DNA from: a bacterium | GTDB taxonomy: Bacteria > Hinthialibacterota > Hinthialibacteria > Hinthialibacterales > Hinthialibacteraceae | Assembly: GCA_016125385.1 (NCBI GenBank) | Contig: WGLV01000039.1 | Coordinates: 7,343-71,342 of the forward strand | DNA: 64,000 nucleotides | Direction: 5' to 3' | Position numbers and translations under genes: made by a program | The notes under the pieces: model-generated | The model's database searches: none | What the model saw: only the letters and a program-made list of their open reading frames with translations | Told to the model about the DNA's origin: nothing | Part shown: one piece after another, positions 1 through 64,000 of the stretch | Layout: each line of letters begins with the position of its first letter | How positions within the stretch are numbered: the first letter of the stretch is position 1

Positions 1-622
1 AGACCGCTGGAATACCCAGCGTCAGCGCGCCCACGATATCCTTGTCGAGATTATCGCCAACCATGATGCACTCGTCCGGTTTGGCCTCGGCGGCGTTCAG
101 CGCAAGCTGAAAGATTTTTGCTTTTGGTTTGGAAACTCCAACTTCCTGGGCGATGAAAACTTTCTTGAAAGAATTCTCCAGCCCGGTCCGGCGCAGTTTT
201 TCACGCTGCATGAGCGAATTGCCGTTCGTGACGAGAAAGAGAGGATACCGTGAGCGCAGACGTTCAAATGCTTCGTCTACATCGTCATACCGCGCGTAGT
301 GTTCCTGTCGTACTCGCTCAAATTCGATACCGAGTTCAGCAATGCCGTCATTGTTTTCGACATTGAATTCGCGCAAGACCTCTTTCCAGATGATCGCCCG
401 GGTCTCGCCGGGGTCGCTCACGCTGGCGATGGGCGACTCGTCAAACTCGCTCCAATGCCGGTTATTAATGCGGCGGTAGGCGGCGCGGACGCCTTCGCTT
501 TCAAGCATGGGGAGCCGTTCCAGCAATCCGGGCAGCACCGCGTCAATCGCGGCGCGCTCGCTATCGACGTCGCGCAGCAGCGTCTCATCAAGGTCGAAAA
601 ACAGCGCTTTGGTTCTGGCCAT
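1..622 (-). CDS. HAD-superfamily hydrolase (phosphatase-like). Partial: the N-terminus is inside the window and the C-terminus runs off the 5' edge.
   Basis: Reverse translation from the ATG at ~622 reads MARTKALFFDLDETLLRDVDSERAAIDAVLPGLLERLP.... This is a classic HAD motif I (DxDETL). Later motifs (VTNGNS; VGDNLDKDIVGA) follow. It is absent from the ORF track because no stop lies within the window. Confidence 0.6.
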   Translation of the reverse strand, partial: MARTKALFFDLDETLLRDVDSERAAIDAVLPGLLERLPMLESEGVRAAYRRINNRHWSEFDESPIASVSDPGETRAIIWKEVLREFNVENNDGIAELGIEFERVRQEHYARYDDVDEAFERLRSRYPLFLVTNGNSLMQREKLRRTGLENSFKKVFIAQEVGVSKPKAKIFQLALNAAEAKPDECIMVGDNLDKDIVGALTLGIPAV

Positions 623-836
623 GTTCCGGCGTCTCCGGCGTGTTGTAACTGAGGCGGGATTCATTCACTGGATTAAACAGGCGAGCGGGGTTTTCTTCCA
701 GTGACGCTATTCTCTCAAAGGAGAAGACAGAAATATGGGGATGGAATAAATAATGCCCTGGTTCTCAGGTTCTCAGATATTGATGTAACGAAAGTGACCA
801 ATAATCGCTTTGATTAAAATAAAATGATAAATAAAC

Positions 837-866
837 TTGACTTGGTTATTATATCTTGCTAAATTA
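837..866 (+). promoter_or_regulatory. Sigma70-like promoter (TTGACT-N17-TAAATT) in an AT-rich spacer upstream of the zinc-ribbon gene.
   Basis: cttgacttggttattatatcttgctaaatt lies in a ~130 bp AT-rich island (770-900) within otherwise ~60% GC DNA. It sits ~57 nt upstream of the ATG at 923. Confidence 0.35.
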
Positions 867-922
867 AGTAACTGGTAGCCGTATCGAAATTCCATACCAA
901 TGCAATTCTGAACAGCAGGCCC

Positions 923-1357
923 ATGATGGAAAAGAAACGCAAAACGATCGATAATTGCCAGTCTTGCGGCGGGTTTTTGCCCATCGTAGAGAGTGGCTTG
1001 TGTCAGCCCTGTTACCAGCGGGAGCACGAATTGCTTGACGAAGTACGCTTGTACCTGCGAGATCACCCCAATGCGCCGGCGGATGAGCTGCAGGAGCGAT
1101 TTGAGGTTGATTCAAACCGGCTCCAGACATGGGTGCGCGAGGGCAAGATCCGTTGCGTCGTGTTCAAAGCCCACTGCCCGTCATGCGGAGTCGAACTGGT
1201 GAATCAGTTTTATTGCGTCCATTGTCATAAAAATGTCATGGAGATCACCGACCTCTCCACGCATCAGACGTATGTCCGAACCGTATCTCGCGTCACCGTG
1301 CTGGACCGGTTTCGCGAAGAAGACGAGCCCCGCCATCGCCGCCGCCGTTTCGCCTGA
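923..1357 (+). CDS. Small zinc-ribbon protein, CxxC...CxxC / CPxCG...CxxC, with a central helical segment. It resembles the 'flagellar operon protein' YvyF family (TIGR03826-like).
   Basis: The sequence runs NCQSCGGF...CQPCYQREHELLDEVRLYLRDHPNAPADEL...WVREGKIRCVVFKAHCPSCGVELVNQFYCVHCHKN, i.e. two Cys4 knuckles flanking a YLRDHP...REGKI segment. It has its own AT-rich promoter. The family assignment is from memory of the architecture, not a search. Confidence 0.55.
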   Translation: MMEKKRKTIDNCQSCGGFLPIVESGLCQPCYQREHELLDEVRLYLRDHPNAPADELQERFEVDSNRLQTWVREGKIRCVVFKAHCPSCGVELVNQFYCVHCHKNVMEITDLSTHQTYVRTVSRVTVLDRFREEDEPRHRRRRFA

Positions 1358-1560
1358 CTCCACCCGGAAAATTCAATCATCCAGCGCCGCAGGTTCTGAC
1401 GCCTGAGTCCTCGCATCCGCCTGTCGTCCGTTTACATTGTTGATTCACCCTTTCAACGTTACAATTTAGTTTCGCTCGCGGGACGGATCCGCGAGACAAT
1501 ACCGGCATGAGACGCCTCATCCTGCATTTCAGGCGATTCCATCGGCGTCCAGGTGACATA

Positions 1561-2544
1561 ATGCGCTATCTCGAATTTGAAAAACCGTTGCGTGAGATTG
1601 AGTCGAAAATCGAACAGCTTGAGGTCTACGCCTCGTCGCGGGATATCGATCTGTCTCACGAAATTCAACCGTTGAAAGACCGGCTTCATTCGATGGTCGA
1701 CGAGATTTTTTCTCAGTTGACCCCGTGGCAGCGGGTCCAGCTCGCCCGTCATCCCGACCGGCCCTATACGATGGATTACATCCGCAATTTCGTCGAGGAA
1801 TTCGTCGAGTTGCACGGCGACCGCATGTTCCGCGACGATCTCGCCATCATCACCGGCATGGGCTCCATCGCGGGGCGTTCGGTGGCGATCGTGGGCCATC
1901 AGAAGGGCCGCGACACCGATGAGAATATCCGCCGTAATTTCGGCATGCCGCATCCGGAAGGTTTCCGCAAGGCGCGCCGCATGATGGAGATGGCTGACCG
2001 CCATCGTCTGCCCATCGTGTGTTTCATCGACTCGCCCGGCGCGTTTCCCGGGCTGGGCGCTGAAGAGCGCGGCCAGCATGTCGCCATCGCCGAAAATCTC
2101 GAGATCATGTCGAAACTGCGCGTGCCCATCGTCTGCGTTGTGCTGGGCGAGGGCGGCAGCGGCGGCGCGCTCGCCATCGGCGTGGGCAACCGCGTCCTTA
2201 TGCTCGAAAACGCGTATTACGCGGTCTGTACGCCCGAGGCGTGCGCGGCCATTATTCTCAAAGACCGCACCAAGGCCGCGACGGTGGCGGGAACCATGCG
2301 CATCGTCCCCAACGATCTGCTCAACCTGGGCGTGATCGATGAAGTTATTCCCGAACCGATCGGAGGCGCTCACCGCAACCCCGGCGAGACCGCTCAAAAC
2401 GTCAAAGCCGGCATCGTACGGCATTTGGACCACCTCTGCGCGCTCGGTGAAGACGAATTGATCGAACAACGTTACAAGCGCTTCCGCGACATCGGCGTAT
2501 TTTACGAGGCGGAAACCACCGGACCGGCGTTAGCCGGAATTTGA
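1561..2544 (+). CDS. accA: Acetyl-CoA carboxylase carboxyltransferase alpha subunit.
   Basis: MRYLEFEKPLREIESKIEQL..., GMPHPEGFRKARRMMEMADRHRLPIVCFIDSPGAFPGLGAEERGQ and VLGEGGSGGALAIGVGNRV are near-colinear with E. coli AccA. An AGGTGA RBS lies 6 nt before the ATG at 1561. The track ORF begins at 1507, but the AccA-conserved N-terminus starts at the second Met. Confidence 0.9.
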   Translation: MRYLEFEKPLREIESKIEQLEVYASSRDIDLSHEIQPLKDRLHSMVDEIFSQLTPWQRVQLARHPDRPYTMDYIRNFVEEFVELHGDRMFRDDLAIITGMGSIAGRSVAIVGHQKGRDTDENIRRNFGMPHPEGFRKARRMMEMADRHRLPIVCFIDSPGAFPGLGAEERGQHVAIAENLEIMSKLRVPIVCVVLGEGGSGGALAIGVGNRVLMLENAYYAVCTPEACAAIILKDRTKAATVAGTMRIVPNDLLNLGVIDEVIPEPIGGAHRNPGETAQNVKAGIVRHLDHLCALGEDELIEQRYKRFRDIGVFYEAETTGPALAGI

Positions 2545-2607
2545 TCGCCGGAGCGCTCGCGAGCCGATATCACTCAAACTGCGCGGCGGTTCGCCGCGGG
2601 ATACCTG

Positions 2608-5013
<2,406 letters not shown>

Positions 5014-5014
5014 T

Positions 5015-6886
5015 CTACCGCAGTTTTAACACCCGCGCCAGCGCCCAGTCGGCGTGATCGGCGTCGATGCCGTCGCCTCCGTCTTCAGCGATCAGCGTTA
5101 ACCGGTTGGCGCGCTCGCGGTCGAGCCGAACCATGATTCGCCGCGCCGGCATGGTGGGAACCAGCGTGACCGCGCCGGGCTGTTCTTCGCCGTTCACCAA
5201 TACAGAAAAACGCACCTGCCCGTAAGATGGATTCTCTTTCACCAGAGGCAGCGTCTCGGCGTCGATGCCTGCCCACGCCTCGAACGCGTCGTACCCGGGC
5301 GGCACGTCATAGTCAATGCGCGCGTTGGCGTGCGTCCCGATGCCGTAGCGATAGCGTACGCCGTCGATACAAAGGGGCTCGCCGTCAACAGAAAGATCGC
5401 GCCCCAATAAAAAGCCGGGCGGCGGGTTTTTCAGTTCGGGAGGCATGGGAGGCCAGTCCTGCGTGGATGCGGCGGGGGTAACATGACTCAGGTAGAGCAA
5501 ACCCGGATTCTCGGTTCGCGCTTCGCCCCGTAGCCACAATACAATCGTCAGCGCGGCCAGAGTCCATCCCGCCGTTTTCGCCATACGAAAAAATCGAGCG
5601 CGGGGCTCGTCATCGTTACCGAACGTCTCGCTCGCCATAAAAACAGCGAAGTCGAGCGTATACCACGCCGCGCAGGCGACGGAGAATGCCGTGACGGTCG
5701 TCTCCAGCGCGGGCGGCGGTGAAATGAGCGGCGCGATCGTCATCAGGTTGGCGAGGTAAGGAATAGACAGCATAACGTAGAATGCCATCGCGCGGCCGTT
5801 CAACGCGGCGGGAATCGCGAACAGAGGGAAAAACGCGAATAGATAACGCTCGTGTACGCGCGTGGGCAGCATAAAAAAGATCAGGCCGGCCGCCGCCGCC
5901 AGGGTGAACGCGTCCAGCGCGCCGCGTCTTCGAGCCGCGCCGCGCAATATCCATCCGTATGCGATAACGAACAGCGCCATGCCCAGGTTTTTGTACGTCA
6001 GCCAGTGCGCGGCGTACCCATCGGTCATGAAGCCGTCGCCGCCATATAGCCATCCCCATGCGCGTCCGTCAAACGTGTTGGGGTTGGCGTGCAGATACCA
6101 GAGATTAAACGCTCCCACCGAGAGTTGACGCCCCAGGTTGAAGTTAAACAGTACGCTGTTGGCGATGACCGCGCCTAACCGGCCCGTCAGCCAGAAAGGC
6201 GCCAGCGCCGCCGCCGATCCGGCCAGTACTCCCCCCGCGAGCCGCGTCGTGCGTTGATTCCCGTGCATCGTCCAGCCCACTAGCATAAACAACGGGATGA
6301 AGGGCAGCGTCTGAATCTTCGTCCAAAGCGAAAGAGACAGCAGACACCCCGCCCAGAAGGCGCGTCCATCGATGAGGAGTATCAAGGAACCAGTAAGAAA
6401 GAATCCAAAAATTGAGTCCACCTGCCCGTAATACGCACTGAGATAAATCAGCGCCGGGTTCAACAGATACAACCCCATCGCCCACAGGCCCGCGCGCCGG
6501 TTCCATCTCCGGCTCGCGAATCTCAAGAGCCAGACGCCCGCTATCGCTTCGAACAGAAACGTGAGGCTTTTGCGCAACGTCAGAAAATTCGCCGAGTTGA
6601 ATTCCGAACCGCCAACCAGTGCGAACCCTCGACCGAGAGCGTCCAGCATGTAAAGATACCCGGGTGGATAATTAACGAATCGATTGGGCAGTTGGGTTTC
6701 CGGATCGTCATAAATCGACAATACGCCCTCATGGACCGCGTAATCGGTCCAGACGGCGAAGTCGCGCGCGTCGGATGGATAACCCGCCAGAGGCCAGAAA
6801 GGCGCGCGGAGAATCAGGGCGGCGAGCAGAATCACCCACGCCCCGCGAGGAAGCGATATGAATGAATTGGGCGGCGAGCCGATCAA
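5015..6886 (-). CDS. Polytopic GT-C-type (DUF2029 / GT87-like) membrane glycosyltransferase fused to a C-terminal NPCBM-like (GH98-associated) carbohydrate-binding domain.
   Basis: The N-terminal ~430 aa has ~11 predicted TM helices with a VNYPPGYLYM loop motif typical of GT-C mannosyl/arabinosyltransferases. The C-terminal ~170 aa carries YRYGIGTHANARIDYDVPPGYDAFEAWAGID and VRFSVLVNGEE, matching the NPCBM/NEW2 fold. The track start at 6886 is a TTG and overlaps the divergent ybgC-like ATG at 6858, so the true start is probably internal (a GTG in AWVILL). Confidence 0.7.
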   Translation of the reverse strand: MIGSPPNSFISLPRGAWVILLAALILRAPFWPLAGYPSDARDFAVWTDYAVHEGVLSIYDDPETQLPNRFVNYPPGYLYMLDALGRGFALVGGSEFNSANFLTLRKSLTFLFEAIAGVWLLRFASRRWNRRAGLWAMGLYLLNPALIYLSAYYGQVDSIFGFFLTGSLILLIDGRAFWAGCLLSLSLWTKIQTLPFIPLFMLVGWTMHGNQRTTRLAGGVLAGSAAALAPFWLTGRLGAVIANSVLFNFNLGRQLSVGAFNLWYLHANPNTFDGRAWGWLYGGDGFMTDGYAAHWLTYKNLGMALFVIAYGWILRGAARRRGALDAFTLAAAAGLIFFMLPTRVHERYLFAFFPLFAIPAALNGRAMAFYVMLSIPYLANLMTIAPLISPPPALETTVTAFSVACAAWYTLDFAVFMASETFGNDDEPRARFFRMAKTAGWTLAALTIVLWLRGEARTENPGLLYLSHVTPAASTQDWPPMPPELKNPPPGFLLGRDLSVDGEPLCIDGVRYRYGIGTHANARIDYDVPPGYDAFEAWAGIDAETLPLVKENPSYGQVRFSVLVNGEEQPGAVTLVPTMPARRIMVRLDRERANRLTLIAEDGGDGIDADHADWALARVLKLR

Positions 6887-7313
6887 TCGCCTGACCTTTC
6901 CCTACCGGGTTTTTTACGCCGACACCGACGCGGGCGGCGTGGTGTATTATGCGCAATACCTGCGAATGTTTGAACTGGCCCGCGCGCTATACATCGAAGC
7001 GTTCGGCATGTCGCTGCCCCAGCTTGAGCGGGAAGGATGCCTGTTCGTCTGCCGCCGCGCCGAGATCGATTATCACTCGCCCGCGCGTCTTGGCGACTCT
7101 CTCGACATTCACACGTGGATATCCGGCTCCGGTAAAACGTTTCTGACGTTTGAATACGAGATCGTTTGTTCCAGCCGCGTCGACGGCGAAGGCCAGCCTT
7201 TGCGCATCGTGACCGGCTTGACCAAAATGGCTTCGGTGGGCCAGAAAGACGGCCGCCTCATGCCCAGCCGAATTCCAGCCTGGCTGTTCGATCGGCTGGC
7301 TCAGCCCGTCTGA
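6858..7313 (+). CDS. YbgC/4HBT-family hotdog acyl-CoA thioesterase.
   Basis: FPYRVFYADTDAGGVVYYAQYLRMFELAR... is the 4-hydroxybenzoyl-CoA thioesterase/YbgC signature. A GAGGAAG RBS lies upstream of the ATG at 6858. Confidence 0.8.
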   Translation: MNELGGEPINRLTFPYRVFYADTDAGGVVYYAQYLRMFELARALYIEAFGMSLPQLEREGCLFVCRRAEIDYHSPARLGDSLDIHTWISGSGKTFLTFEYEIVCSSRVDGEGQPLRIVTGLTKMASVGQKDGRLMPSRIPAWLFDRLAQPV

Positions 7314-7383
7314 CCGCCGCCGCGCGCCCGGCGCCGATTGACCGGATACCGTCTCCATGATATAGCAGTTGTCAAACTGTTTG

Positions 7384-9762
7384 ATGAAGGGAATGTGGAA
7401 CGCCGTGACTCGCCTTTTGCTCGCCGCGCTGGCGCTTTTTTCGTTTTCGCTCGCTGGAACCGCTCAGGATCAACCGGCCGCTGAACCAGCCGCGCCTCCC
7501 GAACCGCCCATCGAGGTCATGAAAGGCCGCCCCGAATACGTGGTCGGCTCCAATGTGGTCATGGTGTACCGCGACGCTGGCAAGCAGGCGACTCTCGCCC
7601 AGGGCGAGACCGCCGTCACCGCCGATGAAATCGAATATAACGCCGATTCGCGCATCTTTAACGCGACCGGCGACGTCAAACTGTGGGACAAGGGGCTTAT
7701 CCTGCGCGGTGAAACCCTGCGTTATGACCTGAACGACCAGACCGGCGAGATCCATGACGTTCATGAAGCCGAACTCGACGAAGGATTCTTCTTTCAGGGC
7801 GAGCGGCTCGAGTTTCACCCACGCGCGGCGGGAAGGCTCGAATCGGCCAGCGGTGAAGCCACCGTCCGCGAATATACGTTGTATAACGGGTACGTCACCG
7901 GAAACGATCTGCCTTATCCCTATTACAAAATGAAATTCGACCGGCTGGTGGTCGCGCCCAAGGTCCGATACTGGGTGTACGACATGATTCTGGTCACGCA
8001 ATCGTGGCCGTTGATGTATTTGCCGTTTTATTCGCAATCGCTTCAGGAAAACAAAGTCGCCTACTATCTCTACGCCGCGTCGTATTCTCAACTGGGATTC
8101 GCCATTTTCAACAAGTTGAACATCGTTCCCAGCGATGAATACATGATCGACCTCTACGGCGATTACTACACCAAGGCGGGTATCGGCAAGGGCGCCAAGT
8201 TTACCTTTGACGTCGAAGGCGACTACGGCCCGCAGGGCCAACTGTACGGCTATCACATCAAGCAGGAAGCGCCGGATAACGACCGCATCTTCGACGGAGA
8301 CGACCGGTATCATTTCGCGCTCGAATACGCTCAGGATCTGCCCTATGACATGCGCTTGACGGTGAAGGGCCACAAACTGTCCGATTCAGAATACCGCGAC
8401 GATTACCGCAACCCCGAACGAGTGCGCGGCATCGATACGCGCGATTCAGAAAACGAGTTGACCTCCTTCGTTAACCTGACCAAGCGCTTCGACGATCAGA
8501 GCGCGCGTATCACACTGGGAACCCGGCTCGACGATTTTTACTCTAACGGCTTGCCTTACGTTGAACGGAAACCGCAGGTTCACCTCGAACAATACCCCTA
8601 CAACATTCTGAATTCAGGCCTGTACGGCAGCCTGCAACTCGATTACGGCCGCTACAACCGCGAACAGGGTATCACCTTCCCCCTTGATGAATACACCCTG
8701 TTTCAACAGACGCAGTTCGCCGACGAGTTCACCCGTTACGACGCCAACGCCAAACTTTCATATCCGTTTTATTTTCCCTATCAGATTACGCTCGAACCCT
8801 GGCTGGGTTATCGTGCGACGCAGTATGACGACGCCGTCCATCTCGCCGACGATCCCGCCGCGCCCGGCTACCAGTTGACGCCGTTTGATTTCGGCTCCGA
8901 GTCGCGCATGATGGCCCAGGCGGGCATGGACCTTTCCACCAAGCGATCGTGGGAGTTCGATCCATTTCTCGACCGCTTTCAGCGCATGCGTTTTCAGATC
9001 GAACCGATGTTGCAGTACAGCTACTTTTTACCCGACACCGATCTGGAAGAGTTGAAGGCGTCGAACGGCGGGCGTTTTCCGTACGTCGACCCCACGGATA
9101 TGTATCGCGCCGAGATGCACAACGTGTCGGCTCTGCTACGCACCAAGGTGCAGGGCAAAGACGCATACGGCTCCACGTGGGACTTCCTGCGGTTCACCAC
9201 CGGGCTGGCGTATGAGGCGTTTCCCGATGACAACCTGATATATGACAACTTTCTTTATTACGACGATTTCGCGAACAGCAAAAACCACCGTTTCACAGAC
9301 TGGATGGAAGAATTCTCCATCTTCCCGTTCCCCTGGTGGTCGATCGGCAACACGATCCGGTACGACATTGATGACGGCGAACTGCGTTCCAGTTATACCT
9401 TCACCCAGTTTGAAGTCATGCAGCGCGCCCGTTTCACGCTCGGGTATTACACCTTCCGCTACCCGTTCCTCGATCTGAGCGAACAGCAGGACGTCGCACT
9501 GGTCATTAATTGGGATATCGATCCCAAGTGGGGGCTGTTTTATGAGATGCGCTACGATATCGATGACGAGCGCTTCCGCAGAAACGTGATCGGCCTGATC
9601 CGCAATATGTATGACTTTTACGCCACGCTTGAATTCGAGCACGAAAATCACCCAACGCTGGGCGACGACTATGCGATCCATATCGGTATTCAGCTGGTGG
9701 GGCCGGGCCGCAAACGGCCTGACCGCCCCGTGGTGGGCGTCCCCAGCCTGTTTGCTTACTGA
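7384..9762 (+). CDS. LptD/OstA-like outer-membrane LPS-assembly protein: N-terminal OstA/LptA-like beta-jellyroll plus a large C-terminal beta-barrel.
   Basis: It has a signal peptide (MKGMWNAVTRLLLAALALFSFSLAGTAQ). It has the OstA-N pattern (ADEIEYNADSRIFNATGDVKLWDKGLILRGETLRYDLNDQTGE). The C-terminal ~600 aa is aromatic-rich with alternating beta-strand character and ends ...PSLFAY (a C-terminal aromatic, an OMP signature). The track ORF starts at a TTG at 7369; the first ATG is 7384. Confidence 0.7.
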   Translation: MKGMWNAVTRLLLAALALFSFSLAGTAQDQPAAEPAAPPEPPIEVMKGRPEYVVGSNVVMVYRDAGKQATLAQGETAVTADEIEYNADSRIFNATGDVKLWDKGLILRGETLRYDLNDQTGEIHDVHEAELDEGFFFQGERLEFHPRAAGRLESASGEATVREYTLYNGYVTGNDLPYPYYKMKFDRLVVAPKVRYWVYDMILVTQSWPLMYLPFYSQSLQENKVAYYLYAASYSQLGFAIFNKLNIVPSDEYMIDLYGDYYTKAGIGKGAKFTFDVEGDYGPQGQLYGYHIKQEAPDNDRIFDGDDRYHFALEYAQDLPYDMRLTVKGHKLSDSEYRDDYRNPERVRGIDTRDSENELTSFVNLTKRFDDQSARITLGTRLDDFYSNGLPYVERKPQVHLEQYPYNILNSGLYGSLQLDYGRYNREQGITFPLDEYTLFQQTQFADEFTRYDANAKLSYPFYFPYQITLEPWLGYRATQYDDAVHLADDPAAPGYQLTPFDFGSESRMMAQAGMDLSTKRSWEFDPFLDRFQRMRFQIEPMLQYSYFLPDTDLEELKASNGGRFPYVDPTDMYRAEMHNVSALLRTKVQGKDAYGSTWDFLRFTTGLAYEAFPDDNLIYDNFLYYDDFANSKNHRFTDWMEEFSIFPFPWWSIGNTIRYDIDDGELRSSYTFTQFEVMQRARFTLGYYTFRYPFLDLSEQQDVALVINWDIDPKWGLFYEMRYDIDDERFRRNVIGLIRNMYDFYATLEFEHENHPTLGDDYAIHIGIQLVGPGRKRPDRPVVGVPSLFAY

Positions 9763-9781
9763 TTCGCAATCCAACGGAAAC

Positions 9782-9817
9782 AAAAAAAGCGGGAGCAATC
9801 GTTGCTCCCGCTTTTTG
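9782..9817. terminator. Bidirectional rho-independent terminator between convergent lptD-like and Gfo genes.
   Basis: caaaaaaAGCGGGAGCAAtcgTTGCTCCCGCTttttt: an 11-bp perfect stem with a 3-nt loop, flanked by an A-run and a T-run. Confidence 0.6.
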
Positions 9818-9840
9818 GTTTTGATGGTTTCCGTCTCGAA

Positions 9841-10986
9841 TCAGACAACCGTGCGCATGTCTCGAATCGCCACCGGCGCGCCGTTTTTCTCCGCCGATTC
9901 ATACGTGCGGGTCGAGGCTTCAACCCCCTGTGCGCCCGAAGTCAGGTCGGCGGGGTTTTCTTCATCGCAGATGAGGTGTTTGAGAAATTTGTCCCACTGA
10001 TAGCGGAACGCGTTCTCCGGCGTGTCGGGCGCCTCAATCAGCTCCCAACCGTCATCGAACTCGATTCGGCTGGCGGTGTCCGGGTCCCAGGCGATCTTGG
10101 GAGTGCGCTCGTTGGTGATGAAGTAGCACCGGTCGAGATACGCTTCCGCCGCGCCCTTCGTACCCTGAACCTTGATCTCAAGCAATCCGCGTTTGCGCGG
10201 CCGGCGGCACCATGACGACGCCGAGTCGCAGATCGCGCCCTGTTCGCAGACGAAGCGCGCGTATACCGAATCCTCCGCCGTGGTCGGAACCGGCTGACCG
10301 CCGCGCGTGCGCTGTTTGATATGCAGACCGGTCAACGCGGAGACCTCAACCGGTCGCCCCACGATCGATTCAAGTACGTAATCCCAGTGGGCGACCATGT
10401 CGTAGACGATGCCGCCGCCTTCGGCCTTGTCGGAGTTCCAGTCGGGCCGCGTTCCATCATCGGGATGAACCAGATACCCGAATTCGAGCAGTACGTGATA
10501 GACCTCGCCGATCATTCCTGAATGGATGACGTGTTGCAACGCTTTCAGGCCGGGTAGATAGCGTTTGTCTTGAACCACGCCGCCCTTCACGCCCTGGGCG
10601 TTGGCTTTTTTCGCGAGATCGATGGCTTCTTCCACCGTGAGGGTGATCGGCTTTTCGGAAAAGATATTCATTCCCGCGTCGATGGCCTGGCTGATGCCGG
10701 CGTAATGCACCTTGGTGATCGCGCCTTCGAAATACACGCGGAACGGGCTTTTGTCTTCAAACGCCGCGCTGAGGTCGGTGCCGCAGGGCAGCCCGTATTC
10801 ATCAGCGAGGGGTTTGAGTTTGGCCATATCACGGCCGATCAGAAACGGCTTGGGCATAATCACGTCGCCCCTGGCGGTTTTCAGCCCGCCTTCCTTGATG
10901 AAGTGCATCAGCGAGCGGTCCAGATGCTGGCGGCGCGCCATGCGTCCGGTGACGCCGCGCATATAGATGGGAACTTCGATAATCAT
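9841..10986 (-). CDS. Gfo/Idh/MocA-family NAD(P)-dependent oxidoreductase (cytoplasmic; divergent N-terminal Rossmann motif).
   Basis: The central and C-terminal regions show GISQAIDAGMNIFSEKPI (the EKP motif) and a typical Gfo C-terminal alpha/beta dimerisation domain. The ATG at 10986 has an AAAGGA RBS. The track's upstream extension to 11040 would overlap the cupin gene by 37 nt. Confidence 0.8.
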   Translation of the reverse strand: MIIEVPIYMRGVTGRMARRQHLDRSLMHFIKEGGLKTARGDVIMPKPFLIGRDMAKLKPLADEYGLPCGTDLSAAFEDKSPFRVYFEGAITKVHYAGISQAIDAGMNIFSEKPITLTVEEAIDLAKKANAQGVKGGVVQDKRYLPGLKALQHVIHSGMIGEVYHVLLEFGYLVHPDDGTRPDWNSDKAEGGGIVYDMVAHWDYVLESIVGRPVEVSALTGLHIKQRTRGGQPVPTTAEDSVYARFVCEQGAICDSASSWCRRPRKRGLLEIKVQGTKGAAEAYLDRCYFITNERTPKIAWDPDTASRIEFDDGWELIEAPDTPENAFRYQWDKFLKHLICDEENPADLTSGAQGVEASTRTYESAEKNGAPVAIRDMRTVV

Positions 10987-11003
10987 GATGCGTCCTTTCG
11001 TGA

Positions 11004-11471
11004 TTACGCCGAGGGGCTGTTTTTGGTGCTTTCCGGGCATTGCCGGTACGCATCACCGGGCAGCGGAGGCGTTGTGACGCCCGCTTTGGGCAATGTTCCA
11101 TCGAGTTCCTGACGCCAGTGATCGACGTCGCCGTCGCCTTCATAGATGTACAGAAACACGGCCTTTTCGGGCCCGCGGTTAGTCAGCTGGTGAAACTTGC
11201 CGGATGGAATATGCACCGCCTGGCCCTTGCGCAGCCGAACCGTGCCTTCGTCTTCCATCGCCAGCTCGATATCGTCGCCCTCAAGCATGACGTAGACTTC
11301 ATTCTGTTCGTGGTTATGCCACGGAACCTGCCCGCCGTTCGCGTCCAGTTCGATCCAACCGGTGCGGAAACCGACGTTCTCAAACAGGCCGGGGCCGGTG
11401 AATCCGCGACCCAGCCGGTTGGCGGGGAAGCGCTTGCCGGGCATGTCGCGCACGTCCAACACGTGAATCAT
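11004..11471 (-). CDS. Cupin-domain protein (RmlC-like cupin).
   Basis: VPWHNHEQNEVYVMLEGDDIELAMED...GQAVHIPSGKFHQLTN contains the two-His cupin motifs G(X)5HXH...G(X)5PXG...H. A strong AAGGAG RBS precedes the ATG. Confidence 0.8.
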   Translation of the reverse strand: MIHVLDVRDMPGKRFPANRLGRGFTGPGLFENVGFRTGWIELDANGGQVPWHNHEQNEVYVMLEGDDIELAMEDEGTVRLRKGQAVHIPSGKFHQLTNRGPEKAVFLYIYEGDGDVDHWRQELDGTLPKAGVTTPPLPGDAYRQCPESTKNSPSA

Positions 11472-11565
11472 GATGCCGTCTCCTTCGTGGAGTTTGGAAG
11501 TTCCGTGTATCGTATCAATTATGACGCGCGGGATAAACGGCGGCGGGGATTATAAAACGGATGGA

Positions 11566-11763
11566 TTACATCTCCATCAATTTTTTATATTCATTGGCTG
11601 CCTGGATGAGCGTCTGATTTGGAGATGATTTTGATAACAAAGCCCGAACCAGTTTTTCCTGGCCGCTTTTGGATAATTGAATCAGTGATTGGCGTTGTAC
11701 TGATCGCTGGGCGGATTTCAGAACGTGGCGAATCACAAATTCTGACATTGATTCACCATTCAA
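11566..11763 (-). CDS. DUF1778/TacA-like ribbon-helix-helix antitoxin homolog with an atypical or decayed start.
   Basis: The ORF plus its in-frame upstream extension reads ...EIRTPINSAQYRTKKVIQQAAQ(L)NGESMSEFVIRHVLKSAQRSVQRQSLIQLSKSGQEKLVRALLSKSSPNQTLIQAANEYKKL. This aligns over its full length with TacA/DUF1778 antitoxins (RLSLRVSTDAKKLIVRAAAIQQTNLTDFVV...PNEKLLAA). The conserved N-terminal beta-strand region lies upstream of the first canonical start (the TTG at 11763). No ATG/GTG/TTG precedes it back to the in-frame stop at ~11866. Confidence 0.45.
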   Translation of the reverse strand: MNGESMSEFVIRHVLKSAQRSVQRQSLIQLSKSGQEKLVRALLSKSSPNQTLIQAANEYKKLMEM

Positions 11764-11836
11764 TTGCGCCGCTTGTTGAATAACCTTTTTTGTTCTGTAC
11801 TGAGCCGAATTGATAGGCGTTCTGATTTCATCATAT

Positions 11837-13711
11837 TTACTCCCTTTTTTCGCGATCGCAGGGGATCACCAGCGTGATGCGGGCTCCGCCTTCGGGCCGG
11901 TTGGCTGCTTCGATGCGGCCGCCATGAAATTCCTCAACGATCGATCTCACCCACGCCAGCCCCAGTCCACCGCCGCTGGAACCCTCTTTGGTGGTATAAC
12001 CCGACTGGAAGATGCGGTTGATGGCTTCCTGCGGTAGCAGCTCGCCGCCAGCGTCGCGGATGCCGGGGCCGTTATCCAGCACGGAGAGGGAAACCATGCC
12101 GTCCGAACCGGCGTCGACGCGCATCTCGATCGCTCCGGCGCCGCCCCCCCGCTGAATCGCCTGCGACGAATTGGCCAGCAGGTTAAACAGCGCCATGCGC
12201 AACAATCGGGGTTCGACCTCGGCGGGCGCGGCTTGCGGCGCGTTGACGTTCAATTCGAACTCGCGCGAGGTCGAAAGGCGAAACAGATGCGCGAGATCGT
12301 TGGTCAGCGCGGCGAGATCGGTCTCTTCATAACGCGGCCGCCGCGCATAACCGAACGAGCGGTAAATGTTGACCATCTCCTGAAGAAAGTAGAGGTTGTT
12401 GCGCAGCCCTTCGACGGCCTCTTCGAAAAAGCGTCCGCGTTCGCCGTCGAGCTGGATGATGTTAAGCGCCTGGGCGCGCTGAATGGTGTCGAGATCCCAC
12501 TTGCCGGTGGCGATGATGTTGGTCAGGTCATGCCCCATGTTGGTGGCGAGGTTGATGCCGAACCGGTTGCGCTCTTCGGTCAGCGCCTGGCTGCGGGTGA
12601 AGGCGCGCGACAGGCCGGTCTCGCACTGTTTCTGAATCTCATCGGCCATCTGACGCCATTCCGTTTCGGGAAACGCGAGCGGTTGGCTCGAACGGCAGCG
12701 CAGACATCCCGCGATCTTGCCGCCCGCTCGCAGCGAGATCACCGCATGTCCGCGGTCCACCCACTCGATCGAGCCGTCCGCCGCAGGCGCCGGAGGCGCA
12801 TCCAACGCATCTCCGTGTTGGGCGATTCGCTGTAACGCGCTGGAACTCGAAGTCCACTCAAACGCCTCCACCCGATCGAAGGGGTAAATCGACGCCACCG
12901 ACGCCGGCGCCATGCGTAAAAAACGTTCCAATACCACCATGTCGTCAGGCAGGTCGTGCAACTGACCCGCCAGGCGTTCGACTTCCAGCCCGAAATACAC
13001 TTCTCGTTGAATACGCGCCAGCCGGTTGAATGCCTGTTCGATATCGTGCTGTGGAGCGTCAATCAGGCTGACGGCGCCGGGCTCGACCATTCGTTCGATG
13101 GCGCCGCCCACTCGTTGCAGGGGAAACATGACGTTACGGTACAGCCACAGATAGACCAGCGCGGTCGAGATCATGAACAACGCCGCGTAGACCCAATAGC
13201 GAAAGACCATGCTTTCGATCGAGGGCCAGCCCTTCGGCGTCGCGTAATAAAGCGTCGCTTTGCGGTTAATCGACGACATCGGCGCTTCAAACGAGCGGGA
13301 AAACAGGCAATTGGATGCGTCGTTGTATTCGCGTTTTTTACCGGGATTGTTGTATTCGGCGACGACGTGCTGGTTCGAGTCTTCCAGTACGATGCGAAAC
13401 CACGGATGATCGCCCGCCAGAATCTCTTCGGCGTGTTTGTCGAGGTATTCTTTGGCCTTCTGGAGATATTCGGTTTCGTTAGGGGTGGAGTTCAGCAGTT
13501 TGTCGAGCTGGTTCTGCAAGGGAGCGATTTTATCGACCAGTTCGAGAAAGGGCGCTTTGGAGTCGATGATCAGCGCGCGCTTTTTGTTGGCGAACAGCGT
13601 GTCGAGCATGGCGAGAAACAATAGGTTGATCAGCGCCAGCGCGATCAGGGGAACCACGCGCAGATAAAAGACGCGCGATGACTTTCGTCCTTCGCCATGA
13701 GGCTGTTGCAT
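11837..13711 (-). CDS. Membrane sensor histidine kinase: two TM helices flanking a periplasmic sensor domain, a cytoplasmic GAF/PAS-like region, then HisKA and HATPase_c.
   Basis: The H-box is INLATNMGHDLTNII. The N-box is LFNLLANSSQA. The G1 and G2 boxes are VLDNGPGI and GGGLGLAWV. TM helices are near the N-terminus and ~residue 180. The ATG at 13711 has a GGGAG RBS; the track start at 13735 is a GTG. No receiver domain or response regulator is adjacent. Confidence 0.85.
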   Translation of the reverse strand: MQQPHGEGRKSSRVFYLRVVPLIALALINLLFLAMLDTLFANKKRALIIDSKAPFLELVDKIAPLQNQLDKLLNSTPNETEYLQKAKEYLDKHAEEILAGDHPWFRIVLEDSNQHVVAEYNNPGKKREYNDASNCLFSRSFEAPMSSINRKATLYYATPKGWPSIESMVFRYWVYAALFMISTALVYLWLYRNVMFPLQRVGGAIERMVEPGAVSLIDAPQHDIEQAFNRLARIQREVYFGLEVERLAGQLHDLPDDMVVLERFLRMAPASVASIYPFDRVEAFEWTSSSSALQRIAQHGDALDAPPAPAADGSIEWVDRGHAVISLRAGGKIAGCLRCRSSQPLAFPETEWRQMADEIQKQCETGLSRAFTRSQALTEERNRFGINLATNMGHDLTNIIATGKWDLDTIQRAQALNIIQLDGERGRFFEEAVEGLRNNLYFLQEMVNIYRSFGYARRPRYEETDLAALTNDLAHLFRLSTSREFELNVNAPQAAPAEVEPRLLRMALFNLLANSSQAIQRGGGAGAIEMRVDAGSDGMVSLSVLDNGPGIRDAGGELLPQEAINRIFQSGYTTKEGSSGGGLGLAWVRSIVEEFHGGRIEAANRPEGGARITLVIPCDREKRE

Positions 13712-13738
13712 GCTGCCGCTCCCAACCGCCTCCACCGC

Positions 13739-14857
13739 TCAGGCGGCTTCTTCGGCGGAACTCGCCTCGGGCTCTTCGATGACCAGTTCTTCGTCTTCGC
13801 CCGTGGTTTTTGGAAAGACGGAGTGCAGGCGCATGCAGGTGTGAAAGAACATGGCGCCGCCTCCGATCAGGTACAGATGATAGGTGAAAAACCGCCACAT
13901 CAGGATGACCACCGCCACCAGGTGAGGCGGGATCAGTTTGCTCAACACGATGGATGATAACACTTCAATTCCGCCGCCGCCGCCCGGCAAGACGATGAAC
14001 AGCGACAGCATGAATAACGTCCCCTGCAGCAGGAAGAGAAATAAAGGATGATGGGAAACCGACATCGAAATCAATATCATCGGCAATACGCCGTACCGGC
14101 AACACCATTGGACGCTGGCGAAGATGAAATCGAGCAGCACGGCTCCTTTGCTGACCAGATAGATCTGAGCCACTCCCTGCTTCATCTTGATCAGTTCACG
14201 GATCAGGCGCCATTCGATCCAGCGCAGCCTGGCCGGCATGCGCCGAACGCGCATCCACTCGATTTTCGCCATCCAGCGGATCAGGCGGATCATGCGGCCT
14301 GAGCGTACCAGCCAGATCAGGATCCCCGCACCCGCCGCGATAAACGCCAGTGCGATGCCAAAGCGGGTGGCGTCGAAGGTAAAGGCGTCGTGCATCACCG
14401 GCGACTTCATCAGTGAATACAGCGTCAATGGAAGCAGCAAACTGAAAAACACCACATCCACCGCCACGTCGATCGCCATCATTGAGACGCCGTGCGCGAC
14501 GGGCACGCCCGCCTTTTTCAACAGCGACAGGCGGATCACCGCGCCGCCAACGCCCGCGGGCGTCGCCGCGATGCCGAACTCGGTTGAAAGTGAAACCGAC
14601 AGGCTCTGAAAATACGTCAGCGGATACCCCAGCGCGCGCGATAAAACGTAGATGCGCCCGCCGTTGCACAACCAGGCTGTGAACACCATCGGAAACAACA
14701 GCGCGACGTATTCCCAACGCAAGCGGCTCAGGTCGTCGAATGTGTCGCTTTTTTGTGTGAAAAAAAAGACGAGCGTGGTGGCCAGAACGCCCAGGGTGAC
14801 GCCCTGAAGCGCGTAGCGAAAAAGTTTTTTACCGGTTAACTCGGCTTTGTTTGTCAT
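13739..14857 (-). CDS. Flippase-like integral membrane protein (UPF0104 / lysyl-phosphatidylglycerol-synthase transmembrane-domain family).
   Basis: It has ~8 TM helices, a GGGGGIEV glycine-rich motif and an acidic C-terminal tail. The family commonly partners with glycosyltransferases in glycolipid pathways. Its ATG overlaps the stop of the upstream DUF2334 gene (ATGA overlap). Confidence 0.75.
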   Translation of the reverse strand: MTNKAELTGKKLFRYALQGVTLGVLATTLVFFFTQKSDTFDDLSRLRWEYVALLFPMVFTAWLCNGGRIYVLSRALGYPLTYFQSLSVSLSTEFGIAATPAGVGGAVIRLSLLKKAGVPVAHGVSMMAIDVAVDVVFFSLLLPLTLYSLMKSPVMHDAFTFDATRFGIALAFIAAGAGILIWLVRSGRMIRLIRWMAKIEWMRVRRMPARLRWIEWRLIRELIKMKQGVAQIYLVSKGAVLLDFIFASVQWCCRYGVLPMILISMSVSHHPLFLFLLQGTLFMLSLFIVLPGGGGGIEVLSSIVLSKLIPPHLVAVVILMWRFFTYHLYLIGGGAMFFHTCMRLHSVFPKTTGEDEELVIEEPEASSAEEAA

Positions 14858-15651
14858 GATTGAGTGTGAGAGGGGGCCTCGGTGGCCGTGCCGCGGGCGC
14901 TCGCGCCGAACCGGTCGGCCAGTTCGCTGTACGTGATGGGGTCGCGGGTTTCAACCAGACGCTTCACCATCTCCGCCAGCATGCGGCGGACCGATGGATA
15001 TTGTAGATCGGCTGGATGCACCGCCAAGCGCTGAACCCGATTCTCACGATTCCACGCGCTCCACCCACGTATCCAAACGGTTGAGAGCGTGCGCCGCAAC
15101 GTGGTGTGGCAACTGAGAGTGACCGCCGGGGCCGATTCGTCATGGTCAGGCCGTAAAAACGTGATCCCGTCCCAGCGGGTGAAATAATCGAAGCCGCTAT
15201 CGATCACCGCGCGGCGCGCCTCGCGGCTCAGCAGCCACGCGGGCGGCACAAAGCCCCGGTAGGGCAGGCCGAGCCGATCGAACAGATCCTTCCCGGCGTC
15301 CAGTTTTTCACGGGCCTGGGCATAGCCGAGCTGATAAAACTCGCCCTCGCGCCGGGTATAAACGTTGCCCATCAGTTGTTGGATGGGGCCGCCGAAGACC
15401 CGATCGACGATATGGATATACCCATGCAATACGATCTCGTGCCCCTGCGCGGTGCATTCATGCAGCCAGGTAACGAATCGGGGGTGTTCGTCGATGGTGG
15501 TTCCATCATGCCATTTGGGCACGGCGAGCAGCGACAGCCGGGGTGCGCCCGCTTCGCGCATATCGGCGATGAACGCGCGGCAGGCCTCCCATGAATGCGG
15601 CGCCAGATCGTGAAATGAAACCACCAGACAGGGGCGTCCAGACGCGTTCAT
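14854..15651 (-). CDS. DUF2334-family polysaccharide/aminosugar deacetylase-like protein.
   Basis: An N-terminal LVVSFHDLAPHS motif and H...HGY(I)H, characteristic of DUF2334 (a divergent deacetylase of the CE4/glycoside hydrolase-deacetylase superfamily). It is translationally coupled at both ends (ATGA overlaps). Confidence 0.75.
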   Translation of the reverse strand: MNASGRPCLVVSFHDLAPHSWEACRAFIADMREAGAPRLSLLAVPKWHDGTTIDEHPRFVTWLHECTAQGHEIVLHGYIHIVDRVFGGPIQQLMGNVYTRREGEFYQLGYAQAREKLDAGKDLFDRLGLPYRGFVPPAWLLSREARRAVIDSGFDYFTRWDGITFLRPDHDESAPAVTLSCHTTLRRTLSTVWIRGWSAWNRENRVQRLAVHPADLQYPSVRRMLAEMVKRLVETRDPITYSELADRFGASARGTATEAPSHTQS

Positions 15652-16295
15652 TCGATCTCCCGCACCACGGTCGAAACATATACGGTTTCATTGTGGAAGG
15701 GCTCGAATTTGGTGATTTTGCGGCGGTCGTAGGTTTGAAATCCGTACTTGTTGAAGACGCGCTCGGTGCGGCGGTCGTCGGTGGTTTGCATCTGTCCGTA
15801 TACCCGTTTGACGCCTTTTTGTTTGAGTACTTTAACGTACGCCGCCAGCAGGCGGGCGCCGACGCCGCCCGCGCGGTAGTCGGGCAGCAGGTTGAAATGC
15901 ATGTGGGCGCAACGCTTCGGCGCCGAGGGCGTCTCCCGGCCGGCGTTGAAGAGGCACCATGCGAGAAACTTGCGGCTGTTGGCGTCGTAACGGCCCGTGA
16001 GCAACCGCCACAAGCCTCTGGGGATGACCGACGCCGCCATGATCCATGTCTGAACCCATTGATGGCGCCGCCAGTAGGCGCACCCCAACAGATATCCGAT
16101 CACGCGGCCCTCGTCTTCCGCCACGAAGATGTGTTCGGGCTCCCAATCGGTGTAATACCGGGTGAGATAATCGGCGAACAATTCGCGATCTGAAAACAGC
16201 GGATCGACGGGTGAACCTGAAAACCCCGTTTCGCAGCAGATATGACGAATTGATTCGCGATCCTCAGACTTGTAGGGTCTGATTACGACTTTCAT
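15648..16295 (-). CDS. GNAT-family N-acyltransferase.
   Basis: MKVVIRPYKSEDRESIRHI... is a typical GNAT N-terminus. The acetyl-CoA-binding motif A region is RAGGVGARLLAAYV. The track start (a GTG at 16340) would overlap the GT4 gene by 77 nt. The internal ATG at ~16295 gives a 32-nt overlap. Confidence 0.75.
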   Translation of the reverse strand: MKVVIRPYKSEDRESIRHICCETGFSGSPVDPLFSDRELFADYLTRYYTDWEPEHIFVAEDEGRVIGYLLGCAYWRRHQWVQTWIMAASVIPRGLWRLLTGRYDANSRKFLAWCLFNAGRETPSAPKRCAHMHFNLLPDYRAGGVGARLLAAYVKVLKQKGVKRVYGQMQTTDDRRTERVFNKYGFQTYDRRKITKFEPFHNETVYVSTVVREIE

Positions 16296-17514
16296 CTCGG
16301 CTTTCTGAAGCGCCTTCATTGCGCTGGAATGAAAATTCACTGGCTGAGCGGCCCGCCAGCAGGTGGCGATAGAGCCGCGCCAGCCGTTCCATGGTCAGTT
16401 CGATCGAAAAGTTTTCCACGATGCGCAGCCGCCGCTCTTCCGGCGTCTGGCCGCGTTTGATCGCGCGGATGCGGCGTACGGCGCCGGCGAGGTCGCCGGG
16501 CTCGTCCGTCTCCGAAACGATCGGCGGTTCTTCGCCCTGTACGGTTTCTTCCATGCCCCCGCCTTTGACCAGCGCCACTCGGGTGCCGCAGGCCTGCGCT
16601 TCCAGTGAGGTCAGGCCGAAGGTCTCCCACTTGCCGGCGTGGACGAACAGATCGGCGGCTGAGTAATACGCGGTGAGCTGATCGGCGTCGTTACAATAGC
16701 GGAACCAGGTCAGGTCGTCGCGGACCTCCAACTGGCGTTCAACCAGTTTTCTCAATTCGCCGTCGCCCACCAGAAGCAGGTGGCATCGTCCCGGTCCGCC
16801 CGGATCGCGTTTCAGTTCTTCCAGCATGCGCAGCAGGTTGCGGATGCTTTTTTCGCGCGCCAGCCTGCCAACGAACAGCAGCAGCATATCATCGTCTTCC
16901 AGACCGATCGCCTGGCGGATGCGCTCTCCATTCGGGTTGGGTCTGAATACGGTGATGTCGGTGCCGAGGGGGATGTTCACGGTATTATTGAGGCCGCATT
17001 CGATCAGAATGGTCCGCAGGCGCTGGCTCGCCACTACGGTGGCGCTCATCTGGTTGTAGAGCCCGGTGATGTAGCGGTTGATCGGAGCGGAGAGCAGCGT
17101 CTCAATCGATTCGCCGCAAAAACGGCGGATGGTGCGGCCCAGCGCGCGGGGAAAGTCGGAATGATAAAACGCCACCACCGGCGCGTTCAGGCGGCGGCCC
17201 GCTTCCAGCGCGATCCACGCCGAGCGGTAGGGGTCGCCCACTTCGATCAGGTCGGGGCGCTCTTCATCCATGATTTCAAGGATGCGGTTTCGATTGAGCA
17301 GCATGCGGTAACTGATCGAGCCCACCAGCCGCAATGATTTGACGTGATATACTTTTGATTTGAAGCGGTATTCGATGGCGTTCTGGTCGGATGGAATGAT
17401 GATGACGTGTTCGATATCGGGTTGTTCGGCGAAATAGCGCGACTTGTCATGCACGTACCGCCGTACGCCTCCGCCTAACGGGCTGTAAAACTGAACGACG
17501 TCACAAATCTTCAT
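16264..17514 (-). CDS. GT4-family retaining glycosyltransferase (MshA/BshA-like fold).
   Basis: The N-terminal domain starts ...VQFYSPLGGGVRRYV. The C-terminal domain carries the EX7E-like GT4 region (FVHAGKWETFGLTSLEAQACGTRV). An AGAGGA RBS precedes the ATG at 17514. Confidence 0.85.
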   Translation of the reverse strand: MKICDVVQFYSPLGGGVRRYVHDKSRYFAEQPDIEHVIIIPSDQNAIEYRFKSKVYHVKSLRLVGSISYRMLLNRNRILEIMDEERPDLIEVGDPYRSAWIALEAGRRLNAPVVAFYHSDFPRALGRTIRRFCGESIETLLSAPINRYITGLYNQMSATVVASQRLRTILIECGLNNTVNIPLGTDITVFRPNPNGERIRQAIGLEDDDMLLLFVGRLAREKSIRNLLRMLEELKRDPGGPGRCHLLLVGDGELRKLVERQLEVRDDLTWFRYCNDADQLTAYYSAADLFVHAGKWETFGLTSLEAQACGTRVALVKGGGMEETVQGEEPPIVSETDEPGDLAGAVRRIRAIKRGQTPEERRLRIVENFSIELTMERLARLYRHLLAGRSASEFSFQRNEGASESRDESRNQTLQV

Positions 17515-17654
17515 TCGTCCTCTTTCCCGGCAGCCCGGCGCTGGCCTGACCCGCCTCCGGGCTCCGCCGCGATCAAGGCCGCGACGAAAATACCCATACT
17601 GTACAATTATTGAGAATACGTTAAAATTACCGGATTATTTTAGTACAAAATTCA

Positions 17655-17725
17655 AAAAAATCCTGATGATTTTCCGATAATGGTATACTGAGTTCATCAA
17701 TTCTGAAAAGGTATACATGGAAAGG
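17655..17725 (+). promoter_or_regulatory. Extended -10 promoter (TGgTATACT) for the TPR gene, with two GGTATAC boxes 28 bp apart (a candidate GntR-type operator).
   Basis: aatGGTATACtga at ~17681-17690 and aaaGGTATACatg at ~17709-17718. GTATAC is a perfect palindrome of the GT-N-AC type recognised by GntR/HutC regulators. A GntR gene lies convergently downstream. Confidence 0.3.
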
Positions 17726-17730
17726 CCGGT

Positions 17731-18624
17731 ATGAAAACGATTTTCTTCCGTCAACTGATTTTGCCTCTGATCGCCGTCACGATCGTATCCCTCGCGGGAA
17801 CCCCCGCATTCAGCAAAGACGCCGCCGCGGCCACGATGCCCATCGACGCCGCGTTTGAAAAAGCCAAAGACCTGTTTCTGAACGAAAAATTCAAGGAAGC
17901 CGAAGAGACCTTCAGGCGTTGTCTTGAGGCTCAGCCGAAAAACGCGGAGATCATGAGCTGGCTCGCCCAGTCGATCGCCTTTGTGCTGGGCGAACAGGCC
18001 AAGCAGGGCGCTTCACGCCTTTCACTTCTGCCCCTCGGGCAGGACGTCCGCTCGCTCTACTCACGCGCTATGGAGATCGACCCCAACAGCGAGCGCGCCC
18101 GAATCGGGTATGCCTTGATATTGCGCGACCTGCCGGGAATTCTGGGCGGAGACGTGGACAAAGCCGAGGCGATCCTGACTAAAGTGCTTGAACAGGACCC
18201 CGAAAACATCCTCGCCTGTCATCATCTCGGCAATCTGTATATCCGCAAAAAAGACGAAGTGCAGAAGGGGCTTCACTTTTTGAAGCGGGCGCTTGAAGTG
18301 GCCGAAAACAAGGAACTCACCCGGGAAGACAAATTTTATCTGGGTGGAACCTGGCACGCGATCGGAAAAACCTACCTCGAAAATCTTGAAGAACCCGAGA
18401 CGGCTCTGCCGTATCTGAAAAAATCGGTCGAAATGGACCCCAACGACGCCAACCCGTTTCTTGACTTGGCTGAAGCTTACCGGCAGACCGGTCAGGAAGA
18501 TCTGGCGCGCCAGACGCTGCGCGATTGCATCAAGTTCTGCAAAGACCGCAAGTACAAATTTTTCTACAGCGACGTCAAAAAACTGGCGCGCAAACTCGGC
18601 ATCGAAGACGAAGCGAAATTCTGA
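17731..18624 (+). CDS. Secreted TPR-repeat protein.
   Basis: It has a signal peptide (MKTIFFRQLILPLIAVTIVSLAGTPAFS) and multiple 34-residue TPR-like repeats (AEETFRRCLEAQPKNAEIMSWLAQS; AEAILTKVLEQDPENILACHHLGNLY; ALPYLKKSVEMDPNDANPFLDLAEAY). Confidence 0.8.
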   Translation: MKTIFFRQLILPLIAVTIVSLAGTPAFSKDAAAATMPIDAAFEKAKDLFLNEKFKEAEETFRRCLEAQPKNAEIMSWLAQSIAFVLGEQAKQGASRLSLLPLGQDVRSLYSRAMEIDPNSERARIGYALILRDLPGILGGDVDKAEAILTKVLEQDPENILACHHLGNLYIRKKDEVQKGLHFLKRALEVAENKELTREDKFYLGGTWHAIGKTYLENLEEPETALPYLKKSVEMDPNDANPFLDLAEAYRQTGQEDLARQTLRDCIKFCKDRKYKFFYSDVKKLARKLGIEDEAKF

Positions 18625-18634
18625 AAAAGTGAAA

Positions 18635-19375
18635 TTAATGAACGCCGCGCATGGTTTCCATCGTGATGCGATGGTCGCGCGAGGCGTTGATGATCCGCAT
18701 GAAGCACACCACCCGGTTGTTCGACGTATAAAAAATCCGGTCCATCAATAACGCCGATTCGTCTCGCGGGCGCTGCAATAACTCCGCCTCGCGGTCGTCC
18801 AGAGTCGTGACTTCAAACGAATCCGCCGTGCGGATGATGGGGACTCCATTCTTCTTGGTGATGATGTCGAGGATTGAGTTGCCCCGCAGGTCTTCGAGGG
18901 GTACGCCGGGGCATAGGTCGTGCGACACGTAGGCGGTCTCCAGCGTCACAGGCGTTCCTTCAATAAAACGCCGCCGCAACACTTTAAACACCTGGTGTCC
19001 GGTTTCGTGATTGAACAGCTCCGTCAGATCCGACGGAGAGATGGTGAGCATCTTCTGGACGACTTCGGTCTCCCAGGGGACGCCGAAATCGAGGATGCTT
19101 TCGGTGATATGGGTCGAGAGCCACACACCCGCGTTGGACGGAGGTTTTTCGACGAAGGTTCCCTTGCCGGGAATCTTGCGGATATACCCCTTCCGCGCCA
19201 GGTCTTGCATGGCGGAGCGAACGACGGCTTTGCTGACGGCCTGTTGAGTACAGAGCTGATCTTCCGTGGGCAGTTGCGCGCCTACCGCAAGTTCCCCGCT
19301 TTCAATTGCCTGCAATAAAATGTCAACCAGCTGTAAGTAAAGCTTGCGTGGATTATCACGGTCAACTTGTTTCAT
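18635..19375 (-). CDS. GntR-family transcriptional regulator, HutC/UTRA subfamily.
   Basis: An N-terminal winged HTH (PRKLYLQLVDILLQAIESGELAVGAQLPTEDQLCTQQAVSKAVVRSAMQDLARKGYIRKIPGKGTFV) is followed by a UTRA effector-binding domain. Confidence 0.85.
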   Translation of the reverse strand: MKQVDRDNPRKLYLQLVDILLQAIESGELAVGAQLPTEDQLCTQQAVSKAVVRSAMQDLARKGYIRKIPGKGTFVEKPPSNAGVWLSTHITESILDFGVPWETEVVQKMLTISPSDLTELFNHETGHQVFKVLRRRFIEGTPVTLETAYVSHDLCPGVPLEDLRGNSILDIITKKNGVPIIRTADSFEVTTLDDREAELLQRPRDESALLMDRIFYTSNNRVVCFMRIINASRDHRITMETMRGVH

Positions 19376-19621
19376 AATATTATGATCGATGCGCCTTCAT
19401 GTCCCTGTAAAGGGACGCCGTCATACCTTGGACTATTTTGTACGATTACTTTTGCGATCGAAAGGCGGCTGATGCTATCCCGATCGTTTTTTCTTTAGTA
19501 TGATGCTCATTGGGCGTGAGGGAAATTCGCCTTTAGACATCGGGTTTCACCTCCGCCCGGCGCTTGATTAAAAACGCATACGCAACGAAATCATACAGAA
19601 GGATGTGGGAGGATTCACGAA

Positions 19622-20506
19622 ATGGCCGATTCGATTAACCGTAGACAAGCCCTTGGGGCTATCGCTGTTGGCGGCGCCGCGCTTAGCGCGGTTTCCAGCG
19701 TTTCCGCCGTGGAAGGAGGAGGCAAATTGAACGGACGCATCAAACAGTCGGTTTCACGCTGGTGTTATGGCGGTACGTGGCCCGACTTCAAGGAATTCTG
19801 CAAAGCCTGCGCTGACATCGGCCTTCAGGGCGTCGACCTGGTGGGGGAAGACGAAGCGAAAGTCATGAAGGAATTCGGTCTGGTTCCCTCCATGTTTACC
19901 CCGGGCGCGGGCTCGATTCCCGACGCGTGCAATGACCCCAAACTTCATGACAAACTGCTGAAGCAGTTTGAAGAAAACATCCCGAAAGCGGCCAGATACG
20001 GCGCGCCCAACGTCATCACTTTTTCAGGAAACCGCAAGGGAATGAACGATTATGACGGCATGCGGCATTGCGCCGATATCATCAATAAAGCCGTTAAAAT
20101 CGCTGAAAACGAAGGCGTTGTGATCTGTATGGAACTGCTCAACAGCAAGGTAAACCATAAAGATTATATGTGTGATCATACCGATTGGGGCGTCACTCTC
20201 GTCAAAATGGTGAACCACCCCAATTTTAAACTGTTGAACGACCTCTACCACATGCAGATCATGGAAGGCGACATTATCCGTAATATTCAGGATCATCACG
20301 CCTGCTTCAATCATTACCACACCGGCGGCGTTCCCGGCCGAAACGATCTCGACGAGACGCAGGAGATGTATTATCCCGCCATCATGCGCGCCATCGTTGA
20401 CACCGGGTACACCGGCTTCGTCGCACATGAGTTCGTCCCTCGCGCCCAGGACAAAGAGGGGGCCTTCAAAGCGCTCCAGCAGGCTGTAACTCTTTGCGAC
20501 GTGTGA
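19622..20506 (+). CDS. Tat-exported sugar phosphate isomerase/epimerase (xylose-isomerase-like TIM barrel).
   Basis: Twin-arginine signal (INRRQALGAIAVGGAALSAVSSVSA) followed by a TIM-barrel AP-endonuclease-2/xylose-isomerase-like fold with metal ligands (E in CMELLN, H in HYHTGG, E in AHEFVP). A GGGAGGA RBS precedes it. Confidence 0.85.
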   Translation: MADSINRRQALGAIAVGGAALSAVSSVSAVEGGGKLNGRIKQSVSRWCYGGTWPDFKEFCKACADIGLQGVDLVGEDEAKVMKEFGLVPSMFTPGAGSIPDACNDPKLHDKLLKQFEENIPKAARYGAPNVITFSGNRKGMNDYDGMRHCADIINKAVKIAENEGVVICMELLNSKVNHKDYMCDHTDWGVTLVKMVNHPNFKLLNDLYHMQIMEGDIIRNIQDHHACFNHYHTGGVPGRNDLDETQEMYYPAIMRAIVDTGYTGFVAHEFVPRAQDKEGAFKALQQAVTLCDV

Positions 20507-20544
20507 GATTCGCCGTCTATCAGACTGATTGCCGCACCTGAAAT

Positions 20545-20590
20545 AAAGCCCGGCGGGTAAATCCGTCGGGCTTTTCCGTTTTGAGGCGCG
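20545..20590 (+). terminator. Rho-independent terminator after the TIM-barrel gene.
   Basis: aaaGCCCGGCGGgtaaatCCGTCGGGCttttccgtttt: a GC-rich stem with one mismatch followed by a T-tract. Confidence 0.45.
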
Positions 20591-20666
20591 AGATGTGACA
20601 TTTTGCTTGTAATTCAATATATTGTCCGTATAATGCGCACTGTGCCCAATATATTGTAGGGAGGTT

Positions 20667-21284
20667 GTGTTAATGGATGAACTCCCCGTCATTCAAACGC
20701 CCGATTTGTCTGAACTATCCGCCGCGTTAAGCGAAAACCGCCCCTCGTGGGATGAATACTTCATGCTGCTTGCCAAACTGGCGGCGACGCGTTCAACCTG
20801 CTTCTCCCGGCCTGTAGGCGCCGCCATCGCCAAAGACAAGCGGCTGCTCGCCACAGGATACAACGGCGCCCCGCCCGGCGCGTGGCATTGCATCGATAAA
20901 AAGCAGTGTTACTGGCGTCAGCCTGAAAACCAGACGCCCGGCATCGAGCCGCGTGAACTGTCTCGCGCCGTCCACGCCGAGATGAACGCGATCGCTCACG
21001 CCGCGCGGAATGGCATCGCCATCGAGGGGGCGAGCATCTATGTCACCATGTCGCCCTGCGTGAACTGCTTCAAGGTATTACTCAGCGCGGGAATCAAGAG
21101 GGTGTTTTTTGAGCACATTTATGATTTCAACAACAACGGCGGCGACAAATTTCTGTTGGACTACTACAAACAATACGCCGATCTCGCTGAAGTGACTCAG
21201 TTGAAGATCGGCGCGGAAAGCCAGCGCATCTCTAACGAATTTATCAACGAAATTACCTCCAAACGCCGCCACGATCACTATTGA
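20667..21284 (+). CDS. dCMP/cytidine deaminase-family zinc enzyme (ComEB-like).
   Basis: The HAEMNAI...PCVNCFKVL zinc-binding H(A)E...PCxxC signature of the cytidine/deoxycytidylate deaminase family. Confidence 0.85.
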   Translation: MLMDELPVIQTPDLSELSAALSENRPSWDEYFMLLAKLAATRSTCFSRPVGAAIAKDKRLLATGYNGAPPGAWHCIDKKQCYWRQPENQTPGIEPRELSRAVHAEMNAIAHAARNGIAIEGASIYVTMSPCVNCFKVLLSAGIKRVFFEHIYDFNNNGGDKFLLDYYKQYADLAEVTQLKIGAESQRISNEFINEITSKRRHDHY

Positions 21285-21304
21285 GAATTGAATAACACAG
21301 GCGA

Positions 21305-21329
21305 AGGGGCGGGTCTCAGACCCGCCCCT
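21305..21329. terminator. Strong hairpin between convergent genes: an 11-bp perfect GC-rich stem with a 3-nt loop.
   Basis: AGGGGCGGGTCtcaGACCCGCCCCT. It has no clear U-tract on either side, so intrinsic-terminator function is plausible but not classic. Confidence 0.45.
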
Positions 21330-21368
21330 CGTGGTTCGATATACGGAGAGTTGGTGTAATCCGGCTGA

Positions 21369-22190
21369 TTACATTCCCTGCCAGCCTGAAATGGGCAGCG
21401 GATGATCTTCCGGCTCATGGCAGGAATTACAATCCATCTTGCTCAACACGTTGTTCTGGCCGGTCGAGCCGTGGCAGGTATTGCAGGTCGCGATGACGGC
21501 GGCCGGGCCGTTCTCCGGAACGAATGCGTTCTGGATCTGGGCGTTAATCAGTTCAGCCGCCTTGCTGGCGACGTCGGCTACCAGGCGGGCGCAGCGTTCT
21601 TTCCGTTCATTGCTCGTCACGCCGAGATTAGAGGCTTCACACCACTTGCTCACCGACGCGTGGCAGAGCGGTGAATTCGACACGCTCGTGGTCGTTGTTT
21701 CTTTCCCATCGGGGACATAGATGGGGAGCGCGGTTGTGGAGTACCAGGCCATCAGTTCGTCGATCAACGGATTCGCCGTACTGCTGGGCAACACCAGGTT
21801 GATCGCGGCGGCCGCTCCATTCAGCGTCCCGCACAACGAGCCCCAACTCACGACGCCGCCAGCGCCGTACCGCATCATATCGAGAGGAATCAGCGTAAAC
21901 GGATAGCCCTGCGTCTCGGCCAGCTGACCAACCAGCCCCTTGAACGCGCCGTAACAGCAGCCGCCTTGAGAATAAGCGGTGTAACCCATTTCCGCCGCCA
22001 TGTTCGGATCGAGTTCCGCGCAGGTCCAAGGCCATGCCGGTGCGGTGGGGTCGGCCTGGGCGGAAGCTTTTTCCGGGCTCAGCCCCGTCGCGGCGATCCC
22101 GGTGGCTGCGGCCGCTCCACCCACGATTTTGAGAAATGATCGCCTTCCTTCGAGTGTAGCAGTCATCGTCTCTTTTTTCTGTTCATCCAT
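21369..22190 (-). CDS. Tat-signal protein with an N-terminal C_GCAxxG_C_C-family (putative redox-active) domain fused to a C-terminal diheme c-type cytochrome module.
   Basis: The twin-arginine signal is GRRSFLKIVGGAAAATGIAATG. The C_GCAxxG_C_C-like motifs are WTCAE...AYSQGGCCYGAF...YGAGGVVSWGSLCGTLNGAAAAI. Two CxxCH heme-c motifs (CNTCHG and CNSCHE) sit in the last 45 residues. Confidence 0.75.
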   Translation of the reverse strand: MDEQKKETMTATLEGRRSFLKIVGGAAAATGIAATGLSPEKASAQADPTAPAWPWTCAELDPNMAAEMGYTAYSQGGCCYGAFKGLVGQLAETQGYPFTLIPLDMMRYGAGGVVSWGSLCGTLNGAAAAINLVLPSSTANPLIDELMAWYSTTALPIYVPDGKETTTTSVSNSPLCHASVSKWCEASNLGVTSNERKERCARLVADVASKAAELINAQIQNAFVPENGPAAVIATCNTCHGSTGQNNVLSKMDCNSCHEPEDHPLPISGWQGM

Positions 22191-22261
22191 GGTGCATCCT
22201 CCAGAGGGGTTTGAGTTCCGCTAACGGAGGCGATTTCTCCGGTAACGAATATATGCTTTTA

Positions 22262-22285
22262 ATTGCATAGGTTTTTGTATGCAAT
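22262..22285. promoter_or_regulatory. 8-bp perfect inverted repeat ATTGCATA-N8-TATGCAAT in an AT-rich promoter region upstream of the cytochrome-fusion gene.
   Basis: attgcataggtttttgtatgcaat lies within a ~140 bp AT-rich island (22262-22400) in GC-rich DNA. This is a candidate operator. Confidence 0.3.
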
Positions 22286-22530
22286 ATATGATCTTATCCT
22301 CATTTTGGTTAGATTACATTTTAGCCATATTCTTGATTGAATGTCTACGCATAAATGAAAAAAATGAGATTATTATGCGATTTTTTGAGAGGCGCCGCTT
22401 TGGTAGACGATTTGTCTTGCGCGGAAATATCGCCATAAATCATGTTTTTTCAGGTGGTTTCAATTTTCGTAAAATAGCATCGGGGGGGAGGGAGCGCCGC
22501 TTCACGCTGGGTCATGAAGAAGCTGAATAA

Positions 22531-22562
22531 CAAAACCGGCGTTTCGAAAACCGAAACGCCGG
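22531..22562 (-). terminator. Rho-independent terminator of the Tat-Gfo oxidoreductase gene.
   Basis: caaaaCCGGCGTTTCGaaaacCGAAACGCCGG: an 11-bp stem with a 5-nt loop. On the minus strand it is followed by a UUUUG tail, ~28 nt after the stop at 22590. Confidence 0.5.
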
Positions 22563-22589
22563 TCGTGTGAATCTCAACCAGAAAGGGAA

Positions 22590-23948
22590 TCAGATTTTGT
22601 GCATGGTCAGTTTCCACGGAGCGCGGTAATCACGCTGGAACTGTGGGCAGGCCATCGCGGCGGGTTCGTTGGTGATGATCTCGCGATCGGCGTCCCATTG
22701 CAGCTTGAGGCCGGTGCGAAACGCGATGTTGGCGAGATGGCACAACGTGGTGGTCTTGTGCATCGACTCGATATCGGAACGGGGTTTCTGGCGCGTCTTG
22801 AGACAGTCGATGAAATTCGCCTGGTGGGATTCCTTGATTTCGTTGATGGTTTCAGGCTTTTTATCGCCGAGCCGGTCGCCTTCCGGCGATACCTTCCATG
22901 AGCCGCGGTCGACGAACAACTGGCCGTTGCGGCCGATCCATTCCGAACCGTGACCTGATTCATACCCGTCCAGTCCGCGCGCATTGCCCCATCGAACTTC
23001 CCAGTGCATCACCCAGTCCTTGAACTTGAAGGTAGCGATCTGGGTGTCGGGCGTGTCGCGTCCGTCGCGGATAAAGAACAGGCCGCCGGTGGAAGAGACC
23101 TCGACCGGGTCCCAGTCTCCCATCGCCAGGCAGACGATATCCATCATATGGACGCCCCAGTCGGCGGTCTGGCCGCCGGCGAAATCAAACCACCAGCGCC
23201 AGTTCCAGTGGAAGCGATTCTCCTGAAATAGCGAGAAGGGCGCCGGTCCCAGCCAGAAGTCATAGTCGACGCCTTCGGGCGGCTGGCTGGGATAGGCGAA
23301 GCCCATGCCGTCGCTGTTGCCCAGCAGCCAGGCGCGGCAGACGGTGATCTGGCCCAGCGCGCCCGAACGAACGAAGTCGATGGCGTCCTGAAAATGCTGA
23401 ACGCTGCGCTGCCATGAGCCGATCTGTACCACGCGGTCGAATTTTTTGGCGGCGTTCACCATCGCGCGGCCTTCGACGATGTTGTGAGAGATCGGTTTTT
23501 CACAATAGATGTCGAGGCCCGCCTCGCAGGCCGCGATGAAGATCAGCGCGTGCCAGTGGTCGGGCGTGGCGATCGAGACGGCGTCGAGGTCTTTGTTCTC
23601 CAGCAGTTTGCGGAAGTCTTTATGACCGGTCAGTTGCTGGTTGTATTCAGTTTCGAACAGATTTTTAAATTTTTCGACCTCGCGCGCGTCGACGTCGGCT
23701 ACGTCGGTGAAGCGCACGCCTTCAACCTTGGCCAACTCACGGGCGTTGTGAGTTCCCATGCCGTGGACGCCGATGGCGCCAATGTTTACGCGATCATTGG
23801 CGCCGAGCACGCTTGGTGGAAACGGGCCGGCGGCCAGCGCGGCCATGCCCGCCGAGGCGGCGGCTTTGGAAAACGTGCGCCGGGAGACCGGGTTCGCGGC
23901 GGATGACGCGTTCTGACGTTTGCGGGATTCCTGATTCATAAAAGCCAT
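22590..23948 (-). CDS. Tat-exported Gfo/Idh/MocA-family oxidoreductase (periplasmic sugar dehydrogenase-like; compare Zymomonas GFOR).
   Basis: The twin-arginine signal is SRRTFSKAAASAGMAALAAGPF. The Rossmann motif is NIGAIGVHGMGTHNA. The EKP motif is DIYCEKPISHN. The C-terminal Gfo dimerisation domain is present. Start is either 23948 (ATG) or 23939; the second has better AAGGAG spacing. Confidence 0.85.
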   Translation of the reverse strand: MAFMNQESRKRQNASSAANPVSRRTFSKAAASAGMAALAAGPFPPSVLGANDRVNIGAIGVHGMGTHNARELAKVEGVRFTDVADVDAREVEKFKNLFETEYNQQLTGHKDFRKLLENKDLDAVSIATPDHWHALIFIAACEAGLDIYCEKPISHNIVEGRAMVNAAKKFDRVVQIGSWQRSVQHFQDAIDFVRSGALGQITVCRAWLLGNSDGMGFAYPSQPPEGVDYDFWLGPAPFSLFQENRFHWNWRWWFDFAGGQTADWGVHMMDIVCLAMGDWDPVEVSSTGGLFFIRDGRDTPDTQIATFKFKDWVMHWEVRWGNARGLDGYESGHGSEWIGRNGQLFVDRGSWKVSPEGDRLGDKKPETINEIKESHQANFIDCLKTRQKPRSDIESMHKTTTLCHLANIAFRTGLKLQWDADREIITNEPAAMACPQFQRDYRAPWKLTMHKI

Positions 23949-24171
23949 CTCCTTGTGTGAACCGTCTCTTGATACCGGATATCGTTATAGCAAAACCGGA
24001 CGAATGAGTGAATAGGGCGCATAACGCCTGTGATCTCATGAATGGAGTACGAATCACATCGCGGAATGGTAATGGTTGTATCGAATCCACACCGGCTTGG
24101 CCGGGCGCGGCTGTGGCTCTATAGTCAGTCAACAATGAGGCCCGCCACAGGGGCCGGAGAGGATACGGGAC

Positions 24172-24939
24172 GTGAGTTCATCGATCTTGCTCGACCGCCA
24201 ATTGTCGCGGCCGTGGGTGTTTATGGACGCGGGAGACACCTTCGTTTACGGATACCCGACTTTTTACGAGGCGGTGCGCGACTGCTGGGTCGCGCTCGAC
24301 GACGAGGTTGACGACGCCTCGATCCGCAGGGCGGCGGCGCGTTTTTTCGCCGAAAATCCCCGCACCGCACTGACCTCGCAGGAAAACTTTCAGACTTACT
24401 TCCAATCGCTTTACCGATCGGTGTTGCGTGAACTGAACTTTCCCGGCGACGTGGAGGAATTCGTTGAATTTCTATGGGCGGAGTGGGAGAGCGGCCGCCG
24501 GCTGCGCCTGTTTGACGACGCGCGCGGCGCCTTGGAGATGCTTCATCGCGCGCGCTTCAAACTGGGAATCGTCAGTAACTGGGACCTGTCGTTTGAAGGC
24601 GTGATGGAGCGGTTGGGCGTGTTGAAGTATTTCGACGTCGCGGTCTGTTCATGCCGCGTCGGCGCCGCCAAGCCCGATCCCCGCATCTTTGAATACGCGC
24701 TCGAACAGGCGGGCGCCAGCCCCAGCCAGGCTTGGTTTATTGGAGATCAGGCCGAGTACGATACCGATCCCGCCGGGGCGCTCGGCATGAAGACCGTGCT
24801 GGTCGATTATTACGGAAAAAGCAAACCGGATGAGCGCGGCCGGGCCGACGTCTTCGCGCCAAGCATCAGTCTGGCGGCGGCGTGGATTCTGCAGGACGAA
24901 CTGGGGGATTTTACGAGCGGCGCTGCTGCTGAGACATGA
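24172..24939 (+). CDS. HAD-superfamily hydrolase.
   Basis: Motif I is VFMDAGDTFVYG (DxGDT). Motif II is LGIVSNWD. Motif IV is FIGDQAEYDTDPAGA. Its 3' end overlaps the convergent coiled-coil gene by ~29 nt. Confidence 0.8.
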   Translation: MSSSILLDRQLSRPWVFMDAGDTFVYGYPTFYEAVRDCWVALDDEVDDASIRRAAARFFAENPRTALTSQENFQTYFQSLYRSVLRELNFPGDVEEFVEFLWAEWESGRRLRLFDDARGALEMLHRARFKLGIVSNWDLSFEGVMERLGVLKYFDVAVCSCRVGAAKPDPRIFEYALEQAGASPSQAWFIGDQAEYDTDPAGALGMKTVLVDYYGKSKPDERGRADVFAPSISLAAAWILQDELGDFTSGAAAET

Positions 24940-25981
24940 TCGCCATGCGCAGGCGCTTCTTTTCTTCGACGGTTTCTTCCGATTCGGGCTGGGGGGCGTC
25001 TTCCCGGGGTTTTGGGGGAGCATCCTGAGCGGGCTGTTCCGACTTCACGCCAAGCTGAACCTCCATCTGGTCAATGACCGACGTGGTTTCTTTTTCTTTC
25101 ATATTCAGGTAAGCGATTTCACGCTGGATGGCGTTGAGTTCGCTCTGGTTCTCGTTGAACTGCGCGTTGCGTTGGCCCAGCTGTTGCTCGTAAACGGTGG
25201 TTTTCTCTTTGAGACTGCGGTCGATCAATGCTTTCAGGTTATCGATCTTTTTGCGCAGGTCCTGACTTTCTTCCTGCAGAACGCCCTCGCGTTGAGCGGC
25301 CAGGTAACGATGCCAGCTCAGAATGGTCTTTTTGTGATGTTGAAGATCGAGCCTGACATGGTGGCCTTTATTGGAGTCTCCCTGCAGGCACTTGCTGATC
25401 CTGACGTATTTCGGTTTCAGGTTGGCGAGTTCGCGGGCGAGCGGCAGCGCGTCCTGCGTCTTGCCTTGCCGCTGCATATCGAGCAAGGCGCCCATTTTCG
25501 ACTCAAATTCATCCATGACGGGATTTTTTTTGCGGGTATCCGCCATGCGCGCTTCAACGTCGCGCAATTCACCGAGCGAATAGGTCAACGAACGCGCGAC
25601 TCGCACCAGCTGGGGTTCGGTGCGGTTGATTTCACCGATCGGAATGAGACCGCTGTCGCGGTATTTATCGAGGGTGCCGCGCGCCAGAGTCAGCAGGACG
25701 TTCAACTCCATCGAGAGAATGTCTGAATCGCCGCGCAGGGCGAGCTGGATGCTGCGCTTCAGGTTTTGACTCTGGTTTTCTTCGGCTTCGCCCAGATACG
25801 ATTCAGCCTCTTCGCTGGTCATCCAGCGCACCATACCGTTATCGACCACGCGAACAAGCTCCCGTGGCGATTTGCGGTTCTGCTGAGCGTATTTGTCGAC
25901 GATGTCGTCGAGCAACGTCTGCAGCCGGTCAACCGAAACGTTTTCAGGCGATGACCCGAATAAGTCTTCAAAAGAAATCAT
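24911..25981 (-). CDS. Uncharacterised coiled-coil protein, paralog 1: a globular N-domain, a long heptad-repeat region and a basic C-terminal tail.
   Basis: MISFEDLFG...VSVDRLQTLLDDIVDKY...ELVRVVDNGMVRWMTSEEAESYL...KKNPVMDEFESKMGALLDMQRQGKTQDALPLARELANLKPKY, then ~150 aa rich in K/E/Q/L. It shares conserved blocks with the downstream paralog. Confidence 0.7.
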   Translation of the reverse strand: MISFEDLFGSSPENVSVDRLQTLLDDIVDKYAQQNRKSPRELVRVVDNGMVRWMTSEEAESYLGEAEENQSQNLKRSIQLALRGDSDILSMELNVLLTLARGTLDKYRDSGLIPIGEINRTEPQLVRVARSLTYSLGELRDVEARMADTRKKNPVMDEFESKMGALLDMQRQGKTQDALPLARELANLKPKYVRISKCLQGDSNKGHHVRLDLQHHKKTILSWHRYLAAQREGVLQEESQDLRKKIDNLKALIDRSLKEKTTVYEQQLGQRNAQFNENQSELNAIQREIAYLNMKEKETTSVIDQMEVQLGVKSEQPAQDAPPKPREDAPQPESEETVEEKKRLRMAIMSQQQRRS

Positions 25982-26071
25982 GTGGCTTCCCGAGGCGATC
26001 TTATCGCTTGCCAGGATGTTTGTTTTTATTGCGAAACATCAACCACAAAGCATCAAATATCAGAACAGAAT

Positions 26072-27193
26072 CTAGCGTTTAAAGTGCATCCCGTGCCGAG
26101 GCTTCGCGGACTGGCCGTCATCGGGCGCCGCGCTGCTCTCCGGCTTTTTGGGGTTGCTCATGCGTTGCTGGTGCTTGACGTCGTCCATGCTTACTTTGAT
26201 GTCCGTCTCGCCCAGCACGTTTTCCGCGATGTGTGAAATCACTGCGTCCAGTTCGCGTTCCTGCCGCTGAATAACAGCGGTCTCTTTTTCGAGCGAATGA
26301 AGTTCGACGACTTTTTCCTTGATCTCCTGCTCGGCGCCTTCCAGATCATAGGTGCGCAGTTTGCTGATTTCGTCGTTGGCTGAATCCATGCCGCGTTCTT
26401 CCGCTTCGGCCAACTTGGATTTCACCTCGGTCAGGTTGGTCTTCAGGTCATTCAATTCAAGTTGAAGCGCGTCAATTCGTGTTGAACAAAGATCGCCCTG
26501 CGTATTCAGAATGCGTTTTTTGGTTTTCTGCAGATTGAGGCGGTGATATTGAATGGTGCGGATATCCGGCTCAATGGCGCGCGTGAGCAGAAGGTAATTC
26601 TTTTTTTTGCCGGCCAGCTCTCGCGCGAGTTTCAGCGCCTCATCCATTTGACCGTTGGATTTGGCGTTTAAAAACCGCCCCATCATGTCTTCGTATTCAT
26701 CCAGCAGCGGGTTGCGCCGCCGTTTTTCGTGTAAAATCGCTTCGCTCTCCGCGGTTTGCGCGACGCCGTCGCTGATTTCGCGCTGACGCCGGGCAAGGCT
26801 GGGTTCAATCCGGGCGAAATCCTCCGGGCTGATGGCGTCGAGTTGTTTGTACTTGCCCAAGGTATACGTCGCCAGCGCGAGCAGAATTTCCAACTCCTGC
26901 CGAATGATCCGCAGATCGGCTTTCAATGCGGATTGTACGTCATGATGTAATGAGTCGCCTTCTTCGCCGGTATCGAGAAAGTTGACGGCCTGATCCTGCG
27001 TCATCCAGACTACTTTGCCTCGATGCACGACGCGGACCAGTTGATTCGGGTTGATCTGGACACGATCGGCGATCGCGGCCATGATCTTATCGAGAAACAC
27101 TTCGACCCGGTCGAGAGAAAATGGCTGGTCTTCTCCACCTAACAGGTCGGTGAATGATATCCCAGGTATGCTGTTCAGGTCGAAGTCATTCAT
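26072..27193 (-). CDS. Uncharacterised coiled-coil protein, paralog 2 (tandem duplicate of 24911..25981).
   Basis: Blocks shared with paralog 1: FTDLLGG / FEDLFG; SLDRVEVFLDKI / SVDRLQTLLDDI; QLVRVVHRGKVVWMTQDQAVNFL; RRNPLLDEYEDMMGRFLNAKSNGQMDEALKLARELAGKKKNY. A long coiled coil follows (LQLELNDLKTNLTEVKSKLAEAEERG...). Confidence 0.7.
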   Translation of the reverse strand: MNDFDLNSIPGISFTDLLGGEDQPFSLDRVEVFLDKIMAAIADRVQINPNQLVRVVHRGKVVWMTQDQAVNFLDTGEEGDSLHHDVQSALKADLRIIRQELEILLALATYTLGKYKQLDAISPEDFARIEPSLARRQREISDGVAQTAESEAILHEKRRRNPLLDEYEDMMGRFLNAKSNGQMDEALKLARELAGKKKNYLLLTRAIEPDIRTIQYHRLNLQKTKKRILNTQGDLCSTRIDALQLELNDLKTNLTEVKSKLAEAEERGMDSANDEISKLRTYDLEGAEQEIKEKVVELHSLEKETAVIQRQERELDAVISHIAENVLGETDIKVSMDDVKHQQRMSNPKKPESSAAPDDGQSAKPRHGMHFKR

Positions 27194-27437
27194 AAAATTA
27201 CGATAGCGCCTTCCCGCTTTGATTCAGCATAGCGAAATTCACAGCGGAAACCTAGCGTTAAATTACAGGTAATCATACAGAAGCGACATAACGCTACTAT
27301 AATAAAGTGCGATACACAACCACGATTTTCAAAAATTGATTCCGCTTTATTGTAGGCGTAGGGTACATTTACAACAAGACGCAATTCCCGCGAATGACAA
27401 AAACGAGTTTCTGATTCGCAAGATCACCTTAAAAATT

Positions 27438-28193
27438 ATGATTCAAATTGAACAATTGACCAAATTTTATGGAAGCGTGAAAGCGCTTGATAATCTGAAT
27501 CTGGAAATTCACGCGGGCGAATTTTTCGGCTTTCTCGGACCGAACGGGGCGGGAAAGACCACCACCATCAAATCGATCGTGGGCTTGCTGAGACCGACTT
27601 CGGGCCGCGTTACCGTCGGCGGCATGGACGGCGACGGCATCGACGTGCAGAAAGAGCCCGAAAAAGCCAAGGCCATGATCGGGTATATTCCCGACAGCCC
27701 TTTTCTCTATGAAAAACTGACCGGGTATGAATACGTTCATTTCGTCGGCGGTTTGTACAGCGTACCGGTTAAGACGATCGACGAACACGTCCGGCGTTAT
27801 TTCGAAATGTTCGGGCTGCTTGACGCGGCCCACTCGCTGATCGAGTCATACTCGCACGGTATGAAGCAGAAAGTCGTCATGACGGGCGCCCTGGTGCATG
27901 ACCCGAAAGTGTTGATCGTGGATGAGCCGATGGTTGGGCTCGATCCGCGCAGCAGCCGGGTGGTGAAAGACCTGCTTAAGCAGAAAAGCCGCGAGGGAAT
28001 GACCATCTTTTTATCGACGCATACCCTGGACGTGGCCGAAGAGTTGTGCGACCGCATCGGCATCATTCAGAAAGGCCGCCTGATCGCGGTCGGCGGTATG
28101 GATGAATTGCGCGAACTGGCCAAAGACGAGAGCACAGACTTGCGCCTCGAATCGCTCTTCCTTAAACTGACCGGTGATGAAGTCGACGCCTGA
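27438..28193 (+). CDS. ABC transporter ATP-binding protein (ABC-2/NatA-like) with no adjacent permease gene.
   Basis: Walker A is GPNGAGKTT. The ABC signature is YSHGMKQKV. Walker B is LIVDEPMVGLD. The H-loop is LSTHTL. The track ORF starts at 27336; the conserved N-terminus MIQIEQLTKFYG begins at 27438. Confidence 0.85.
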   Translation: MIQIEQLTKFYGSVKALDNLNLEIHAGEFFGFLGPNGAGKTTTIKSIVGLLRPTSGRVTVGGMDGDGIDVQKEPEKAKAMIGYIPDSPFLYEKLTGYEYVHFVGGLYSVPVKTIDEHVRRYFEMFGLLDAAHSLIESYSHGMKQKVVMTGALVHDPKVLIVDEPMVGLDPRSSRVVKDLLKQKSREGMTIFLSTHTLDVAEELCDRIGIIQKGRLIAVGGMDELRELAKDESTDLRLESLFLKLTGDEVDA

Positions 28194-28336
28194 CGTTTGG
28201 GGCCAATTGAGAGGGAACGCCTGTATTGTTGTTGATTTGTGAGTGAAAAGCGGTCAGAATCGTTTCAACCAGGCGGACGCCGGCGATCATGCGACCGATC
28301 GCCTCGCCTCAGCGTAATCCGAAATTTTTTTATTAC

Positions 28337-28885
28337 ATGAATAATCCGAATCCGGCCGGACAGAAACTGCAATTTGAAACCACGCGTTTCGGCGAAATCG
28401 AAATCGCTGATGGCGACGTGATCGCCATGCCCGAAGGGCTGGTTGGTTTTAACACCTTCCGGCGATGGACCCTGCTGAAAGACCCCGAGCAGGAGCCTTT
28501 TTTGTGGTTGCAATCGCTGGACGACGGCGATCTGGCGTTCGTCGTGGTCAACCCGTTCATCTTCTTCCCAGGCTATGACATCAAGGTTAAACAATCCGAA
28601 CTGGCGCCCCTGCAGTTGGACGATATTACCAAAGCCGAAGTGCTGACCATTGTCACCATTCCATCCAACCCGATGGACCTGACCGCCAATCTGCGCGGAC
28701 CGCTTCTTTTTAACGTGGAAGCCAAACTGGCCAAACAGCTGGTTCTGATCGACGATCGCTATAACACGCGCCACTTTCTGTTGCATGACGTTCCGCCCGA
28801 TCTGGCGGCGCCCCGGGATGGGGGAGACGGCAACGGACAGGCGGCGAAAGAGCCGGATTCATCGTCTGATGAAGACGATAACTAA
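28337..28885 (+). CDS. fliW: Flagellar assembly factor FliW (CsrA-antagonist, flagellin-binding) with an acidic C-terminal extension.
   Basis: TTRFGEIEIADGDVIAMPEGLVGFNTFRRWTLLKDPEQEPFLWLQSLDDGDLAFVVVNPFIFFPGYD matches the FliW consensus (TxFGxIEI...FPxGLxGF...FxWLQSxDDxxLAFxVxxPF). The gene immediately precedes csrA. The start may be the earlier ATG at 28289. Confidence 0.8.
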   Translation: MNNPNPAGQKLQFETTRFGEIEIADGDVIAMPEGLVGFNTFRRWTLLKDPEQEPFLWLQSLDDGDLAFVVVNPFIFFPGYDIKVKQSELAPLQLDDITKAEVLTIVTIPSNPMDLTANLRGPLLFNVEAKLAKQLVLIDDRYNTRHFLLHDVPPDLAAPRDGGDGNGQAAKEPDSSSDEDDN

Positions 28886-28937
28886 CGCGGCCGCGGGGAT
28901 GCGCGGCATGCGCGGGATTTGGGCATAGGAGGCCCGG

Positions 28938-29189
28938 ATGCTGGTACTGAGCCGGAAACGAGACGAGAGCATCATCATCGGCGATGACGTGGTCATCACG
29001 GTGGTTGATATCAAGGGCGAACAGGTGAAGATCGGCGTCACCGCGCCCAAAACCGTCTCGATTCATCGTAAGGAAGTGTATGAGGCCATTCAGCAGGAAA
29101 ACCGCGCGGCCTCCCAGACCCAGCTGCAAAATTTGGCCGGGCTGGTGAAAGTATTGAAAAAACAACCCTCCTCCGACTCAACCAAATAA
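28938..29189 (+). CDS. csrA: Carbon storage regulator CsrA (post-transcriptional regulator), FliW-partnered type.
   Basis: [49 protein letters not shown] is the canonical CsrA sequence. A strong AGGAGG RBS precedes it. Confidence 0.9.
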
Positions 29190-29192
29190 AAA

Positions 29193-29218
29193 AGCGAGGC
29201 GGCGCCTCGCTTTTTTTC
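29193..29218 (+). terminator. Rho-independent terminator after csrA.
   Basis: aaaaaGCGAGGCGGCGCCTCGCttttttt: a GC-rich hairpin followed by a U7 tract. Confidence 0.6.
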
Positions 29219-29269
29219 TCGATTTGAACCCTTCGATTGTTATCGGATCATCAACCGGAATCTCGCGCC

Positions 29270-29815
29270 TTACCACCCGTTACGGTCTCGAAGCGAGGTG
29301 ATGTGCGAGATGTGATGTTTGCCGTGCCATGCGTACATCGCCAGCGCTTCATCCAGCGAGACGTCTCGTTTTGATTCCGGATGAAAATACGCCTTGGCGT
29401 AGTCGCCGCTTTCAAGCGAGCGCAACAGAATCACCCAACGCTGATGTAACGCGCTCAGCAGGGTGAGCGATATCTCCACCGGCGCGAAGCGCGCGTCTTC
29501 GAGCTCGCCCCAGCGGTCTTCGCAATAAGGCCTGATCGTCGGGTGGTCTTCGGTCAACGCCAGGCGAAATCGCACGTAACTGTTGGCGTGGCTGTCGGCC
29601 AGGTGATGAACCACCTGCCGCAGCGTCCAGCCCCCTTCGCGGTACGGCGTGTCGAGCTGTTCGTCGGAAAGGCCGCGCACCGCCTGCGCGAGGTCTTCCG
29701 GAGCCGATTCGATGTCGCTGATGTACATCATGCGTTGGTCTTCATCACACGGCCCGCAGTATGAAAACTGCCCGATGGGGAACCGCAATTCTTCGAGATT
29801 CGCTTCAATCGGCAT
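29270..29815 (-). CDS. DinB/YfiT-family (DinB_2) putative metal-dependent hydrolase / thiol transferase-like protein.
   Basis: The four-helix bundle has the conserved His triad context (VVHHLADSHANSY...WHGKHHISHI) typical of DinB_2/YfiT/BstA-like proteins. Confidence 0.8.
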   Translation of the reverse strand: MPIEANLEELRFPIGQFSYCGPCDEDQRMMYISDIESAPEDLAQAVRGLSDEQLDTPYREGGWTLRQVVHHLADSHANSYVRFRLALTEDHPTIRPYCEDRWGELEDARFAPVEISLTLLSALHQRWVILLRSLESGDYAKAYFHPESKRDVSLDEALAMYAWHGKHHISHITSLRDRNGW

Positions 29816-29834
29816 GGCGTCGCCTCTTTCTTCG

Positions 29835-31787
29835 TTAATCGGATTTAAGAATCGGGAACTCGGAGATGCGCAAGCGGGTTGATCCGTATGGTACCAATTC
29901 TAACTCGACCGGCGGCCGATCGGAAACCACTGGACTGCGCGGCGTCTCGCCCGCGGAGTTCTGCTCCAGCGTCCATCCGGGCAGCTGGCGTCCCTTCACC
30001 TTCAGAACGATCGGCGGCCAATCGTCGCTGAAGGGAGGCTTCTCATCCGAAATGCCCTGTATTTCCGTCTCGATCGAGTTTTCCGGATGATCGGCGTCGA
30101 GTTGCAGCGCGTAGTTCCAATCGGTGGTGGGGTAAATCTCATAGTCGGCGGATGGCAGTTTATCGTCATGCCGTGCGATTTCTTTGAACCGTTCGCCGAT
30201 TCGCAGCGAAAAAACCAGCGGTCCACGTAAAATTGTCGCCGCGTCGTTGTATCGGCGTTCGACGCGAGCGGGCGTCTGAAACGTCAACACGGCCTGCTCG
30301 CCGTCGCGCCAGTTACGCGAAAGCGTTACGAACTGGCCGGGCCGGGCTTGAAACGCCGTGCCCGCGATGCTGATGGAGGCCTTTTGCGCCCAACCGGGTA
30401 TGCGCAACGTGAGTGGAAACGCGACGGGTTCGGAGGTGTGAATGGTAAAGGTGATCCGATCGTCGAAGGGATAACTGGTGGTTTCGTCGATGGAGACTAC
30501 CACACCGCGGCCGACTTTCGCCGTGACGCGCGACGGGCCGTAGGCGGCGGCCGCCAGCCCGCCGTCACGCGACGCCATCCACAGATGCGAAACGAATTTC
30601 GGCCAGCCCTGGTGCATATTGGCGGTGCAGCAGCCGAAGTGCGGTTCGAGGCCGAAGATGTTGGATGCGTCGCCGTTGTCGGTCCAGTTTCGTTTGGCGA
30701 CGGTGCAGAGAACCTGGTTGGCCTGCTGGTCGTATTGATGCGCCCGGAAATCGGCGGTGGTCGTGCCGGGCAACGCGTTGTACGCCAGCGATTCGAGGCG
30801 ATCTGAAAACGCGGCGTCGCCGGTAATTCGGATCAGGTTCTCCAGGCTGAACATCGATTCGACGACGGTGCAGAGTTCCGTCCCCTGTGTGGGAGCGAGC
30901 CCGGCGAGGTGTTCGTCGCAACTGAAGCGCCCTCCAACCTGGCCGTGGTAGCGGTCGAGATTTTCCAGCGCGGCGTACGACGCCTTCAGCGCGGTCTCGT
31001 CTCCGGTCAGCAGGTATTCCAGCGCGGGGTATTTGATCGCCATGCCGTTGTTGACGCCGTGGGTCTGGTGATAATTCGCACGGCAGTCGGTGGTGTACGT
31101 CTTGAACGGAAAATTGAGATAGTTGTTCGTCCAGTTGAAGCTGTTGGCGAGAATCGAACGCGCCGCGTCGAGCGCTGCGGTTTCACCCGTCCGGTTATAC
31201 AGCCAGTACGCCGCGATCAGGTTTTCGCGGGCGCGCACGCCGCGCCATTCCGAATCGGGCCAGTCGGGCGGCTGGCTCGCCATGTATCGGAAATAGTGTG
31301 TAAGCAGCGGGATCACGCGTTCATCGCCGGACGCCTCCTGATACTGGATGAGCGCCTTCATCGCGGGGGCGAGCGGCCAGCGGTCGTTATTTTTCGCGGG
31401 ACCGAACCATCCGTTATCCTGTCCGCTTTCGAGAATGACGTTCATCCAGCCCTCGACTTTGGCGATCAACCGCGAGTCGTCCAGCAGGTAGGCGAGCGGA
31501 ACGAGGCCGTCGAGGTAGTATGGGCCGCGTTCCCATGCGTCGCCGTCTTTCCCACGCCACGCCGAGTCGCGTACGCTGGGCCAGAACTCATCGAGGTGAC
31601 CGGTGAGGCCGTCGGCGGCGGTCTGGAGCTGCGCCCGCAGCCAGCCCGCCGGTTTCACCGCGCCCAGCGGCAGATCGGCGAAGACTTCATCCTTCAGCGG
31701 CGGTTGATTGGGGTATACGTCCGTCGAAGCGGCCATGACGGCGGACGCGGAAAGCAGCAGAGCGGCGGTCAATGCGATGAATTTCAT
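29835..31787 (-). CDS. Secreted glycoside hydrolase family 127-like (DUF1680; beta-L-arabinofuranosidase HypBA1 family).
   Basis: The signal peptide is MKFIALTAALLLSASAVMA. It has the GH127 (alpha/alpha)6 barrel signatures. It has the C-terminal Cys-rich Zn site region (EPHFGCCTANMHQGWPKF) typical of HypBA1-type enzymes. Confidence 0.85.
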   Translation of the reverse strand: MKFIALTAALLLSASAVMAASTDVYPNQPPLKDEVFADLPLGAVKPAGWLRAQLQTAADGLTGHLDEFWPSVRDSAWRGKDGDAWERGPYYLDGLVPLAYLLDDSRLIAKVEGWMNVILESGQDNGWFGPAKNNDRWPLAPAMKALIQYQEASGDERVIPLLTHYFRYMASQPPDWPDSEWRGVRARENLIAAYWLYNRTGETAALDAARSILANSFNWTNNYLNFPFKTYTTDCRANYHQTHGVNNGMAIKYPALEYLLTGDETALKASYAALENLDRYHGQVGGRFSCDEHLAGLAPTQGTELCTVVESMFSLENLIRITGDAAFSDRLESLAYNALPGTTTADFRAHQYDQQANQVLCTVAKRNWTDNGDASNIFGLEPHFGCCTANMHQGWPKFVSHLWMASRDGGLAAAAYGPSRVTAKVGRGVVVSIDETTSYPFDDRITFTIHTSEPVAFPLTLRIPGWAQKASISIAGTAFQARPGQFVTLSRNWRDGEQAVLTFQTPARVERRYNDAATILRGPLVFSLRIGERFKEIARHDDKLPSADYEIYPTTDWNYALQLDADHPENSIETEIQGISDEKPPFSDDWPPIVLKVKGRQLPGWTLEQNSAGETPRSPVVSDRPPVELELVPYGSTRLRISEFPILKSD

Positions 31788-31802
31788 GATGAGGTCTCCC
31801 TG

Positions 31803-32609
31803 TTATTTCTCCGGTTGTTGAACCGGATGCGTTTCAAACCAGTGCGCGGCGTCTTTGAAGGTCGCCGTCCAGATGGCGTCGTCATTGGCGAGACGCTTGA
31901 GCATCCCCTCGAACTTCTCCGGCGCGATCGGATGCCAGCCTTCTTCATTCATGCCGTGCAGGCCGATCACAAGCCAGTATCCCTTCGCTTCCGCTTCATC
32001 GATTTTGGCGACGATCTCTTCCAGCGGCGTGTCGGAATACGGCCACCAGCTCTGCACGTTATACAGGTCGAGCTCGCCGGGCTGGTTGAAGATTTTTCCG
32101 CCCACGCGCGCGGCCGCGTAATATTTTTCAACGACCGCCTTCACCTCGGGCGACGACTGGTTATACGGAAACGCGAAGGTGACCGGCTCGGCTACGCCCA
32201 GGTTGTCGATCAGCGCCCGTTTCGAGTCAGAGATCTCTTTCTCGTACGCTTCGGGATCAATGGTGGGCAACGCGGGATGAGTGCAGGTATGGCTGCCGAT
32301 CTCATAACCGCGATCGAGCAGGGTCTTCCACTGGGGCCAGGTTCCATGATCGGCGCCTTCGTTGTATGAGTCGGTGATTTCGCCGGTTTTCATGGGTTTG
32401 ACCCACGAGGTGATGAGGTTGAACGACGCCTTGAGGCGATACTTGTCGAGCAGATCGGCCATTTGCGAGGCGGAATCCCAGAAACCGTCGTCGATCGAGA
32501 TCGTAACCGCGCATTGCTTGCCCTCGGGGAACTCAAACGCGGGTTCGTCCGCGAAGGTCGACGGGGATACAAGCAGAACGCCCAGGATGGTCCAAATAAT
32601 TGTTTTCAT
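31803..32609 (-). CDS. Secreted CE4 polysaccharide deacetylase (NodB homology domain).
   Basis: The signal peptide is MKTIIWTILGVLLVSPSTFA. The NodB motifs are TISIDDG (motif 1, the DD metal/acid pair) and GSHTCTHP (motif 2, H-x-x-x-x-H). Confidence 0.8.
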   Translation of the reverse strand: MKTIIWTILGVLLVSPSTFADEPAFEFPEGKQCAVTISIDDGFWDSASQMADLLDKYRLKASFNLITSWVKPMKTGEITDSYNEGADHGTWPQWKTLLDRGYEIGSHTCTHPALPTIDPEAYEKEISDSKRALIDNLGVAEPVTFAFPYNQSSPEVKAVVEKYYAAARVGGKIFNQPGELDLYNVQSWWPYSDTPLEEIVAKIDEAEAKGYWLVIGLHGMNEEGWHPIAPEKFEGMLKRLANDDAIWTATFKDAAHWFETHPVQQPEK

Positions 32610-32759
32610 GATATGGATACTCTCCCGCTGATTCGATGAGAACATGGGTGTATTCAATCACAACGAGGGCGAAAAGTGGATGGAAGATGGAAGCAAATCG
32701 GGGCGGCAACTCAGCCGCCCCGTTCCGTTCGTCATGCGTTTGGCGTCAGGGAAGTTCGT

Positions 32760-33563
32760 TCAGCGATACAGAGACCAGCCGCCCGCGCTGGATGAGCCGG
32801 TTGCGTATTCCGATTCGATATCGCCGTGGATGTACAGATAATCGGCGTCGGCGGTCAGCGGCGGCGTGCTGCCCGCGCCAACCTGCATGAAGACCTGGTA
32901 CTGCCCCGAACCCGCGCCCACCGTCTGAGTGAACGTGTGGCCCGACGTGGCGCCGTACGGCAACAGATGCGTCCAGCCCAGCCCGTCAAAATTGTAATAG
33001 ACGTCCACTGGCTGGCTTGGGCCGTTAAACTCAATGCGGACTTCCATTACATCGGGGAACCGGTCAACGTAATTGACCCATGGTTCAGGGACGGGATTCC
33101 CGCCGCCAAACGCCGTGCTGTCCCAGATGTAATAGTTATTTTTGTCGGGATTTTGAATTTCATAATAGAGGGCGTAATCGGGTTTGATTTCGCCGTTGTC
33201 TGATGAACTTCCCAGATAAAACACCAGGTCCGAAGCCAACCCCTGCAGGGTGATCTTCAATACGTCCCATTGTGATTGAGAAACTTTCTCAACGTTGCGG
33301 AAACTGTATTCAATCGTGAACGAGGTTCCGGTGAAGACGGGCGAGATGATGCTGTGTTTGGGCAGCCCCCAGTCCCATGCGGTCAGTGCGTCGATGGTCC
33401 ATGTTTCGTTATCGTTCGCGTTGGGGGTTACCGCGCCGCCGTCTTCGTTGAAGGTGAAGCCGGGTGAGAGCGTGGCGGCGTTGAAATCTTCCATCAGCGC
33501 CTTTTCAGCGAACGCCGAGGGCGTAATCAGAACCAGAGCGATCAGAATCCAATAGCTTCGCAT
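32760..33563 (-). CDS. Secreted hypothetical protein (predicted beta-sandwich, aromatic/Gly-rich).
   Basis: The signal peptide is MRSYWILIALVLITPSAFA. I recognise no catalytic motif. Same strand and context as the CAZyme genes. Confidence 0.6.
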   Translation of the reverse strand: MRSYWILIALVLITPSAFAEKALMEDFNAATLSPGFTFNEDGGAVTPNANDNETWTIDALTAWDWGLPKHSIISPVFTGTSFTIEYSFRNVEKVSQSQWDVLKITLQGLASDLVFYLGSSSDNGEIKPDYALYYEIQNPDKNNYYIWDSTAFGGGNPVPEPWVNYVDRFPDVMEVRIEFNGPSQPVDVYYNFDGLGWTHLLPYGATSGHTFTQTVGAGSGQYQVFMQVGAGSTPPLTADADYLYIHGDIESEYATGSSSAGGWSLYR

Positions 33564-33798
33564 GATCTTGTTTTCCTCCCAATGATGGTTTTGTTTTATA
33601 TCCGTATGGGTGGCATGAGACAACATGAAAAGGAAAACAGGCATAGCATAGAGCGAACGCCAGAACGCAATTTATACCACTACGCTACAGATCGTTTTCG
33701 ATGTCAACCCTCTTGCCGATTGGCTCGCTTGATGGAATGAAAAAAGCGGAGGACGAATCCTCCGCTTTTTATCCGTCGATATGCTGATCCTCGCCGGT

Positions 33799-36474
<2,676 letters not shown>

Positions 36475-36719
36475 AGGATTACTCTTTCTTTGTGCGTTAT
36501 CGTTAGCAATTTACTTTTCTCTTTTATTATAGACGACCGAGTTTGGTTGCCGTACCTGCCCGGCGATTTGCATCGCTTCACTCTTCCATCACAGACTGGG
36601 ATTCATGAATCGGCCCCAGCGAAAACGGGTTCACGTTGCGTTTGACGACTGAATAATTTAGGATTCGTTACAAAACATGCTTTTAAGTGAAGATATTAAA
36701 CCACGATCGGGAGCCGTTC

Positions 36720-39200
36720 ATGAAGACTTTGAAACTGCTTTTGGGATTGATGATCTCCGTGTCAATCGCCGCGCCAATGCGGGCCGCCGGTGAAGAAATC
36801 GCGTTTCAACAGGGCCTCGCCATCAGCGGCGTCGTTACGCGGGGCCGCGCCGCCATCCGGGAAGATCTGGTGCTCGACCGGCTGGCGTCCGGTTCGTGGA
36901 AGATTCCGGCGGTCAGCGACGCGCTATCCAGCGATGAACTGGGTGAACATGAATGGTCAACCATCGAGCCCAATGACGATGGGGTCTATACCGGCCGGGC
37001 GATGCGGGGCGGCTACGTTTTTTTTCGCGTCGAGTCGGATGAAGAACAAGTCATGCTGCTGGAATCGGCGGGCCACTCGATGGTGTACGTCAATGGCGAA
37101 CCGCGCTACGGCGACCCTTACCAGTGGGGATTCTGTAAAACGCCGGTGTTATTGAAACGGGGTGAAAACCAGTTTCTGTTTCAATGCAGCCGGGGGCGTC
37201 TGACGGCGAAACTGATCGATCCGCCGGCGCCGGCGTTCATCAATACCGGCGACGCGACGCTGCCCGACTGGCGCGTTGGTGAATCGCAAAATCCGCTGGC
37301 GTCGATCCTGATCGAAAACGCTTCGACCAGAACGCTCGATAATCTATTCATCCGCGCGAAGGTTGAAAACGGCGGTCAGACGCTGAGCCAGATCCCCTCG
37401 CTCGGGCCGCTTGAACAGCGCAAGGCGGCCTTCGTGCTTCCCGCCCGGCCTGATGGAGAACCCGGTGCATACGCCGTTTCGCTTGAATTGATTCAGGATG
37501 ACGACGCGGGCATGCGCTCGTTGCACCAGGCGGAAATCCGCGTTCAATTGCGCGCGCAGGATGAGAGTTACAGACGAACCTTCCGAAGCGATATCGACGG
37601 CAGCGTGCAATACTATGCGGTTCAACCCGCTCATCCGGTTCCGGGCAAGCCGGCGCGCTCGCTGTTTCTATCGCTGCATGGCGCCAGCGTCGAGGCGATC
37701 AATCAGGCCAACGCGTACGCCCCCAAACGCTGGGGAACGCTGGTGGCCGCGACGAATCGCAGGCCTTACGGCTTCGATTGGGAAGACTGGGGCCGTCTCG
37801 ACGCGCTGGAGGTTCTTCAGCACGCGAAAGACGAGTTCAACCCCGACCCGTCGCGCGTCTACCTGACCGGTCATTCGATGGGCGGGCATGGAACCTGGCA
37901 GTTGGGCGCGACGTTTCCCGGGCGCTGGGCGGCGATCGGCCCCAGCGCGGGGTGGATCAGCTTCTGGTCGTATGCGGACGCGAAGGATTTTGAAAACCCG
38001 TCTCCCCTCGAAGCGATGATGCGGAGGTCTTCAAGCCCCAGCGATACCCTGGGGTTGATCGAAAACTATCAATATGAGGCGGTCTATATTCTTCATGGTG
38101 GAGCGGACGACGTTGTACCGCCCTCCGAGGCGCGCGAGATGTTTGAAAGGCTGGGCGCGTTTCATCCCGAGGTTCTGTATCACGAGCAACCCGGCGTGGG
38201 ACACTGGTGGGATGACTCGGATGAACCGGGCGCGAGTTGCGTCGACTGGCGGCCGATGTTCGATCTGTTCGCTCAGCGCCGCATCCCCGCCAATGAGGAA
38301 ATCCGCGATGTTACTTTCGTAACGATGAACCCTGAGGTGTCCTCCGATTGCTTCTGGCTGCGTGTGGAAGCCCAGACGTCGCAACTACAGCCCAGCCGCG
38401 CGGCGGTGAGCTATAACCCGCATGGCCGTAGGTTTTCCGGCGTGACGGACAACGTCGAGCGCATCTCGTTCTCTCTTGATTCCATCGCGGCGGGCGAGCC
38501 TCTTTCCGTAACGCTGGATGGAACCGAACTCGCCTCCATCGCATGGCCGAGCGGCGAAGGCCGTTTGCGGCTTGAGCGCAAGGGAGACGCCTGGCGCGTG
38601 ATCAAGCGCGCGGATGAAGGCGTAAAGGGCCCGCTGCGTTATGGTCCTTTTAAGAATGCGTTCAATCACGACATGGTGTTCGTTTATGGTACGCGCGGCA
38701 CGGAAGAAGAAAACGCCTGGGCGTACGCCAAGGCGCGTTACGACGCCGAATCGTTCGCCTATCGCGGAAACGGTTCCATCGACGTCATCGCGGACGCTGG
38801 TTTCGATCCCGATACGTACGCGGGCCGCGGCGTCATTCTGTATGGTCACGCCGAGATGAATTCCGCCTGGAAGACGCTGTTAAACGATTCGCCCGTGCAG
38901 GTTCATCGTGGCGCGGTTTCCATCGGCGATAAGCGATTCGAGGGCGAAGACAAACTCGCGCTGTTTCTTCGCCCGCGCCGCGATGATGATTGCGCTTCGG
39001 TGGGAGTCGTCGCCGGGACGGGAATGGCCGGAATGCGCGCGCTGGACGGCTTGCCGTATTTCGTTTCGGGCGTCGGTTTTCCGGATTGCATGGTTGCGTC
39101 GGCGTCGTATCTGTCCGAAGGGTATGGCGGCGTGCTGTCGGCCGGCTTTTTCGGGAATGACTGGAGCATCGAAGAAGGCGACTTCGCATTCCAGCAATGA
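36720..39200 (+). CDS. Large secreted multi-domain protein with an alpha/beta-hydrolase (S9 prolyl-oligopeptidase/esterase-like) core.
   Basis: The signal peptide is MKTLKLLLGLMISVSIAAPMRA. The nucleophile elbow is TGHSMGGHGTW (GxSxG). Downstream acid/His regions are LHGGADDVVP and GVGHWWDD. N- and C-terminal beta-rich accessory domains follow. Confidence 0.75.
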   Translation: MKTLKLLLGLMISVSIAAPMRAAGEEIAFQQGLAISGVVTRGRAAIREDLVLDRLASGSWKIPAVSDALSSDELGEHEWSTIEPNDDGVYTGRAMRGGYVFFRVESDEEQVMLLESAGHSMVYVNGEPRYGDPYQWGFCKTPVLLKRGENQFLFQCSRGRLTAKLIDPPAPAFINTGDATLPDWRVGESQNPLASILIENASTRTLDNLFIRAKVENGGQTLSQIPSLGPLEQRKAAFVLPARPDGEPGAYAVSLELIQDDDAGMRSLHQAEIRVQLRAQDESYRRTFRSDIDGSVQYYAVQPAHPVPGKPARSLFLSLHGASVEAINQANAYAPKRWGTLVAATNRRPYGFDWEDWGRLDALEVLQHAKDEFNPDPSRVYLTGHSMGGHGTWQLGATFPGRWAAIGPSAGWISFWSYADAKDFENPSPLEAMMRRSSSPSDTLGLIENYQYEAVYILHGGADDVVPPSEAREMFERLGAFHPEVLYHEQPGVGHWWDDSDEPGASCVDWRPMFDLFAQRRIPANEEIRDVTFVTMNPEVSSDCFWLRVEAQTSQLQPSRAAVSYNPHGRRFSGVTDNVERISFSLDSIAAGEPLSVTLDGTELASIAWPSGEGRLRLERKGDAWRVIKRADEGVKGPLRYGPFKNAFNHDMVFVYGTRGTEEENAWAYAKARYDAESFAYRGNGSIDVIADAGFDPDTYAGRGVILYGHAEMNSAWKTLLNDSPVQVHRGAVSIGDKRFEGEDKLALFLRPRRDDDCASVGVVAGTGMAGMRALDGLPYFVSGVGFPDCMVASASYLSEGYGGVLSAGFFGNDWSIEEGDFAFQQ

Positions 39201-39285
39201 GCTGGGCGGATTGCGGTTCATTGAAATCAAAAAGCCCCCGGACGAATCATCCGGGGGCTTTCGATTGTGCGATGAAACAAGGGCG

Positions 39286-40806
39286 TCAGTCGTCTTCCGG
39301 CAGGGGCTGGCCCTTGGTTTCCGGAGCCCAGATCAACGCGACGATGCCAATCACGTAGATGAACGACATCATCACGGCCGCCATACGGAACGGATGTTCG
39401 ACGCCGTTGTCCTGCAGCAGGGTGCGTAGATTCATCATCAAGATGGGGAACGGCGCGGCCAGATAACGGACCGTGTTGTAACAGAAGCCCACGCCGGTGC
39501 CGCGCAGCCGGGTTGGATACAACTCGGGGTAATAAATCGAATAGCATCCAAACACCGCCAGCTGAGCGAAGCCCATCATGGGCAGCATCCAGTAGGCGTC
39601 GCTGGGCTGATTGAGGCTGAGAAACACGAAGATGGTGATGACCAGCGACAGACTGAACGCGAACAGAAACGCGAGACGGCGTCCGAGATACGCCGCGATG
39701 AAGGTCACCGCCATCATGCCGCAGAACGAACCGACATCCTGCAGCGCGGTGCCGATCGATCGAACCCGGTCGACCTCGACTTGAGGCAGGGCGGAGAGCG
39801 CGTTCTCGATCAGCTCGGGCGAGAAAAAGCCGATGCCCCACAGCCCGGCCATCCCCGAGATGCCGAACATGATGCCGATAATGGTGTGGTGACGCCAGCG
39901 AGGGTGTTTGAAGAGGTCGGCGACGGTACCCATCTGGTGAGCGGGTTCGCCGGATTGAGCGCGTTTTTTCGCTTCGACCCAGCTCTGCGGCTCCCGCAGA
40001 ACCGTAATGATGGGAATGATCAGAATCGCCGGCAGAATGCCGACGAAGAACAGGATACGCCAGCCTTCAAAACCGAGAAGAACGTCCTGCGAACCGGGGG
40101 GCACCCCCAGGCTGATCAGCGAACCCATGATGTTGCCGGTGGCCGACAACGCCTGAAGCGAACCCAGCGCCAGGGCGCGGAACGCGGGCGGCACGCTCTC
40201 GGCGACCAATGCGGTGGCCGCGCCGAACATGCCGCCGACTCCAAGTCCAACCAGGAACCGGTATATCACGAAGTCGATCCACGTATGCGATGCGCCGGAT
40301 AGCCCCGTGAATACGGAATACGTCAACAGCGTGGCCGTCATCGTTTTCACCCGGCCGATCTTGTCGCTCATCATGCCGAAGATGATGCCGCCGGTCGCCC
40401 AGCCGATGATCATCGACGTGGTGGCGACGCCGCCGTACCAGTTCACCTCGTTTTTCACCAGTTTCATGATGTACGACTGCTGCTCGGCGGGCAGAAGCCG
40501 CACCTGGTCCATCGATTCGATCTTGGGCAGCGCCGCTTTCTGATCGGCGGTCCAGTTCAGGTCTTCGTCGATCCAGCTGGGCAGCCCTTCCACCAGGTGT
40601 TCTTCCATGACGGACTGAAGCGCCCACGATCGCGCCAGAATGAAAAGACGCTGGTCCATACAGTCGAACAACCATCCGCACGAAGCGATGATAACCACCA
40701 GCCAGTGGTACCATGTTACTCCGGCGAATGGACTTTGCGATTTCGCGGTCGAGTTCACTCGATCATCCTCCCATCGGTTTGTGGTTTGATATGCCTGCAG
40801 TTGCAT
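39286..40806 (-). CDS. MFS-superfamily transporter with a ~90-residue extracytoplasmic insertion between TM1 and TM2.
   Basis: 12 predicted TMs. The MFS motif A-like region is GMMSDKIGRVKTM. The inserted hydrophilic loop is ALQSVMEEHLVEGLPSWIDEDLNWTADQKAALPKIESMDQVRLLPAEQQSYIMKLVKNEVNW. Confidence 0.8.
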   Translation of the reverse strand: MQLQAYQTTNRWEDDRVNSTAKSQSPFAGVTWYHWLVVIIASCGWLFDCMDQRLFILARSWALQSVMEEHLVEGLPSWIDEDLNWTADQKAALPKIESMDQVRLLPAEQQSYIMKLVKNEVNWYGGVATTSMIIGWATGGIIFGMMSDKIGRVKTMTATLLTYSVFTGLSGASHTWIDFVIYRFLVGLGVGGMFGAATALVAESVPPAFRALALGSLQALSATGNIMGSLISLGVPPGSQDVLLGFEGWRILFFVGILPAILIIPIITVLREPQSWVEAKKRAQSGEPAHQMGTVADLFKHPRWRHHTIIGIMFGISGMAGLWGIGFFSPELIENALSALPQVEVDRVRSIGTALQDVGSFCGMMAVTFIAAYLGRRLAFLFAFSLSLVITIFVFLSLNQPSDAYWMLPMMGFAQLAVFGCYSIYYPELYPTRLRGTGVGFCYNTVRYLAAPFPILMMNLRTLLQDNGVEHPFRMAAVMMSFIYVIGIVALIWAPETKGQPLPEDD

Positions 40807-41046
40807 CCATGCGCCATCGCGCCAGAATCAATCAGCCGATCGACCGGCCGATATGAATTGCTACGATTTTTTAGAACATCGCCCGAACTGTCAAGCGCAA
40901 CGGGTATTCCAAGGGCGGCGACTGGGCGCTGACGAGGCGGTGAGTCGCACCGTATCGTCCAGCCGGACGGCGTCTTCACGCTTCCACGTCCGTGGATGTT
41001 CCTCTATCCTTTGTCTACATTTTCACGAGCAAGGAGCCCGAACAGA

Positions 41047-42489
41047 ATGAAATCCGCAATCACCCGGTCCGGCGCCCATCCGCGTTCTGGTTTGATGTTC
41101 CGCCGCGTCATCGCCGCCTTGTTGTTCGCTCCACTGGCCGCGATGTGCGTTCAGGCGCAGGAGGCTCAGCCGTTGTCGCTCTCTGAGGCGGTGAGCATGG
41201 CGATCGAACAAAACCGCCAGCTGCGGGCCGCGCGTTTTGATGAAGACGCCGCCAACACTTCGACGTGGGAGGCGAAAAGCGCCTACCTGCCATCGATCGA
41301 CTGGGAAAGCACCTATTCCAAATCGGAATCGGACCGCTACAAGTTCGATACGTCGAGCCTGCCGCCCGGTACGGGAGGCGACAGTTTTCAGAAGTTTGGC
41401 TTCACCGGCGCGAATTACACCAATAAATTCGTGCTCCAGCAGCTGATCTTCGACTATTCAGTCATCGGACGTATCAAGCTGACCGATCTGCAGGCGCAGG
41501 CGTCTGAATGGCAGACCACCGGGCAGGAGCAGACCGCCGCGGCGGATGCGGTGATGGCGTATCTCGACGTGTTACGCGCTCAGGAACTGCTGGCCGTTCA
41601 AAAACAACGCCTTCAACTGGCTGAAGAACAACTCGATACCGCCAAGGCCGCGTTTGACGTGGGGATGCGTATCCGCACCGACGTGTTGCGCGCCGAGTTG
41701 ACGCGCTCGTCGGCGATGCGCGACGTGACCTCCGCCGAGATCACGGTCGACCGTGCGTTATCGGTGCTCAATCGCGTGATCGGCGCGCCCTTGCGCTCCA
41801 GGTTTACGGTAGCCAGCGGAGGACTCGCCGATTTCGATCCACCTCAAACCGTGATCGAACGGCTGGACGAGATCGACGCGCTGTATTCAACCGCGGAAGA
41901 AAAAAACCCGTCTATTCAGGTCGCCTCGCTGCTGGTGGCGCAAAGCCAGGAACAGATCAACATCGCGCGCGGCGAATTTTTGCCGCAGGCCAGTCTCGGC
42001 GCTTCGTGGGGTTTTAATGAGTCGGGCGATCCGCGTTTCAAGGATCAGGAATGGACGTTGCGCGGCGTGATTACCATCCCCCTGTTTGAAGGCGGACGTC
42101 GCGTCGCCAAGATGCGGCGCACCCGCGAGCAGCTTTCCGCTGAAGAACAGCGCTATGATGACGCGGTTCGAACCGTGCAGAATATGGTCGAGCAGACCGC
42201 TCTCTCGCTTGAAGAAGAACAGCGCAATCTCGAAATCGCCGAAGAATCCGCTTCTGTGGCGAAAGAGAATCATGAGCGTTTTCAGAACCTGTATAAAGAA
42301 GGCATGGCCGACAGCCTCGACGTCACTCAGTCGATCACCGAACTGGTCGAGGCCGAGAACAACGTGGTAACCACCCGGTACGGCTATCTCAAGTTGTATG
42401 CGCAATTGCTTGAAGGGCTCGGCGCCATTCCGGTGACGGGCGATCAATACGACGAAGGCGCCTGGCTGATGACGCTGCCGAGCGACTGA
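41047..42489 (+). CDS. TolC-family outer-membrane efflux protein.
   Basis: It has a signal peptide. It shows the tandem-repeat alpha-helical barrel pattern with conserved outer-membrane-factor features (LSLSEAVSMAIEQNRQLRAARFDEDAA...; the second repeat LDVLRAQELLAVQKQRLQLAEEQL). A track-start extension to 40996 is unnecessary. Confidence 0.8.
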   Translation: MKSAITRSGAHPRSGLMFRRVIAALLFAPLAAMCVQAQEAQPLSLSEAVSMAIEQNRQLRAARFDEDAANTSTWEAKSAYLPSIDWESTYSKSESDRYKFDTSSLPPGTGGDSFQKFGFTGANYTNKFVLQQLIFDYSVIGRIKLTDLQAQASEWQTTGQEQTAAADAVMAYLDVLRAQELLAVQKQRLQLAEEQLDTAKAAFDVGMRIRTDVLRAELTRSSAMRDVTSAEITVDRALSVLNRVIGAPLRSRFTVASGGLADFDPPQTVIERLDEIDALYSTAEEKNPSIQVASLLVAQSQEQINIARGEFLPQASLGASWGFNESGDPRFKDQEWTLRGVITIPLFEGGRRVAKMRRTREQLSAEEQRYDDAVRTVQNMVEQTALSLEEEQRNLEIAEESASVAKENHERFQNLYKEGMADSLDVTQSITELVEAENNVVTTRYGYLKLYAQLLEGLGAIPVTGDQYDEGAWLMTLPSD

Positions 42490-42499
42490 GAAAACGTAT

Positions 42500-43300
42500 A
42501 TGGCTTCGATGCCCGGCGATTCGGTTTCTATGACGGACAAGGCTTTGCAGGCGCCCGCCTACGTGGCTCGCCTGTGGTTTCTGTTGGTTGAATCGCTGTT
42601 TTATATTTTTGTCGCACCGTGGAAGAACCCCAAATATATCCGCCGCGCCGCCACGGTCAAAATGATGGTGGAGGCCGGCGTACGCTCTCTGCCCATTCTG
42701 CTGCTGATCAATTTTCTGATCGGCGTGATTCTGGCGATGCAGAGCGCGTATCAGTTGCAGAAGTTTGGCGTCGGAGATCTGGTGGCGGGTATCGTGGCGG
42801 TAACCATTTGCCGTGAGATCGGCCCGCTGATTTCCGCCATCATCATTTCAGCGCGGGTCGGCGCCGCCATTACCGCCGAGCTGGGGACGATGGTGGTGGG
42901 TGAAGAGATCATGGCGTTGCAAACCATGGCTCTGCGGCCCATCCCGTTTCTGGTGGCGCCGCGTTTGATTGCGCTCTCGCTGATGTTGCCCTGTCTGACG
43001 GTGATGGCGGATATGATCGGCATGTACGGCGGGTACCTGATCGGGTCATTCGACCTGGGCATGAGCATGCCGCAATACATCAATAACACGACGATGACGT
43101 TAACCCTGCTCGATTTTTATACCGGGCTGATCAAGAGTTTTGGTTTTGGAATGGTGATTTCGCTGGTGTCCTGTCACGAGGGCCTGTCCGTCGAGGGGGG
43201 AGCGGAAGGCGTGGGCGTGGCGACGACGCGTTCGGTGGTGAATTCGATCCTGCTGATCATCATCACCGACCTGATCTTCACGATCATCTTCTATCTGTAA
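42500..43300 (+). CDS. MlaE/YrbE-like ABC permease (phospholipid/lipid-trafficking ABC transporter permease family).
   Basis: 266 aa with 5-6 TM helices. It matches the MlaE consensus (GxxSLPIxxxxxFxGxVLAxQ...EIGPLxxAxxxSxRxGxAxxAExGTMxVxEExDAL). Sequence: GVRSLPILLLINFLIGVILAMQSAY...REIGPLISAIIISARVGAAITAELGTMVVGEEIMAL. Confidence 0.8.
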   Translation: MASMPGDSVSMTDKALQAPAYVARLWFLLVESLFYIFVAPWKNPKYIRRAATVKMMVEAGVRSLPILLLINFLIGVILAMQSAYQLQKFGVGDLVAGIVAVTICREIGPLISAIIISARVGAAITAELGTMVVGEEIMALQTMALRPIPFLVAPRLIALSLMLPCLTVMADMIGMYGGYLIGSFDLGMSMPQYINNTTMTLTLLDFYTGLIKSFGFGMVISLVSCHEGLSVEGGAEGVGVATTRSVVNSILLIIITDLIFTIIFYL

Positions 43301-43338
43301 TATTTTTACTGGACCGCACATTTACCGAAAGAGGATTC

Positions 43339-44274
43339 TTACGGCGTCTGAATCAGCGCGCGGACGTGTTCCACGCACGATGACGCCAACGTCTTGAGGT
43401 TGTAACCGCCTTCCAGCACGGAAACCACCTTCCGGCAACCCGCCGAATCCGCCACGCGAATAATATGGTCAGTCAACTGGTGAAAATGCGGTTCTTCCAG
43501 CAGCCAGCCCCCCAGCGGATCGTTGCGGTGACCATCGAACCCGGCTGAAAACATTACCAGATCCGGCTTGAAGCGGGGCAGCAACGATTCAATCGTGATT
43601 CCCGACGCTTCAACGATCGCCTCGGGGGGCGTATTGGGCGGGAAGGGGAGGTTTTTCGTATATCCTTCCCCGGCGCCTCGGCCGGTTTCATCGGGCGCTC
43701 CCGTACCGGGATAATGGGGAGACTGGTGAATCGAGCAATAAAACACGGAATCGTCTTCGTAAAAGACGTCCTGCGTACCATTGCCGTGATGGACGTCGAA
43801 ATCGAAGATAAATACTTTCGCCAAGCCCAGCTGTTGCGCGTGCCTCGCTCCAATCGCCACGTTATTGAACAGACAGAATCCCATCGCCTTGTCCGGTGTG
43901 GCGTGGTGCCCCGGCGGCCGTGTCGCGGCCAACGCCCGTTCTGAACCGCCCTTCATCACTGAATCAACCGCGTCGATCGCCGCGCCCGCCGACAAACGCG
44001 CTGGTTCAATCGACCCGGGCGAAACCACCGTGTCAGGATCGGCCATGCCGCCGCCTGTCCGCGCCAGTTCGATGATGCGGTCGATATGAGCGCGGGAGTG
44101 AACCAGCGCGAGATCGCCATCGCCTGCGGCGCGCGGCGTTAGCCAGCGAATCTCATCCGCTGAAAAAGTGGTCCGCAACGCGTCGCGCACCGCGTCCATG
44201 CGGGCCGCTTTTTCGGGATGCGCTCCGGTATCGTGCTGTTTGCATCGATCGTCGTGATAGAGAAAAAGCGTCAT
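43339..44274 (-). CDS. Histone-deacetylase-superfamily enzyme (AcuC/acetylpolyamine amidohydrolase-like).
   Basis: RPPGHHA (the catalytic His pair); [12 protein letters not shown] (the D-H zinc ligands); SAGFDGH; EGGY (the catalytic Tyr). These are the canonical class I/II HDAC-fold motifs. Confidence 0.85.
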
Positions 44275-44894
44275 ACTTTGGGCCGGCCTAACAGAGAATT
44301 TTCGCGCAACGAGGGGTAAACTCGCTGCAGCCGATGACGGTCGGCGTGAATGATGTGTTGAATGGCCTGCGCGGCGCGCCCGACGTCGTCGTTTACCAGC
44401 GCATAATGAAACATGCCTATCATGCGCATCTCCGTACAGGCTTCGCTCAGCCGCAGGTCGATGTCGTCGCCGTCGCCGCGCGGCCGGTTGACCAGCCGCT
44501 CTTTCAGCGATTCAAGCGAGGGCGGAAGAAGATAGATCAGAATCGCGTCTTCAAAATGGGCGCGGACCGCCGATGCGCCCTGCAGGTCGATGTCGAGCAC
44601 GACGTCGCGGCCTGCGTTGAAATTTTCTTCCAGAAAGGCGAGCGGCGTACCGTAGTAATTCCCGTACACCTCAGCCCATTCGACCAGTTCGTGGCGGCGG
44701 ATGGCGTCTTCAAAACGCGGGCGGTCAACGAAAAAATAACTCACGCCTTCCGTTTCGCCGGGCCGCGCGGGCCGTGTGGTCATCGAGACCGAATGAACCA
44801 CGCCCGGATCGCGGCGCATCATTTCAGCGATTACCGTGCCCTTGCCTACGCCGGAAGGACCGGTCACTACGATGGGGACGCCACGAAGCGGCAT
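44271..44894 (-). CDS. gmk: Guanylate kinase.
   Basis: The P-loop is [31 protein letters not shown] and the YGNYYGT GMP-binding region match Gmk. Its stop overlaps the HDAC-like start. Confidence 0.9.
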
Positions 44895-44913
44895 GCTGCG
44901 CTCCAGTTCAGAG

Positions 44914-46401
<1,488 letters not shown>

Positions 46402-46537
46402 TTCGATCCCCTCGCGTTACTCATCAAAAAACGAAAACATTGAACGCCAAAGTAGCATCCAATCAGGAAAAAATCTGATAAGCGCTCTAAATGGAATTGA
46501 ATCTGTTCCGTAACATTACCGTGAAATGGTGTGGAAA

Positions 46538-46602
46538 CGAAGAAGAATTTTTCTTCGCAATCCGCATTGCGAAAAGAGGCCCCGTGGATCCACGAGGCCT
46601 CT
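46538..46602 (-). terminator. Tandem hairpins downstream of the FG-GAP gene: a 30-nt near-perfect palindrome centred on GGATCC, plus a CGAAGAA/TTCTTCG stem-loop.
   Basis: AAGAGGCCCCGTGGATCCACGAGGCCTCTT (15-bp arms, one mismatch) at ~46573-46602. CGAAGAAgaatttTTCTTCG at ~46538-46557. On the minus strand the second hairpin is followed by a U-rich stretch. Confidence 0.5.
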
Positions 46603-46631
46603 TCAGACGCTATCGGAACAATCAATCAGGT

Positions 46632-48572
46632 TTACTGCATCGCGCAGCCCGCCACCGCCACCGAGGCGCTCAGCGGTTCGTACTCTCCCTGAAAGGCGGA
46701 GAACCCTTCCGCTCGATTGGCGATGACCAGATTGGATACGGATAACACCGCTCCATCTGGATCGAACACGGGCGATAGTACGGAGAAGGCCGACATCAGG
46801 GGGGAGTGAGTGATTCCGGCTTGCGTCCCATGATAACTCAAAATGGCCTGCGTCCCCGCGATTAATTCGAGGCCGTCGCCCGCGAAGCCGGAAAACTCGC
46901 CGACGCCGAGGCTGACCGCGTTTGATGGATTCGCGCCGGACGGCTCGGAAAACGCGCCCAGAATGGACCCGCTTTTGATTTCAAATCCAGCCACGCGGCC
47001 GTTCTGGACGACGGGTTGCAAGATCGCGATCCAGTTTTTGATCCCGGATGCTCCCGATGAGTCGCCCTGACTGGAAACGATCAGTTCGGGCTTTCCGTCG
47101 CCGTTGAGATCGCCGCAGGCGAGGTTGACGCCGCCGTCGCCGCGCATGCCTTTATAGATGTCCGATTGGCTTTCCAGTTCATCGAACAGGTTGTATTCAA
47201 AATACGATGCGTCGAAGACGACGTTGCCGATCAGGGGGTTGGGCTCGCCGAAATCCAGCACCTGGATGGTCCCGCGCGAGGTCGGGCTGCTGGTCTGTCC
47301 GACGATCAGTTCATCCTTTCCGTCGCCGTCGAGATCGCCCGCCGCGAGGCTGACGCCCCGGTTGGCGTTCTGGCTCCATGCGCCGCTGAATTCATCGCTG
47401 AGGGCAAGCCCGCTGTCGATGTTGTATTCCGGCATCTTTGTACCAAACAACTGGCCCACCACGTCCCACGAATTCTGGGGATTCTCGTAATCCTTGTTTC
47501 CGTTGTATTGAATCAGCCGGATGACGCCGTTTCCATCCAGCCCCTGCGCCAGCGCCAGCTGGTTGTTCGTAGCCGAACCGATGAAATTCCCCACGGCGGC
47601 GGTCAGCTCGCCGGTGGGGTAGTTGACGATGGAGCCGGGTTCGTCGGTGCGGTAGATTCCACCGTCGGGCGGCAGCGGCACGGCGCCGGTCGCGCTGCGA
47701 ACGATGAACATGTTGGCTGAATTAGGGGTGAACGCTCTGGTCACGGGGCCGAAGGTCGTCACCAGTTCGGAGACGCCGTCTCCATCCAGATCGCCGGAGG
47801 TCAAATGCACGTCCCGGTCGGTTCCCCCTCCGACAATGGCTTCATACGCGGCGGGCATGGCTTCCCATGAGGCGATGATGCCGAGCCGGTCGTTGACGTT
47901 GACCTGATTATCTCCGTTGAAGTCGATGGTCGAGTCCACCGTGCGGGCGTGAACGATGCTCGATCCGCCGTACCCCTGCGCGACCATCGCCGCGCCGAAA
48001 TGCTGGCGTTCAACGCGTAGCGTGATGACGAGGTCGGTTATTTGAATCGGCAAACGATTATCGCTGAAACGGAATATGATCTGCGTATCCCCAAGCAACT
48101 CTTCCGTCCCGGTAATTTGGTAGGCTCCGGTGGTGTAGGGCCCGATGCGTGAAAATTCAGAAAATCGGCCAAGGTCGTCTGGGAACAGTTGTACGGATAC
48201 GCCGTTGCCGTCGGGGTCTTCCGCGCCAACCAGAAATTCAACCGTCTGCCCGACTCCGGCGGTTACGAGATACTGGCTTGCCGCGACGCGAGGCGGATGG
48301 TTGATCGGAGGTGTCGGAGTTGGGGTATTCGTGGGCGTCGCGGTCGGCGATTCGGGAGTCGGCGTTCGATATACGGTCGGCGTGGCTGTTTTCGTTGGCC
48401 AGATGATGTTCGTTGGTGTGGCGGTGGGCGTTTCGCTGAGAGGGAGGAGCGCTTGATGCTCGCTCGGCGCAGGGCCGGGCGTGGCGGTGTTTCCGCTCAA
48501 GCAGAATGGGATGACGGTCAAAACGGTGAATGTAAGTAGAAATGCGCTGGTAAGTGTTTTTCTGAATTCCAT
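46632..48572 (-). CDS. Secreted FG-GAP/VCBS-repeat (integrin-alpha-like beta-propeller) protein with a Pro/Thr-rich linker.
   Basis: The signal peptide is MEFRKTLTSAFLLTFTVLTVIPFCLSG. The PT linker is PTATPTNIIWPTKTATPTVYRTPTPESPTATPTNTPTPTPP. Repeated FG-GAP Ca-binding motifs are present (TSGDLDGDGVSELV; AAGDLDGDGKDELIVG; CGDLNGDGKPELIVS; FAGDGLELIAG). Confidence 0.8.
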   Translation of the reverse strand: MEFRKTLTSAFLLTFTVLTVIPFCLSGNTATPGPAPSEHQALLPLSETPTATPTNIIWPTKTATPTVYRTPTPESPTATPTNTPTPTPPINHPPRVAASQYLVTAGVGQTVEFLVGAEDPDGNGVSVQLFPDDLGRFSEFSRIGPYTTGAYQITGTEELLGDTQIIFRFSDNRLPIQITDLVITLRVERQHFGAAMVAQGYGGSSIVHARTVDSTIDFNGDNQVNVNDRLGIIASWEAMPAAYEAIVGGGTDRDVHLTSGDLDGDGVSELVTTFGPVTRAFTPNSANMFIVRSATGAVPLPPDGGIYRTDEPGSIVNYPTGELTAAVGNFIGSATNNQLALAQGLDGNGVIRLIQYNGNKDYENPQNSWDVVGQLFGTKMPEYNIDSGLALSDEFSGAWSQNANRGVSLAAGDLDGDGKDELIVGQTSSPTSRGTIQVLDFGEPNPLIGNVVFDASYFEYNLFDELESQSDIYKGMRGDGGVNLACGDLNGDGKPELIVSSQGDSSGASGIKNWIAILQPVVQNGRVAGFEIKSGSILGAFSEPSGANPSNAVSLGVGEFSGFAGDGLELIAGTQAILSYHGTQAGITHSPLMSAFSVLSPVFDPDGAVLSVSNLVIANRAEGFSAFQGEYEPLSASVAVAGCAMQ

Positions 48573-49015
48573 GGTTTGCATGAGCCGTGAATCTCCTCCA
48601 GGCGATATCAGATTCGCTTCGCGGTTTGATGAGACCGATATCAGGTATCGGGTAAAAGAAAACATATCTCTGTAAATGTATCATGGGAGTCTACATTTGT
48701 AAGCACATTTTTGAAAGAATCTTCCCCTTACTTCGGCCTGAACGGAAAAAGCGGTAACAATCACCGTAACGAATCGTATATTTCTGAAGATATAGGCGCG
48801 GATGAGCGGTCCGCGGGAGCCGTCTTCCTCTGCCGTCTCGAATCAACCCGCGATATGCTATACTTTCTGGTTGGCGATACGCGCCTGTTTATTGATTCCA
48901 CCGGTTTGATCGTGCGCGGCGCCGCTTCATCGCCATGCCGGGCCGGTTCCCCCGCCGCCGCGTCATGGCGCGGGGGTGATTCCACCAACGAAACCTGACT
49001 GGACGGGATTCCACT

Positions 49016-51592
49016 ATGTCGCTTGTCGGACTGGCTTTAAAAAAAATATTCGGTACCAAACAACAGCGCGATATGCGCCGCTACGCGCCGATGGTGCAGG
49101 CGATTAACGATCTCGAAGAATGGACGACCGGTTTGTCGGACGGCGAACTGCGCCAGCAGACCGACGTCTTCAAACAACGCCTTCAGGATGGTGAAACCCT
49201 GCTCGACCTGCTGCCCGAAGCGTTCGCGGTAGTGCGTGAAACCGGAAAACGCGTACTGAAGATGCGCCACTTTGACGTTCAGTTGATCGGCGGCATCACC
49301 CTGTTTGAAGGCAAGATCGCTGAGATGGCCACCGGCGAAGGCAAAACGCTGGCCGCGACCCTGCCGGCCTATCTCCACGGCATTACCGGGCGTGGCGTCC
49401 ACGTCGTCACCGTCAACGATTATCTCGCCCGCCGCGATATGGAATGGATGGCGCCGATTTATGAGACGCTCGGCTTGACCATGGGCGTTATTCAACACGA
49501 TCTCGACTTCGATGAACGCCGCGCCTCTTACGCCGCCGACATCACCTATGGAACCAATAACGAATTCGGCTTCGATTATCTTCGCGACAACATGGCGATC
49601 TCGAAAGACCACTGCGTCCAGCGCAAGCTCTACTACGCCATCGTCGACGAAGTCGACAGCATCCTCATCGACGAAGCGCGCACCCCGCTGATCATCTCCG
49701 GTCCGGCTGAAGCCTCGACCGACAAGTATTACACCGTCGACCGCGCGGTGAGACAGCTGGTCAAGGAGCAGGATTTCACCGTCGATGAGAAAGACCAGCA
49801 TGTCACGATGACCGAGGCGGGCTCTGAAAAAGTCCAACGCCTGCTCAACGCCAACATCTTCGACGAACAGAATCTCGACCTGGTTCACCACATCAATCAG
49901 GCGCTGAAAGCCCATCACCTGTTTTTGCGCGACGATCGCTATATGGTCGAAGACGGCGAAGTGGTGATCGTCGATGAATTCACCGGACGCAAGATGCCGG
50001 GCCGTCGCTACAGCGACGGCCTTCACCAGGCGCTTGAAGCGAAAGAAGGCCTCAAGATTCAGCGTGAAAACCAGACGCTGGCCACCATCACCTTTCAGAA
50101 TTACTTCCGCTTATATGAAGTGCTTTCCGGTATGACCGGAACCGCCGATACCGAGGCGGAGGAATTCGCCGAGATCTATAAACTCGACGTGGTAGTGATT
50201 CCCACCAACAAGCCGATGATCCGTCAGGACAACCCCGACGCGGTCTATAAAACCATCAAGGAAAAATATCACGCGCTGATCGATGAGATCGCCGAATGTC
50301 ACGCCCAGGGCCAGCCGGTTCTGGTGGGTACGGTATCAATCGAAAAATCTGAAAAAGTATCGTCGATGCTCAAAAAACGCGGCATCCCTCACCACGTGCT
50401 CAACGCCAAGTATCACGAACGCGAGGCGGAGATCGTGGCCGAGGCGGGCCAGCGCGGCGCGGTGACCATCGCCACCAACATGGCGGGCCGCGGAACCGAC
50501 ATCAAACTTGGCGAGGGCGTCGTTGATCTCGGCGGCTTGAACATCGTCGGCACCGAACGCCATGAAAGCCGCCGTATCGACAACCAGTTGCGCGGGCGGT
50601 CCGGACGTCAGGGCGACCCCGGTGCGTCGCGATTTTTCCTCTCGCTTGAAGATGATCTGATGCGCATCTTCGGTGGCGAGCGCATCAAGTCCCTCGCCGA
50701 ACGTTTCGGCATGCAGGAAGGCGAGGTGCTTGAACACGGCATGGTGTCCAAAGCCATCGCCAACGCCCAGAAGCGCGTTGAAGCCCACAACTTCGATATT
50801 CGAAAACACATCCTCAAATATGACGACGTGATGAACAAGCAGCGTGAGGTCATCTATGGCATTCGCCAGGACCTGCTGCATAATGAAAATCCCGAAGAAC
50901 ACTTCCGCGCCATGGTCGACGAAGTGATTGAACACATTATCGACGTGTGCTTCGGCGATTTCCGCGACGGCGACTCGTGGGAACTCGATCATCTCAAAGA
51001 CAACCTGCGCAACCACTTCGGCCTGATAGTTCCATTTGGAACGGACGTCGACGCCTGGCTGGAGATCGAGCCGGGCATGCGGCGCGATGAAGTGTTCGAT
51101 GCCATCCACAACAAGGTGAAAGAACGTTTTACCCAGCGCATGGAGAAATTTGGCGAAGAACTGGGCAAGTGGCTGCTCTCCATCATCATGCTGCGCACGG
51201 TCGACGCCCGCTGGAAAGAACATCTCTATGCGATGGATCACCTGAAGGATTCCGTCGGCCTGCGAGCGTACGGACAGAAAGACCCGTTGCAGGAATACCA
51301 GCGCGAAGGGTACGCGATGTTCGAGAGTATGTATTTCAGCATTCAGGAACAGAGCGTGACTTCGTGGTTCCACGTCGAGATCGCCGACCGTGCTCAGGCT
51401 GAACAGCTGCGGCCCAAACAACAGGTTACCGCCACCAATCAGGGCGGCGATTCGGCCTCGCGGCCGCGCCGGACTGCGGGCGGCGGAGCGGCCAAGCAGA
51501 CAAAGGTCGGCCGTAACGATCCCTGCCCCTGCGGCAGCGGCAAAAAATACAAAAAGTGTTGTATGATGAAAGAGGCCGCCGGCGTCAACTAG
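49016..51592 (+). CDS. secA: Preprotein translocase ATPase SecA.
   Basis: 858 aa. The DEAD-like motor has Walker [10 protein letters not shown] and Walker [22 protein letters not shown]. The C-terminal zinc finger is [13 protein letters not shown]. Confidence 0.95.
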
Positions 51593-51680
51593 CGGCCAGC
51601 GGCCGGGGCGTATTTCGGGGTTTTACGCGTTTAGCGTTCCCGTTGGCCGCTGAGGTAATCGGGATTGAGCGGTGTTTCCT

Positions 51681-51810
51681 CCCCCAAAGTTTGGGGGAAG
51701 TGCAGGAGAGGGGCTCGGCAAACGCTATGTTACCGAAAAAGGTTCTCCCCCCGTCTTACACCCGCCTTGGAAATTCATAAACAGCGGGGGCGGGTTTGAA
51801 ACTCGCCCCC
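51681..51810. other. Structured secA 3' region with two GC-rich hairpins: the perfect palindrome CCCCCAAAGTTTGGGGG, and GGGGGCG-N11-CGCCCCC followed by a T-rich tail.
   Basis: Hairpin 1 is at ~51681-51697. Hairpin 2 is at ~51786-51810, followed by gattgtttgagtttcag. Hairpin 2 looks like a bidirectional intrinsic terminator. Hairpin 1 is unexplained. Confidence 0.4.
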
Positions 51811-51846
51811 GATTGTTTGAGTTTCAGCGTTCATCGAAAAACACGT

Positions 51847-52410
51847 CTAAAATCCGCCGGAATGATGCGTCCATGCCCGGGTCGCCGTATTCGGATTGGC
51901 TTCAGGCAAAATCTTCTCAATCGCTTTCGCCAGTTTTTTCGGATCCTGCGATCCGATTAACAGGTACTTCCCGTCTTCATAATGCAGCCTCACGCCCTGA
52001 TCGCCGGATACGTTATACGCCATGCCATGCGGACCGTATTGAATTCCCCAGCCTCCGTATTCCTGAATGGGCCGGTAGGTACAGGCTTCGACTCGCGTCA
52101 CGTTGTCTAGAGAAATTCTGATTTTCCACCAGTGAAAGGGAATCCACTGGATGTACAGGCCATCGCGCCGGACGGTGGTATTCATGTGCATGAGGAAGAG
52201 CGCAATCCCGCCGATCGCCTCGCCGAACAGACACCAGCCAATGGAATGGAGAGGTTGCGTCCAACTGACCGGTTCGGGGTGATTCTGTATCGCGAATGTG
52301 ACCAGAATGATAATGGGGCCGATGAGAAAGACGCTGATAATAAATAACCAGAACCAGAATTTTCGCATGTACTGCGATTCATGGAATAGAACTGTGTCTG
52401 AAGCGCTCAT
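51847..52410 (-). CDS. Membrane-anchored protein with two N-terminal TM helices and a C-terminal bacterial PH-like (bPH/DUF304-type) domain; paralog A.
   Basis: LFHESQYMRKFWFWLFIISVFLIGP...RRDGLYIQWIPF...RVEACTYRPIQEYGGWGIQYGPHGMAYNVSGDQGVRLHYEDGKYLLIGSQDPKKLAKAIEKI. It shares the full architecture with the adjacent paralog. Confidence 0.6.
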   Translation of the reverse strand: MSASDTVLFHESQYMRKFWFWLFIISVFLIGPIIILVTFAIQNHPEPVSWTQPLHSIGWCLFGEAIGGIALFLMHMNTTVRRDGLYIQWIPFHWWKIRISLDNVTRVEACTYRPIQEYGGWGIQYGPHGMAYNVSGDQGVRLHYEDGKYLLIGSQDPKKLAKAIEKILPEANPNTATRAWTHHSGGF

Positions 52411-52440
52411 GATGAATATCCGTGGAACGGTTGTTCGCGA

Positions 52441-52953
52441 TCATGCTTCAGTGATCGACTGAATGGCTTTCTGCAATTTCTTCGCATCCTGAGAGCCGAT
52501 TAGAATTTTCTTCCCGTCCTCATACTCCAGCTGGACGCCTTCGTTGCCGGAGACGTTATAGGCGGTTCCATTGCGAAACGTGAATCGGATTCCCCAGCCG
52601 CCGTATTCCCAGATCGGGCTGTAGGTACGCGCTTCACAACGCGTCAGCCGATGGGTGGAAATCTCTTTCGTTGAAAACTGGAGAGGAAAGAACTGGATGT
52701 AGAGGCCGTCTTTGCGCACCTCGGTGGTCAACTTCATCGTCAGCATCAACAGAATTACGATGAGCCCTATCCCGCCGGTGATCGCTAAATTGAACAATAA
52801 CTCGTTCATCGAACGGCTTTCGGGGGCTTTGTTGATAAAATCGAAGATCGAGCCGCCCAACGCGCTTCCAAAAGAGATTGTGATAATCAGCCACAACCAC
52901 CATTGTCTGAAATACTGAACTTCCCTGAACAGCGGTTTCTCCGATGATGACAT
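52441..52953 (-). CDS. Membrane-anchored PH-like domain protein; paralog B (tandem duplicate).
   Basis: LFREVQYFRQWWLWLIITISF...RKDGLYIQFFPL...RCEARTYSPIWEYGGWGIRFTFRNGTAYNVSGNEGVQLEYEDGKKILIGSQDAKKLQKAIQSI. It is ~45% identical to paralog A across the TM-plus-PH domains. Confidence 0.6.
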   Translation of the reverse strand: MSSSEKPLFREVQYFRQWWLWLIITISFGSALGGSIFDFINKAPESRSMNELLFNLAITGGIGLIVILLMLTMKLTTEVRKDGLYIQFFPLQFSTKEISTHRLTRCEARTYSPIWEYGGWGIRFTFRNGTAYNVSGNEGVQLEYEDGKKILIGSQDAKKLQKAIQSITEA

Positions 52954-52965
52954 GGCGGTTCTCTC

Positions 52966-53151
52966 TTACCCTTCGTCGTGATCGTCGGTTGAATTTTTCA
53001 CCGCATCCTTATTGCGGCGCCGTCTGACGGCGTCACGCAACAGGAATTCGATCTGGCCGTTGATGCTGCGCAACTCCTGGTCGGCCCAGGCGCTGAGCTC
53101 ATCCCACAGACGAGGATCGAGACGCAGTAAAAAACTCTTTCGTTTCGTCAT
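52966..53151 (-). CDS. Arc/MetJ-type ribbon-helix-helix DNA-binding protein (61 aa).
   Basis: KRKSFLLRLDPRLWDELSAWADQELRSINGQIEFLLRDAV: an N-terminal beta-strand (SFLLRL) plus two helices, typical of RHH repressors. A basic tail follows. Confidence 0.6.
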   Translation of the reverse strand: MTKRKSFLLRLDPRLWDELSAWADQELRSINGQIEFLLRDAVRRRRNKDAVKNSTDDHDEG

Positions 53152-53222
53152 AATCGTTACATGAATCCGGTTTCAATCGATCCCCGCGCCGCGATCAATG
53201 CGGCGCGGAGATCGACGAATGG

Positions 53223-54101
53223 TTAGTTATAAAGCGTGCCCGTGTTGACCACCGGCTGGGCGTTTTCTTCACTGCATAACACCACCAGCAGGTTGCTGAC
53301 CATGGAGGCTTTGCGTTCTTCGTCGAGTTCGACCACCTGCTTTTCGCCGAGTTCCTTCAACGCCATGTCGACCATGCCGACCGCGCCTTCGACGATACGT
53401 TTGCGCGCGGCGATGACAGCCTGCGCCTGTTGGCGGCGCAACATGGCGCCGGCGATCTCGGGCGCATAGGCAAGGTGGCTGATACGGGCTTCTTCGACGC
53501 GCACGCCAGCCTTGGCGAGGCGGTCCTGCAATTCAGCCATCAGCAGGTCGTTCACGCCGTCGGTCCCCTGGCGGAGAGACACTTCCTCGTCTTCTGAATC
53601 ATACGGATATTTGCCCGCCAGGTGACGCACGGCGGCTTCGCTCTGAATCTCGACGTAATCTTCGTAATCGTCGACTTCAAACAGGGCGTGGGCGGTATTG
53701 GTGACTTTCCATACCACCACGGCGGCGATTTCGATCGGGTTGCCGCTCTGGTCGTTCACCTTCAGCCGGTTACCGTTAAGGTTGCGCGACCGCAGTGAAA
53801 TATTTTTAACTGAAGTAAACGGGTTTCGCCACAGAAAGCCGTTCTTTTTCACCGTTCCCTGATAGTGTCCAAACAGCACCAGAGCGCCCGCCTGATTGGG
53901 CTGAAGTATATACAGCCCGACAAGGATCAGAATCCCCACCCCCAGCACGAAAAACGAGGCGATGAACAACCATGGGCTGTTGTATTCTTTCAGCTGCGTG
54001 ATGCCCAGATAAAACACATACGCCGTGACCAACAGCACAAGAATTCCAAGACACAACATGCCCCAGCCAGACATCGGTTGTATTTCTTTTTCTTCGACCA
54101 T
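53223..54101 (-). CDS. SPFH/band-7 (stomatin/prohibitin/flotillin/HflK/C-like) membrane protein.
   Basis: An N-terminal TM segment ([20 protein letters not shown]... and a second hydrophobic stretch) is followed by the SPFH core ([25 protein letters not shown]...[18 protein letters not shown]) and a C-terminal coiled coil. Confidence 0.8.
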
Positions 54102-54201
54102 CGGTGCGTCCTCCTGAAGGGAACAATTTCATTTCAATACCAATATGATATCACTTTTATATCAAAAAGGGCGCGGTGTCAATGTTTTTTTAAAAAAAAA
54201 A

Positions 54202-54759
54202 TTATTTTGAGTGAGAAACCCAGACGGTTTCGGGAGAGCCTGACTGCAGATTTTGAAAACGGGCCATGATGAACAAAAGGTCTGAAAGCCTGTTTAAGTA
54301 TTGAATTACTAGAGTGTTAACTGGTTCGCTCTGACTTAATGTTACGGCTTGCCGTTCAGCGCGGCGGCACACCGCGCGAGCCAGATGAAGATGAGCCGCC
54401 GCCCTGTCCCCTCCCGGCAGGATGAACTGACGAAGCGGCGGCAGCGATTCGTTCATCCGGTCGATTTCTCTTTCGAGAAACTCAACGTGGGCGGATGAAA
54501 TACGGGGAATAGCGAGTTTCACTGCCTCATCCGCCGGGCATGCCAGGTCGGCGCCGAGATCGAAGAGATGAGATTGAATCCGGACGAGCGCTTCCGCCAC
54601 GCTTGCGTCCAGCGGATTCGTCAGAATAACGCCGAGAACGGAGTTGAGCTCATCAGCCTCGCCATAGGCTTCGACTCGGCGAGCGTTTTTGGGTAGGCGT
54701 TGACCGGTTGCCAGACAGGTGGTTCCGTCATCGCCGGTGCGCGTATAGATTTTTACCAT
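54202..54759 (-). CDS. PduO-type ATP:cob(I)alamin adenosyltransferase (MMAB-like).
   Basis: MVKIYTRTGDDGTTCL is the canonical PduO/ATR N-terminus (TGDxGxT), with ...RVEAYGEADELNSVLG and the R...E...H four-helix-bundle motifs. Confidence 0.85.
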   Translation of the reverse strand: MVKIYTRTGDDGTTCLATGQRLPKNARRVEAYGEADELNSVLGVILTNPLDASVAEALVRIQSHLFDLGADLACPADEAVKLAIPRISSAHVEFLEREIDRMNESLPPLRQFILPGGDRAAAHLHLARAVCRRAERQAVTLSQSEPVNTLVIQYLNRLSDLLFIMARFQNLQSGSPETVWVSHSK

Positions 54760-54862
54760 GTTTCACCTGGGTTCGGCTGTGTGCTTTCTCATACGGATTA
54801 AGGGTTCGGTTGTGCGGCGGTCGCCGCATGAGTAACCCGAATCTTTTCAATATGAGGCCGCC

Positions 54863-55558
54863 ATGACTCGATTCAAATGTCTGTTGTTCGTCCTGCCTTT
54901 GGTTGCATTTCTCCCGCCGCAAGGCTGTTCACAAACGATTTCGTATCAGATGGGAGTAGACGGATATGCGAATTATCACGACGTTGTGATCTCATCGCAA
55001 TACTCAAACGCCAGTTATGGCAACCTGGGTAACATCTCTAATAATAACCGCCATCTGTTGATCCGCTTTGGGTCGCTCACCGCCGAACCGGGAATCTACA
55101 GCGCGACGCTGGAACTTTACCCACAAACGGTGATCTCGGCGGGAACGTTTAATTTGTATCGAATCAGCCGGACGAACTGGAACGATCCAGCCGCTACCCT
55201 CAATCCACCGTCTTCAAACAGCATGTACCCTACCTGGAATTACGAAAATTATAATTTACTCGCATGGAACACGCCCGGCGTGGTGGGTGGAACGGACGTC
55301 ATCGGCCAGTGGGGCTCGCAATATCATTCCGATTCAAGCGCACTGGTTTTTAACGCGACCACGGTGGTGAGCGGCGGAGATGAATCGATTGCGTTGGTAT
55401 TGACGTGTTCAGGCGAATATACGTTGTATCACGCCAGTAACTATCCTTCAACGGCGTATCTGCCGCGTCTGACGTTGACGCTGCTTGAAGCGATCGGCAT
55501 GAGCAGAGGCGGGCTGGATTGGAGCGCGATGTGGAACCCATTCCGCGCGTTGCGATGA
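54863..55558 (+). CDS. Secreted hypothetical protein (possible lipoprotein; predicted beta-sandwich) in a lower-GC patch.
   Basis: The signal peptide MTRFKCLLFVLPLVAFLPPQGC has a possible lipobox Cys. The body is S/T/N/Y-rich. The NNRHLLIRFGSL segment is weakly reminiscent of DNRLRE-type carbohydrate-binding domains. Local GC is ~50% versus ~60% in the flanks. Confidence 0.6.
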   Translation: MTRFKCLLFVLPLVAFLPPQGCSQTISYQMGVDGYANYHDVVISSQYSNASYGNLGNISNNNRHLLIRFGSLTAEPGIYSATLELYPQTVISAGTFNLYRISRTNWNDPAATLNPPSSNSMYPTWNYENYNLLAWNTPGVVGGTDVIGQWGSQYHSDSSALVFNATTVVSGGDESIALVLTCSGEYTLYHASNYPSTAYLPRLTLTLLEAIGMSRGGLDWSAMWNPFRALR

Positions 55559-55647
55559 CGGCTGAAGGGCCCCCGTTCGTATTGCATTTTACCGGCGTGC
55601 GAGTACCATCGTGAGCGGCGCTTTTCGCCATCGAGGGACACGATTCA

Positions 55648-56589
55648 ATGACACGATATCTGGTCACCGGGGGAGCGGGATTCATCGGCTCCCATCTGGT
55701 CGAACATTTGCTCAATGAAGGATTCGAAACGGCGGTTCTGGATAATTTCTGTACCGGCCGCCGAGAAAATCTCGAACCGTTTCTCGGCCGCGTCGACTTT
55801 TTTGAAGCGGATCTGCGCGACCGTGACGCGGTGCGCCGGGCGGTGGAGGGCGTTGATTACATTCTGCATCAAGCGGCGTTGCCCTCGGTCCCCCGTTCGA
55901 TTGAACAGCCGCTCGAATCGCATGAAGTTAACGTAACCGGCACGGTGAACCTGCTCGACGCCGCGCGGGACGCGGGCGTCAAGCGTCTGGTGTATGCGGC
56001 GTCGTCTTCCGCGTACGGAGATATTGATGCCCCGGTTAAGCGCGAAGACATGCCGGTGAATCCCCTTTCGCCTTACGGCGCCGCCAAACTGGCCGGCGAG
56101 CACTATTGTAAGGCGTTTTATCACTCATGCGGCCTTGAAACCGTTTGCCTGCGTTATTTCAACGTCTTTGGTCCCCGTCAGAATCCCTACTCTCCTTACA
56201 CCGGCGTACTGGCGATCTTTATTCCGCTGATGCTGCAAAACAAACGTCCAACCATATTCGGCGATGGTTCCGTGACGCGGGATTTCACTTTTATTCAGAA
56301 CAACGTGCGCGCCAACATGCTGGCCGCCATGGCGCCAGGAGCGGCGGGCGAAACGTTTAATATCGCCACCGGCGTCAGTCATTCGCTGCTCGATCTGGTT
56401 GAGACCATCAACGGAATTCTCGGCACGAATCTCGAACCCGAGTTCGCTCCGGTGCGCAAAGGCGATATTCAGCATTCGCTGGCCTCGATCGACAAAGCGC
56501 GTGAGATTCTTGGTTATGAACCGCTGGTTGATTTTGAAGAAGGCATGCGCCGAACGGTGGAGTGGTACCGGGAAGAATTGAAAAAATAG
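55648..56589 (+). CDS. NAD-dependent nucleotide-sugar epimerase (extended SDR; WbpP/Gne/UDP-GlcNAc 4-epimerase-like).
   Basis: The Rossmann motif is VTGGAGFIGSHL. The catalytic triad region is ASSSAYG...YGAAK (S/YxxxK). Overall colinearity with UDP-hexose 4-epimerases. Confidence 0.9.
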   Translation: MTRYLVTGGAGFIGSHLVEHLLNEGFETAVLDNFCTGRRENLEPFLGRVDFFEADLRDRDAVRRAVEGVDYILHQAALPSVPRSIEQPLESHEVNVTGTVNLLDAARDAGVKRLVYAASSSAYGDIDAPVKREDMPVNPLSPYGAAKLAGEHYCKAFYHSCGLETVCLRYFNVFGPRQNPYSPYTGVLAIFIPLMLQNKRPTIFGDGSVTRDFTFIQNNVRANMLAAMAPGAAGETFNIATGVSHSLLDLVETINGILGTNLEPEFAPVRKGDIQHSLASIDKAREILGYEPLVDFEEGMRRTVEWYREELKK

Positions 56590-56603
56590 GCATGGTATGA
56601 ATT

Positions 56604-56903
56604 CTAATTTATCTCGGTCTGCATAATTATATCCCGATTCTGAGCATCATGCAGAACGCGGATGATTTCGATGCGTTCTGATAATACCTGATAATATATG
56701 ACATGATTTTGGAATGGAAAGCTGCGTATTCCTGCTTGCAATTCCCGGCGGATTCTTCCAATGTGAGGATTAATAGTAATCTTTTCAAATTGATTAAATA
56801 TCATTTCAACGAAGCGATCAGCCCGATTAACGCTGTCTTTCGCAATGAAATTCCAAAGTTCTTCAAGATCAGTTTCAGCGGCGGGCCGAAGGAAAAATTT
56901 CAC
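56604..56903 (-). CDS. parE: ParE/RelE-superfamily type II toxin.
   Basis: MKFFLRPAAETDLEELWNFIAKDSVNRADRFVEMIFNQFEKITINPHIGRIRRELQAGIRSFPFQNHVIYYQV...IEIIRVLHDAQN matches the ParE consensus (the DLxxIxxYI-like N-terminus; the R...P conserved core; YRVxxxxIxIxRVLH). Local GC is ~42%. Confidence 0.75.
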   Translation of the reverse strand: MKFFLRPAAETDLEELWNFIAKDSVNRADRFVEMIFNQFEKITINPHIGRIRRELQAGIRSFPFQNHVIYYQVLSERIEIIRVLHDAQNRDIIMQTEIN

Positions 56904-56931
56904 GGTGTTAAGCCTGAATCTGTTGATGCGA

Positions 56932-57186
56932 TTATTTACGCATTTTAGTCAGAAATTCCAGTGCGCTTGTCTCTTTCGCGGGGCCGCTGTCCAGCCCTTT
57001 TTGAATTTCGCCGCGCAACATATTGATTGTTTCTTCTTCACGGAGATCGCGTTCTTCAAGCAAGCGGATCGCTTCTCCTATCGCTTCATCAGGCGATGCG
57101 TATTTCCCTATTGAAACAAGATGCGCTATTTTTCTTTCAAGTTCTGGAGTTAACGGCAGACTCATGTTTCTCTCCAAATTTATCAT
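56932..57186 (-). CDS. parD: ParD-like RHH antitoxin (COG3609).
   Basis: MSLPLTPELERKIAHLVSIGKYASPDEAIGEAIRLLEERD matches the ParD/COG3609 N-terminal RHH (SxxLPxELxxxIxxxVxSGxYxSxSEVIRxALRxLE). It is immediately upstream of parE on the same strand. A CTTGT-N11-ACAAG inverted repeat lies in its upstream region (~57190-57210). Confidence 0.7.
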   Translation of the reverse strand: MINLERNMSLPLTPELERKIAHLVSIGKYASPDEAIGEAIRLLEERDLREEETINMLRGEIQKGLDSGPAKETSALEFLTKMRK

Positions 57187-57212
57187 TCTTGTTTGATTGT
57201 ATCACAAGATCG

Positions 57213-58931
57213 CTAGCGGCGCCGCAACCATTTCATCAATTCGCCGGGGGATAGCGTATTGACAACGTCGCGCGCCTTCAGCCCCCCACGCCGCGCCATT
57301 TTGACTCCCAGCGGCAGATGATCGAAATCGCTGACTGAATGCGTATCGCAGTTAATCGTGAAGCGCACGCCGTGCGCCTTCGCTTCACGGATGAGGCGGT
57401 CGTTGAGGTCGAGCCTCAAGTCGTAAGAATTGATCTCCATCGCGACTCCGTGTTTGGCCGCCGCCGCGAAGATGCGATCCGTATCGAGTTCGATGGGGGG
57501 GCGTTTGCCGATCAGCCTTCCGGTGGGATGCGCGATGATATCGACGTGGGGGTTCTCGATCGCCCGTAACACGCGCGCGGTCATTTTGTCGCGGGGTTGT
57601 TCGAATGAAGCGTGTACAGAGGCGATAACCAGATCGAGGCGCGATAGCAGATCGTCGTCGAAATCCATCGAACCGTCGGCCCGGATATCGACTTCGCTGC
57701 CCGCCAGCACGCGCGCGCCGTCGTGCGATTCGTTAAAATCATGAATCTCATCGATCTGTTTTTTCAACCGGTCGGGCGTCAGGCCGTTGGCCACGCCCAG
57801 CGAGCCAGAATGGTCGGTCACCGCGACGATCTCGAAGCCTCGTTTCTCCGCCTGTTCAACCAACTCGGCGAGCGTCATGTGGCCGTCGCTGGCGGTGGTG
57901 TGATTGTGCAGCGCGGCGCGAAGGTCGCTCATGTCGATCAGATGGGGCAGGGCGCCGCCTTCGGCGAGATCGATCTCGTCCCGGCCCTCGCGCAGTTCGG
58001 GTGGAATCCAGGCCAGCCCCAGCGCGTCAAAGATATCTTCTTCTGTCTCACCGGCGATGAGCCGATCCGTTTCGGTTTCGAACAGGCCGTACTCGTTGAG
58101 TTTCCATTTTCGCTTGACCGCGCGTTCGCGCATGAGCACGTTGTGTTCTTTCGAACCGGTGAAATAGTGAAACGCCGCGCCGAATGACGACGCCTCGACC
58201 ACGCGCAGATCGGCCTGCAAACCGCGCTCGACGAGGACGCTCGATTTGGTATCGCCTTGCGCGAGCGTTTCGCTAACGCCTTCGGCGGAGACGAACGCCC
58301 GCATCACGGCTTCGGAATCGGCGGCGGAGGCGAGTATGTCGACGTCGCCCACGGTCTCGCGTCCGCGCCGCAGGCTGCCCGCGATTTCAGCACGGCTCAC
58401 GCCTTTTACCTTGCGTACGACTTCGAGCAGCGCGTTGGCGGCGCCGCCGGCGAAACCCAGCGTGAATCGATCGGTGGTCTGTTCGAGATTGATGATCGCT
58501 TTGAGGATCTTTTCTTCGCTCCTGGCGCCCATCTTGGGCAGGCCGCGCAGCTTGCCCGCTTCCGCCGCCTGTTTCAATTCGGCGATCGAGCCCACGCCCA
58601 GTTCGTCATACACCAGTTTGACCTTCTTCGGGCCCATGCCGTTTACTTTGAGCAGGTCGAGTATCCCATCGGGCAGGTCTTTTTTTAATTCATGGAATTC
58701 ATCAACCGAGCCGGTCTGAAACAGCTCGTCGATCTTTTCGGCGATGCCCTTGCCGACGCCTTTGATTCCGGTCAGTTCGCCGTGTTCCCATGTTTCGCGC
58801 AATGGACGTTCGGCGAATTTGATCGCGCGCGCCGCGTTCTGATAGGCGCGGATTTTAAACTGATTCTCTCCGCGAATCTCCAGCAGGTTGGCCATATCTT
58901 CAAACAGGGTGGCGATTTGGGCGTTATCCAT
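57213..58931 (-). CDS. Family X DNA polymerase with a C-terminal PHP phosphoesterase domain (PolX).
   Basis: Helix-hairpin-helix and Pol-beta-like motifs are present (GIKGVGKGIAEKI; GSLRRGRETVGDVDIL, the catalytic DxD). The C-terminal PHP His/Asp motifs are LHNHTTASDGH; VTDHS; DFDHLP. The first ATG (MDNAQIA...) is at ~58931; the track start at 58940 is a TTG. Confidence 0.85.
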   Translation of the reverse strand: MDNAQIATLFEDMANLLEIRGENQFKIRAYQNAARAIKFAERPLRETWEHGELTGIKGVGKGIAEKIDELFQTGSVDEFHELKKDLPDGILDLLKVNGMGPKKVKLVYDELGVGSIAELKQAAEAGKLRGLPKMGARSEEKILKAIINLEQTTDRFTLGFAGGAANALLEVVRKVKGVSRAEIAGSLRRGRETVGDVDILASAADSEAVMRAFVSAEGVSETLAQGDTKSSVLVERGLQADLRVVEASSFGAAFHYFTGSKEHNVLMRERAVKRKWKLNEYGLFETETDRLIAGETEEDIFDALGLAWIPPELREGRDEIDLAEGGALPHLIDMSDLRAALHNHTTASDGHMTLAELVEQAEKRGFEIVAVTDHSGSLGVANGLTPDRLKKQIDEIHDFNESHDGARVLAGSEVDIRADGSMDFDDDLLSRLDLVIASVHASFEQPRDKMTARVLRAIENPHVDIIAHPTGRLIGKRPPIELDTDRIFAAAAKHGVAMEINSYDLRLDLNDRLIREAKAHGVRFTINCDTHSVSDFDHLPLGVKMARRGGLKARDVVNTLSPGELMKWLRRR

Positions 58932-59070
58932 GTCTCTCAATCATCCGTTCTGGAATTGGTTTGGTTTATTGTAGGCGCGCGGCGGGCGGGATGAGAACGG
59001 CGCGCCTCCGCGCCTCTGGCGCCGCCCCGCGCCCGCCGATACCATGATATCGCACGTTGGCGAAACCATA

Positions 59071-60393
59071 ATGAACATGCTCAAACACCCGATTCGTATC
59101 GCTTTCGTCGATCTGACTTTCAACTGGCCTCCGGTGGGCGGTTGTTGGATCGACCTTCATCACGTCATGCTCGGCCTTCAGTCGCGCGGGGCGGATGTCT
59201 GCCTCTTTACGCCCGATTTTCAGGATTACTACCCTCGCGGAAAGGTGATCGAATCGCCGCCCTACCCGGTGGTTTCGATTCCGTTTAACCGCTTCAGTTT
59301 TAATTTCAAGACCGTGATGAAGCGCTTTCGCGACCGCGTGGAGGCTTTCGCGCCCGATCTGGTTTTTCTGGGCGATGGCTACCAGATGAAAAATCATCTG
59401 CTCACCGTTCTGGGGCCGGAGCGCTGCTGGCTGCGGTTTTATGCGTATGAGTTACTGTGCGTCAATCTCCATTACTACCGCTATCACGAAGAGCGGGTCT
59501 GCGGCGATGGATTCTTCAGCGATCCCGTCGAGTGTCACCGCTGCTGGTTCCGCCGGATGCCCGCCGCAGGCCGCGCTCTGCAGATCGCCACCTACCAGCC
59601 CGAGCGTCATCCCAACCTGCATTTTTCGCAGGAATATCTCGCCAGCCTGGCGCACACGGCGGGGTATCACAAACGCCTGCTTGAAAACCTGTCGCGTCTG
59701 AAGCGCGCCGTCGTGTATAACGAATTCATGAAAGACCGGCTGGCGCCTTATGCGGGCGATATCCGGGTGATTCCGTCCGGCGTTGATTCATCCGCTTTTA
59801 CGCCGCGCGAGGGCGAGCGCGTCGGCGGCCCCGTGCGCGTCTTTTTGCCGGGGCGCGCCAATGATCCGCTGAAGGGCATGGATGTCTTGATCGAAGCCTG
59901 TGACCGTCTTAACGCCGAGGGGTTGGACGTTGAAGTTCATTACACCGCCGCGATGGATCGCCCTTCACAACGCCCCTGGCTGATCAATCGTGGCTGGGTG
60001 GAACCGGCGGCGTTGCCCGCGCTGTATCGCGAAATGGATGTGATCGCGGTTCCTTCAACGTGGATCGAACCGTTCGGCATCACCGCGCTGGAAGGCATGG
60101 CGTCCGCGGTTCCCGTCGTGGCGAGCCGCACCGGTGGTCTGGCCCATACCGTGGTTCATGGCGAGACGGGATTCCATTTCGAGGCGGGCGATTCACACGG
60201 GCTGGCGAACGCGTTACGGCGTCTAGTTAACGACGCGGACCTGCGGGATGAACTGGGCCGTAATGGACGCGCGCGAATTGAATCGGTGTACGACTGGAAC
60301 CGCATTCTCGATGAGCGATACATTCCATTACTGAACGGCGATTTCACGGCGAGCGGCGCCGCGCTGAAGCCGGAGGCCGCCGCCGTATCATGA
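59071..60393 (+). CDS. GT4-family glycosyltransferase with a Cys4 (zinc-ribbon-like) insertion, first gene of a waaA-lpxK operon.
   Basis: The GT4 C-terminal domain is GRANDPLKGMD...EPFGITALEGMASAVPVVASRTGG. The inserted segment is ERVCGDGFFSDPVECHRCWFRRMP (CxxxxxxxxxxC...CxxC). Its stop overlaps the waaA ATG (ATGA). Confidence 0.8.
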   Translation: MNMLKHPIRIAFVDLTFNWPPVGGCWIDLHHVMLGLQSRGADVCLFTPDFQDYYPRGKVIESPPYPVVSIPFNRFSFNFKTVMKRFRDRVEAFAPDLVFLGDGYQMKNHLLTVLGPERCWLRFYAYELLCVNLHYYRYHEERVCGDGFFSDPVECHRCWFRRMPAAGRALQIATYQPERHPNLHFSQEYLASLAHTAGYHKRLLENLSRLKRAVVYNEFMKDRLAPYAGDIRVIPSGVDSSAFTPREGERVGGPVRVFLPGRANDPLKGMDVLIEACDRLNAEGLDVEVHYTAAMDRPSQRPWLINRGWVEPAALPALYREMDVIAVPSTWIEPFGITALEGMASAVPVVASRTGGLAHTVVHGETGFHFEAGDSHGLANALRRLVNDADLRDELGRNGRARIESVYDWNRILDERYIPLLNGDFTASGAALKPEAAAVS

Positions 60394-61733
60394 ACGCCCG
60401 CCCATCGAACCGCTTGTGGGTCTGGAGCCCTATCAGTTATCTCGGTTTCGGGCTGGCGGCGCCGGTATACGGCGCGCGTATGCTGATATCCAGTAAATAC
60501 CGGATCGGCTTGCCGCAACGGCTGACGATGTATCCCGCATCGCTCAGAAGCGCGCTGGCGCAACGGCCCAACATCTGGCTGCACGCCGTGTCGGTGGGCG
60601 AGTTGCAGGCCGCGTCGGGCCTGATTCAACGCCTGCATGACCGCTTCCCTGAGGCTCAACTGGCGGTCAGCACCGTGACGAACACCGGGCAGGGGCTTGC
60701 GCAAAAGACGCCCGCCATCGCCGCCCCGTTTTATCTTCCGCTCGATCTGTATCCGCTCTGCCGCAAAACCGCGCGGCTGGTCAAACCCGCCGCGCTGATT
60801 GTGATGGAGACCGAGTTGTGGCCCAACCTGATCCGCGCGGTCAGCGCTGAAGGCGCGCCCATTTATCTTGTCAACGCTCGCCTTTCCGATAAATCGGCTT
60901 CGCGCTATCGGCGCGCCCGCCGCTTGTTCGAACCGCTGCTGCGGCGGATCGACGGCGTCCTTGCCCAAAGCGAAGAAGACGCGCGGCGGTTCGTCGAGAT
61001 CGGCGCGCCGCCCGAACGAGTGTTCACGGCGGGCAACGTGAAATTCGACGTGGAAACCCCGGACGGCGTGGAGGAAGAACGCGCCCGTTGGCGTTCGCTG
61101 TTTCAATTGCGAGATGATGAAATTCTGCTGTTGGCCGGATCGACCTTCGCGGGAGAAGAAACCGCTCTGGCGAAATTGACGGCGAAACTGCGCGCGGAAG
61201 GGATTCCCTTACGGCTGGCGATTGCGCCGAGACACGTTGAGCGGTCCGATACAATCCTCTCTGAACTGGCGGCGTTGAATTGCGCCGCGATCCGCCGCTC
61301 CGCGCTCACCGGTGAGACGAAGATTCCTCCGGAATCCCCGATTCTGCTCGACACGATCGGCGAATTGCGGCGGGCCTATTCAGCGGCGGACGTCGTCTTC
61401 ATTGGAAAATCGCTGCACAACCGGGGCGGGCAGAACCCTATCGAGCCGGCGGTCTGGTCGAAGCCCATCGTGTTTGGCCCGCACATGCAGAATTTCCGCG
61501 ACGTGACCGCGCTGTTTCTGCGCGGCGAGGGCGCGATTCAGGTCAGCGGCGAAGATGAATTGACCGAGGCCGTGCGCGCGCTGTGCGCTTCAGAGGACGA
61601 ACGCCGCCGCCTGGGCGCCAGCGCATTGCGCGTGGTCGAGGCCAACCGGGGCGCGCTCGACCGCATTACGTGTATTCTCGACCCCGTCATTCAGGCTCGC
61701 CTGAATGACGCTTGTGCCGATCATGAAAAATGA
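60390..61733 (+). CDS. waaA: 3-deoxy-D-manno-octulosonic acid (Kdo) transferase.
   Basis: IWLHAVSVGELQAASGLIQRL..., LIVMETELWPNLI..., YLVNARLSDKSASRYRR and the C-terminal GT-B domain (FIGKSLHNRGGQNPIEPA) match KdtA/WaaA. Confidence 0.9.
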   Translation: MNARPSNRLWVWSPISYLGFGLAAPVYGARMLISSKYRIGLPQRLTMYPASLRSALAQRPNIWLHAVSVGELQAASGLIQRLHDRFPEAQLAVSTVTNTGQGLAQKTPAIAAPFYLPLDLYPLCRKTARLVKPAALIVMETELWPNLIRAVSAEGAPIYLVNARLSDKSASRYRRARRLFEPLLRRIDGVLAQSEEDARRFVEIGAPPERVFTAGNVKFDVETPDGVEEERARWRSLFQLRDDEILLLAGSTFAGEETALAKLTAKLRAEGIPLRLAIAPRHVERSDTILSELAALNCAAIRRSALTGETKIPPESPILLDTIGELRRAYSAADVVFIGKSLHNRGGQNPIEPAVWSKPIVFGPHMQNFRDVTALFLRGEGAIQVSGEDELTEAVRALCASEDERRRLGASALRVVEANRGALDRITCILDPVIQARLNDACADHEK

Positions 61734-62832
61734 AACTCTGCGCCGCCAATGGCTGGATATGGCGTATCGCGGGCGTGGACCGCTCCGCTGGGCCGCGCCG
61801 TTGACGCTGCCCGCGTCATGGCTCTACGGCGCCGGCGCCAAGGCAAGACGGTCGCGTTATGAGAGAGGCGCGGCGAAACCGGAGCGCCTTCCCGCGCCGG
61901 TTGTTTCCATTGGAAATCTGACGGTGGGAGGCGTGGGCAAGACGCCGTTTACCCTCTTTCTGGCGGCTGCGCTGCGAGAGATGGGCTATCGCCCCGGCGT
62001 GTTGATGCGCGGTTACCGGCGCCGCTCGAACGATAGCCTGATCGTGACGCCTGAATCCTTCGATCCATCCCGTTCCATCGATTACGGCGACGAAGCCTCC
62101 ATGATCGCGCATATCGGAGGTGTTCCCATCGGCGTTGACGCGAATCGGTCTCGCGCGGGCGCACGCCTGATCAATGAGTGCGGCGTGGATATGCTATTGC
62201 TCGATGACGGCTTTCAGCACATCCAGCTGCACCGCGATCTCGATTTCGTTCTGCTGGATGGCGAAAATCCTTTCGGGAACGGACGTTGTCTCCCTCATGG
62301 TCCGTTACGGGAGCCGATTGAAGCATTGCGCGGGGCTGACGCGCTGATCGTGAGGGGAGAGCGTCTTCAGGCCAGAATCGATTCGCCTGCGTCGTGTTTT
62401 TCCGGCGGGCTGCGCTGGACCGGCATAGTTGCGTTGTCCGCATGGCTCGCGCGCCGCTGGGACGAAACGCGTTCGCTTCAGGCCCTGCAGGAAAGCGACT
62501 GGACGCTGGTTTCGGGTGTGGGCGATCCCGGGCGGCTTGAGCGTCAGGCGGCCGATTACGGCGCCCGGCTGGCTCGGCACGTCCAGTTCGCGGACCATCA
62601 CTGGTTTGAACGCGATGAGATCGAAGCCGTCTTGCGTGGCGCTCAGACGAACCTGATTCTGATGACTGAGAAAGACGCGGCGCGATTGATGTCGCTGGCG
62701 GGCCTTGCCCAACCCGGGATGGATCGGATATACGTTATTCGTGCGCGGTGGGAGATGAACGATCGCGCGGCCTTTCTTCCATGGTTTCGGCAACGGATCG
62801 AGACGCGGCCCTCTCGCGCCTCGGTTGATTGA
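61723..62832 (+). CDS. lpxK: Tetraacyldisaccharide 4'-kinase.
   Basis: The P-loop is VVSIGNLTVGGVGKTPF. Downstream are ...GYRPGVLMRGY and DEASM... with the LpxK C-terminal domain. It overlaps the waaA 3' end by ~11 nt. Confidence 0.85.
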   Translation: MKNETLRRQWLDMAYRGRGPLRWAAPLTLPASWLYGAGAKARRSRYERGAAKPERLPAPVVSIGNLTVGGVGKTPFTLFLAAALREMGYRPGVLMRGYRRRSNDSLIVTPESFDPSRSIDYGDEASMIAHIGGVPIGVDANRSRAGARLINECGVDMLLLDDGFQHIQLHRDLDFVLLDGENPFGNGRCLPHGPLREPIEALRGADALIVRGERLQARIDSPASCFSGGLRWTGIVALSAWLARRWDETRSLQALQESDWTLVSGVGDPGRLERQAADYGARLARHVQFADHHWFERDEIEAVLRGAQTNLILMTEKDAARLMSLAGLAQPGMDRIYVIRARWEMNDRAAFLPWFRQRIETRPSRASVD

Positions 62833-62901
62833 TCAGCCGCCCAAAAGTAAAGTGAGCCTCCCTGCAATTCGTTTTTCCACATACGAGGAGATTCAGCCGT
62901 T

Positions 62902-64000
62902 ATGACGTCCGAACGCTGGGAGCCGTTGTACCGGCGCGCCTACGAGCGGGGCATCGCCCGCGTTCGCGCGCTGCATGGAGTATGTTGCGCTTTTCACTCC
63001 GTGATCGATGGAGTGATTCACCTGACGCCGGACCTCATTCAACCGGTGCTCGACAGCGATCCCAGCCTGAAAATCGCGGCGAAAAAAGGGTGTGATGGCT
63101 CGGCGCCGGCTGAGATTCTCACTCCCGCCGATTTCGTCCAGGGTATGTTTTATTCGCTTAAACGCGGCGGCGCCATGCAGCGTATGATTCGCGAAGCCAG
63201 CGTGTATGAATGGGCGTTGCGCATGTTCGGCCCCGGCGAACTGCGGCTCGGTGGAACCTCAGCCAACATGGCGCGCTCGCTGGCGCCGCTGGGCATCCCC
63301 GTTACCGTATACGCCAACCCGTTGACGGTGGAACTGGCTGAGCTGTTCGGCGGCTCTCACCACCTGAAGCTGATCGCGAAAGGCGAACACGGTTATGAGC
63401 TGGAGGCCCCGCTCGACGCCGCGCGTGAGAAAGGCGTTTTCGCCATCCATTGGATTTTTGAATACGGAACCGATTTCCGGCTCGATCTCGACGGTGTGAT
63501 CGTTCAGCCCCATCGCGCCAATCGATACATCCCCTCGTGGAACCCCGCCAATAACCAGTTCAAAATGGACCCGGTGTTCGCCGAAGGTTTCCGCGCGCTG
63601 GTGAAAAATTACAGCCATCTGCTGTTTTCCGGATTTCATATCCTGTCTGAAACCTATCCCGACGGTTCAACCTGTGAGGATGTGGTGAGGCCGCTGGGTG
63701 AGTATCTCGATTCGATCAAACAGGCGGCTCCGGAGTTGAAGATTCACCTGGAGTTCGCCTCTATCGGGTCGGCGAGGGTGCGTAATGCGGCGATCGATCA
63801 CGTGTTCCCTCATGTCGACAGCCTGGGGCTGAATGAAACCGAACTGCCGCTTCTATTGGATAACCTCGGTGAAGAACCGCTGGCGAATTCATTGCGTGAA
63901 AAGCCCCGTGTGGAAGACTTTTTGACCGGATGCCGCATCGCCATTGAAAAAACCGGCGTGGGGCGAGTTCATTTTCACAATCTGGGTTATTACCTCTGTC
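62902..64000 (+). CDS. Ribokinase-superfamily sugar kinase (ADP-dependent kinase-like / PfkB-like); partial, continues past the window end.
   Basis: The GGTSANMARSLAPLG glycine-rich sugar-binding motif sits at ~residue 115. The NxxE motif is LGLNETELPLL. A GAGGAG RBS precedes the ATG at 62902. It lies downstream of waaA-lpxK, suggesting a Kdo/heptose/lipid-A-core kinase role. It is absent from the ORF track because no stop lies in the window. Confidence 0.55.
   Translation, partial: MTSERWEPLYRRAYERGIARVRALHGVCCAFHSVIDGVIHLTPDLIQPVLDSDPSLKIAAKKGCDGSAPAEILTPADFVQGMFYSLKRGGAMQRMIREASVYEWALRMFGPGELRLGGTSANMARSLAPLGIPVTVYANPLTVELAELFGGSHHLKLIAKGEHGYELEAPLDAAREKGVFAIHWIFEYGTDFRLDLDGVIVQPHRANRYIPSWNPANNQFKMDPVFAEGFRALVKNYSHLLFSGFHILSETYPDGSTCEDVVRPLGEYLDSIKQAAPELKIHLEFASIGSARVRNAAIDHVFPHVDSLGLNETELPLLLDNLGEEPLANSLREKPRVEDFLTGCRIAIEKTGVGRVHFHNLGYYLC

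Follow-up and report, generated by a model that had tools for sequence, protein, structure and literature searches.

The functional unit in the window (the whole 64,000-nt stretch of DNA analysed) is a four-gene membrane-lipid modification cassette on the minus strand (17514-13739), and not the eight-gene operon proposed in an earlier note on this DNA. Its conserved core consists of a GT4 glycosyltransferase, a GNAT acyltransferase, a DUF2334 deacetylase, and a UPF0104 flippase, and in this lineage it is lengthened by a sensor kinase (13711-11837). The cassette probably makes a GlcNAc lipid that is deacetylated, re-N-acylated on its amine by the GNAT, and flipped across the membrane. A described pathway covers three of the four core genes, and only the GNAT is extra.

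Gene content and limits of the cassette

The eight reading frames and their coordinates are real, as they were recovered on the minus strand among our own ORF calls and agree with an independent gene call on an identical contig. The latter gave the same genes with lengths of 416 aa (GT4), 223 aa (GNAT), 265 aa (DUF2334), 372 aa (LPG_synthase_TM), 624 aa (histidine kinase, start 13711), 155 aa (cupin), and 381 aa (Gfo, start 10986), and every domain assignment was confirmed by Pfam. The cassette is translationally coupled. The ATGA start/stop overlaps described at 14854-14857 and 15648-15651 are both present and flank the DUF2334 gene on both sides, while GT4 and GNAT overlap by 32 nt, and these two genes also overlap in nine relatives. 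The gap from the flippase to the kinase measures 27 nt and that from the cupin to the Gfo gene 17 nt. The claim of gaps under 30 nt elsewhere does not hold between the TacA remnant, which ends at 11566, and the cupin, which starts at 11471, where the gap is 94 nt.

The TacA-like remnant (11566-11834, minus strand) is a genuine antitoxin gene of the TacA type that carries a frameshift and lacks a partner toxin. Its two reading frames are joined at an A6 run (11791-11786), and repair of the 1-nt frameshift yields 89 aa that match PF08681 (TacA1) end to end with an E value of 1.7e-21. It does not belong to the system and separates the cassette from the cupin-Gfo pair, i.e., the Cupin_2 protein (11004-11471) and the Gfo/Idh/MocA oxidoreductase (9841-10986), both on the minus strand and assigned by Pfam.

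It is highly improbable that all eight genes form one operon in which the cupin and Gfo proteins also tailor the glycolipid sugar and the kinase is in control. The eight genes do share a strand, the only strong terminator-like hairpin comes after Gfo (9784-9816, bidirectional, 15-bp stem), and sugars are often substrates of Gfo/Idh/MocA and cupin proteins. However, none of the 80 related loci has a homologue of the cupin or Gfo gene close to the cassette, not even those of the nearest relatives, in which other genes come after the kinase. The break between kinase and cupin also speaks against a single operon. Here, the frameshifted TacA gene lies in a spacer (11472-11836) of lower GC content (0.436 vs 0.597 in the cassette), and the 94-nt gap upstream of the cupin holds both a terminator-like hairpin (11578-11560) and the region's best promoter-like match (11576-11549, 10/12). 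Cupin and Gfo are unrelated neighbours outside the conserved cassette.

Putative synthase, deacetylase, and flippase

Three of the cassette proteins were matched best by the NCBIfam models of the GlcN-PG pathway (NF053787, NF053788, and NF053789), which derive from gpgSDF of Pseudomonas aeruginosa. The GT4 (16264-17514, minus strand), a predicted lipid N-acetylglucosaminyl transferase with Glycos_transf_1 and Glyco_transf_4 domains, matched NF053787 (GlcN_PG_synth) over its full length with 274 bits (E 1e-81, cut-off 480 bits). The only NCBIfam match of the GpgD-like DUF2334 deacetylase (14854-15651, minus strand) was NF053788 (GlcNAc_PG_deac), again over its full length, with 196 bits (E 5e-58, cut-off 280 bits). 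The GpgF-like UPF0104/LPG_synthase_TM membrane protein (13739-14857, minus strand), a putative lipid flippase of PF03706 with multiple hydrophobic segments, was matched full length by NF053789 (GlcN_PG_flip) with 137 bits (E 9e-40, cut-off 320) and by TIGR00374 with 99 bits. Since all three scores lie below the curated cut-offs, at about 40-70% of them, the window proteins form a sister group and are not orthologues of GpgS, GpgD, and GpgF, and they may use another lipid acceptor or even another sugar. Transmembrane segments and signal peptides were looked for in the GT4, GNAT, and DUF2334 proteins and none were found, consistent with cytoplasmic acyl-CoA chemistry.

The earlier prediction of a membrane-anchored amino-sugar lipid instead of a soluble thiol is borne out by these model matches, and the alternative that the product is a soluble, low-molecular-weight glycoside of the mycothiol/bacillithiol kind, or a polysaccharide or LPS decoration, is very unlikely. 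In its favour, the GT4 bears weak similarity to MshA (74 bits, the runner-up model), BshA (59 bits), and EPS/LPS GT4 models, and BshA, PimB', and MshA are among its nearest solved structures. Against it, the GpgS model covers the whole GT4 and outscores any other 3-4 times. In addition, the deacetylase matches the GpgD model only, a gene resembling UPF0104 lipid flippases is translationally coupled to it, and no defence-system match was found. The analogy to mycothiol and bacillithiol synthesis is a loose one, as the deacetylase is of the DUF2334/COG3233 and not the LmbE type.

Conservation across genomes

Relatives of the GNAT are encoded in at least 577 species-representative genomes, mostly of PVC bacteria. 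The neighbourhood survey covered 80 related loci, with each count taken over evaluable loci only. GT4 and GNAT were the most conserved pair, with the GT4 directly upstream of the GNAT in 65/78 loci. DUF2334 came next after the GNAT in 48 of 75 loci, the flippase came after DUF2334 in 33 of 71, and all four genes occurred together in 29 of 69. The one-strand order GT4-GNAT-DUF2334-flippase was kept in Omnitrophota-like MAGs, Opitutales, Victivallales, Kiritimatiellia, and some Proteobacteria. Six GNAT-linked GT4s, drawn from five lineages plus a GT4-GNAT fusion, scored 253-303 bits to NF053787, which suggests a single GT4 clade.

The earlier note named missing co-conservation as an outcome that would count against it; instead, GNAT and DUF2334 recur together with the GT4 and are even fused to each other. 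The fusion of the GNAT with a GpgD-like deacetylase forms a protein cluster of 185 members, with 474-aa forms present in JGI, ENA, and NCBI, and its gene sits after a GT4. A GT4-GNAT fusion with DUF2334 after it was also seen. Fusions of opposing enzyme activities are also known in regulatory switches, and the GNAT-deacetylase fusion is therefore no proof of an acyl swap. Other lineages have GT4-DUF2334 pairs that lack a GNAT, one such pair being nearer to true GpgS and GpgD (421 and 221 bits), and the GNAT is therefore an add-on. Relative to gpgSDF, it is wedged between synthase and deacetylase and is the new element here.

The GNAT protein

The GNAT (15648-16295, minus strand, 215 aa, with other possible in-frame starts at 16319 and 16340) carries an Acetyltransf_1 domain and belongs to the SsAT/OgpAT/O-GlcNAcase-pHAT-like subfamily. 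Sequence searches of the PDB returned SsAT (4BMH, E 1e-16), OgpAT (3ZJ0, 2e-5), and the eukaryotic O-GlcNAcase pseudo-HAT domain (6R45, 9e-5), the family profile matched 4BMH with an E value of 4e-21, and the same three structures were the top Foldseek matches of the AF2 model (pLDDT 93.4), although identity to the window protein is only 18-25%. In the model, long helices (75-99 and 105-121) between strands 64-72 and 130-136 lie where a two-helix insertion closes the acceptor site of SsAT and OgpAT into a tunnel. The H-x-H-x-D/N strand that carries their proposed catalytic histidine is likewise present, with H133 aligned to OgpAT His135 and SsAT His187 and invariant in the alignment. OgpAT also adjoins a GlcNAc-processing enzyme (GH84), whereas the partners of the window GNAT are a GlcNAc transferase and a deacetylase and not a glycosidase. 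This placement is structural and not functional. With its P-loop (R141-A-G-G144-V-G146) and the proposed catalytic histidine kept, the window GNAT looks active.

A non-catalytic, regulatory role is the less probable reading. In that case, the GNAT would be a pseudo-acetyltransferase, as is the pHAT domain of O-GlcNAcase, and would tune the GT4 or the deacetylase by binding CoA or the GlcNAc/GlcN head group. The end product would then be unmodified GlcN-PG, the lipid of P. aeruginosa; we consider this unlikely. The conserved GT4-GNAT pair persists in Chthoniobacterales-type loci without an adjacent deacetylase or flippase, and Fimbriimonadaceae carry a fusion of the GNAT with a GT2, again without a neighbouring DUF2334, so that the role of the GNAT may not depend on deacetylation. 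Most Verrucomicrobial members no longer have a canonical P-loop, and in the Chthoniobacterales type it is devoid of glycine. At the position of Tyr234, the general acid of SsAT, the window GNAT and the two aligned fusion proteins of its subfamily have Phe, as do, by eye, most members of the alignment. For eukaryotic relatives of the fold, it has been proven that they are pseudo-enzymes that act allosterically (PMC3814719, PMC12494797). In contrast, a canonical R-x-x-G-x-G P-loop is retained throughout the clade to which the window GNAT belongs, the proposed general-base histidine is invariant across the aligned sequences, as are numerous aromatic and acidic positions in the insertion regions, and the solved bacterial relatives SsAT and OgpAT bind AcCoA at micromolar affinity (PMC3814719, PMC3919268).

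Sensor kinase and upstream region

Beyond the core, the cassette has three additions that are specific to its clade, namely the kinase, the TPR protein encoded divergently, and a HutC-type regulator close by. The membrane histidine kinase (minus strand, HATPase_c) has two transmembrane segments (residues 19-37 and 172-190) that enclose a periplasmic loop of about 135 aa. By tblastn position, it directly follows the flippase in seven of the nearest relatives with 47-59% identity, and by a stricter count in 6 of 64 evaluable loci. It belongs to the unit in the closest clade only and not in general. Its orphan status was confirmed: four response-regulator probes found no receiver domain in the 64-kb window or in the kinase-bearing loci and gave strong matches elsewhere, in other loci. 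The envelope-stress sensing attributed to the kinase received no support from anything tested here.

The AT-rich region upstream of the GT4 (17515-17730), a divergent intergenic or promoter region of 216 nt, is present as described, with a GC content of 0.458 overall and 0.312 in its core (17590-17730), and no Rfam match was found in it. It holds two copies of GTATACC (17682-17688 and 17710-17716), a motif that occurs 8 times in the window vs 1.3 expected. A AGTATACCAT-like motif lies upstream of the GT4 in six related loci, keeping its orientation with respect to that gene. The divergently transcribed TPR gene (17731-18624, plus strand, TPR Pfam families) encodes a protein whose N-terminus, judged by eye, is hydrophobic and signal-peptide-like. 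It adjoins the GT4 divergently in ten related loci (42-48% identity) and is kept beside the cassette in the nearest clade only. A GntR/HutC-type transcription regulator (18635-19375, minus strand; GntR and UTRA in Pfam, HutC-like NCBIfam matches) has copies of 63-75% identity no more than a few kb from the cassette in five of the nearest relatives, from which we infer a candidate local regulator.

Proposed pathway and comparison with known systems

In the proposed pathway, the cytoplasmic GpgS-like GT4 would work at the inner face of the cytoplasmic membrane and place GlcNAc, presumably from UDP-GlcNAc, on phosphatidylglycerol or on a glycerolipid closely related to it. The cytoplasmic GpgD-like DUF2334 protein would then strip the N-acetyl group and leave a free amine. 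This amine would be acylated from an acyl-CoA by the GNAT, with the occluded acceptor tunnel typical of SsAT and OgpAT, either exchanging acetyl for another acyl group or re-acetylating to set the GlcN:GlcNAc ratio. The completed lipid would finally reach the outer leaflet through the UPF0104 protein. The first, second, and last steps are proposed because of homology to the genetically characterised gpgSDF, and the GNAT step because of gene order, translational coupling, co-conservation, and the GNAT-deacetylase fusions.

The proposed order of chemical steps would be analogous to that of NodC-NodB-NodA (Nod factor) and LpxA-LpxC-LpxD (lipid A), in which glycosyl transfer or assembly is followed by N-deacetylation and N-acylation with a different acyl group. 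Those enzymes belong to unrelated families (GT2, CE4, NodA; LpxC, LpxD) with other substrates, and no homology is claimed.

The statement that no described pathway with this composition was known is outdated, as the glycosyltransferase/deacetylase/flippase logic is known from gpgSDF and the analogous hexSDF/hexRK. In P. aeruginosa, PA4311-PA4313 encode the glucosaminyl-phosphatidylglycerol synthase, deacetylase, and putative flippase, and GlcNAc-PG synthesis and deacetylation were demonstrated with mutants and by expression in E. coli (Khan, Palmer, Guan 2025, PMC12713373). The window cassette shares the GT4 synthase, the DUF2334/COG3233 deacetylase, and the UPF0104 flippase-like protein in the same order on one strand, with synthase and deacetylase predicted to be cytoplasmic in both. 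It differs in the GNAT between synthase and deacetylase (an acetyltransferase is unmentioned in PMC12713373), in the kinase after the flippase, and in its host, an uncultured bacterium near Hinthialibacterota/the PVC group and not a proteobacterium. In Clostridioides difficile, hexSDF-hexRK direct aminohexosyl-hexosyl-diradylglycerol synthesis (Pannullo et al. 2023, PMC10128005). [quoted passage not shown] By description, this system likewise transfers an N-acetyl-hexosamine onto a membrane lipid, followed by deacetylation and an MprF-like flippase, and signal-transduction genes directly adjoin the flippase gene, but these form a complete kinase and regulator pair, and there is no GNAT.

The window flippase-like protein shares PF03706 with the membrane domain of MprF, the lysyl-/alanyl-phosphatidylglycerol synthase-flippase. 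PF03706 was its only Pfam match, so that it has no separate aminoacyl-PG synthase domain, and the head group is attached by a glycosyltransferase instead. The predicted physiological effect would resemble that of MprF, namely a lowering of the negative charge of PG.

Gene content and layout of the locus

All of the reading frames that the earlier note had placed on the minus strand between 9841 and 17514 are present in the window, and a 17.9-kb contig from a public assembly (Logan) matches the window with 0 mismatches and yields the same gene calls. On this identical contig the calls comprise a GT4 glycosyltransferase of 416 aa, a GNAT of 223 aa, a DUF2334 protein of 265 aa, an LPG_synthase_TM membrane protein of 372 aa, a histidine kinase of 624 aa starting at 13711, a cupin of 155 aa, and a Gfo/Idh/MocA protein of 381 aa starting at 10986. 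For the GNAT, homologue alignment prefers the ATG at 16295, which gives 215 aa. Pfam agreed with the domain assigned to each protein. The two predicted ATGA overlaps were both found, and the 5' end of the GNAT gene overlaps the 3' end of the GT4 gene by 32 nt.

The uniformly tight spacing expected of a single eight-gene operon breaks down between the TacA remnant (end 11566) and the cupin gene (start 11471), where the gap is 94 nt wide. Within it lie a hairpin resembling a terminator and the highest-scoring sigma-70-like match (10/12) found in the region. From kinase to cupin, the 365-nt spacer has a GC content of 44% compared to 60% in the flanking genes. Neither cupin nor Gfo occurred at any of 80 related loci (0/80), and both are neighbours in the genome of the window only. 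The convergent Gfo (minus) and LptD (plus) genes are separated by a further hairpin at 9784-9816, which has a perfect 15-bp stem flanked on either side by U/A tracts and looks like a bidirectional intrinsic terminator. An Rfam scan of 9500-19500 with E up to 0.1 returned no riboswitch or other RNA family. A PADLOC scan of all seven proteins gave no defence-system match, and the weak Pfam "GT4-conflict" match is therefore taken as generic GT4 similarity.

The reading of a TacA-like remnant proved correct. Joining two frames at the A6 run 11791-11786 gives a protein of 89 aa that matches PF08681 over its full length (E 1.7e-21), so that a TacA-type (DUF1778) antitoxin gene with a 1-nt frameshift in this run occupies 11566-11834 on the minus strand. 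It lies in the lower-GC spacer (44%) and has no adjacent TacT-type toxin gene. The gene may be a decayed toxin-antitoxin insertion, or it may be intact and carry a homopolymer sequencing error, against which the Logan contig, being 100% identical over 17.9 kb, provides no independent evidence.

Relation of the core enzymes to gpgSDF

The relation of the window proteins to GpgS, GpgD, and GpgF rests on NCBIfam profile scores. The best match of the GT4 was NF053787 (N-acetylglucosaminyl phosphatidylglycerol synthase) with 274.4 bits and E 1.2e-81, below the cut-off of 480. Residues 1-386 aligned to model positions 1-360 of 361, and this full-length match led by a wide margin over the second-best model, MshA, with 74 bits. 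The DUF2334 protein matched a single NCBIfam model, NF053788 (GlcNAc-PG deacetylase), with 196.4 bits and E 4.8e-58, which does not reach the cut-off of 280. The membrane protein scored 137 bits (E 9e-40) against NF053789 (GlcN-PG flippase), below the cut-off of 320, and passed the general flippase-like model TIGR00374 with 99 bits (cut-off 43). As all three proteins fall under the curated cut-offs, they are treated as a gpgSDF-like sister group and not as orthologues. From these profile matches we infer phosphatidylglycerol (PG) as the probable acceptor and GlcNAc as the probable sugar.

The three models derive from gpgSDF of Pseudomonas aeruginosa, which was characterised with transposon mutants, a complemented gpgD mutant, and heterologous expression in Escherichia coli (PMC12713373). 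There, GpgS makes GlcNAc-PG, GpgD deacetylates it to GlcN-PG, and GpgF is the presumed flippase (PMC12713373). The hexSDF genes of Clostridioides difficile follow the same logic on a glycolipid, under the control of the adjacent hexRK two-component system (PMC10128005). In the window, the genes for synthase, GNAT, deacetylase, and flippase (minus strand, 17514-13739) keep the S-D-F order on one strand with overlapping start and stop codons and one extra gene, the GNAT, interposed. The membrane amino-sugar lipid deduced in the earlier note thus holds, since the best NCBIfam matches are the GlcNAc-PG synthase, GlcNAc-PG deacetylase, and GlcN-PG flippase models, while its statement that no such pathway had been described is superseded by gpgSDF and hexSDF.

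The parallel to mycothiol and bacillithiol synthesis is a loose one. As an MshA or BshA equivalog the GT4 scored only 74 bits for TIGR03449 (cut-off 462) and 59 bits for TIGR03999 (cut-off 274), in both cases through its C-terminal domain. The deacetylase is not of the LmbE/PIG-L type found in MshB and BshB, as it belongs to DUF2334 (PF10096) and has no PIG-L match in Pfam. The membrane protein also differs from MprF, in which a flippase is fused to an aminoacyl-PG synthase domain, in that only PF03706 is present (residues 22-333 of 372). Among solved structures, the GT4 matched generic GT4 structures only, and none was related in sequence to the DUF2334 protein.

Identity and active site of the GNAT

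Against solved structures, phmmer placed the GNAT closest to 4BMH (SsAT of Streptomyces sviceus, E 9.9e-17), followed by 3ZJ0 (OgpAT of Oceanicola granulosus, E 2e-5) and 6R45 (the Trichoplax O-GlcNAcase pseudo-HAT, or pHAT, E 9.2e-5); the family profile matched 4BMH with E 4.3e-21. The same three structures were the best Foldseek matches of the AF2 model (pLDDT 93.4), with TM-scores of 0.65-0.70. The hallmark of this subfamily is an insertion of about 50 residues that forms two extra helices between beta3 and beta4, together with a lengthened alpha1-alpha2 loop. Both are found in the model of the window GNAT, with helices at 75-99 and 105-121 between strands 64-72 (beta3) and 130-136 (beta4) and a 13-residue loop at 24-36. 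In the crystal structures of SsAT and OgpAT, the acceptor site is a tunnel closed by these helices and the long loop (PMC3814719, PMC3919268). Both proteins bind acetyl-CoA and have no known acceptor (PMC3814719, PMC3919268). [quoted passage not shown]

The P-loop of the window GNAT, R141-A-G-G144-V-G146, fits Q/R-x-x-G-x-G/A. In the strand H131-M-H133-F-N135, H133 is equivalent to OgpAT His135 and SsAT His187 and is the proposed catalytic base. The general acid of SsAT, Tyr234, is aligned to Phe in the window GNAT and in both aligned fusion proteins of its subfamily. Elsewhere the P-loop is degenerate in most Verrucomicrobial GNATs, extremely so in Chthoniobacterales-type loci. The main rival reading makes the GNAT a non-catalytic partner of the GT4; it fits the lineages in which the P-loop is lost but is a poorer fit to the clade of the window.

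At the Chthoniobacterales/Spartobacteria-type loci L054-L080, a pair of GpgS-like GT4 and GNAT stands beside trxB with no adjacent DUF2334 or flippase gene. The GNATs of these loci have lost all P-loop glycines (e.g., ARKMSTTRAL) and retain the H-x-H-x-N strand, which may reflect a pseudo-enzyme state like that of the eukaryotic O-GlcNAcase pHAT domain.

Conservation of the cassette across genomes

The GNAT subfamily is sharply delimited, with the invariant motifs CCETGF-G-P-D--F-DR--FADY-T-YYTD-EPE, H-H-N, and YGQ. Run against 1.84 billion representative proteins, the family profile gave 1070 matches with E up to 1e-10, and relatives are encoded in at least 577 stretches in GTDB (one genome per species). 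Neighbourhoods were counted by mapping the window proteins onto the best 80 of the 577 loci, with evaluable loci as denominators. These 80 loci belong mostly to the PVC group, i.e., Omnitrophota-like MAGs, Opitutales, Victivallales, Kiritimatiellia, Chthoniobacterales, and other Verrucomicrobiota, with a few supplied by Proteobacteria. The nearest named relative of the window proteins is Candidatus Hinthialibacter antarcticus.

The GT4 gene lies immediately upstream of the GNAT gene in 65 of 78 loci, DUF2334 immediately downstream in 48 of 75, and the flippase next after DUF2334 in 33 of 71, while all four cassette genes occur together in 29 of 69. The kinase follows the flippase in 6 of 64 loci, all in the nearest clade, to which the recurrence of a divergent TPR gene and a HutC-type GntR regulator near the cassette is also restricted. 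Six GNAT-linked GT4s (five lineages and one GT4-GNAT fusion) scored 253-303 bits against the GpgS model, which places them in one coherent clade. A direct overlap of the GT4 and DUF2334 genes, without a GNAT, is seen at two betaproteobacterial-type loci, and the one that was scored, with 421.6 bits for the GT4 and 221 bits for DUF2334, is nearer to true GpgS and GpgD. Another GNAT-less lineage has the order GT4b-GT4-DUF2334-FGE-like-flippase. Because such GNAT-less relatives exist, the GNAT is regarded as an accessory gene that marks one branch of a broader GpgS/GpgD-like module.

A flippase and a deacetylase were sought among the genes adjoining the Opitutales and Chthoniobacterales-type cassettes, where housekeeping genes were found instead, namely NadC, BirA, and an ABC transporter downstream of the cassette in Opitutales and TrxB upstream of the GT4 in Chthoniobacterales-type loci. 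The complete genome of the cultured Opitutaceae member Congregicoccus parvus (AP028972.1, 178714-189532; locus L089) carries GT4, GNAT, DUF2334, and flippase in this order, with 47% identity to the window for the GNAT and 46% for DUF2334.

A large protein (about 800 aa) is repeatedly encoded beside GpgS/GpgD-like genes in several lineages (L081 7382-9805, L088 1328-3844, and also L025, L045, and L051) and is missing from the window; its N-terminal half spans about 450 aa, and a GT4 domain forms its C-terminal part. Its presence suggests that some relatives add a second sugar to the head group.

Fusion proteins and solitary GNATs

Among the profile matches is a 474-aa protein in which a GNAT (10-217) is joined to a GpgD-like deacetylase (236-469). 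Its 90% cluster has 185 members from JGI, ENA, and NCBI contigs, many of exactly 474 aa, and the fusion gene is placed immediately after a GT4 gene. A 639-aa GT4-GNAT fusion followed by DUF2334 was found on a single contig only. In the more distant family members P0227, P0234, P0241, and P0263, the GNAT is fused at its C-terminus to a GT2 (TIGR04283-like) and is again preceded by a GT4. The GNAT-GT2 fusion at 3277-4671 of L084, from a Fimbriimonadaceae (Armatimonadota) MAG, has a GT4 before it, while a 374-aa protein and then an OmpR-type response regulator come after it. These fusions tie the GNAT functionally to synthase and deacetylase. In the GT2-fused members, the residue aligned to SsAT Tyr234 is still a Tyr.

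The genes beside solitary GNATs (L018, L059, and similar loci) encode a glycerate kinase, a hexapeptide transferase, a class III aminotransferase, and a Pat-like acetyl-CoA ligase-GNAT; a few of these recur, but none is consistent enough to be called a conserved partner. The hexapeptide-repeat transferase, of about 210 aa and with 50-53% identity across lineages, is found downstream of the solitary GNATs of L047, L059, and L060, and also at L081 3460-4092, two genes upstream of the GT4 in a GNAT-deacetylase fusion locus. The class III aminotransferase comes after the GNAT in L018 and L028.

Signalling genes and upstream motif

In the kinase (13711-11837, minus strand), HATPase_c is combined with two TM segments and a periplasmic loop of about 135 aa, and its gene directly follows that of the flippase in the nearest relatives. 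Tblastn with CheY, OmpR, NtrC, and NarL probes detected no receiver domain, whether across the 64-kb window or in the relatives that carry the kinase, and gave strong matches in other loci, which served as positive control. The kinase therefore lacks a nearby response regulator within the 64-kb window, as had been proposed. The cassettes of other lineages adjoin different signalling genes, i.e., a convergent LytS/LytTR two-component pair after the cassette in C. parvus and the OmpR-type regulator in the Fimbriimonadaceae MAG, an arrangement that echoes C. difficile hexRK.

A AGTATACCAT-like motif is located upstream of the GT4 gene and in the same orientation at L001, L002, L004, L005, L007, and L010. 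The window copies lie at 17680-17689 and 17710-17716 on the minus strand. GTATACC occurs 8 times in the window compared to 1.3 expected, a number reached in 0 of 100 shuffles. The motif may act as a -10-type promoter element or else as an operator, perhaps one bound by the HutC-type GntR regulator encoded nearby.

Proposed pathway and significance

By homology to the genetically characterised gpgSDF, GlcNAc would be put on a phospholipid and then N-deacetylated, with the flippase-like protein acting last. On the cytoplasmic face, the GNAT would acylate the amine that the deacetylase exposes. This step is suggested by the lack of TM segments and signal peptides in the GT4, GNAT, and DUF2334 proteins, by the requirement of a GNAT for acyl-CoA, by the translational coupling of the genes, and by the recurrent deacetylase-GNAT fusion. 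The order of glycosyl transfer, deacetylation, and re-acylation has precedents, by analogy only, in Nod factor and lipid A synthesis.

Two outcomes of the GNAT step are conceivable. Transfer of a non-acetyl acyl group would give a new N-acyl-GlcN phospholipid, and re-acetylation would determine how much zwitterionic GlcN-PG there is relative to anionic GlcNAc-PG. Regulatory switches are known in which opposing activities are fused, so that the GNAT-deacetylase fusion does not decide between acyl swap and ratio setting. The wider proposal, which we hold tentatively and at somewhat less than even confidence, is that the bacterial home function of SsAT/OgpAT/pHAT-like GNATs is on lipid-linked GlcN, in this cassette converting GlcN-PG to an unreported N-acyl-GlcN phospholipid or serving as an acetyl-CoA-dependent GlcN-PG/GlcNAc-PG charge switch, and that this is widespread in the PVC group.

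It was not until 2024-25, and solely in P. aeruginosa, that genes were assigned to GlcN-PG biosynthesis, and the searchable literature contains no description of the four-gene form with an integrated SsAT/O-GlcNAcase-pHAT-like GNAT, of its PVC spread, or of the deacetylase fusion. The three-enzyme logic is widespread in poorly studied and largely uncultured phyla (Hinthialibacterota- and Omnitrophota-like MAGs, Verrucomicrobiota, Lentisphaerota, and Kiritimatiellota), where it usually has the GNAT as a fourth dedicated enzyme. Since cultured C. parvus carries the same four genes, a direct test of the prediction is practical. A new N-acyl amino-phosphoglycolipid, should that be the product, would represent a further mechanism for adapting membrane charge and barrier beside MprF and lipid A modification.

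The main interest lies in this predicted modified amino-phosphoglycolipid and in a testable substrate for an orphan GNAT family. The family is small, takes in the human O-GlcNAcase pseudo-HAT domain and two crystallised bacterial proteins, and has a fold that has lacked a known acceptor for more than 10 years. Its tight coupling to a GlcNAc transferase and its fusion to a GlcNAc-lipid deacetylase point to the amine of lipid-bound glucosamine as the first concrete candidate substrate. If this home function is true, the eukaryotic O-GlcNAcase pHAT would descend from an enzyme that recognised a hexosamine head group.

Follow-up and report, generated by a model that had tools for sequence, protein, structure and literature searches.

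Among the closest described systems to the locus considered here are the operons BT2156-BT2160 of Bacteroides thetaiotaomicron and AL1-AL5 of Alistipes, which encode an alternative pathway for the cleavage of 3-keto glycosides (PMC8121099; bioRxiv 10.1101/2024.03.25.586180; PDB 8TDF, 8TDH). Each is a single operon that includes a DUF1080 lyase/hydratase and, besides a Tat-exported oxidoreductase of the Gfo/Idh/MocA family (Gfo), a second, cytosolic one. The NAD of the AL3/BT3 enzyme is tightly bound and is re-oxidised by reducing the 3-keto-sugar (bioRxiv 10.1101/2024.03.25.586180; PMC8121099), so enzymes of the BT2158/AL3 type need no cytochrome as acceptor. The archetype of the Tat-exported Gfo fold is GFOR of Zymomonas mobilis (1OFG, 1H6A), which couples the C1 oxidation of glucose to the reduction of fructose, its non-dissociable NADP being recycled by the second sugar. 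Xylose-isomerase-like TIM barrels are, as a preliminary description of the present locus rightly stated, known as 3-keto-glycoside lyases (bioRxiv 10.1101/2024.03.25.586180; PMC10628242). The AtOGE/AtHYD/Gfo reductase cluster of Agrobacterium tumefaciens (PMC10628242) and the DgpBC/DfgAB deglycosidases likewise contain metal-dependent TIM barrels that take 3-keto-glycosides and operate with a Gfo oxidoreductase, the first oxidation in these systems falling to an FAD/GMC enzyme or to the cytoplasmic DgpA. Finally, split-Soret cytochrome c (Ssc) was described from Desulfovibrio desulfuricans ATCC 27774 by Abreu et al. (2003, J Biol Inorg Chem 8:360, as relayed by PMC5701242), and mutants of D. 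alaskensis lacking its homologues showed no phenotype (PMC4215793).

The window (the whole stretch of DNA analysed, 64 kb) contains 52 ORFs, four of which the preliminary description brought together: a HutC-type GntR regulator (18635..19375, minus strand), a xylose-isomerase-like TIM barrel (19622..20506, plus strand), a cytochrome (21369..22190, minus strand) and a Gfo (22590..23948, minus strand). All four were found where that description had placed them, and their Pfam assignments agree with it: GntR (6e-16) and UTRA (2e-24) in the regulator, PF01261 (4.5e-23) in the TIM barrel, PF09719 in the cytochrome, and PF01408, PF19051 and PF22725 in the Gfo. The twin-arginine motifs it reported are also present, each followed by a hydrophobic stretch, in the TIM barrel (SINRRQALGAIAVGGAAL), the cytochrome (EGRRSFLKIVGGAAAA) and the Gfo (VSRRTFSKAAASAGMAAL). 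For each of the three families, 81-84% of the 120 best homologues have an RR motif. The signals would occupy approximately residues 1-29 of the TIM barrel (19622-19708, with cleavage, judged by eye, after SVSA), residues 1-44 of the cytochrome (22059-22190, to a putative cleavage site) and residues 1-50 of the Gfo (23799-23948, with cleavage probably after VLGA). From their sequences, all three are very probably Tat-exported periplasmic proteins.

No other ORF of the 52 is a convincing Tat candidate, and the clustering claimed for the three is real: the probability that three genes placed at random among 52 land inside a run of four is ~0.007, a figure that is post hoc. That every convincing Tat candidate in the window lies inside four consecutive genes counts against regarding them as independent. 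It also lends itself to the scheme put forward in the preliminary description, in which the Gfo oxidises glycosides at C3 in the periplasm, the TIM barrel eliminates the aglycone from the 3-keto-glycoside, and the cytochrome is the dedicated acceptor that passes electrons to the respiratory chain, all under control of the GntR regulator. The kinship of the Gfo to glycoside 3-dehydrogenases and the existence of TIM-barrel lyases (bioRxiv 10.1101/2024.03.25.586180; PMC10628242) speak for this scheme as well, but I consider it very improbable.

The TIM gene lies on the plus strand, the cytochrome and Gfo genes on the minus strand. Amid the three is a gene for an unrelated dCMP/ComEB-type deaminase (20667..21284, plus strand; PF00383 4.7e-25, TIGR02571 ComEB 2e-34), a cytoplasmic protein without signal peptide, which has its own promoter-like sites (20595-20634) and is missing from every orthologous TIM, Gfo and cytochrome locus compared. 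A predicted intrinsic terminator follows the TIM gene (20545..20574, plus strand), with a 13-bp stem containing 8 GC pairs, a T-rich tail and a folding energy of -23 kcal/mol (z = -3.0). Another, also strong (22534..22564, minus strand), beginning 26 nt past the stop codon of the Gfo gene, has a 14-bp stem with 8 GC pairs followed by TTTTGTTATT and a folding energy of -26.4 kcal/mol (z = -5.7; none of 200 shuffles equally stable), and is predicted to separate the Gfo and cytochrome genes. The latter is preceded by an AT-rich spacer of 399 bp holding a promoter-like site (22318..22347, minus strand; TAGACA, 18 nt, TAAAAT) that matches the consensus at 10 of 12 positions, a match that is not proof of function. 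On the other side of the Gfo gene, and divergent from it, is a gene for a HAD-family hydrolase (24172..24939, plus strand; PF13419 and PF00702). Because of the opposite strands, the intervening deaminase and the strong hairpins after the TIM and Gfo genes, the three Tat genes are not co-transcribed and form no operon. The locus is probably best read as three independent transcription units, the adjacency of whose Tat proteins does not amount to a conserved functional module.

The regulator is tied to one of these units only. It consists of a GntR helix-turn-helix and a UTRA effector domain, and its gene is divergent from the TIM gene. TIM orthologues (65-77% identity) are always accompanied by a divergent, orthologous GntR gene (69-77% identity; loci L090-L094), and this pair, found in three lineages, is the only conserved linkage at the locus. 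A perfect 12-bp palindrome, CATAATATTATG (19373..19384), overlaps the GntR start codon, and nearly identical sequences are found at the corresponding position of L090 (CATAACATTATG) and of L093 (CATAATGTTATA); it is a candidate autoregulatory operator. The window holds it nowhere else in exact form, and even with two mismatches allowed it does not occur upstream of either the Gfo or the cytochrome gene. A search for any operator-like motif common to the GntR-TIM spacer and the regions upstream of those two genes found none. The linkage to GntR holds for the TIM barrel but does not extend to the cytochrome or the Gfo, contrary to the common control that the electron-transfer scheme supposes.

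Related genomes speak to the same effect. About a dozen orthologous loci were examined per gene, mostly on short metagenomic contigs and none from a closely related genome of this lineage, and the co-localisation on which the preliminary description had staked its proposal is essentially absent from them. Cytochrome relatives provided 80 genome loci, 69 of them analysable: a Gfo gene is adjacent at one (L055) and a TIM barrel at none. The homologue most similar to the cytochrome (L113, 60% identity) has a gene for an FG-GAP protein after it, and relatives at 50-56% identity adjoin genes for a multihaem cytochrome, Thioredoxin_3, DGC, DsbD, ArsR, ArsP and FMN reductase, the ArsR/ArsP/Trx/DsbD context recurring at one Verrucomicrobia locus and one probable Bacteroidota locus. 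The company of the nearest relatives is thus thiol-redox and ArsR/ArsP genes and not genes for sugars. Gfo orthologues (66-77% identity; L082-L089, L096) adjoin genes for polyphosphate kinase, an ABC ATPase, GT4 and a GDSL lipase, and never a cytochrome relative or TIM barrel. The only Gfo neighbour to recur is the HAD-family hydrolase, found by tblastn upstream of a 74%-identical Gfo (L086).

Two of these loci, favourable to the electron-transfer scheme, count against independent units. L055, a Planctomycetota glycan-degradation locus that also holds genes for a sulfatase, a beta-helix protein and an arabinofuranosidase, has its cytochrome and Gfo genes 70 nt apart in the same orientation, a second and independent case of their adjacency. 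In L086, the gene after that for the Gfo encodes a cytochrome bd subunit I-like protein fused to a cytochrome c domain. More generally, functional partners need not be gene neighbours, and this too weighs against taking the units as independent. As to the glycan-related surroundings invoked earlier, the GH127, CE4, S9 and FG-GAP genes do exist, but 6-25 kb away among housekeeping genes rather than adjacent.

The cytochrome was originally presented as a fusion of a C_GCAxxG_C_C domain with haem motifs. The domain and the two C-terminal CxxCH motifs are indeed there, the motifs (C236-x-x-C239-H240 and C254-x-x-C257-H258) being invariant in 30 homologues, as are C78, C120, C176 and C200. The fusion is not novel: over its full length the protein is homologous to split-Soret cytochrome c, whose structure has been solved (1H21; E 1.3e-46, residues 41-259 on chain positions 5-234), and it matches NF047622 at 5e-63 over model positions 3-263 of 275, with 213 bits against an equivalog cut-off of 400. 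Judged by these matches, it is an ordinary member of a family known from more than 570 species. Its unit is probably monocistronic, giving a periplasmic dihaem protein. The N-terminal four-cysteine domain would carry an iron-sulfur centre, as in the Desulfovibrio prototype, which would explain export by the Tat route, with haem attached after export as expected of the family.

The claimed kinship of the Gfo to glycoside 3-dehydrogenases is borne out by NCBIfam NF058561 (BT_2158_fam; 1e-42) and by PDB 8TDF (2.9e-26), with 8TDH at the same level (E 1e-26). In the alignment, the EKP motif, a Gln and the Asp-x3-His pair correspond, while Arg192 and Trp195, which bind sugar in AL3, align with Gly and Asp (a pairwise alignment, of low certainty in loops). 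By sequence it is a distant relative of the BT2158/AL3 enzymes, Tat-exported glycoside 3-dehydrogenases that are the closest to it among characterised proteins. The product of its presumably monocistronic gene would be exported with its NAD(P) already bound tightly, and its likeliest reaction is the oxidation of a hydroxyl of a sugar or glycoside. By analogy with GFOR and BT2158/AL3, its cofactor would be recycled through reduction of a keto-sugar, not through a cytochrome. The LacABC type of glucoside 3-dehydrogenase, which does depend on a cytochrome, is an FAD/GMC flavoprotein. The recycling of bound NAD via a second sugar by periplasmic enzymes of the Gfo type (PMC8121099; bioRxiv 10.1101/2024.03.25.586180) and the single adjacency in 69 loci both oppose the role of dedicated acceptor assigned to the cytochrome. 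Cytochrome-dependent glucoside 3-dehydrogenases exist, namely LacABC and ThuAB, but these are other enzyme systems (PMC8121099).

The TIM barrel, for its part, is nearer to isomerases than to the characterised 3-keto-glycoside lyases. Its best NCBIfam matches are OtnI (2e-24; 86 bits against a cut-off of 325) and Hyi (2e-21; 76 against 353), both far under cut-off, and its best PDB match is the Brucella protein 3NGF (1e-18). The structural comparison with 3-keto-glycoside enzymes that the preliminary description called for led to 3NGF again, the best Foldseek match of an AlphaFold model with pLDDT 88.9. No chain named as a 3-keto-glycoside lyase matched at E <= 1e-3, nor is any so named among the top 50 fold matches. 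Sequence places the protein in the hydroxypyruvate-isomerase/2-oxo-tetronate-isomerase-like subfamily. E171, D207, H233 and E270 are invariant in 42 homologues, and a Tat signal (consensus RRxAL) is conserved in the subfamily. The protein is probably a metal-dependent isomerase, epimerase or lyase of hydroxypyruvate-isomerase-like type, forming a unit with the divergent GntR repressor. The UTRA domain of this repressor probably recognises a small effector derived from a sugar, and its target is probably the palindrome that overlaps the GntR start codon.

A different connection would have the Gfo and the TIM barrel share a redox-neutral periplasmic 3-keto-glycoside pathway like that of BT2156-2159 or AL1-3, as a dispersed regulon with the cytochrome an unrelated bystander. 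The two families do act together in such pathways (PMC8121099; bioRxiv 10.1101/2024.03.25.586180; PMC10628242), both proteins have Tat signals, the Foldseek matches of the TIM barrel include YcjR (a 3-keto-glucoside epimerase) and DgpBC/DfgAB, and L090 has, 4-7 kb away from its TIM orthologue, one gene for a Gfo and one for a 3-keto-disaccharide hydrolase of the DUF1080 type. Still, I think it unlikely, given that a DUF1080 gene is absent here, that Gfo and TIM genes are never adjacent in orthologous loci and no regulatory motif common to both was found, that the Gfo reaches only 146 bits against the BT2158-family cut-off of 750 and lacks the counterparts of Arg192 and Trp195 (read against bioRxiv 10.1101/2024.03.25.586180), and that the TIM barrel is nearest to Hyi/OtnI-type isomerases. 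Each of these very large families counts its homologues in the thousands, so genomic co-presence says little. On the preferred reading of three independent units, the Gfo and the TIM barrel may both act on periplasmic sugars, but the locus offers nothing that would join them in a single pathway. The neighbourhood is an ordinary one, each protein coming from a family already known, and not a new sugar-cleaving electron-transfer system.

Set against the known systems, the locus shares with BT2156-BT2160 and AL1-AL5 a Tat-exported Gfo of PF01408 and PF19051 with an aligned catalytic core and, nearby, a xylose-isomerase-like TIM barrel that is secreted and has kept its metal site; it differs in its separate units, the absence of a DUF1080 gene, the lack of conserved synteny and a TIM barrel of another subfamily. 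GFOR is matched weakly but significantly (E ~1e-8, low identity) and has a C-terminal domain of a different subfamily. To the TIM barrels of the AtOGE cluster and DgpBC/DfgAB the likeness is one of fold only; identity is 12-16%, and ketose 3-epimerases match at least as well. Hyi, OtnI (YgbM) and 3NGF are closest in both sequence and fold and conserve residues of the E-D-H-E type, but the Hyi/OtnI enzymes are cytoplasmic and take small keto acids, whereas the TIM barrel here has a Tat signal. The cytochrome lacks the ArsR/ArsP/thioredoxin/DsbD neighbours of its closest relatives, and its host is uncultured and apparently glycan-scavenging, whereas that of Ssc is a sulfate reducer; yet its homology to Ssc covers the entire mature protein, and both have an export signal to the periplasm and a C_GCAxxG_C_C domain, its four cysteines invariant, ahead of two CxxCH motifs.

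Four open reading frames (ORFs) were said in the preliminary description to make up a GntR-linked module of three Tat-exported proteins, and all four are present at the positions it gave. Pfam and NCBIfam models identify them as a GntR regulator of the HutC type with a UTRA effector domain (18635-19375, minus strand), a xylose-isomerase-like TIM barrel (PF01261; 19622-20506, plus strand), a protein in which two CxxCH motifs lie C-terminal to a C_GCAxxG_C_C domain (21369-22190, minus strand), referred to here as the cytochrome, and a Gfo/Idh/MocA oxidoreductase (PF01408 and PF19051; 22590-23948, minus strand), referred to as Gfo. Between the TIM and cytochrome genes the same models place one for a cytoplasmic dCMP deaminase (20667-21284, plus strand); the preliminary description mentions neither this gene nor the different strand of TIM.

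The three export signals were borne out, both by a motif scan and by conservation among homologues. The N-termini of the TIM barrel, the cytochrome and Gfo each contain a twin-arginine motif, a hydrophobic stretch and an alanine-rich cleavage region. Their signal sequences are INRRQALGAIAVGGAAL, GRRSFLKIVGGAAAA and SRRTFSKAAASAGMAAL, the hydrophobic stretch being preceded in Gfo by RRTFSK. When all 52 non-overlapping ORFs of the window were put through a simple scan, no proteins but these three emerged as convincing Tat candidates. A fourth match, at 40996, was set aside, as it belongs to an OEP/TolC protein whose signal looks to be of the Sec type. Among the best 120 homologues from each of the three families, 81-84% keep the RR motif (101 of 120 for Gfo), and the twin-arginine residues are nearly invariant in the alignments (R16/R17 of the cytochrome, R7 of the TIM barrel). 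Because the motif is conserved in this way, the signals are evolutionarily maintained and not the product of chance. With 52 genes, the probability that three Tat genes would by chance all fall in a run of four is about 0.007, a post-selection value that should not be over-read, since the region was chosen for its clustered look.

The GH127, CE4, S9 and FG-GAP genes mentioned in the preliminary description were also confirmed, 6-25 kb away and surrounded by housekeeping genes. The window contains in addition two tandem paralogues on the minus strand (24911-25981 and 26072-27193; 33% identity, E = 9e-50, about 360 aa) that match no Pfam family. Their N-terminal region is conserved and the remainder reads as coiled-coil-like. 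A few kb from the Tat genes, two adjoining ORFs on the plus strand (28289-29189) look, from their translations, like FliW and CsrA, a flagellar assembly factor and a carbon storage regulator, and they appear unrelated to the Tat genes.

The view of these genes as a single module did not hold. The TIM gene lies on the strand opposite to the cytochrome and Gfo genes, the deaminase gene intervenes, two strong terminators are found, and conservation of gene order extends only to GntR and TIM. One terminator begins 26 nt past the stop codon of Gfo; it is a GC-rich hairpin of 14 bp that runs into a T tract (-26.4 kcal/mol, z = -5.7), and between it and the cytochrome gene is an AT-rich spacer of 399 bp with a promoter-like site. 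A second strong hairpin lies 3' of the TIM gene. Given that terminator hairpins and a spacer with a promoter-like site separate them, the genes for the TIM barrel, the cytochrome and Gfo are each most likely monocistronic. An Rfam scan of 18400-24400, which includes the long spacers, for riboswitches and small RNAs gave just two sub-threshold chance matches.

The sole conserved unit is the pair of GntR and TIM genes. TIM orthologues of 65-77% identity are always accompanied by a divergent GntR orthologue (69-77%), and nothing else is conserved next to the TIM orthologues. Direct reading of the sequence reveals a perfect 12-bp palindrome, CATAATATTATG (19373-19384), that overlaps the start codon of GntR. 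Two orthologous loci from relatives have it in nearly the same form (L090, about 6826-6837, and L093, about 3569-3580), and it is a candidate operator of the pair, through which the HutC-type regulator would repress the divergent TIM gene and itself while sensing an effector derived from a sugar. The palindrome is unique in the window, with no counterpart found in front of either the cytochrome or the Gfo gene, and the 11-mers shared with the upstream regions of those two genes do not exceed shuffled controls. The search thus revealed no GntR operator common to all three genes. The proposed link to GntR therefore stands for TIM, as a conserved divergent pair, but falls for Gfo and the cytochrome, with which no motif is shared beyond chance. 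The two-gene unit, clean and conserved as it is, gives a way into a subfamily of secreted enzymes that is very widespread and in which no characterised member was found.

The TIM barrel comes from a huge family: all 8,000 candidates that were scored pass E <= 1e-20, and many of the homologues are annotated as "hydroxypyruvate isomerase family protein". The best sequence matches of the TIM barrel are to models of 2-oxo-tetronate isomerase and hydroxypyruvate isomerase (Hyi), to the Brucella protein 3NGF, to 1K77, and to ketose 3-epimerases, and a search at E <= 1e-3 found no lyase. The preliminary description had looked to 3-keto-glycoside lyases and C-glycoside deglycosidases. A fold search with the confident AlphaFold model (pLDDT 88.9) again puts the Hyi-like 3NGF first, with no closer match to the lyases. 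Next, with similar E-values, come ketose 3-epimerases, YcjR (a 3-keto-glucoside epimerase), and the C-glycoside deglycosidases DgpBC/DfgAB (ranks 24-35, 12-16% identity). Since all of these match about equally well, the predicted fold has no power to separate isomerase from epimerase from lyase. Judged by its best matches, the TIM barrel sits nearer to isomerases and epimerases than to the characterised 3-keto-glycoside lyases (AL1/BT1, AtOGE, CarBC/DgpBC). Four residues, E171, D207, H233 and E270, are invariant in the alignment of homologues and, going by the pattern of the family, are predicted ligands, consistent with an intact divalent-metal site. The protein would be a metal-dependent enzyme of the periplasm whose substrate is an alpha-hydroxy-carbonyl sugar.

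The cytochrome is no new fusion; it is a full-length homologue of a protein whose structure has been solved, the split-Soret cytochrome c (Ssc) of Desulfovibrio desulfuricans. Residues 41-259 align with positions 5-234 of the 247 in the chain of PDB 1H21 (phmmer, E = 1.3e-46), and positions 3-263 of the 275 in the NCBIfam model for split-Soret cytochrome c, NF047622, are matched with E = 5e-63. The score of 213 bits is short of the equivalog cut-off of 400, so that, judged by sequence, the cytochrome belongs to the family but is not certified as an equivalog of the protein from Desulfovibrio. The match to PF09719 has E = 7e-12. Both C-terminal haem motifs (C236/C239/H240 and C254/C257/H258) are invariant in 30 aligned homologues, as are C78, C120, C176 and C200 of the C_GCAxxG_C_C domain. 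Abreu et al. in 2003 are said to have found that the four cysteines of this domain ligate a non-haem iron centre in Ssc. The protein would use the Tat route on account of an iron-sulfur centre that is built into its N-terminal domain before it leaves the cytoplasm, with haem added after export, and it would serve some periplasmic redox partner.

The split-Soret family is a large one and spans a very wide range of taxa, with matches in at least 577 species-level genomes, amongst them Bacillota, Chloroflexota, Desulfobacterota, Bathyarchaeia, Archaeoglobi, Planctomycetota and Bacteroidota. Mutants in the homologues of D. alaskensis have no phenotype (PMC4215793). Some homologues of about 370 aa (proteins P0051, P0064, P0078 and P0104, and the product of 6001-7116 in locus L109) carry, besides an N-terminal signal, a type IX secretion sorting domain at the C-terminus (Por_Secre_tail) and a FlgD_ig-like domain, an architecture suggesting that one form of this haem/Fe-S protein sits on the cell surface. 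Three close relatives of the cytochrome (P0008, P0012 and P0013; columns 325-405 of A1, an alignment of the homologues) have a different C-terminal extension, comprising a Pro/Thr-rich linker and a conserved motif, CDL-x-DG-x-VD-x-DL, with the look of a dockerin or EF-hand-like calcium-binding module.

The surroundings of related cytochromes were assessed in the best 80 genome loci with 10-kb flanks, in which ORFs were called and which were searched by tblastn and phmmer with all proteins of the window; 69 loci were analysable. Clustering of all neighbours gave no dominant partner. The TIM barrel, GntR and deaminase are absent from the 69, and scattered neighbours include regulators, TatC, ResB/CcsA, and hydrogenase genes. 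In the closest homologue (60% identity) a gene for an FG-GAP protein follows. Relatives of 50-56% identity adjoin genes for a multihaem cytochrome, Thioredoxin_3, a DGC-domain protein, a DsbD-type protein, ArsR, an ArsP permease and an FMN reductase. The context of ArsR, ArsP, thioredoxin and DsbD recurs in 7 of the 69 analysable loci, and again in two others, one from Verrucomicrobia and one probably from Bacteroidota (an assignment that rests on the T9SS sorting tail of the protein). With a Cytophagia MAG it spans at least two phyla, plus several unclassified MAGs. Such clusters, variously of ArsR, ArsP_1, Thioredoxin_3, DGC and DsbD-CcdA genes with a split-Soret homologue, lie at 1935-4609 of L002, 7282-9964 of L003, 9959-11787 of L004, 2848-5045 of L005, 3226-5881 of L006, 2455-7814 of L107 and 5355-10324 of L109. 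This association is far commoner than any with sugar enzymes; the family may have a role related to thiols and disulfides or to metalloids, and the neighbourhood is maybe the better lead to its function.

Gfo likewise belongs to an enormous family (more than 5,900 matches at E <= 1e-20 among 8,000 candidates scored). It combines a Rossmann domain (PF01408, E = 4e-16) with a C-terminal domain of the C2 type (PF19051, E = 5e-19). Among characterised proteins, the closest to it are Tat-exported glycoside 3-dehydrogenases of the BT2158/AL3 type (NF058561, E = 1e-42; 8TDF/8TDH, E about 1e-26). The match to NF058561 covers only positions 2-269 of 487 and scores 146 bits, as against a cut-off of 750. 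An EKP motif, a Gln, and an Asp-x3-His pair align between Gfo and 8TDF by phmmer. The active site of AL3 consists of Gln161, Arg192, Trp195, Asp248, His252 and Tyr349 (bioRxiv 10.1101/2024.03.25.586180). When these positions are mapped onto Gfo through the same alignment, with an offset of 29 and uncertainty in the loops, Gln, Asp and His are kept, and Arg192, Trp195 and Tyr349 are replaced by Gly, Asp and Trp. With its core aligned, the Arg and Trp positions apparently different, and a score so far below the cut-off, Gfo is a distant relative of BT2158/AL3, probably with the catalytic core retained and a different substrate. It would leave the cytoplasm with NAD(P) bound and ping-pong between an oxidised and a reduced sugar.

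Gene order around Gfo was followed through four contig look-ups and a single metagenome scan (11 loci, two close orthologues). Orthologues of 66-77% identity occur in five distinct contexts, adjoining genes for an ABC ATPase, a GT4 glycosyltransferase, polyphosphate kinase and a GDSL lipase, and neither a split-Soret cytochrome nor a TIM barrel was ever found beside them. I consider it doubtful, then, that Gfo and the TIM barrel work together in one redox-neutral pathway for 3-keto-glycosides that dispenses with the cytochrome.

Much less probable still is the coupled model of the preliminary description, in which Gfo and the TIM barrel cleave glycosides and the cytochrome is the dedicated electron acceptor of Gfo. 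The three Tat proteins do cluster, and one other adjacency of cytochrome and Gfo was found besides that in the window. In L055, a locus from a Planctomycetota MAG (5216-7418), only 70 nt separate the gene of a split-Soret homologue, whose Tat signal is lipoprotein-like, from a downstream Tat-Gfo gene that shares its strand and has the domain architecture of Gfo in the window; genes related to glycan degradation (beta-helix, sulfatase, arabinofuranosidase) are nearby. In L086, a locus of another relative (508-4694), a Gfo orthologue (74% identity) precedes a gene for an oxidase-like protein of 453 aa, in which the N-terminal half of cytochrome bd subunit I is fused to a cytochrome c domain of the cbb3 type at the C-terminus. 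This fusion is unusual in itself, and the next gene encodes a 384-aa protein without a Pfam match. From the two independent adjacencies and the neighbour in L086 one might propose that split-Soret cytochromes in some glycan-degrading bacteria re-oxidise the non-exchangeable NAD(P)H of Tat-Gfo proteins, coupling periplasmic sugar oxidation to respiration. If true, this would be a new route for electrons and would provide the first physiological partner for the split-Soret family, yet I find the proposal scarcely credible. L055 is the only one of the 69 analysable cytochrome loci with Gfo next to the cytochrome relative, and in the window the cytochrome is most likely a separate transcription unit. 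Such genomes probably carry many Tat-Gfo paralogues; in view of this and of the single occurrence among 69 loci, these adjacencies are regarded as chance. Electron acceptance from Gfo is required by nothing, nor is it suggested by anything conserved. The evidence points away from a coupled system and towards ordinary members of large, described families, whose adjacency is neither transcriptional nor conserved.

Non-hydrolytic cleavage of glycosides by a Tat-Gfo dehydrogenase with a TIM-barrel lyase has been described for BT2156-2160, AL1-5, and the OGE/HYD/Gfo cluster of Agrobacterium. The BT/AL system is one operon with a DUF1080 lyase/hydratase and a TIM lyase, whereas Gfo in the window appears monocistronic with its own terminator and no DUF1080 gene at its locus (by ORF and Pfam annotation), the scores fall under the family cut-offs, and the TIM barrel is of another subfamily. 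Because of these differences, and because the cytochrome is a plain member of a family already solved, the module is unsupported. GFOR is established to work by a ping-pong mechanism with bound cofactor, one sugar being oxidised and one reduced, and the catalytic subunit of the LacABC type is an FAD/GMC flavoprotein. For AL3/BT3 nothing changes when NAD(P)(H) is added, and 3-keto-glucoside as re-oxidant raises turnover more than 100-fold (bioRxiv 10.1101/2024.03.25.586180; PMC8121099). LacABC and ThuAB are cytochrome c-dependent glucoside 3-dehydrogenases (PMC8121099). In a system of that type the dehydrogenase and a dedicated cytochrome c would be expected to share one operon; the locus here has an NAD-type Gfo fold and a cytochrome that is most likely transcribed separately. 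The genes are additions to known families, and the concept of pairing a Tat-Gfo with a TIM barrel is one already described.

Follow-up and report, generated by a model that had tools for sequence, protein, structure and literature searches.

The window analysed here is a 64-kb stretch of DNA whose host is, judging from its sequence, a Candidatus Hinthialibacterota (=OLB16) bacterium; its SecA shares 78% identity with that of Candidatus Hinthialibacter antarcticus. LptD, KdtA and LpxK mark the host as a diderm, and it carries many genes for glycan degradation. In the Hinthialibacterota, the type MAG (Ca. Hinthialibacter antarcticus) has genes for cytochrome c oxidase and NrfAH (PMC9324843), which implies that c-type cytochrome maturation is present in this lineage.

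The gene under study was found on the minus strand, an orientation that a previous reading of the locus made from the sequence only (hereafter, the sequence-only reading) had not given. Its product is identical to an NCBI protein deposited as 'MAG: hypothetical protein GC154_15615 [bacterium]'. The gene, its putative transcription signals and two of its neighbours are the following:

21369..22190, minus strand: coding sequence with an ATG start, 273 aa, precursor of a split-Soret cytochrome c homologue (from the ORF list and the matches to 1H21 and NF047622)
22197..22202, minus strand: Shine-Dalgarno sequence GGAGGA, with the ATG 6 nt downstream
22318..22347, minus strand: sigma-70-like promoter candidate TAGACA-18-TAAAAT, 10/12 matches, about 130 nt 5′ of the start codon (from the consensus only)
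21303..21331, minus strand: GC-rich hairpin GGGGCGGGUC...GACCCGCCCC, 3′ of the cytochrome stop codon (MFE -29.9 kcal/mol, z = -3.0)
22534..22564, minus strand: terminator-like hairpin, with a 14 bp stem and a T-rich tail behind it, 3′ of the upstream Gfo/Idh/MocA gene
22590-23948: Gfo/Idh/MocA oxidoreductase with an RR signal
19622-20506: xylose-isomerase-like TIM-barrel protein with an RR signal

Since hairpins are present on both sides of the cytochrome gene, together with a promoter-like site, the gene can be regarded as a standalone unit, and it appears to be monocistronic, without a linked partner gene. The hairpin located 3′ of its stop codon is probably a bidirectional terminator, common to the convergent dCMP deaminase gene, and the other one sits between the Gfo/Idh/MocA gene and the cytochrome gene. 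Promoter-type matches in the region upstream of the cytochrome gene were no more numerous than expected from shuffled sequences. Besides the Tat-signal Gfo/Idh/MocA oxidoreductase, the Tat-signal xylose-isomerase-like TIM barrel and the dCMP deaminase, the neighbours in the window include a HAD hydrolase and a GntR regulator. An FG-GAP protein, which is a neighbour of the nearest homologue (L023), has no counterpart in the window.

The RR signals and named domains of both the Gfo/Idh/MocA and the TIM-barrel neighbours, as well as the GntR regulator found nearby, could suggest that the cytochrome acts as the periplasmic electron acceptor for these Tat-exported sugar-oxidising enzymes, considering that Gfo/Idh/MocA enzymes that work in the periplasm and hold their nicotinamide cofactor tightly depend on a re-oxidant. 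However, the Gfo/Idh/MocA gene and the cytochrome gene are 400 nt apart, with a terminator-like hairpin between them, and on these grounds, together with the separate promoter-like site, an operon formed by the two was rejected. A conserved synteny of this pair was also rejected, because the pairing was not repeated in relatives: a Gfo/Idh/MocA gene was observed in one of nine close-relative loci, where it lay 4 kb off and on the other strand. Additionally, genes of this type are abundant in the genome, two of them occurring in the window alone. A role of the cytochrome as acceptor for these neighbours is, in our judgement, very unlikely.

Relationship to split-Soret cytochrome c

In a phmmer search against the PDB, the product matched the split-Soret cytochrome c (Ssc) of Desulfovibrio desulfuricans ATCC 27774 (1H21; E=1.3e-46, query residues 41-259, chain residues 5-234), and both CxxCH motifs of the query lined up with those of 1H21 in the alignment. 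BLASTP against Ssc gave 38.6% identity over 228 aa, with E down to 3e-52. When family members were ranked by their similarity to Ssc, the query occupied position 9 of 268, and its identity exceeded the family median of 36.6%, which indicates that it is a typical member rather than an outlier. The NCBIfam model NF047622 ('split-Soret cytochrome c') was matched over residues 16-260 (E=5e-63) with 213 bits, below its equivalog cutoff of 400 bits, and consequently the query is to be regarded as a homologue for which the same function as that of the Desulfovibrio Ssc is not assured.

The relationship also extends to the predicted fold. An AlphaFold model of the query, built with 38 homologues, reached a mean pLDDT of 81, with values above 90 over most of the N-domain; in the haem tail, which was modelled without haem, the pLDDT was 44-74, as is expected when the haem is absent. 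When this model was compared with the PDB by Foldseek, 1h21_A was the sole significant match (E=1e-14, TM 0.65/0.74, rmsd 3.7 A). As predicted from homology and modelled fold, the query is a new, divergent member of the known Ssc family, which has a solved structure, and the annotation "hypothetical protein" can be corrected to split-Soret cytochrome c family protein. The sequence-only reading had described the protein as an unusual fusion, a view now superseded, since the architecture is that of a known and structurally characterised family (crystal structure 1H21, NCBIfam model NF047622) whose Tat signal was already documented. Its proposal that the fusion offers a fresh functional clue for the C_GCAxxG_C_C proteins was likewise not supported; Geoglobus ahangari GAH_00301, a cytochrome annotated as C_GCAxxG_C_C, had already been published as having two haem motifs (PMC4600277).

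The breadth of this family was evaluated by a word-indexed search, which returned 278 homologues at E<=1e-5, and by an exhaustive search of representatives, in which 687 clusters were recovered at E<=1e-3, 480 at E<=1e-10 and 173 at E<=1e-30. A search of genome contigs with the query gave homologues at 34-44% identity. Of the 120 homologues closest to the query, 119 have exactly two CxxCH motifs and 96 carry RR in their first 60 residues; two CxxCH motifs were also found in 111 of 147 further representatives, which corresponds to 230 of the 267 sampled members overall. Each feature named by the sequence-only reading is present in the query, and their conservation among the closest homologues indicates that they are not due to chance. 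The search for homologues with the same domain order, suggested by the sequence-only reading, thus revealed an architecture that recurs, and the combination of Tat signal, C_GCAxxG_C_C domain and dihaem tail is, as read from the alignments, the hallmark of a large family. The features of the mature protein are listed below:

21516..22055, minus strand: all-helical N-terminal domain, residues ~46-225, corresponding both to the C_GCAxxG_C_C domain and to the Ssc iron-centre domain (PF09719, alignments)
21957-21959, minus strand: C78, invariant column
21831-21833, minus strand: C120, invariant column
21663-21665, minus strand: C176, invariant column
21660-21662, minus strand: H177, invariant column
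21591-21593, minus strand: C200, invariant column
21471..21485, minus strand: haem-binding motif 1, CNTCH, residues 236-240, which aligns with CGECH of 1H21
21417..21431, minus strand: haem-binding motif 2, CNSCH, residues 254-258, which aligns with CTPCH of 1H21
21402..21404, minus strand: H263, a His of the C-terminal tail and candidate distal haem ligand (from tail-His conservation)

The C_GCAxxG_C_C domain named in the sequence-only reading was recognised by Pfam (PF09719) at residues 89-213, with 45.8 bits against a cutoff of 27 bits (E=7e-12). The set of residues that is invariant in the alignments comprises C78, C120, C176, H177 and C200, in addition to the six haem-motif residues C236, C239, H240, C254, C257 and H258, which are also invariant in the 38-sequence alignment. 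C78, C120, C176 and C200 constitute the C...GCAxxG...C...C signature and align with Cys44, Cys86, Cys147 and Cys171 of the Ssc chain, which we take to be the positions of the ligand cysteines of its iron centre. This non-haem centre was reportedly described by Abreu and colleagues, in 2003, as a [2Fe-2S] cluster bound by four cysteines.

A different interpretation of these cysteines holds that the N-domain is not a Fe-S carrier but a thiol/disulfide redox module, or a binder of some other metal or metalloid, in which the four residues would cycle between dithiol and disulfide states, fed by the CcdA/thioredoxin genes found beside many relatives. In fact, relatives occur inside islands with Thioredoxin_3, thioredoxin, DsbD-CcdA, ArsP_1 and ArsR genes, and some C_GCAxxG_C_C members are selenoproteins (TIGR01909 name; PMC9312934), a feature typical of thiol-type redox chemistry. 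Nevertheless, in 1H21 the corresponding domain contains an iron centre, according to the title of that PDB entry ('A novel iron centre...'), no thiol-redox genes lie beside the window copy, and the conserved Tat signal would argue for a cofactor inserted in the cytoplasm. Taking both sides into account, we consider the thiol or alternative-metal interpretation unlikely, and an iron centre remains the preferred assignment for the N-domain.

Regarding the haem tail, the two CxxCH motifs pointed out near the C-terminus, CNTCH and CNSCH, both lie inside the last 38 of the 273 residues. They are spaced by 18 residues, one of the commonest values in the family, and M252, located just before motif 2, is 96% conserved. 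A His occurs no more than 15 residues after the second CxxCH in 229 of the 230 dihaem members. Since H177, H240 and H258 are invariant, the tail His brings to four the number of conserved histidines, which would be enough for two bis-His haems.

It had also been considered that the CxxCH motifs could be fortuitous and vary among orthologues, in which case the protein would be a plain haem-less C_GCAxxG_C_C protein, and the Pfam cytochrome models do stay below threshold, as exemplified by Cytochrome_C7 (c7/c3, PF14522), with 16.6 against 24.8 bits. This reading was refuted by the conservation data, given that both motifs are invariant and aligned with the positions at which a cytochrome of known crystal structure binds its haems, and that the spacing between them is constrained, mostly to 18-22 residues across the family; the probability that remains for it is negligible. 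By its Pfam comparison, the predicted haem tail is no c3/c7 domain.

The twin-arginine signal and the proposed maturation route

The twin-arginine motif indicated by the sequence-only reading, RRSFLK, is present in the n-region of the predicted signal peptide, whose features are:

22059..22190, minus strand: predicted Tat signal peptide, residues 1-44 (from the motif and the family logo)
22128-22148, minus strand: GRRSFLK, n-region, residues 15-21
minus strand, within the predicted Tat signal: Gly/Ala/Thr-rich h-region IVGGAAAATGIAATGL

The c-region consists of ASA followed by Q (residues 42-45), with ASA as an AxA-type site at 42-44, and, in the alignment with 1H21, the N-terminus of the mature Ssc falls close to query residue 37. 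R16 and R17 are at least 90% conserved in the 38-sequence alignment, and the family signal logo reads [S/T]-R-R-x-F-L-[K/G/A]-x-A-G, with a moderately hydrophobic core. RR was found in 210 of 267 family sequences and an RK/KR variant in 21, so that a twin-arginine pair is present in 231. Most of the remaining 36 look truncated or mis-started, as they begin within the h-region or the mature domain, and three have RR-x-W. The query signal is predicted to be a genuine Tat signal, carrying a motif that is family-wide.

Alternatively, the RR pair could be incidental, in which case Sec would export the protein unfolded, and the N-domain would gain its cofactor in the periplasm or never. C-type cytochromes are normally Sec substrates, and the query is weakly recognised by the Tat models, with scores below the cutoffs of both Pfam TAT_signal (14.1 versus 22.7 bits) and TIGR01409 (9.9 versus 16.7 bits). 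In addition, no tat genes were found among 43 ORFs of the 64-kb window, nor were ccm or ccs genes. However, the [S/T]RRxFL[K] consensus is kept across phyla, the h-region is moderately hydrophobic only, with a maximum 13-residue Kyte-Doolittle mean of 1.7, and in a relative with 52% identity to the query (P0019) the genes tatA, tatB/E and tatC are located directly downstream, on the same strand, in two independent assemblies (L025, L026). It was also verified that haem-less relatives ending right after the N-domain (P0208, P0209, P0218, P0256, P0257) retain the RR signal, which suggests that the Tat requirement belongs to the N-domain. Independent TatP-based predictions have been published as well: twin-arginine signals were predicted in archaeal split-Soret cytochromes (PMC4429474), and SO0939 of Shewanella oneidensis, a 'split-soret diheme cytochrome c', was included in a refined list of Tat substrates (PMC3623810). 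An incidental RR, which the sequence-only reading had admitted, is contradicted by the family-wide consensus and by the tat genes beside that relative, and export by Sec is judged to be highly improbable.

For the preferred reading, in which the signal directs the protein to Tat, a mechanism of five steps is proposed. In the first, the helical N-domain would fold in the cytoplasm around the non-haem iron centre, held by C78, C120, C176 and C200. In the second, the folded protein would be exported by Tat, a route proposed because the N-domain carries a cofactor, and the signal would be cleaved after ASA44. In the third, the C-terminal tail of ~40 residues, presumably unstructured without haem, would receive two haems c after export, through a periplasmic Ccm or Ccs system; each haem would have bis-His ligation, with H240 and H258 as proximal ligands and H177 and H263 as candidate distal ones. 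In the fourth, two subunits would dimerise around a stacked core of four haems, as in 1H21. In the fifth, the protein would shuttle electrons at low potential between its iron centre and its haems.

We infer that cytoplasmic loading, Tat export and periplasmic haem attachment, in this order, most likely constitute the best-supported mechanism. Two export scenarios had been raised by the sequence-only reading; the one with the N-domain loaded in the cytoplasm and the haems attached after export came out better supported, and the one with a Tat-like motif used by Sec less so. In line with the preferred mechanism, the gene probably encodes a periplasmic protein of the Ssc family, matured and working as in the five steps above. 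To our knowledge, no experimental test of the order of Tat export and haem ligation exists for the Ssc family, and the question of this order concerns more than this one locus.

Related systems and gene neighbourhoods of relatives

The closest known system is Ssc itself (PDB 1H21; NF047622; Ddes_2150). The query and Ssc are homologous over their full length and have the same fold, and both contain the non-haem cysteines, four in number, a pair of CxxCH motifs at the C-terminus and the conserved LCH-motif His. On the other hand, the query has two additional cysteines, C57, which 1% of the family has, and C79, part of a CC doublet that occurs in 55% of the family, and it lacks counterparts of Cys29, His22 and His106 of Ssc. 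The hosts also differ, as that of the query belongs to a polysaccharide-degrading candidate phylum, whereas that of Ssc is a sulfate reducer. The haems of Ssc are stacked in parallel (PMC5928083, PMC8840924).

According to published descriptions, the combination of two haem motifs with a C_GCAxxG_C_C domain and a predicted Tat signal is also seen in SO0939, the archaeal 'cluster 21' (Archaeoglobales, Pyrolobus), Pyrde_1256 of Pyrodictium delaneyi and GAH_00301. Unlike the gene in the window, which has no partner, Pyrde_1256 has a linked cytochrome b subunit. The haem-less C_GCAxxG_C_C proteins (PF09719 / TIGR01909, e.g. the DVU_1555 family) have the four-cysteine domain in common with the query but not its dihaem tail, and the query scored far below the cutoffs of their models, with 16.8 versus 103 bits for DVU_1555 and 15.8 versus 47.4 bits for TIGR01909. 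Another likeness, based on the literature and on general knowledge, is offered by the Rieske protein PetA of the bc1 complex (PMC3623810), which, as proposed here for the query, undergoes Fe-S insertion in the cytoplasm followed by Tat export. However, PetA works with separate, Sec-exported cytochromes c, whereas in the query the putative Fe-S module and the c-haem sites are found on one polypeptide, so that this single chain would have to use both Tat and periplasmic haem ligation.

At this particular locus the result matters little; the apparent oddity is the hallmark of a family with a solved structure. The wider relevance is that the Ssc family would represent a natural case in which one polypeptide passes through Tat, with an iron centre acquired in the cytoplasm, and is yet a substrate for periplasmic ligation of haem c. 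Tractable hosts that already carry a member are Shewanella (SO0939) and Desulfovibrio.

As to the loci of relatives, an Ssc-like gene was observed in a same-strand island at five of the nine closest-clade loci (P0003, P0005, P0006, P0013, P0016). These islands combine several of the following: an ArsR-type HTH_5 protein, an ArsP_1 permease, Thioredoxin_3, DGC, a periplasmic-type thioredoxin and DsbD/CcdA; some of them add LMWPc (ArsC-like), SBF (Acr3-like), a methyltransferase, an RND efflux protein or a multihaem/cytochrome b protein. Among 15 more distant genome loci, an ArsP_1 permease was found nearby in six. At the loci of Prolixibacteraceae and Marinilabiliaceae, ArsP_1, Thioredoxin_3 and DsbD_2 are clustered upstream of the Ssc gene and on its strand, and at those of Desulfobacterota, ArsP_1 is located on the strand opposite to it. 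[quoted passage not shown]

Such an ars-like thiol-redox island is wholly absent around the window copy. A tentative idea, which we hold to be possible though rather doubtful, is that the Ssc family, rather than being a general electron shuttle, supplies the periplasmic redox part of ArsR-regulated, ars-like thiol-redox islands and acts on an extracytoplasmic metalloid or thiol, the solitary Hinthialibacterota copy being derived and decoupled. The family would also lend itself to studying, on one chain, how the maturation steps follow each other: Fe-S insertion in the cytoplasm, Tat export and then ligation of haem c in the periplasm. The embedding of relatives in these islands could provide a first functional lead for Ssc, a protein known since the 1980s. 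In D. alaskensis G20, mutants of its two Ssc genes showed no fitness phenotype (PMC4215793), and in D. desulfuricans the Ssc gene was found to be mildly repressed by NO (PMC5701242).

Ars-like islands around Ssc-family genes

[quoted passage not shown] In the close relatives, the Ssc-family gene is surrounded by ars-like thiol-redox islands, all on the same strand, with several of the following components per locus: ArsR (HTH_5), ArsP_1, Thioredoxin_3, DGC, thioredoxin, DsbD/CcdA and an uncharacterised protein of about 160 aa. Additionally, LMWPc/ArsC-like, SBF/Acr3-like, methyltransferase and RND efflux genes are occasionally present. These island genes have been tied to ars operons in the literature, the published association being one from which an Ssc-type cytochrome is absent (PMC2963123). 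In the window, no part of an ars-like thiol-redox island was found around the Ssc gene.

Loci with the link
Close relatives, ArsP_1 or thiol-redox link: L017, L018, L021, L022, L027, L028, L029
More distant genome loci, ArsP_1 link: L008, L010, L011, L012, L013, L015

Multihaem, cytochrome b and tat neighbours of relatives

A multihaem cytochrome directly adjoins the Ssc-like gene on its upstream side in L028 (L028:1-1899), and another lies upstream of the gene in L021 (L021:1721-4462), with an outer-membrane Alginate_exp protein in between; the latter cytochrome is fused with a membrane domain of the cytochrome b561 type. These neighbours resemble the case of the Pyrodictium Ssc, with which a cytochrome b subunit is associated (PMC8105010), and a quinol-linked partner is suggested for the Ssc-like protein in some lineages. 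Export genes were also observed beside a relative: tatA, tatB/E and tatC lie directly 3' of P0019, an Ssc-like gene with 52% identity to the query, on the same strand and in two independent assemblies (L025:6001-8146 and L026:206-2351).

Domain variants within the family

The haem tail appears, from the sequences compared, to be gained or lost as a module across the family, since some relatives without CxxCH keep the twin-arginine signal and others have one CxxCH. The former (P0208, P0209, P0218, P0256 and P0257; 205-219 aa as annotated) stop just past the N-domain, and a single CxxCH was found in 16 representatives among further sampled family members, as annotated. Long variants of about 372 aa (P0051, P0064, P0078, P0104, P0106, P0110, P0120 and others) carry FlgD_ig and T9SS sorting (Por_Secre_tail) domains C-terminal to the dihaem tail, and at the N-terminus they bear [S/T]-R-K-x-F-L, a twin-arginine variant with lysine substituted. 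A c-type cytochrome combining a Tat-type signal with a T9SS sorting domain would imply display at the cell surface.

Gene content and host lineage of the window

The cytochrome gene is flanked by two sugar-metabolism enzymes with predicted Tat signals, listed with two further genes:

19622-20506, plus strand, xylose-isomerase-like TIM barrel, predicted Tat signal NRRQALGAI
22590-23948, minus strand, Gfo/Idh/MocA oxidoreductase, predicted Tat signal SRRTFSKAAA
18635-19375, GntR regulator
9841-11040, second Gfo/Idh/MocA gene

The window, with a GC content of 57%, also encodes LptD, KdtA, LpxK, FliW, a GH127 glycoside hydrolase, aconitase, Lon and SecA. The source bacterium belongs to Candidatus Hinthialibacterota (OLB16); the SecA shares 78% identity with that of Candidatus Hinthialibacter antarcticus, and some close SecA relatives carry the label Omnitrophica.

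Two pairs of ORFs were additionally observed:

24911-25981 and 26072-27193, both minus strand, neighbouring ORFs of about 360 aa each
51847-52410 and 52441-52953, both minus strand, tandem small membrane-protein ORFs of 187 and 170 aa

Neither member of the first pair had a match in Pfam; their N-termini look alike, and they may be paralogues. There is a 29-nt overlap between the ORF at 24911-25981 and the 3' end of the HAD hydrolase gene convergent with it. The 187-aa ORF had no match in Pfam, and the tandem ORFs, which adjoin a Band_7/SPFH protein, have similar N-termini (…FHESQYMRKFWFWLF… and …FREVQYFRQWWLWLI…, respectively).

Follow-up and report, generated by a model that had tools for sequence, protein, structure and literature searches.

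The DNA analysed here carries an SPFH operon in which the conserved unit is a pair of genes, one for an SPFH membrane-scaffold protein and one for a small ribbon-helix-helix (RHH) protein, and not the set of four genes originally proposed. We think it probable that this operon is self-contained and negatively autoregulated, and that the DUF6141 proteins it also encodes are optional accessories of an SPFH cage. Bacterial SPFH proteins are ubiquitous, yet most of them have no established physiological function. A literature search for published work on the SPFH-RHH/PH cassette, on SPFH-PH systems or on DUF6141 found nothing relevant, in line with the initial remark that no SPFH-bPH system has been characterised. 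In the classification of Hinderhofer et al., SPFH6-12 are listed as small subfamilies without documented members.

Gene layout and the SPFH-RHH pair

Four co-directional open reading frames lie on the minus strand of the window, by which we mean the whole 64-kb stretch of DNA that was analysed, at precisely the coordinates given in the original prediction. The SPFH gene (53223..54101, 292 aa) comes first and is followed by the gene for an Arc/CopG-type RHH protein, the predicted autorepressor (52966..53151, 61 aa), and then by two DUF6141 paralogs, B (52441..52953, 170 aa) and A, its tandem duplicate (51847..52410, 187 aa); the successive intergenic spacers measure 71, 12 and 30 nt. The SPFH-RHH spacer holds a 16-bp GC-rich hairpin (53177..53215, minus strand) that was detected both by its fold energy (MFE -39.3 kcal/mol, z -4.6) and as an inverted repeat. 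It is present in a single copy within the window rather than being a repeated element, it is missing from the relatives, whose spacers are 5-60 nt long, and neither it nor the leader gave a credible match in Rfam; it possibly acts within the operon as an RNA structure that reduces RHH expression. Another GC-rich hairpin (51785..51811) separates the SPFH operon from the SecA gene that converges on it. The terminator scan matched it on the plus strand, while on the minus strand it folds with -28.7 kcal/mol (z -4.4) and GCTGTTTAT comes next; it is likely the terminator of the SPFH operon.

The placement of the SPFH protein in Band_7 is confirmed by the Pfam profile (PF01145; 89.5 bits where the cut-off is 23.6, E 3.6e-25, residues 65-237). 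Its AF2 model, of moderate confidence (pLDDT 73), starts with helices at 12-40 and 44-61, continues with an alpha/beta domain that spans 63-211, and ends in helices at 214-253 and 261-276. It depicts an N-terminal membrane anchor of two TM helices, the SPFH domain and long C-terminal helices, with a conserved tail. The top Foldseek matches of the model are stomatin, HflK, QmcA-YbbJ and prohibitin cages, and the resemblance extends to full-length stomatin, HflK, prohibitin and QmcA. By analogy with these proteins, the SPFH protein would be expected to form a ring or cage attached to the membrane.

The RHH assignment stands at the level of the family, where 18 of 19 members match RHH_5 (best E 7.7e-9) and three match Arc (3.3e-6), but the protein in the window itself scores 23.6 bits on RHH_5, just below the Pfam cut-off of 26. 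The same protein matches a PHROG Arc-like repressor at 5e-5. The family consensus, RK.FLLRIDP.LW..L..WA.DELRSVNGQIE, aligns co-linearly with the beta-strand and helices of the Arc repressor (QFNLRWPREVLDLVRKVAEENGRSVNSEI), and the sequence fits the pattern expected of the fold, namely an N-terminal beta-strand in which hydrophobic residues alternate with basic or polar ones, then a pair of helices, plus an S/T-x-N helix cap. R10, R28, S29, Q33 and E35 are invariant across 79 sequences. A search by sequence for a solved structure of the RHH protein returned nothing significant.

The linkage of the two genes is universal among the loci compared: RHH lies directly downstream of SPFH, on the same strand, in all 78 informative loci of the SPFH subfamily, an informative locus being one whose sequence runs on for at least about 200 nt past the SPFH gene. 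Many of the junctions measure 2-25 nt or are overlaps, and the pair is also found on three annotated plasmid records. The subfamily is large, with more than 8000 SPFH proteins at 90% clustering, 58-72% identical across phyla, while the RHH proteins fall into about 1700 clusters at 50% identity. The subfamily is spread over Bacteroidota, Deinococcota, Bacillota and many uncultured phyla, and it occurs in cultured bacteria such as the B. cereus group, Deinococcus and Parabacteroides; one such pair is B. cereus/thuringiensis WP_000660677.1 with WP_001085171.1. A branch of SPFH proteins in Listeria and Enterococcus, 45% identical, has no RHH gene, so the linkage is specific to the subfamily. When the open reading frames within 3 kb of the cassette were clustered across 86 loci, no other conserved partner recurred, and no NfeD-like cluster was among the recurring groups. 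A Pfam search of the neighbouring proteins in the window gave no NfeD match either, and the absence of an NfeD-type partner noted at the outset is thus upheld.

PH-like genes inside and outside the operon

The two paralogs had been taken for bPH_2/DUF304 proteins of the YdbS/YdbT type. That identity has to be given up, as neither paralog matches PF03703 at E≤1 and Pfam gives DUF6141 (PF19638) instead. Paralog B scores 42.4 bits on this profile, for which the cut-off is 27; paralog A, at 23.0 bits, falls under the cut-off, yet none of the 21 residues that are invariant in the family alignment has been lost from it, and homologues of the paralogs carry PF19638. A near-invariant motif, P-x-x-EYGGWG...AYNVSGN.G, marks the family. 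Pfam searches of the paralogs gave no match to Ycf4 or DUF4564 at E≤1 and none to bPH_5; when DUF6141 was aligned with the bPH_5 inserts, the hhalign probability was a weak 22%. The two copies are 48% identical (BLASTP, E 7e-46), close to the roughly 45% first estimated, and the duplication can still be seen in the DNA as stretches of 118 and 63 nt with 74-76% identity at an offset of 543-546 nt. A neighbour-joining tree places paralog A together with B and the DUF6141 gene that the closest relatives have in single copy.

The proposed architecture of two TM helices and a PH-like domain, by comparison, is supported by the AF2 model of DUF6141 (pLDDT 90). In this model, a strand (9-14) precedes two helices (18-41 and 49-72), after which come the PH strands, and the fold is that of a PH-like domain: a seven-stranded beta-sandwich capped by a C-terminal helix. 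The best whole-chain Foldseek match is EROS (8kei_D; 186 columns, E 8.7e-4, TM 0.46/0.48). The DUF6141 profile searched against PDB sequences did not recover EROS and found no significant solved structure.

Across the 78 loci, a two-TM PH-like gene lies inside the operon in 17, and it belongs to either DUF6141 or bPH_5 (PF10882); the bPH_5 proteins fill the equivalent slot in nine other cassettes. These genes come in three different arrangements and in separate SPFH clades, and they frequently lie between the two core genes, with junctions that overlap or measure 10 nt. Close relatives have the order SPFH-RHH-DUF6141 with overlaps of 1-4 nt, and the SPFH-linked DUF6141 genes are scattered across the DUF6141 tree. 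The link between SPFH, PH-like and RHH genes that the original prediction drew does recur, with two PH families, but its four-gene unit is not conserved, the core being SPFH and RHH. The duplicated PH partners are likewise real as two copies, but the tandem pair was seen only in this window. The PH-like gene is an optional accessory of the SPFH-RHH cassette; since 61 of the 78 cassettes have no PH gene at all, the PH partner is dispensable and may act independently.

These counts could also mean that the DUF6141 genes are unrelated passengers, co-transcribed by accident with a system that consists of SPFH and RHH only. The many cassettes without a PH gene fit such a reading, and so does the solitary state of DUF6141 elsewhere: in 79 of 80 other species there is no SPFH or RHH gene within 6 kb, and clustering of the open reading frames around 80 loci revealed no conserved neighbours beyond lineage-specific synteny. 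In one close relative (L165), a glycosyltransferase gene follows RHH in place of DUF6141. It is harder, however, to see an accident in two different families of two-TM PH-like proteins being repeatedly placed within the operon, so tightly and so often between its two core genes. The insertions occurred in separate SPFH clades, one of the close relatives (L166) carries its DUF6141 gene in an unrelated genomic context, and no other gene family recurs beside the cassette. We therefore regard the passenger explanation as unlikely and retain the view of the DUF6141 proteins as optional accessories of the SPFH cage.

The operator upstream of SPFH and the control of the operon

An AT-rich promoter had been placed at 54102-54200, and this segment indeed contains TTGACA, the candidate -35 hexamer (54177..54182, minus strand), an AGGAGG ribosome-binding site 8 nt before the SPFH start codon ATG at 54101 (54110..54115, minus strand), and an operator-like motif. 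The predicted RHH operator (54136..54163, minus strand) consists of three GATATC-like boxes at 11-bp spacing: the left box GATATA (54158-54163), the central palindrome TGATATCA (54146-54153), and the right box GGTATT (54136-54141). The composite pattern (54137-54163) has a single occurrence in the window, where 0 would be expected. Of 75 homologous loci, 66 carry TGATATCA in the region upstream of SPFH. In 491 kb of such loci it occurs 78 times, 71 of them within 200 nt upstream of SPFH, which amounts to 4.5 per kb there against 0.015 per kb elsewhere, an enrichment of about 300-fold. The consensus of the operator is GATATCA-N3-RTGATATCAY-N3-GATAKCA, its median distance to the start codon is 38 nt, and the same boxes are present in records from Deinococcus, B. 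thuringiensis and Flavobacteriaceae. The other TGATATCA in the window, at 29006, was considered as a second regulon member and rejected; it has no flanking boxes and is located inside an open reading frame that looks, from its sequence, like a CsrA-type gene, so we attribute it to chance.

A consensus scan found no canonical sigma-70 promoter. In many homologous loci (L103, for example), TTGACA stands 17 nt upstream of a TATCAT within the central operator box. In the window, the -10 candidates after TTGACA are TATAAA (at 15 nt) and TAAAAG (at 17 nt), both of which overlap the left box, and the central box is positioned after these best candidates and not on them. An operator conserved across phyla, in exactly the promoter that the original prediction had indicated, bears out its suggestion of autoregulation as far as sequence can predict it, and is strong evidence that the RHH protein appears to repress the promoter of its own SPFH operon.

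Rather than a simple homeostatic autorepressor, the RHH protein could be a sensor of membrane state that is captured by the SPFH cage or by the PH proteins, such that transcription follows the assembly state or membrane stress in the manner of PspA-PspF. The absolute linkage of SPFH and RHH is what one would expect of it, and the RHH protein is unusually conserved, also at surface positions that the fold does not need, such as W22, Q33 and E35. This conservation, together with that of the C-terminal tail of SPFH, hints at a protein-protein contact besides DNA binding. The conserved operator by itself would, however, also force conservation of the RHH protein, which moreover has no recognisable partner-binding extension, and we find the sensor reading quite improbable. 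A toxin-antitoxin-like or anti-phage module, in which SPFH is a membrane-damaging effector and RHH its antitoxin and autorepressor, is suggested by the order of a large protein followed by a small RHH autorepressor, as in reversed type II TA loci, by the NCBI names of homologues ('HicB family antitoxin' besides 'Arc family DNA-binding protein'), by weak ParD_like and HicB Pfam matches, and by the variable genomic contexts of the cassette, large plasmids included, yet it is very unlikely, given that a PADLOC-DB 2.0 search with all four proteins matched 0 families at E≤1, that the RHH tail of about 15 residues is short, variable and disordered without a toxin-binding domain, that SPFH is the sole large partner and there is no recognisable toxin domain of the kind that defines type II TA, that SPFH is a canonical scaffold whose cross-phylum identity is unlike that of fast-evolving conflict genes, and that phages hardly ever carry the family (7 of 50,697 records, and four viral contigs that have it at the contig end).

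Proposed mechanism and known systems

Under the reading we favour, that of a negatively autoregulated SPFH operon with optional accessories, the SPFH protein would insert into the membrane via its two-helix hairpin, and its ring or cage would fence off a membrane microdomain, as expected from its solved relatives stomatin, HflK/C, QmcA and prohibitin. Several RHH dimers would bind the three GATATC boxes, whose spacing is one helical turn; since these boxes overlap with the core promoter, RHH binding would keep the level of the cage protein constant. The DUF6141 proteins would be membrane-anchored, with the PH-like domain probably cytoplasmic, and could serve as accessory subunits or client adaptors of the cage, possibly in physical contact with SPFH. 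In overall shape they may belong with the EROS/Ycf4 class of membrane-protein assembly chaperones, and they would take the position in the operon that is held by NfeD in classical SPFH operons. This genome has kept both copies from a tandem duplication of the presumed accessory gene. The weakest step in this scheme is the chaperone or NfeD-like role of DUF6141.

A bolder version can be imagined, which we offer as a doubtful speculation. The SPFH cage and the EROS/Ycf4-like split-PH proteins would make up a bacterial compartment for membrane-protein assembly or quality control, in which the PH proteins retain polytopic clients, nascent or damaged, in the SPFH-fenced microdomain, and the RHH protein, captured or released by SPFH or the PH proteins, reads the state of the compartment and sets transcription. 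If true, it would add a new class of SPFH accessory besides NfeD and provide a prokaryotic counterpart of the EROS/Ycf4 chaperones. To our knowledge, NfeD is the only recognised operon partner of SPFH proteins. The present subfamily is large and undescribed, and its invariant partner is an RHH protein. Its cross-phylum operator defines a regulatory circuit that is immediately testable and gives a handle on the inducing condition. The repeatedly recruited two-TM PH-like proteins are candidates for a second class of SPFH accessory protein, and their EROS/Ycf4-like shape may link SPFH microdomains to membrane-protein assembly.

Among known proteins, YdbS/YdbT (bPH_2, PF03703) and the bPH_5 proteins (PF10882) resemble the window paralogs in having a PH-like domain behind two N-terminal TM helices; their profiles are unmatched by the paralogs, which bear the DUF6141 motif of their own. 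With EROS (CYBC1) and Ycf4, on the modelled structure, DUF6141 appears to share the N-terminal strand, the two-helix membrane hairpin and the PH domain, and the proteins are alike in size, at about 170-190 aa. The match is structural only, and as sequence similarity is undetectable the homology of DUF6141 and EROS is unproven. We know of no case in which EROS or Ycf4 works with SPFH proteins. EROS has been described as a split-PH membrane chaperone (PMC11161758, PMC5379978), its PH domain being split by the two helices (PMC11161758).

The RHH protein is like the Arc, Mnt, CopG and omega-type autorepressors in its size (about 55-65 aa), its beta-alpha-alpha fold, and its predicted target of repeated boxes one helical turn apart that overlap its own promoter. 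It differs from them in being encoded after a membrane-scaffold gene rather than in a phage or plasmid control region, and its candidate operator, three times GATATC, is a sequence of its own.

The operon as a whole is best compared with the SPFH-NfeD operons, such as QmcA-YbbJ and YqiK-YqiJ of E. coli, FloA-NfeD and FloT-YuaF of B. subtilis, and PH1511-PH1510 of Pyrococcus, the logic of which has been described (PMC2636767). In both, an SPFH protein that forms a cage, or here would be expected to, is co-transcribed with a small membrane-anchored protein whose soluble domain is compact and rich in beta-strands. The SPFH model matches QmcA of the QmcA-YbbJ complex (8z5g) and also HflK, to both of which its sequence similarity is marginal (E about 3e-4). 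The partner is PH-like (DUF6141 here, bPH_5 elsewhere) and optional, in contrast to the OB-fold of NfeD. None of the described SPFH operons is known to include a DNA-binding RHH protein, whereas here RHH is the obligatory partner.

Operon structure and the universal SPFH-RHH linkage

The operon structure is established: all four ORFs that the original prediction placed in a minus-strand operon are present at exactly the coordinates claimed. The SPFH gene (53223-54101) is followed by a gene for a 61-aa ribbon-helix-helix (RHH) protein (52966-53151) and by two tandem DUF6141 (PF19638) paralogs, B (52441-52953) and A (51847-52410), with intergenic gaps of 71, 12 and 30 nt. An AGGAGG lies 8 nt 5' of the SPFH ATG on the minus strand, a TTGACA is found further upstream at 54177-54182, and beyond the last gene, before the convergent SecA gene, comes a GC-rich hairpin (51785-51811). 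The 71-nt SPFH-RHH spacer holds another GC-rich hairpin, with a perfect-looking stem of 16 bp (53177-53215; dG -39 kcal/mol, z -4.6). It has no counterpart in any relative, no second copy within the window and no Rfam match; this hairpin is peculiar to the window genome, and may lower translation of the RHH protein relative to SPFH.

The Band_7 assignment of the SPFH protein proved unambiguous in Pfam, with 89.5 bits where the cut-off is 23.6. Its AF2 model (pLDDT 73) has a pair of TM helices at the N terminus, then the SPFH domain, and towards the C terminus long helices and a disordered tail. In Foldseek it matched full-length proteins that form cages: stomatin, HflK, QmcA (taken from the QmcA-YbbJ complex), prohibitin, erlin and flotillin. 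Since the sequence similarity to HflK and QmcA is marginal (E about 3e-4), the protein belongs to a distinct subfamily, one that is very large and conserved (>8000 matches, 58-72% identical). The 61-aa protein itself scores slightly under the Pfam RHH_5 cut-off; 18 of 19 members of its family match RHH_5 and three match Arc. The family consensus, M..RK.FLLR[IL]DP.LW..L..WA.DELRSvNgQIE[FY]LL, can be aligned in the same order with the Arc repressor's strand and helices, and NCBI labels the homologues as 'Arc family DNA-binding protein' or 'HicB family antitoxin'.

The neighbourhood survey covered 80 SPFH-subfamily loci from metagenomes and six contigs from the closest relatives. Eight loci, in which the DNA runs out no more than 343 nt past the SPFH stop, were set aside as uninformative. 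In every one of the 78 informative loci the RHH gene is the next gene after SPFH on the same strand, or follows a PH-like gene placed between the two, usually with a gap of 2-25 nt or an overlap. The pair, hereafter the cassette, also occurs in three annotated records, from Deinococcus, Parabacteroides distasonis and Bacillus thuringiensis. Across the 86 loci, no further family was recurrent at up to 3 kb from the cassette. A more distant SPFH branch of Listeria/Enterococcus type, 45-48% identical, has no RHH gene downstream. Genes of this branch also turn up at viral contig ends and in short 'phage' records, copies that are probably prophage-flanking host DNA.

The window and its closest relatives share the upstream order PolX, epimerase, 229-aa protein and cobalamin adenosyltransferase. 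The window's counterpart of the third gene, matched by position alone, encodes a 231-aa protein (54863-55558, plus strand) with an N-terminal signal-like segment and a weak CBM96 match; the 229-aa gene in four syntenic relatives (L161-L164) has no recorded Pfam match. Between PolX and the epimerase the window carries a minus-strand toxin-antitoxin pair (56604-57186), ParE of 99 aa (PF05016, E 2e-19) and ParD of 84 aa, which looks like a recent insertion because the same four relatives have no called gene there.

A facultative but recurrent PH linkage

Co-conservation of SPFH, RHH and PH-like genes, a check proposed with the original prediction, held for the first two and only in part for the third: of the 78 informative loci, 17 include a 2-TM PH-like gene in the operon. 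It is a bPH_5 (PF10882) gene between SPFH and RHH in nine, a DUF6141-like gene at the same place in three, and a DUF6141 gene after RHH in five. In an NJ tree of SPFH these three arrangements fall in separate clades, with PH-less loci interspersed. The closest relatives have the order SPFH-RHH-DUF6141, with a single DUF6141 gene that overlaps RHH by 1-4 nt; these three genes recur in L166 in an unrelated genomic context, and L165 has the cassette with no PH gene.

Viewed from DUF6141 the association is rare. Species-representative genomes gave at least 597 DUF6141 loci, of which the best 80, from bacteria and archaea, were compared. SPFH and RHH were nearby in one of these 80 (L051, a Flavobacteriaceae MAG), no tandem duplicate was seen, and clustering of the flanking ORFs gave no conserved neighbour. 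DUF6141 is therefore normally a solitary gene. The order in L051 is SPFH, DUF6141, hydrolase and RHH, the inserted gene (6514-7446) being an alpha/beta-hydrolase (Hydrolase_4/Abhydrolase_1). In six Planctomycetota-type loci (L024, L036, L043, L062, L065 and L067), a secreted-looking protein of ~290 aa with a C-terminal Cys-rich ...C.IC.P motif is encoded on the same strand about 10 nt upstream of DUF6141, a pairing that is lineage-specific.

This solitary habit, and the many cassettes that lack a PH gene, would be expected if the PH genes were passengers. We consider that unlikely, as two PH families have repeatedly been inserted inside the operon.

Paralogs A and B are 48% identical (E 7e-46), and the duplication is detectable in DNA as well (74-76% identity at an offset of 543-546 nt). 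In a DUF6141 tree, SPFH-linked members are scattered; A and B share one clade with the single copy of the relatives, as a local duplication would produce. For proteins this short NJ trees, that of SPFH included, are indicative only. Both retain all 21 residues, including EYGGWG and AYNVSGN, that are invariant in an alignment of 28 diverse bacterial and archaeal sequences; the conserved motif reads P..EYGGWG...AYNVSGN.G...GK.LLIGSQ. Such conservation of the soluble domain is exceptional for a DUF and hints at a site for a specific ligand or partner.

The top whole-chain Foldseek match of the DUF6141 model was EROS (8kei_D; 186 columns, E 8.7e-4), with no detectable sequence relationship between the two. 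According to PMC5379978, EROS is orthologous to Ycf4, an assembly factor of photosystem I; the two TM helices of EROS span residues 21-39 and 45-63, and its N and C termini both lie in the cytoplasm. The published EROS structure shows a cytoplasmic PH domain split by the two helices (PMC11161758). The DUF6141 model may have the same split.

A conserved putative operator upstream of SPFH

When the 200-nt stretches preceding SPFH were aligned for 75 loci, a palindrome, TGATATCA, appeared in 66. Within 491 kb of loci, 71 of its 78 occurrences fall in SPFH upstream stretches (4.5 per kb, against 0.015 per kb elsewhere). It forms the centre of three boxes 11 bp apart, GATATCA-N3-RTGATATCAY-N3-GATAKCA, whose median distance to the start codon is 38 nt, and in many loci a TTGACA-N17-TATCAT puts the -10 within the central box. 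The motif is also found in Deinococcus, B. thuringiensis and Flavobacteriaceae, and in weaker form in Parabacteroides. In the window the composite site occurs once (54137-54163; 0 expected). The only other TGATATCA there, at 29006-29013, is probably due to chance, since it lacks flanking boxes and sits within an apparent CsrA-type coding sequence.

RHH dimers that bind cooperatively, such as those of Arc, CopG, MetJ and omega, classically target short, promoter-overlapping repeats at helical-turn spacing. Because the repeats fit this pattern and the SPFH-RHH linkage is absolute, autorepression by the RHH protein, as predicted from sequence, is the best-supported step of the proposed mechanism. 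That the RHH protein is instead a sequestered sensor seems rather improbable. Least probable is a toxin-antitoxin-like or defence module. The order of the genes and labels of HicB/ParD-like kind speak for it; the lack of PADLOC matches, the short RHH tail, the strong conservation of SPFH and the near absence from phages speak against it.

Proposed mechanism and known systems

From what is known of the families, the SPFH protein would form a ring or cage attached to the membrane, and the RHH protein would repress the operon and so keep the level of this scaffold constant. The PH domain of DUF6141 probably faces the cytoplasm, given the acidic or neutral loop between the TM helices, the basic flanks and the analogy with EROS. 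More speculatively, the PH proteins might dock to the cage, either as accessories resembling NfeD or to hold clients in the manner of EROS/Ycf4, and A and B may have sub-functionalised or may pair.

The full-text literature yielded nothing on SPFH with RHH, on SPFH with bacterial PH domains, in agreement with the original view that no characterised SPFH-bPH system is known, or on DUF6141. Hinderhofer et al. list SPFH subfamilies 6-12 without documented members, and a survey of SPFH proteins in Pseudomonas, from 2026, emphasises that what they do is still not known. As far as could be found, there is no earlier description of the obligatory pairing of SPFH with RHH, of the conserved operator that goes with it or of the PH-type accessory. 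The component parts are familiar, the closest known systems being the SPFH-NfeD operons (PMC2636767), the Arc/CopG/omega autorepressors for the RHH part, and EROS/Ycf4 and the bPH proteins for the PH part.
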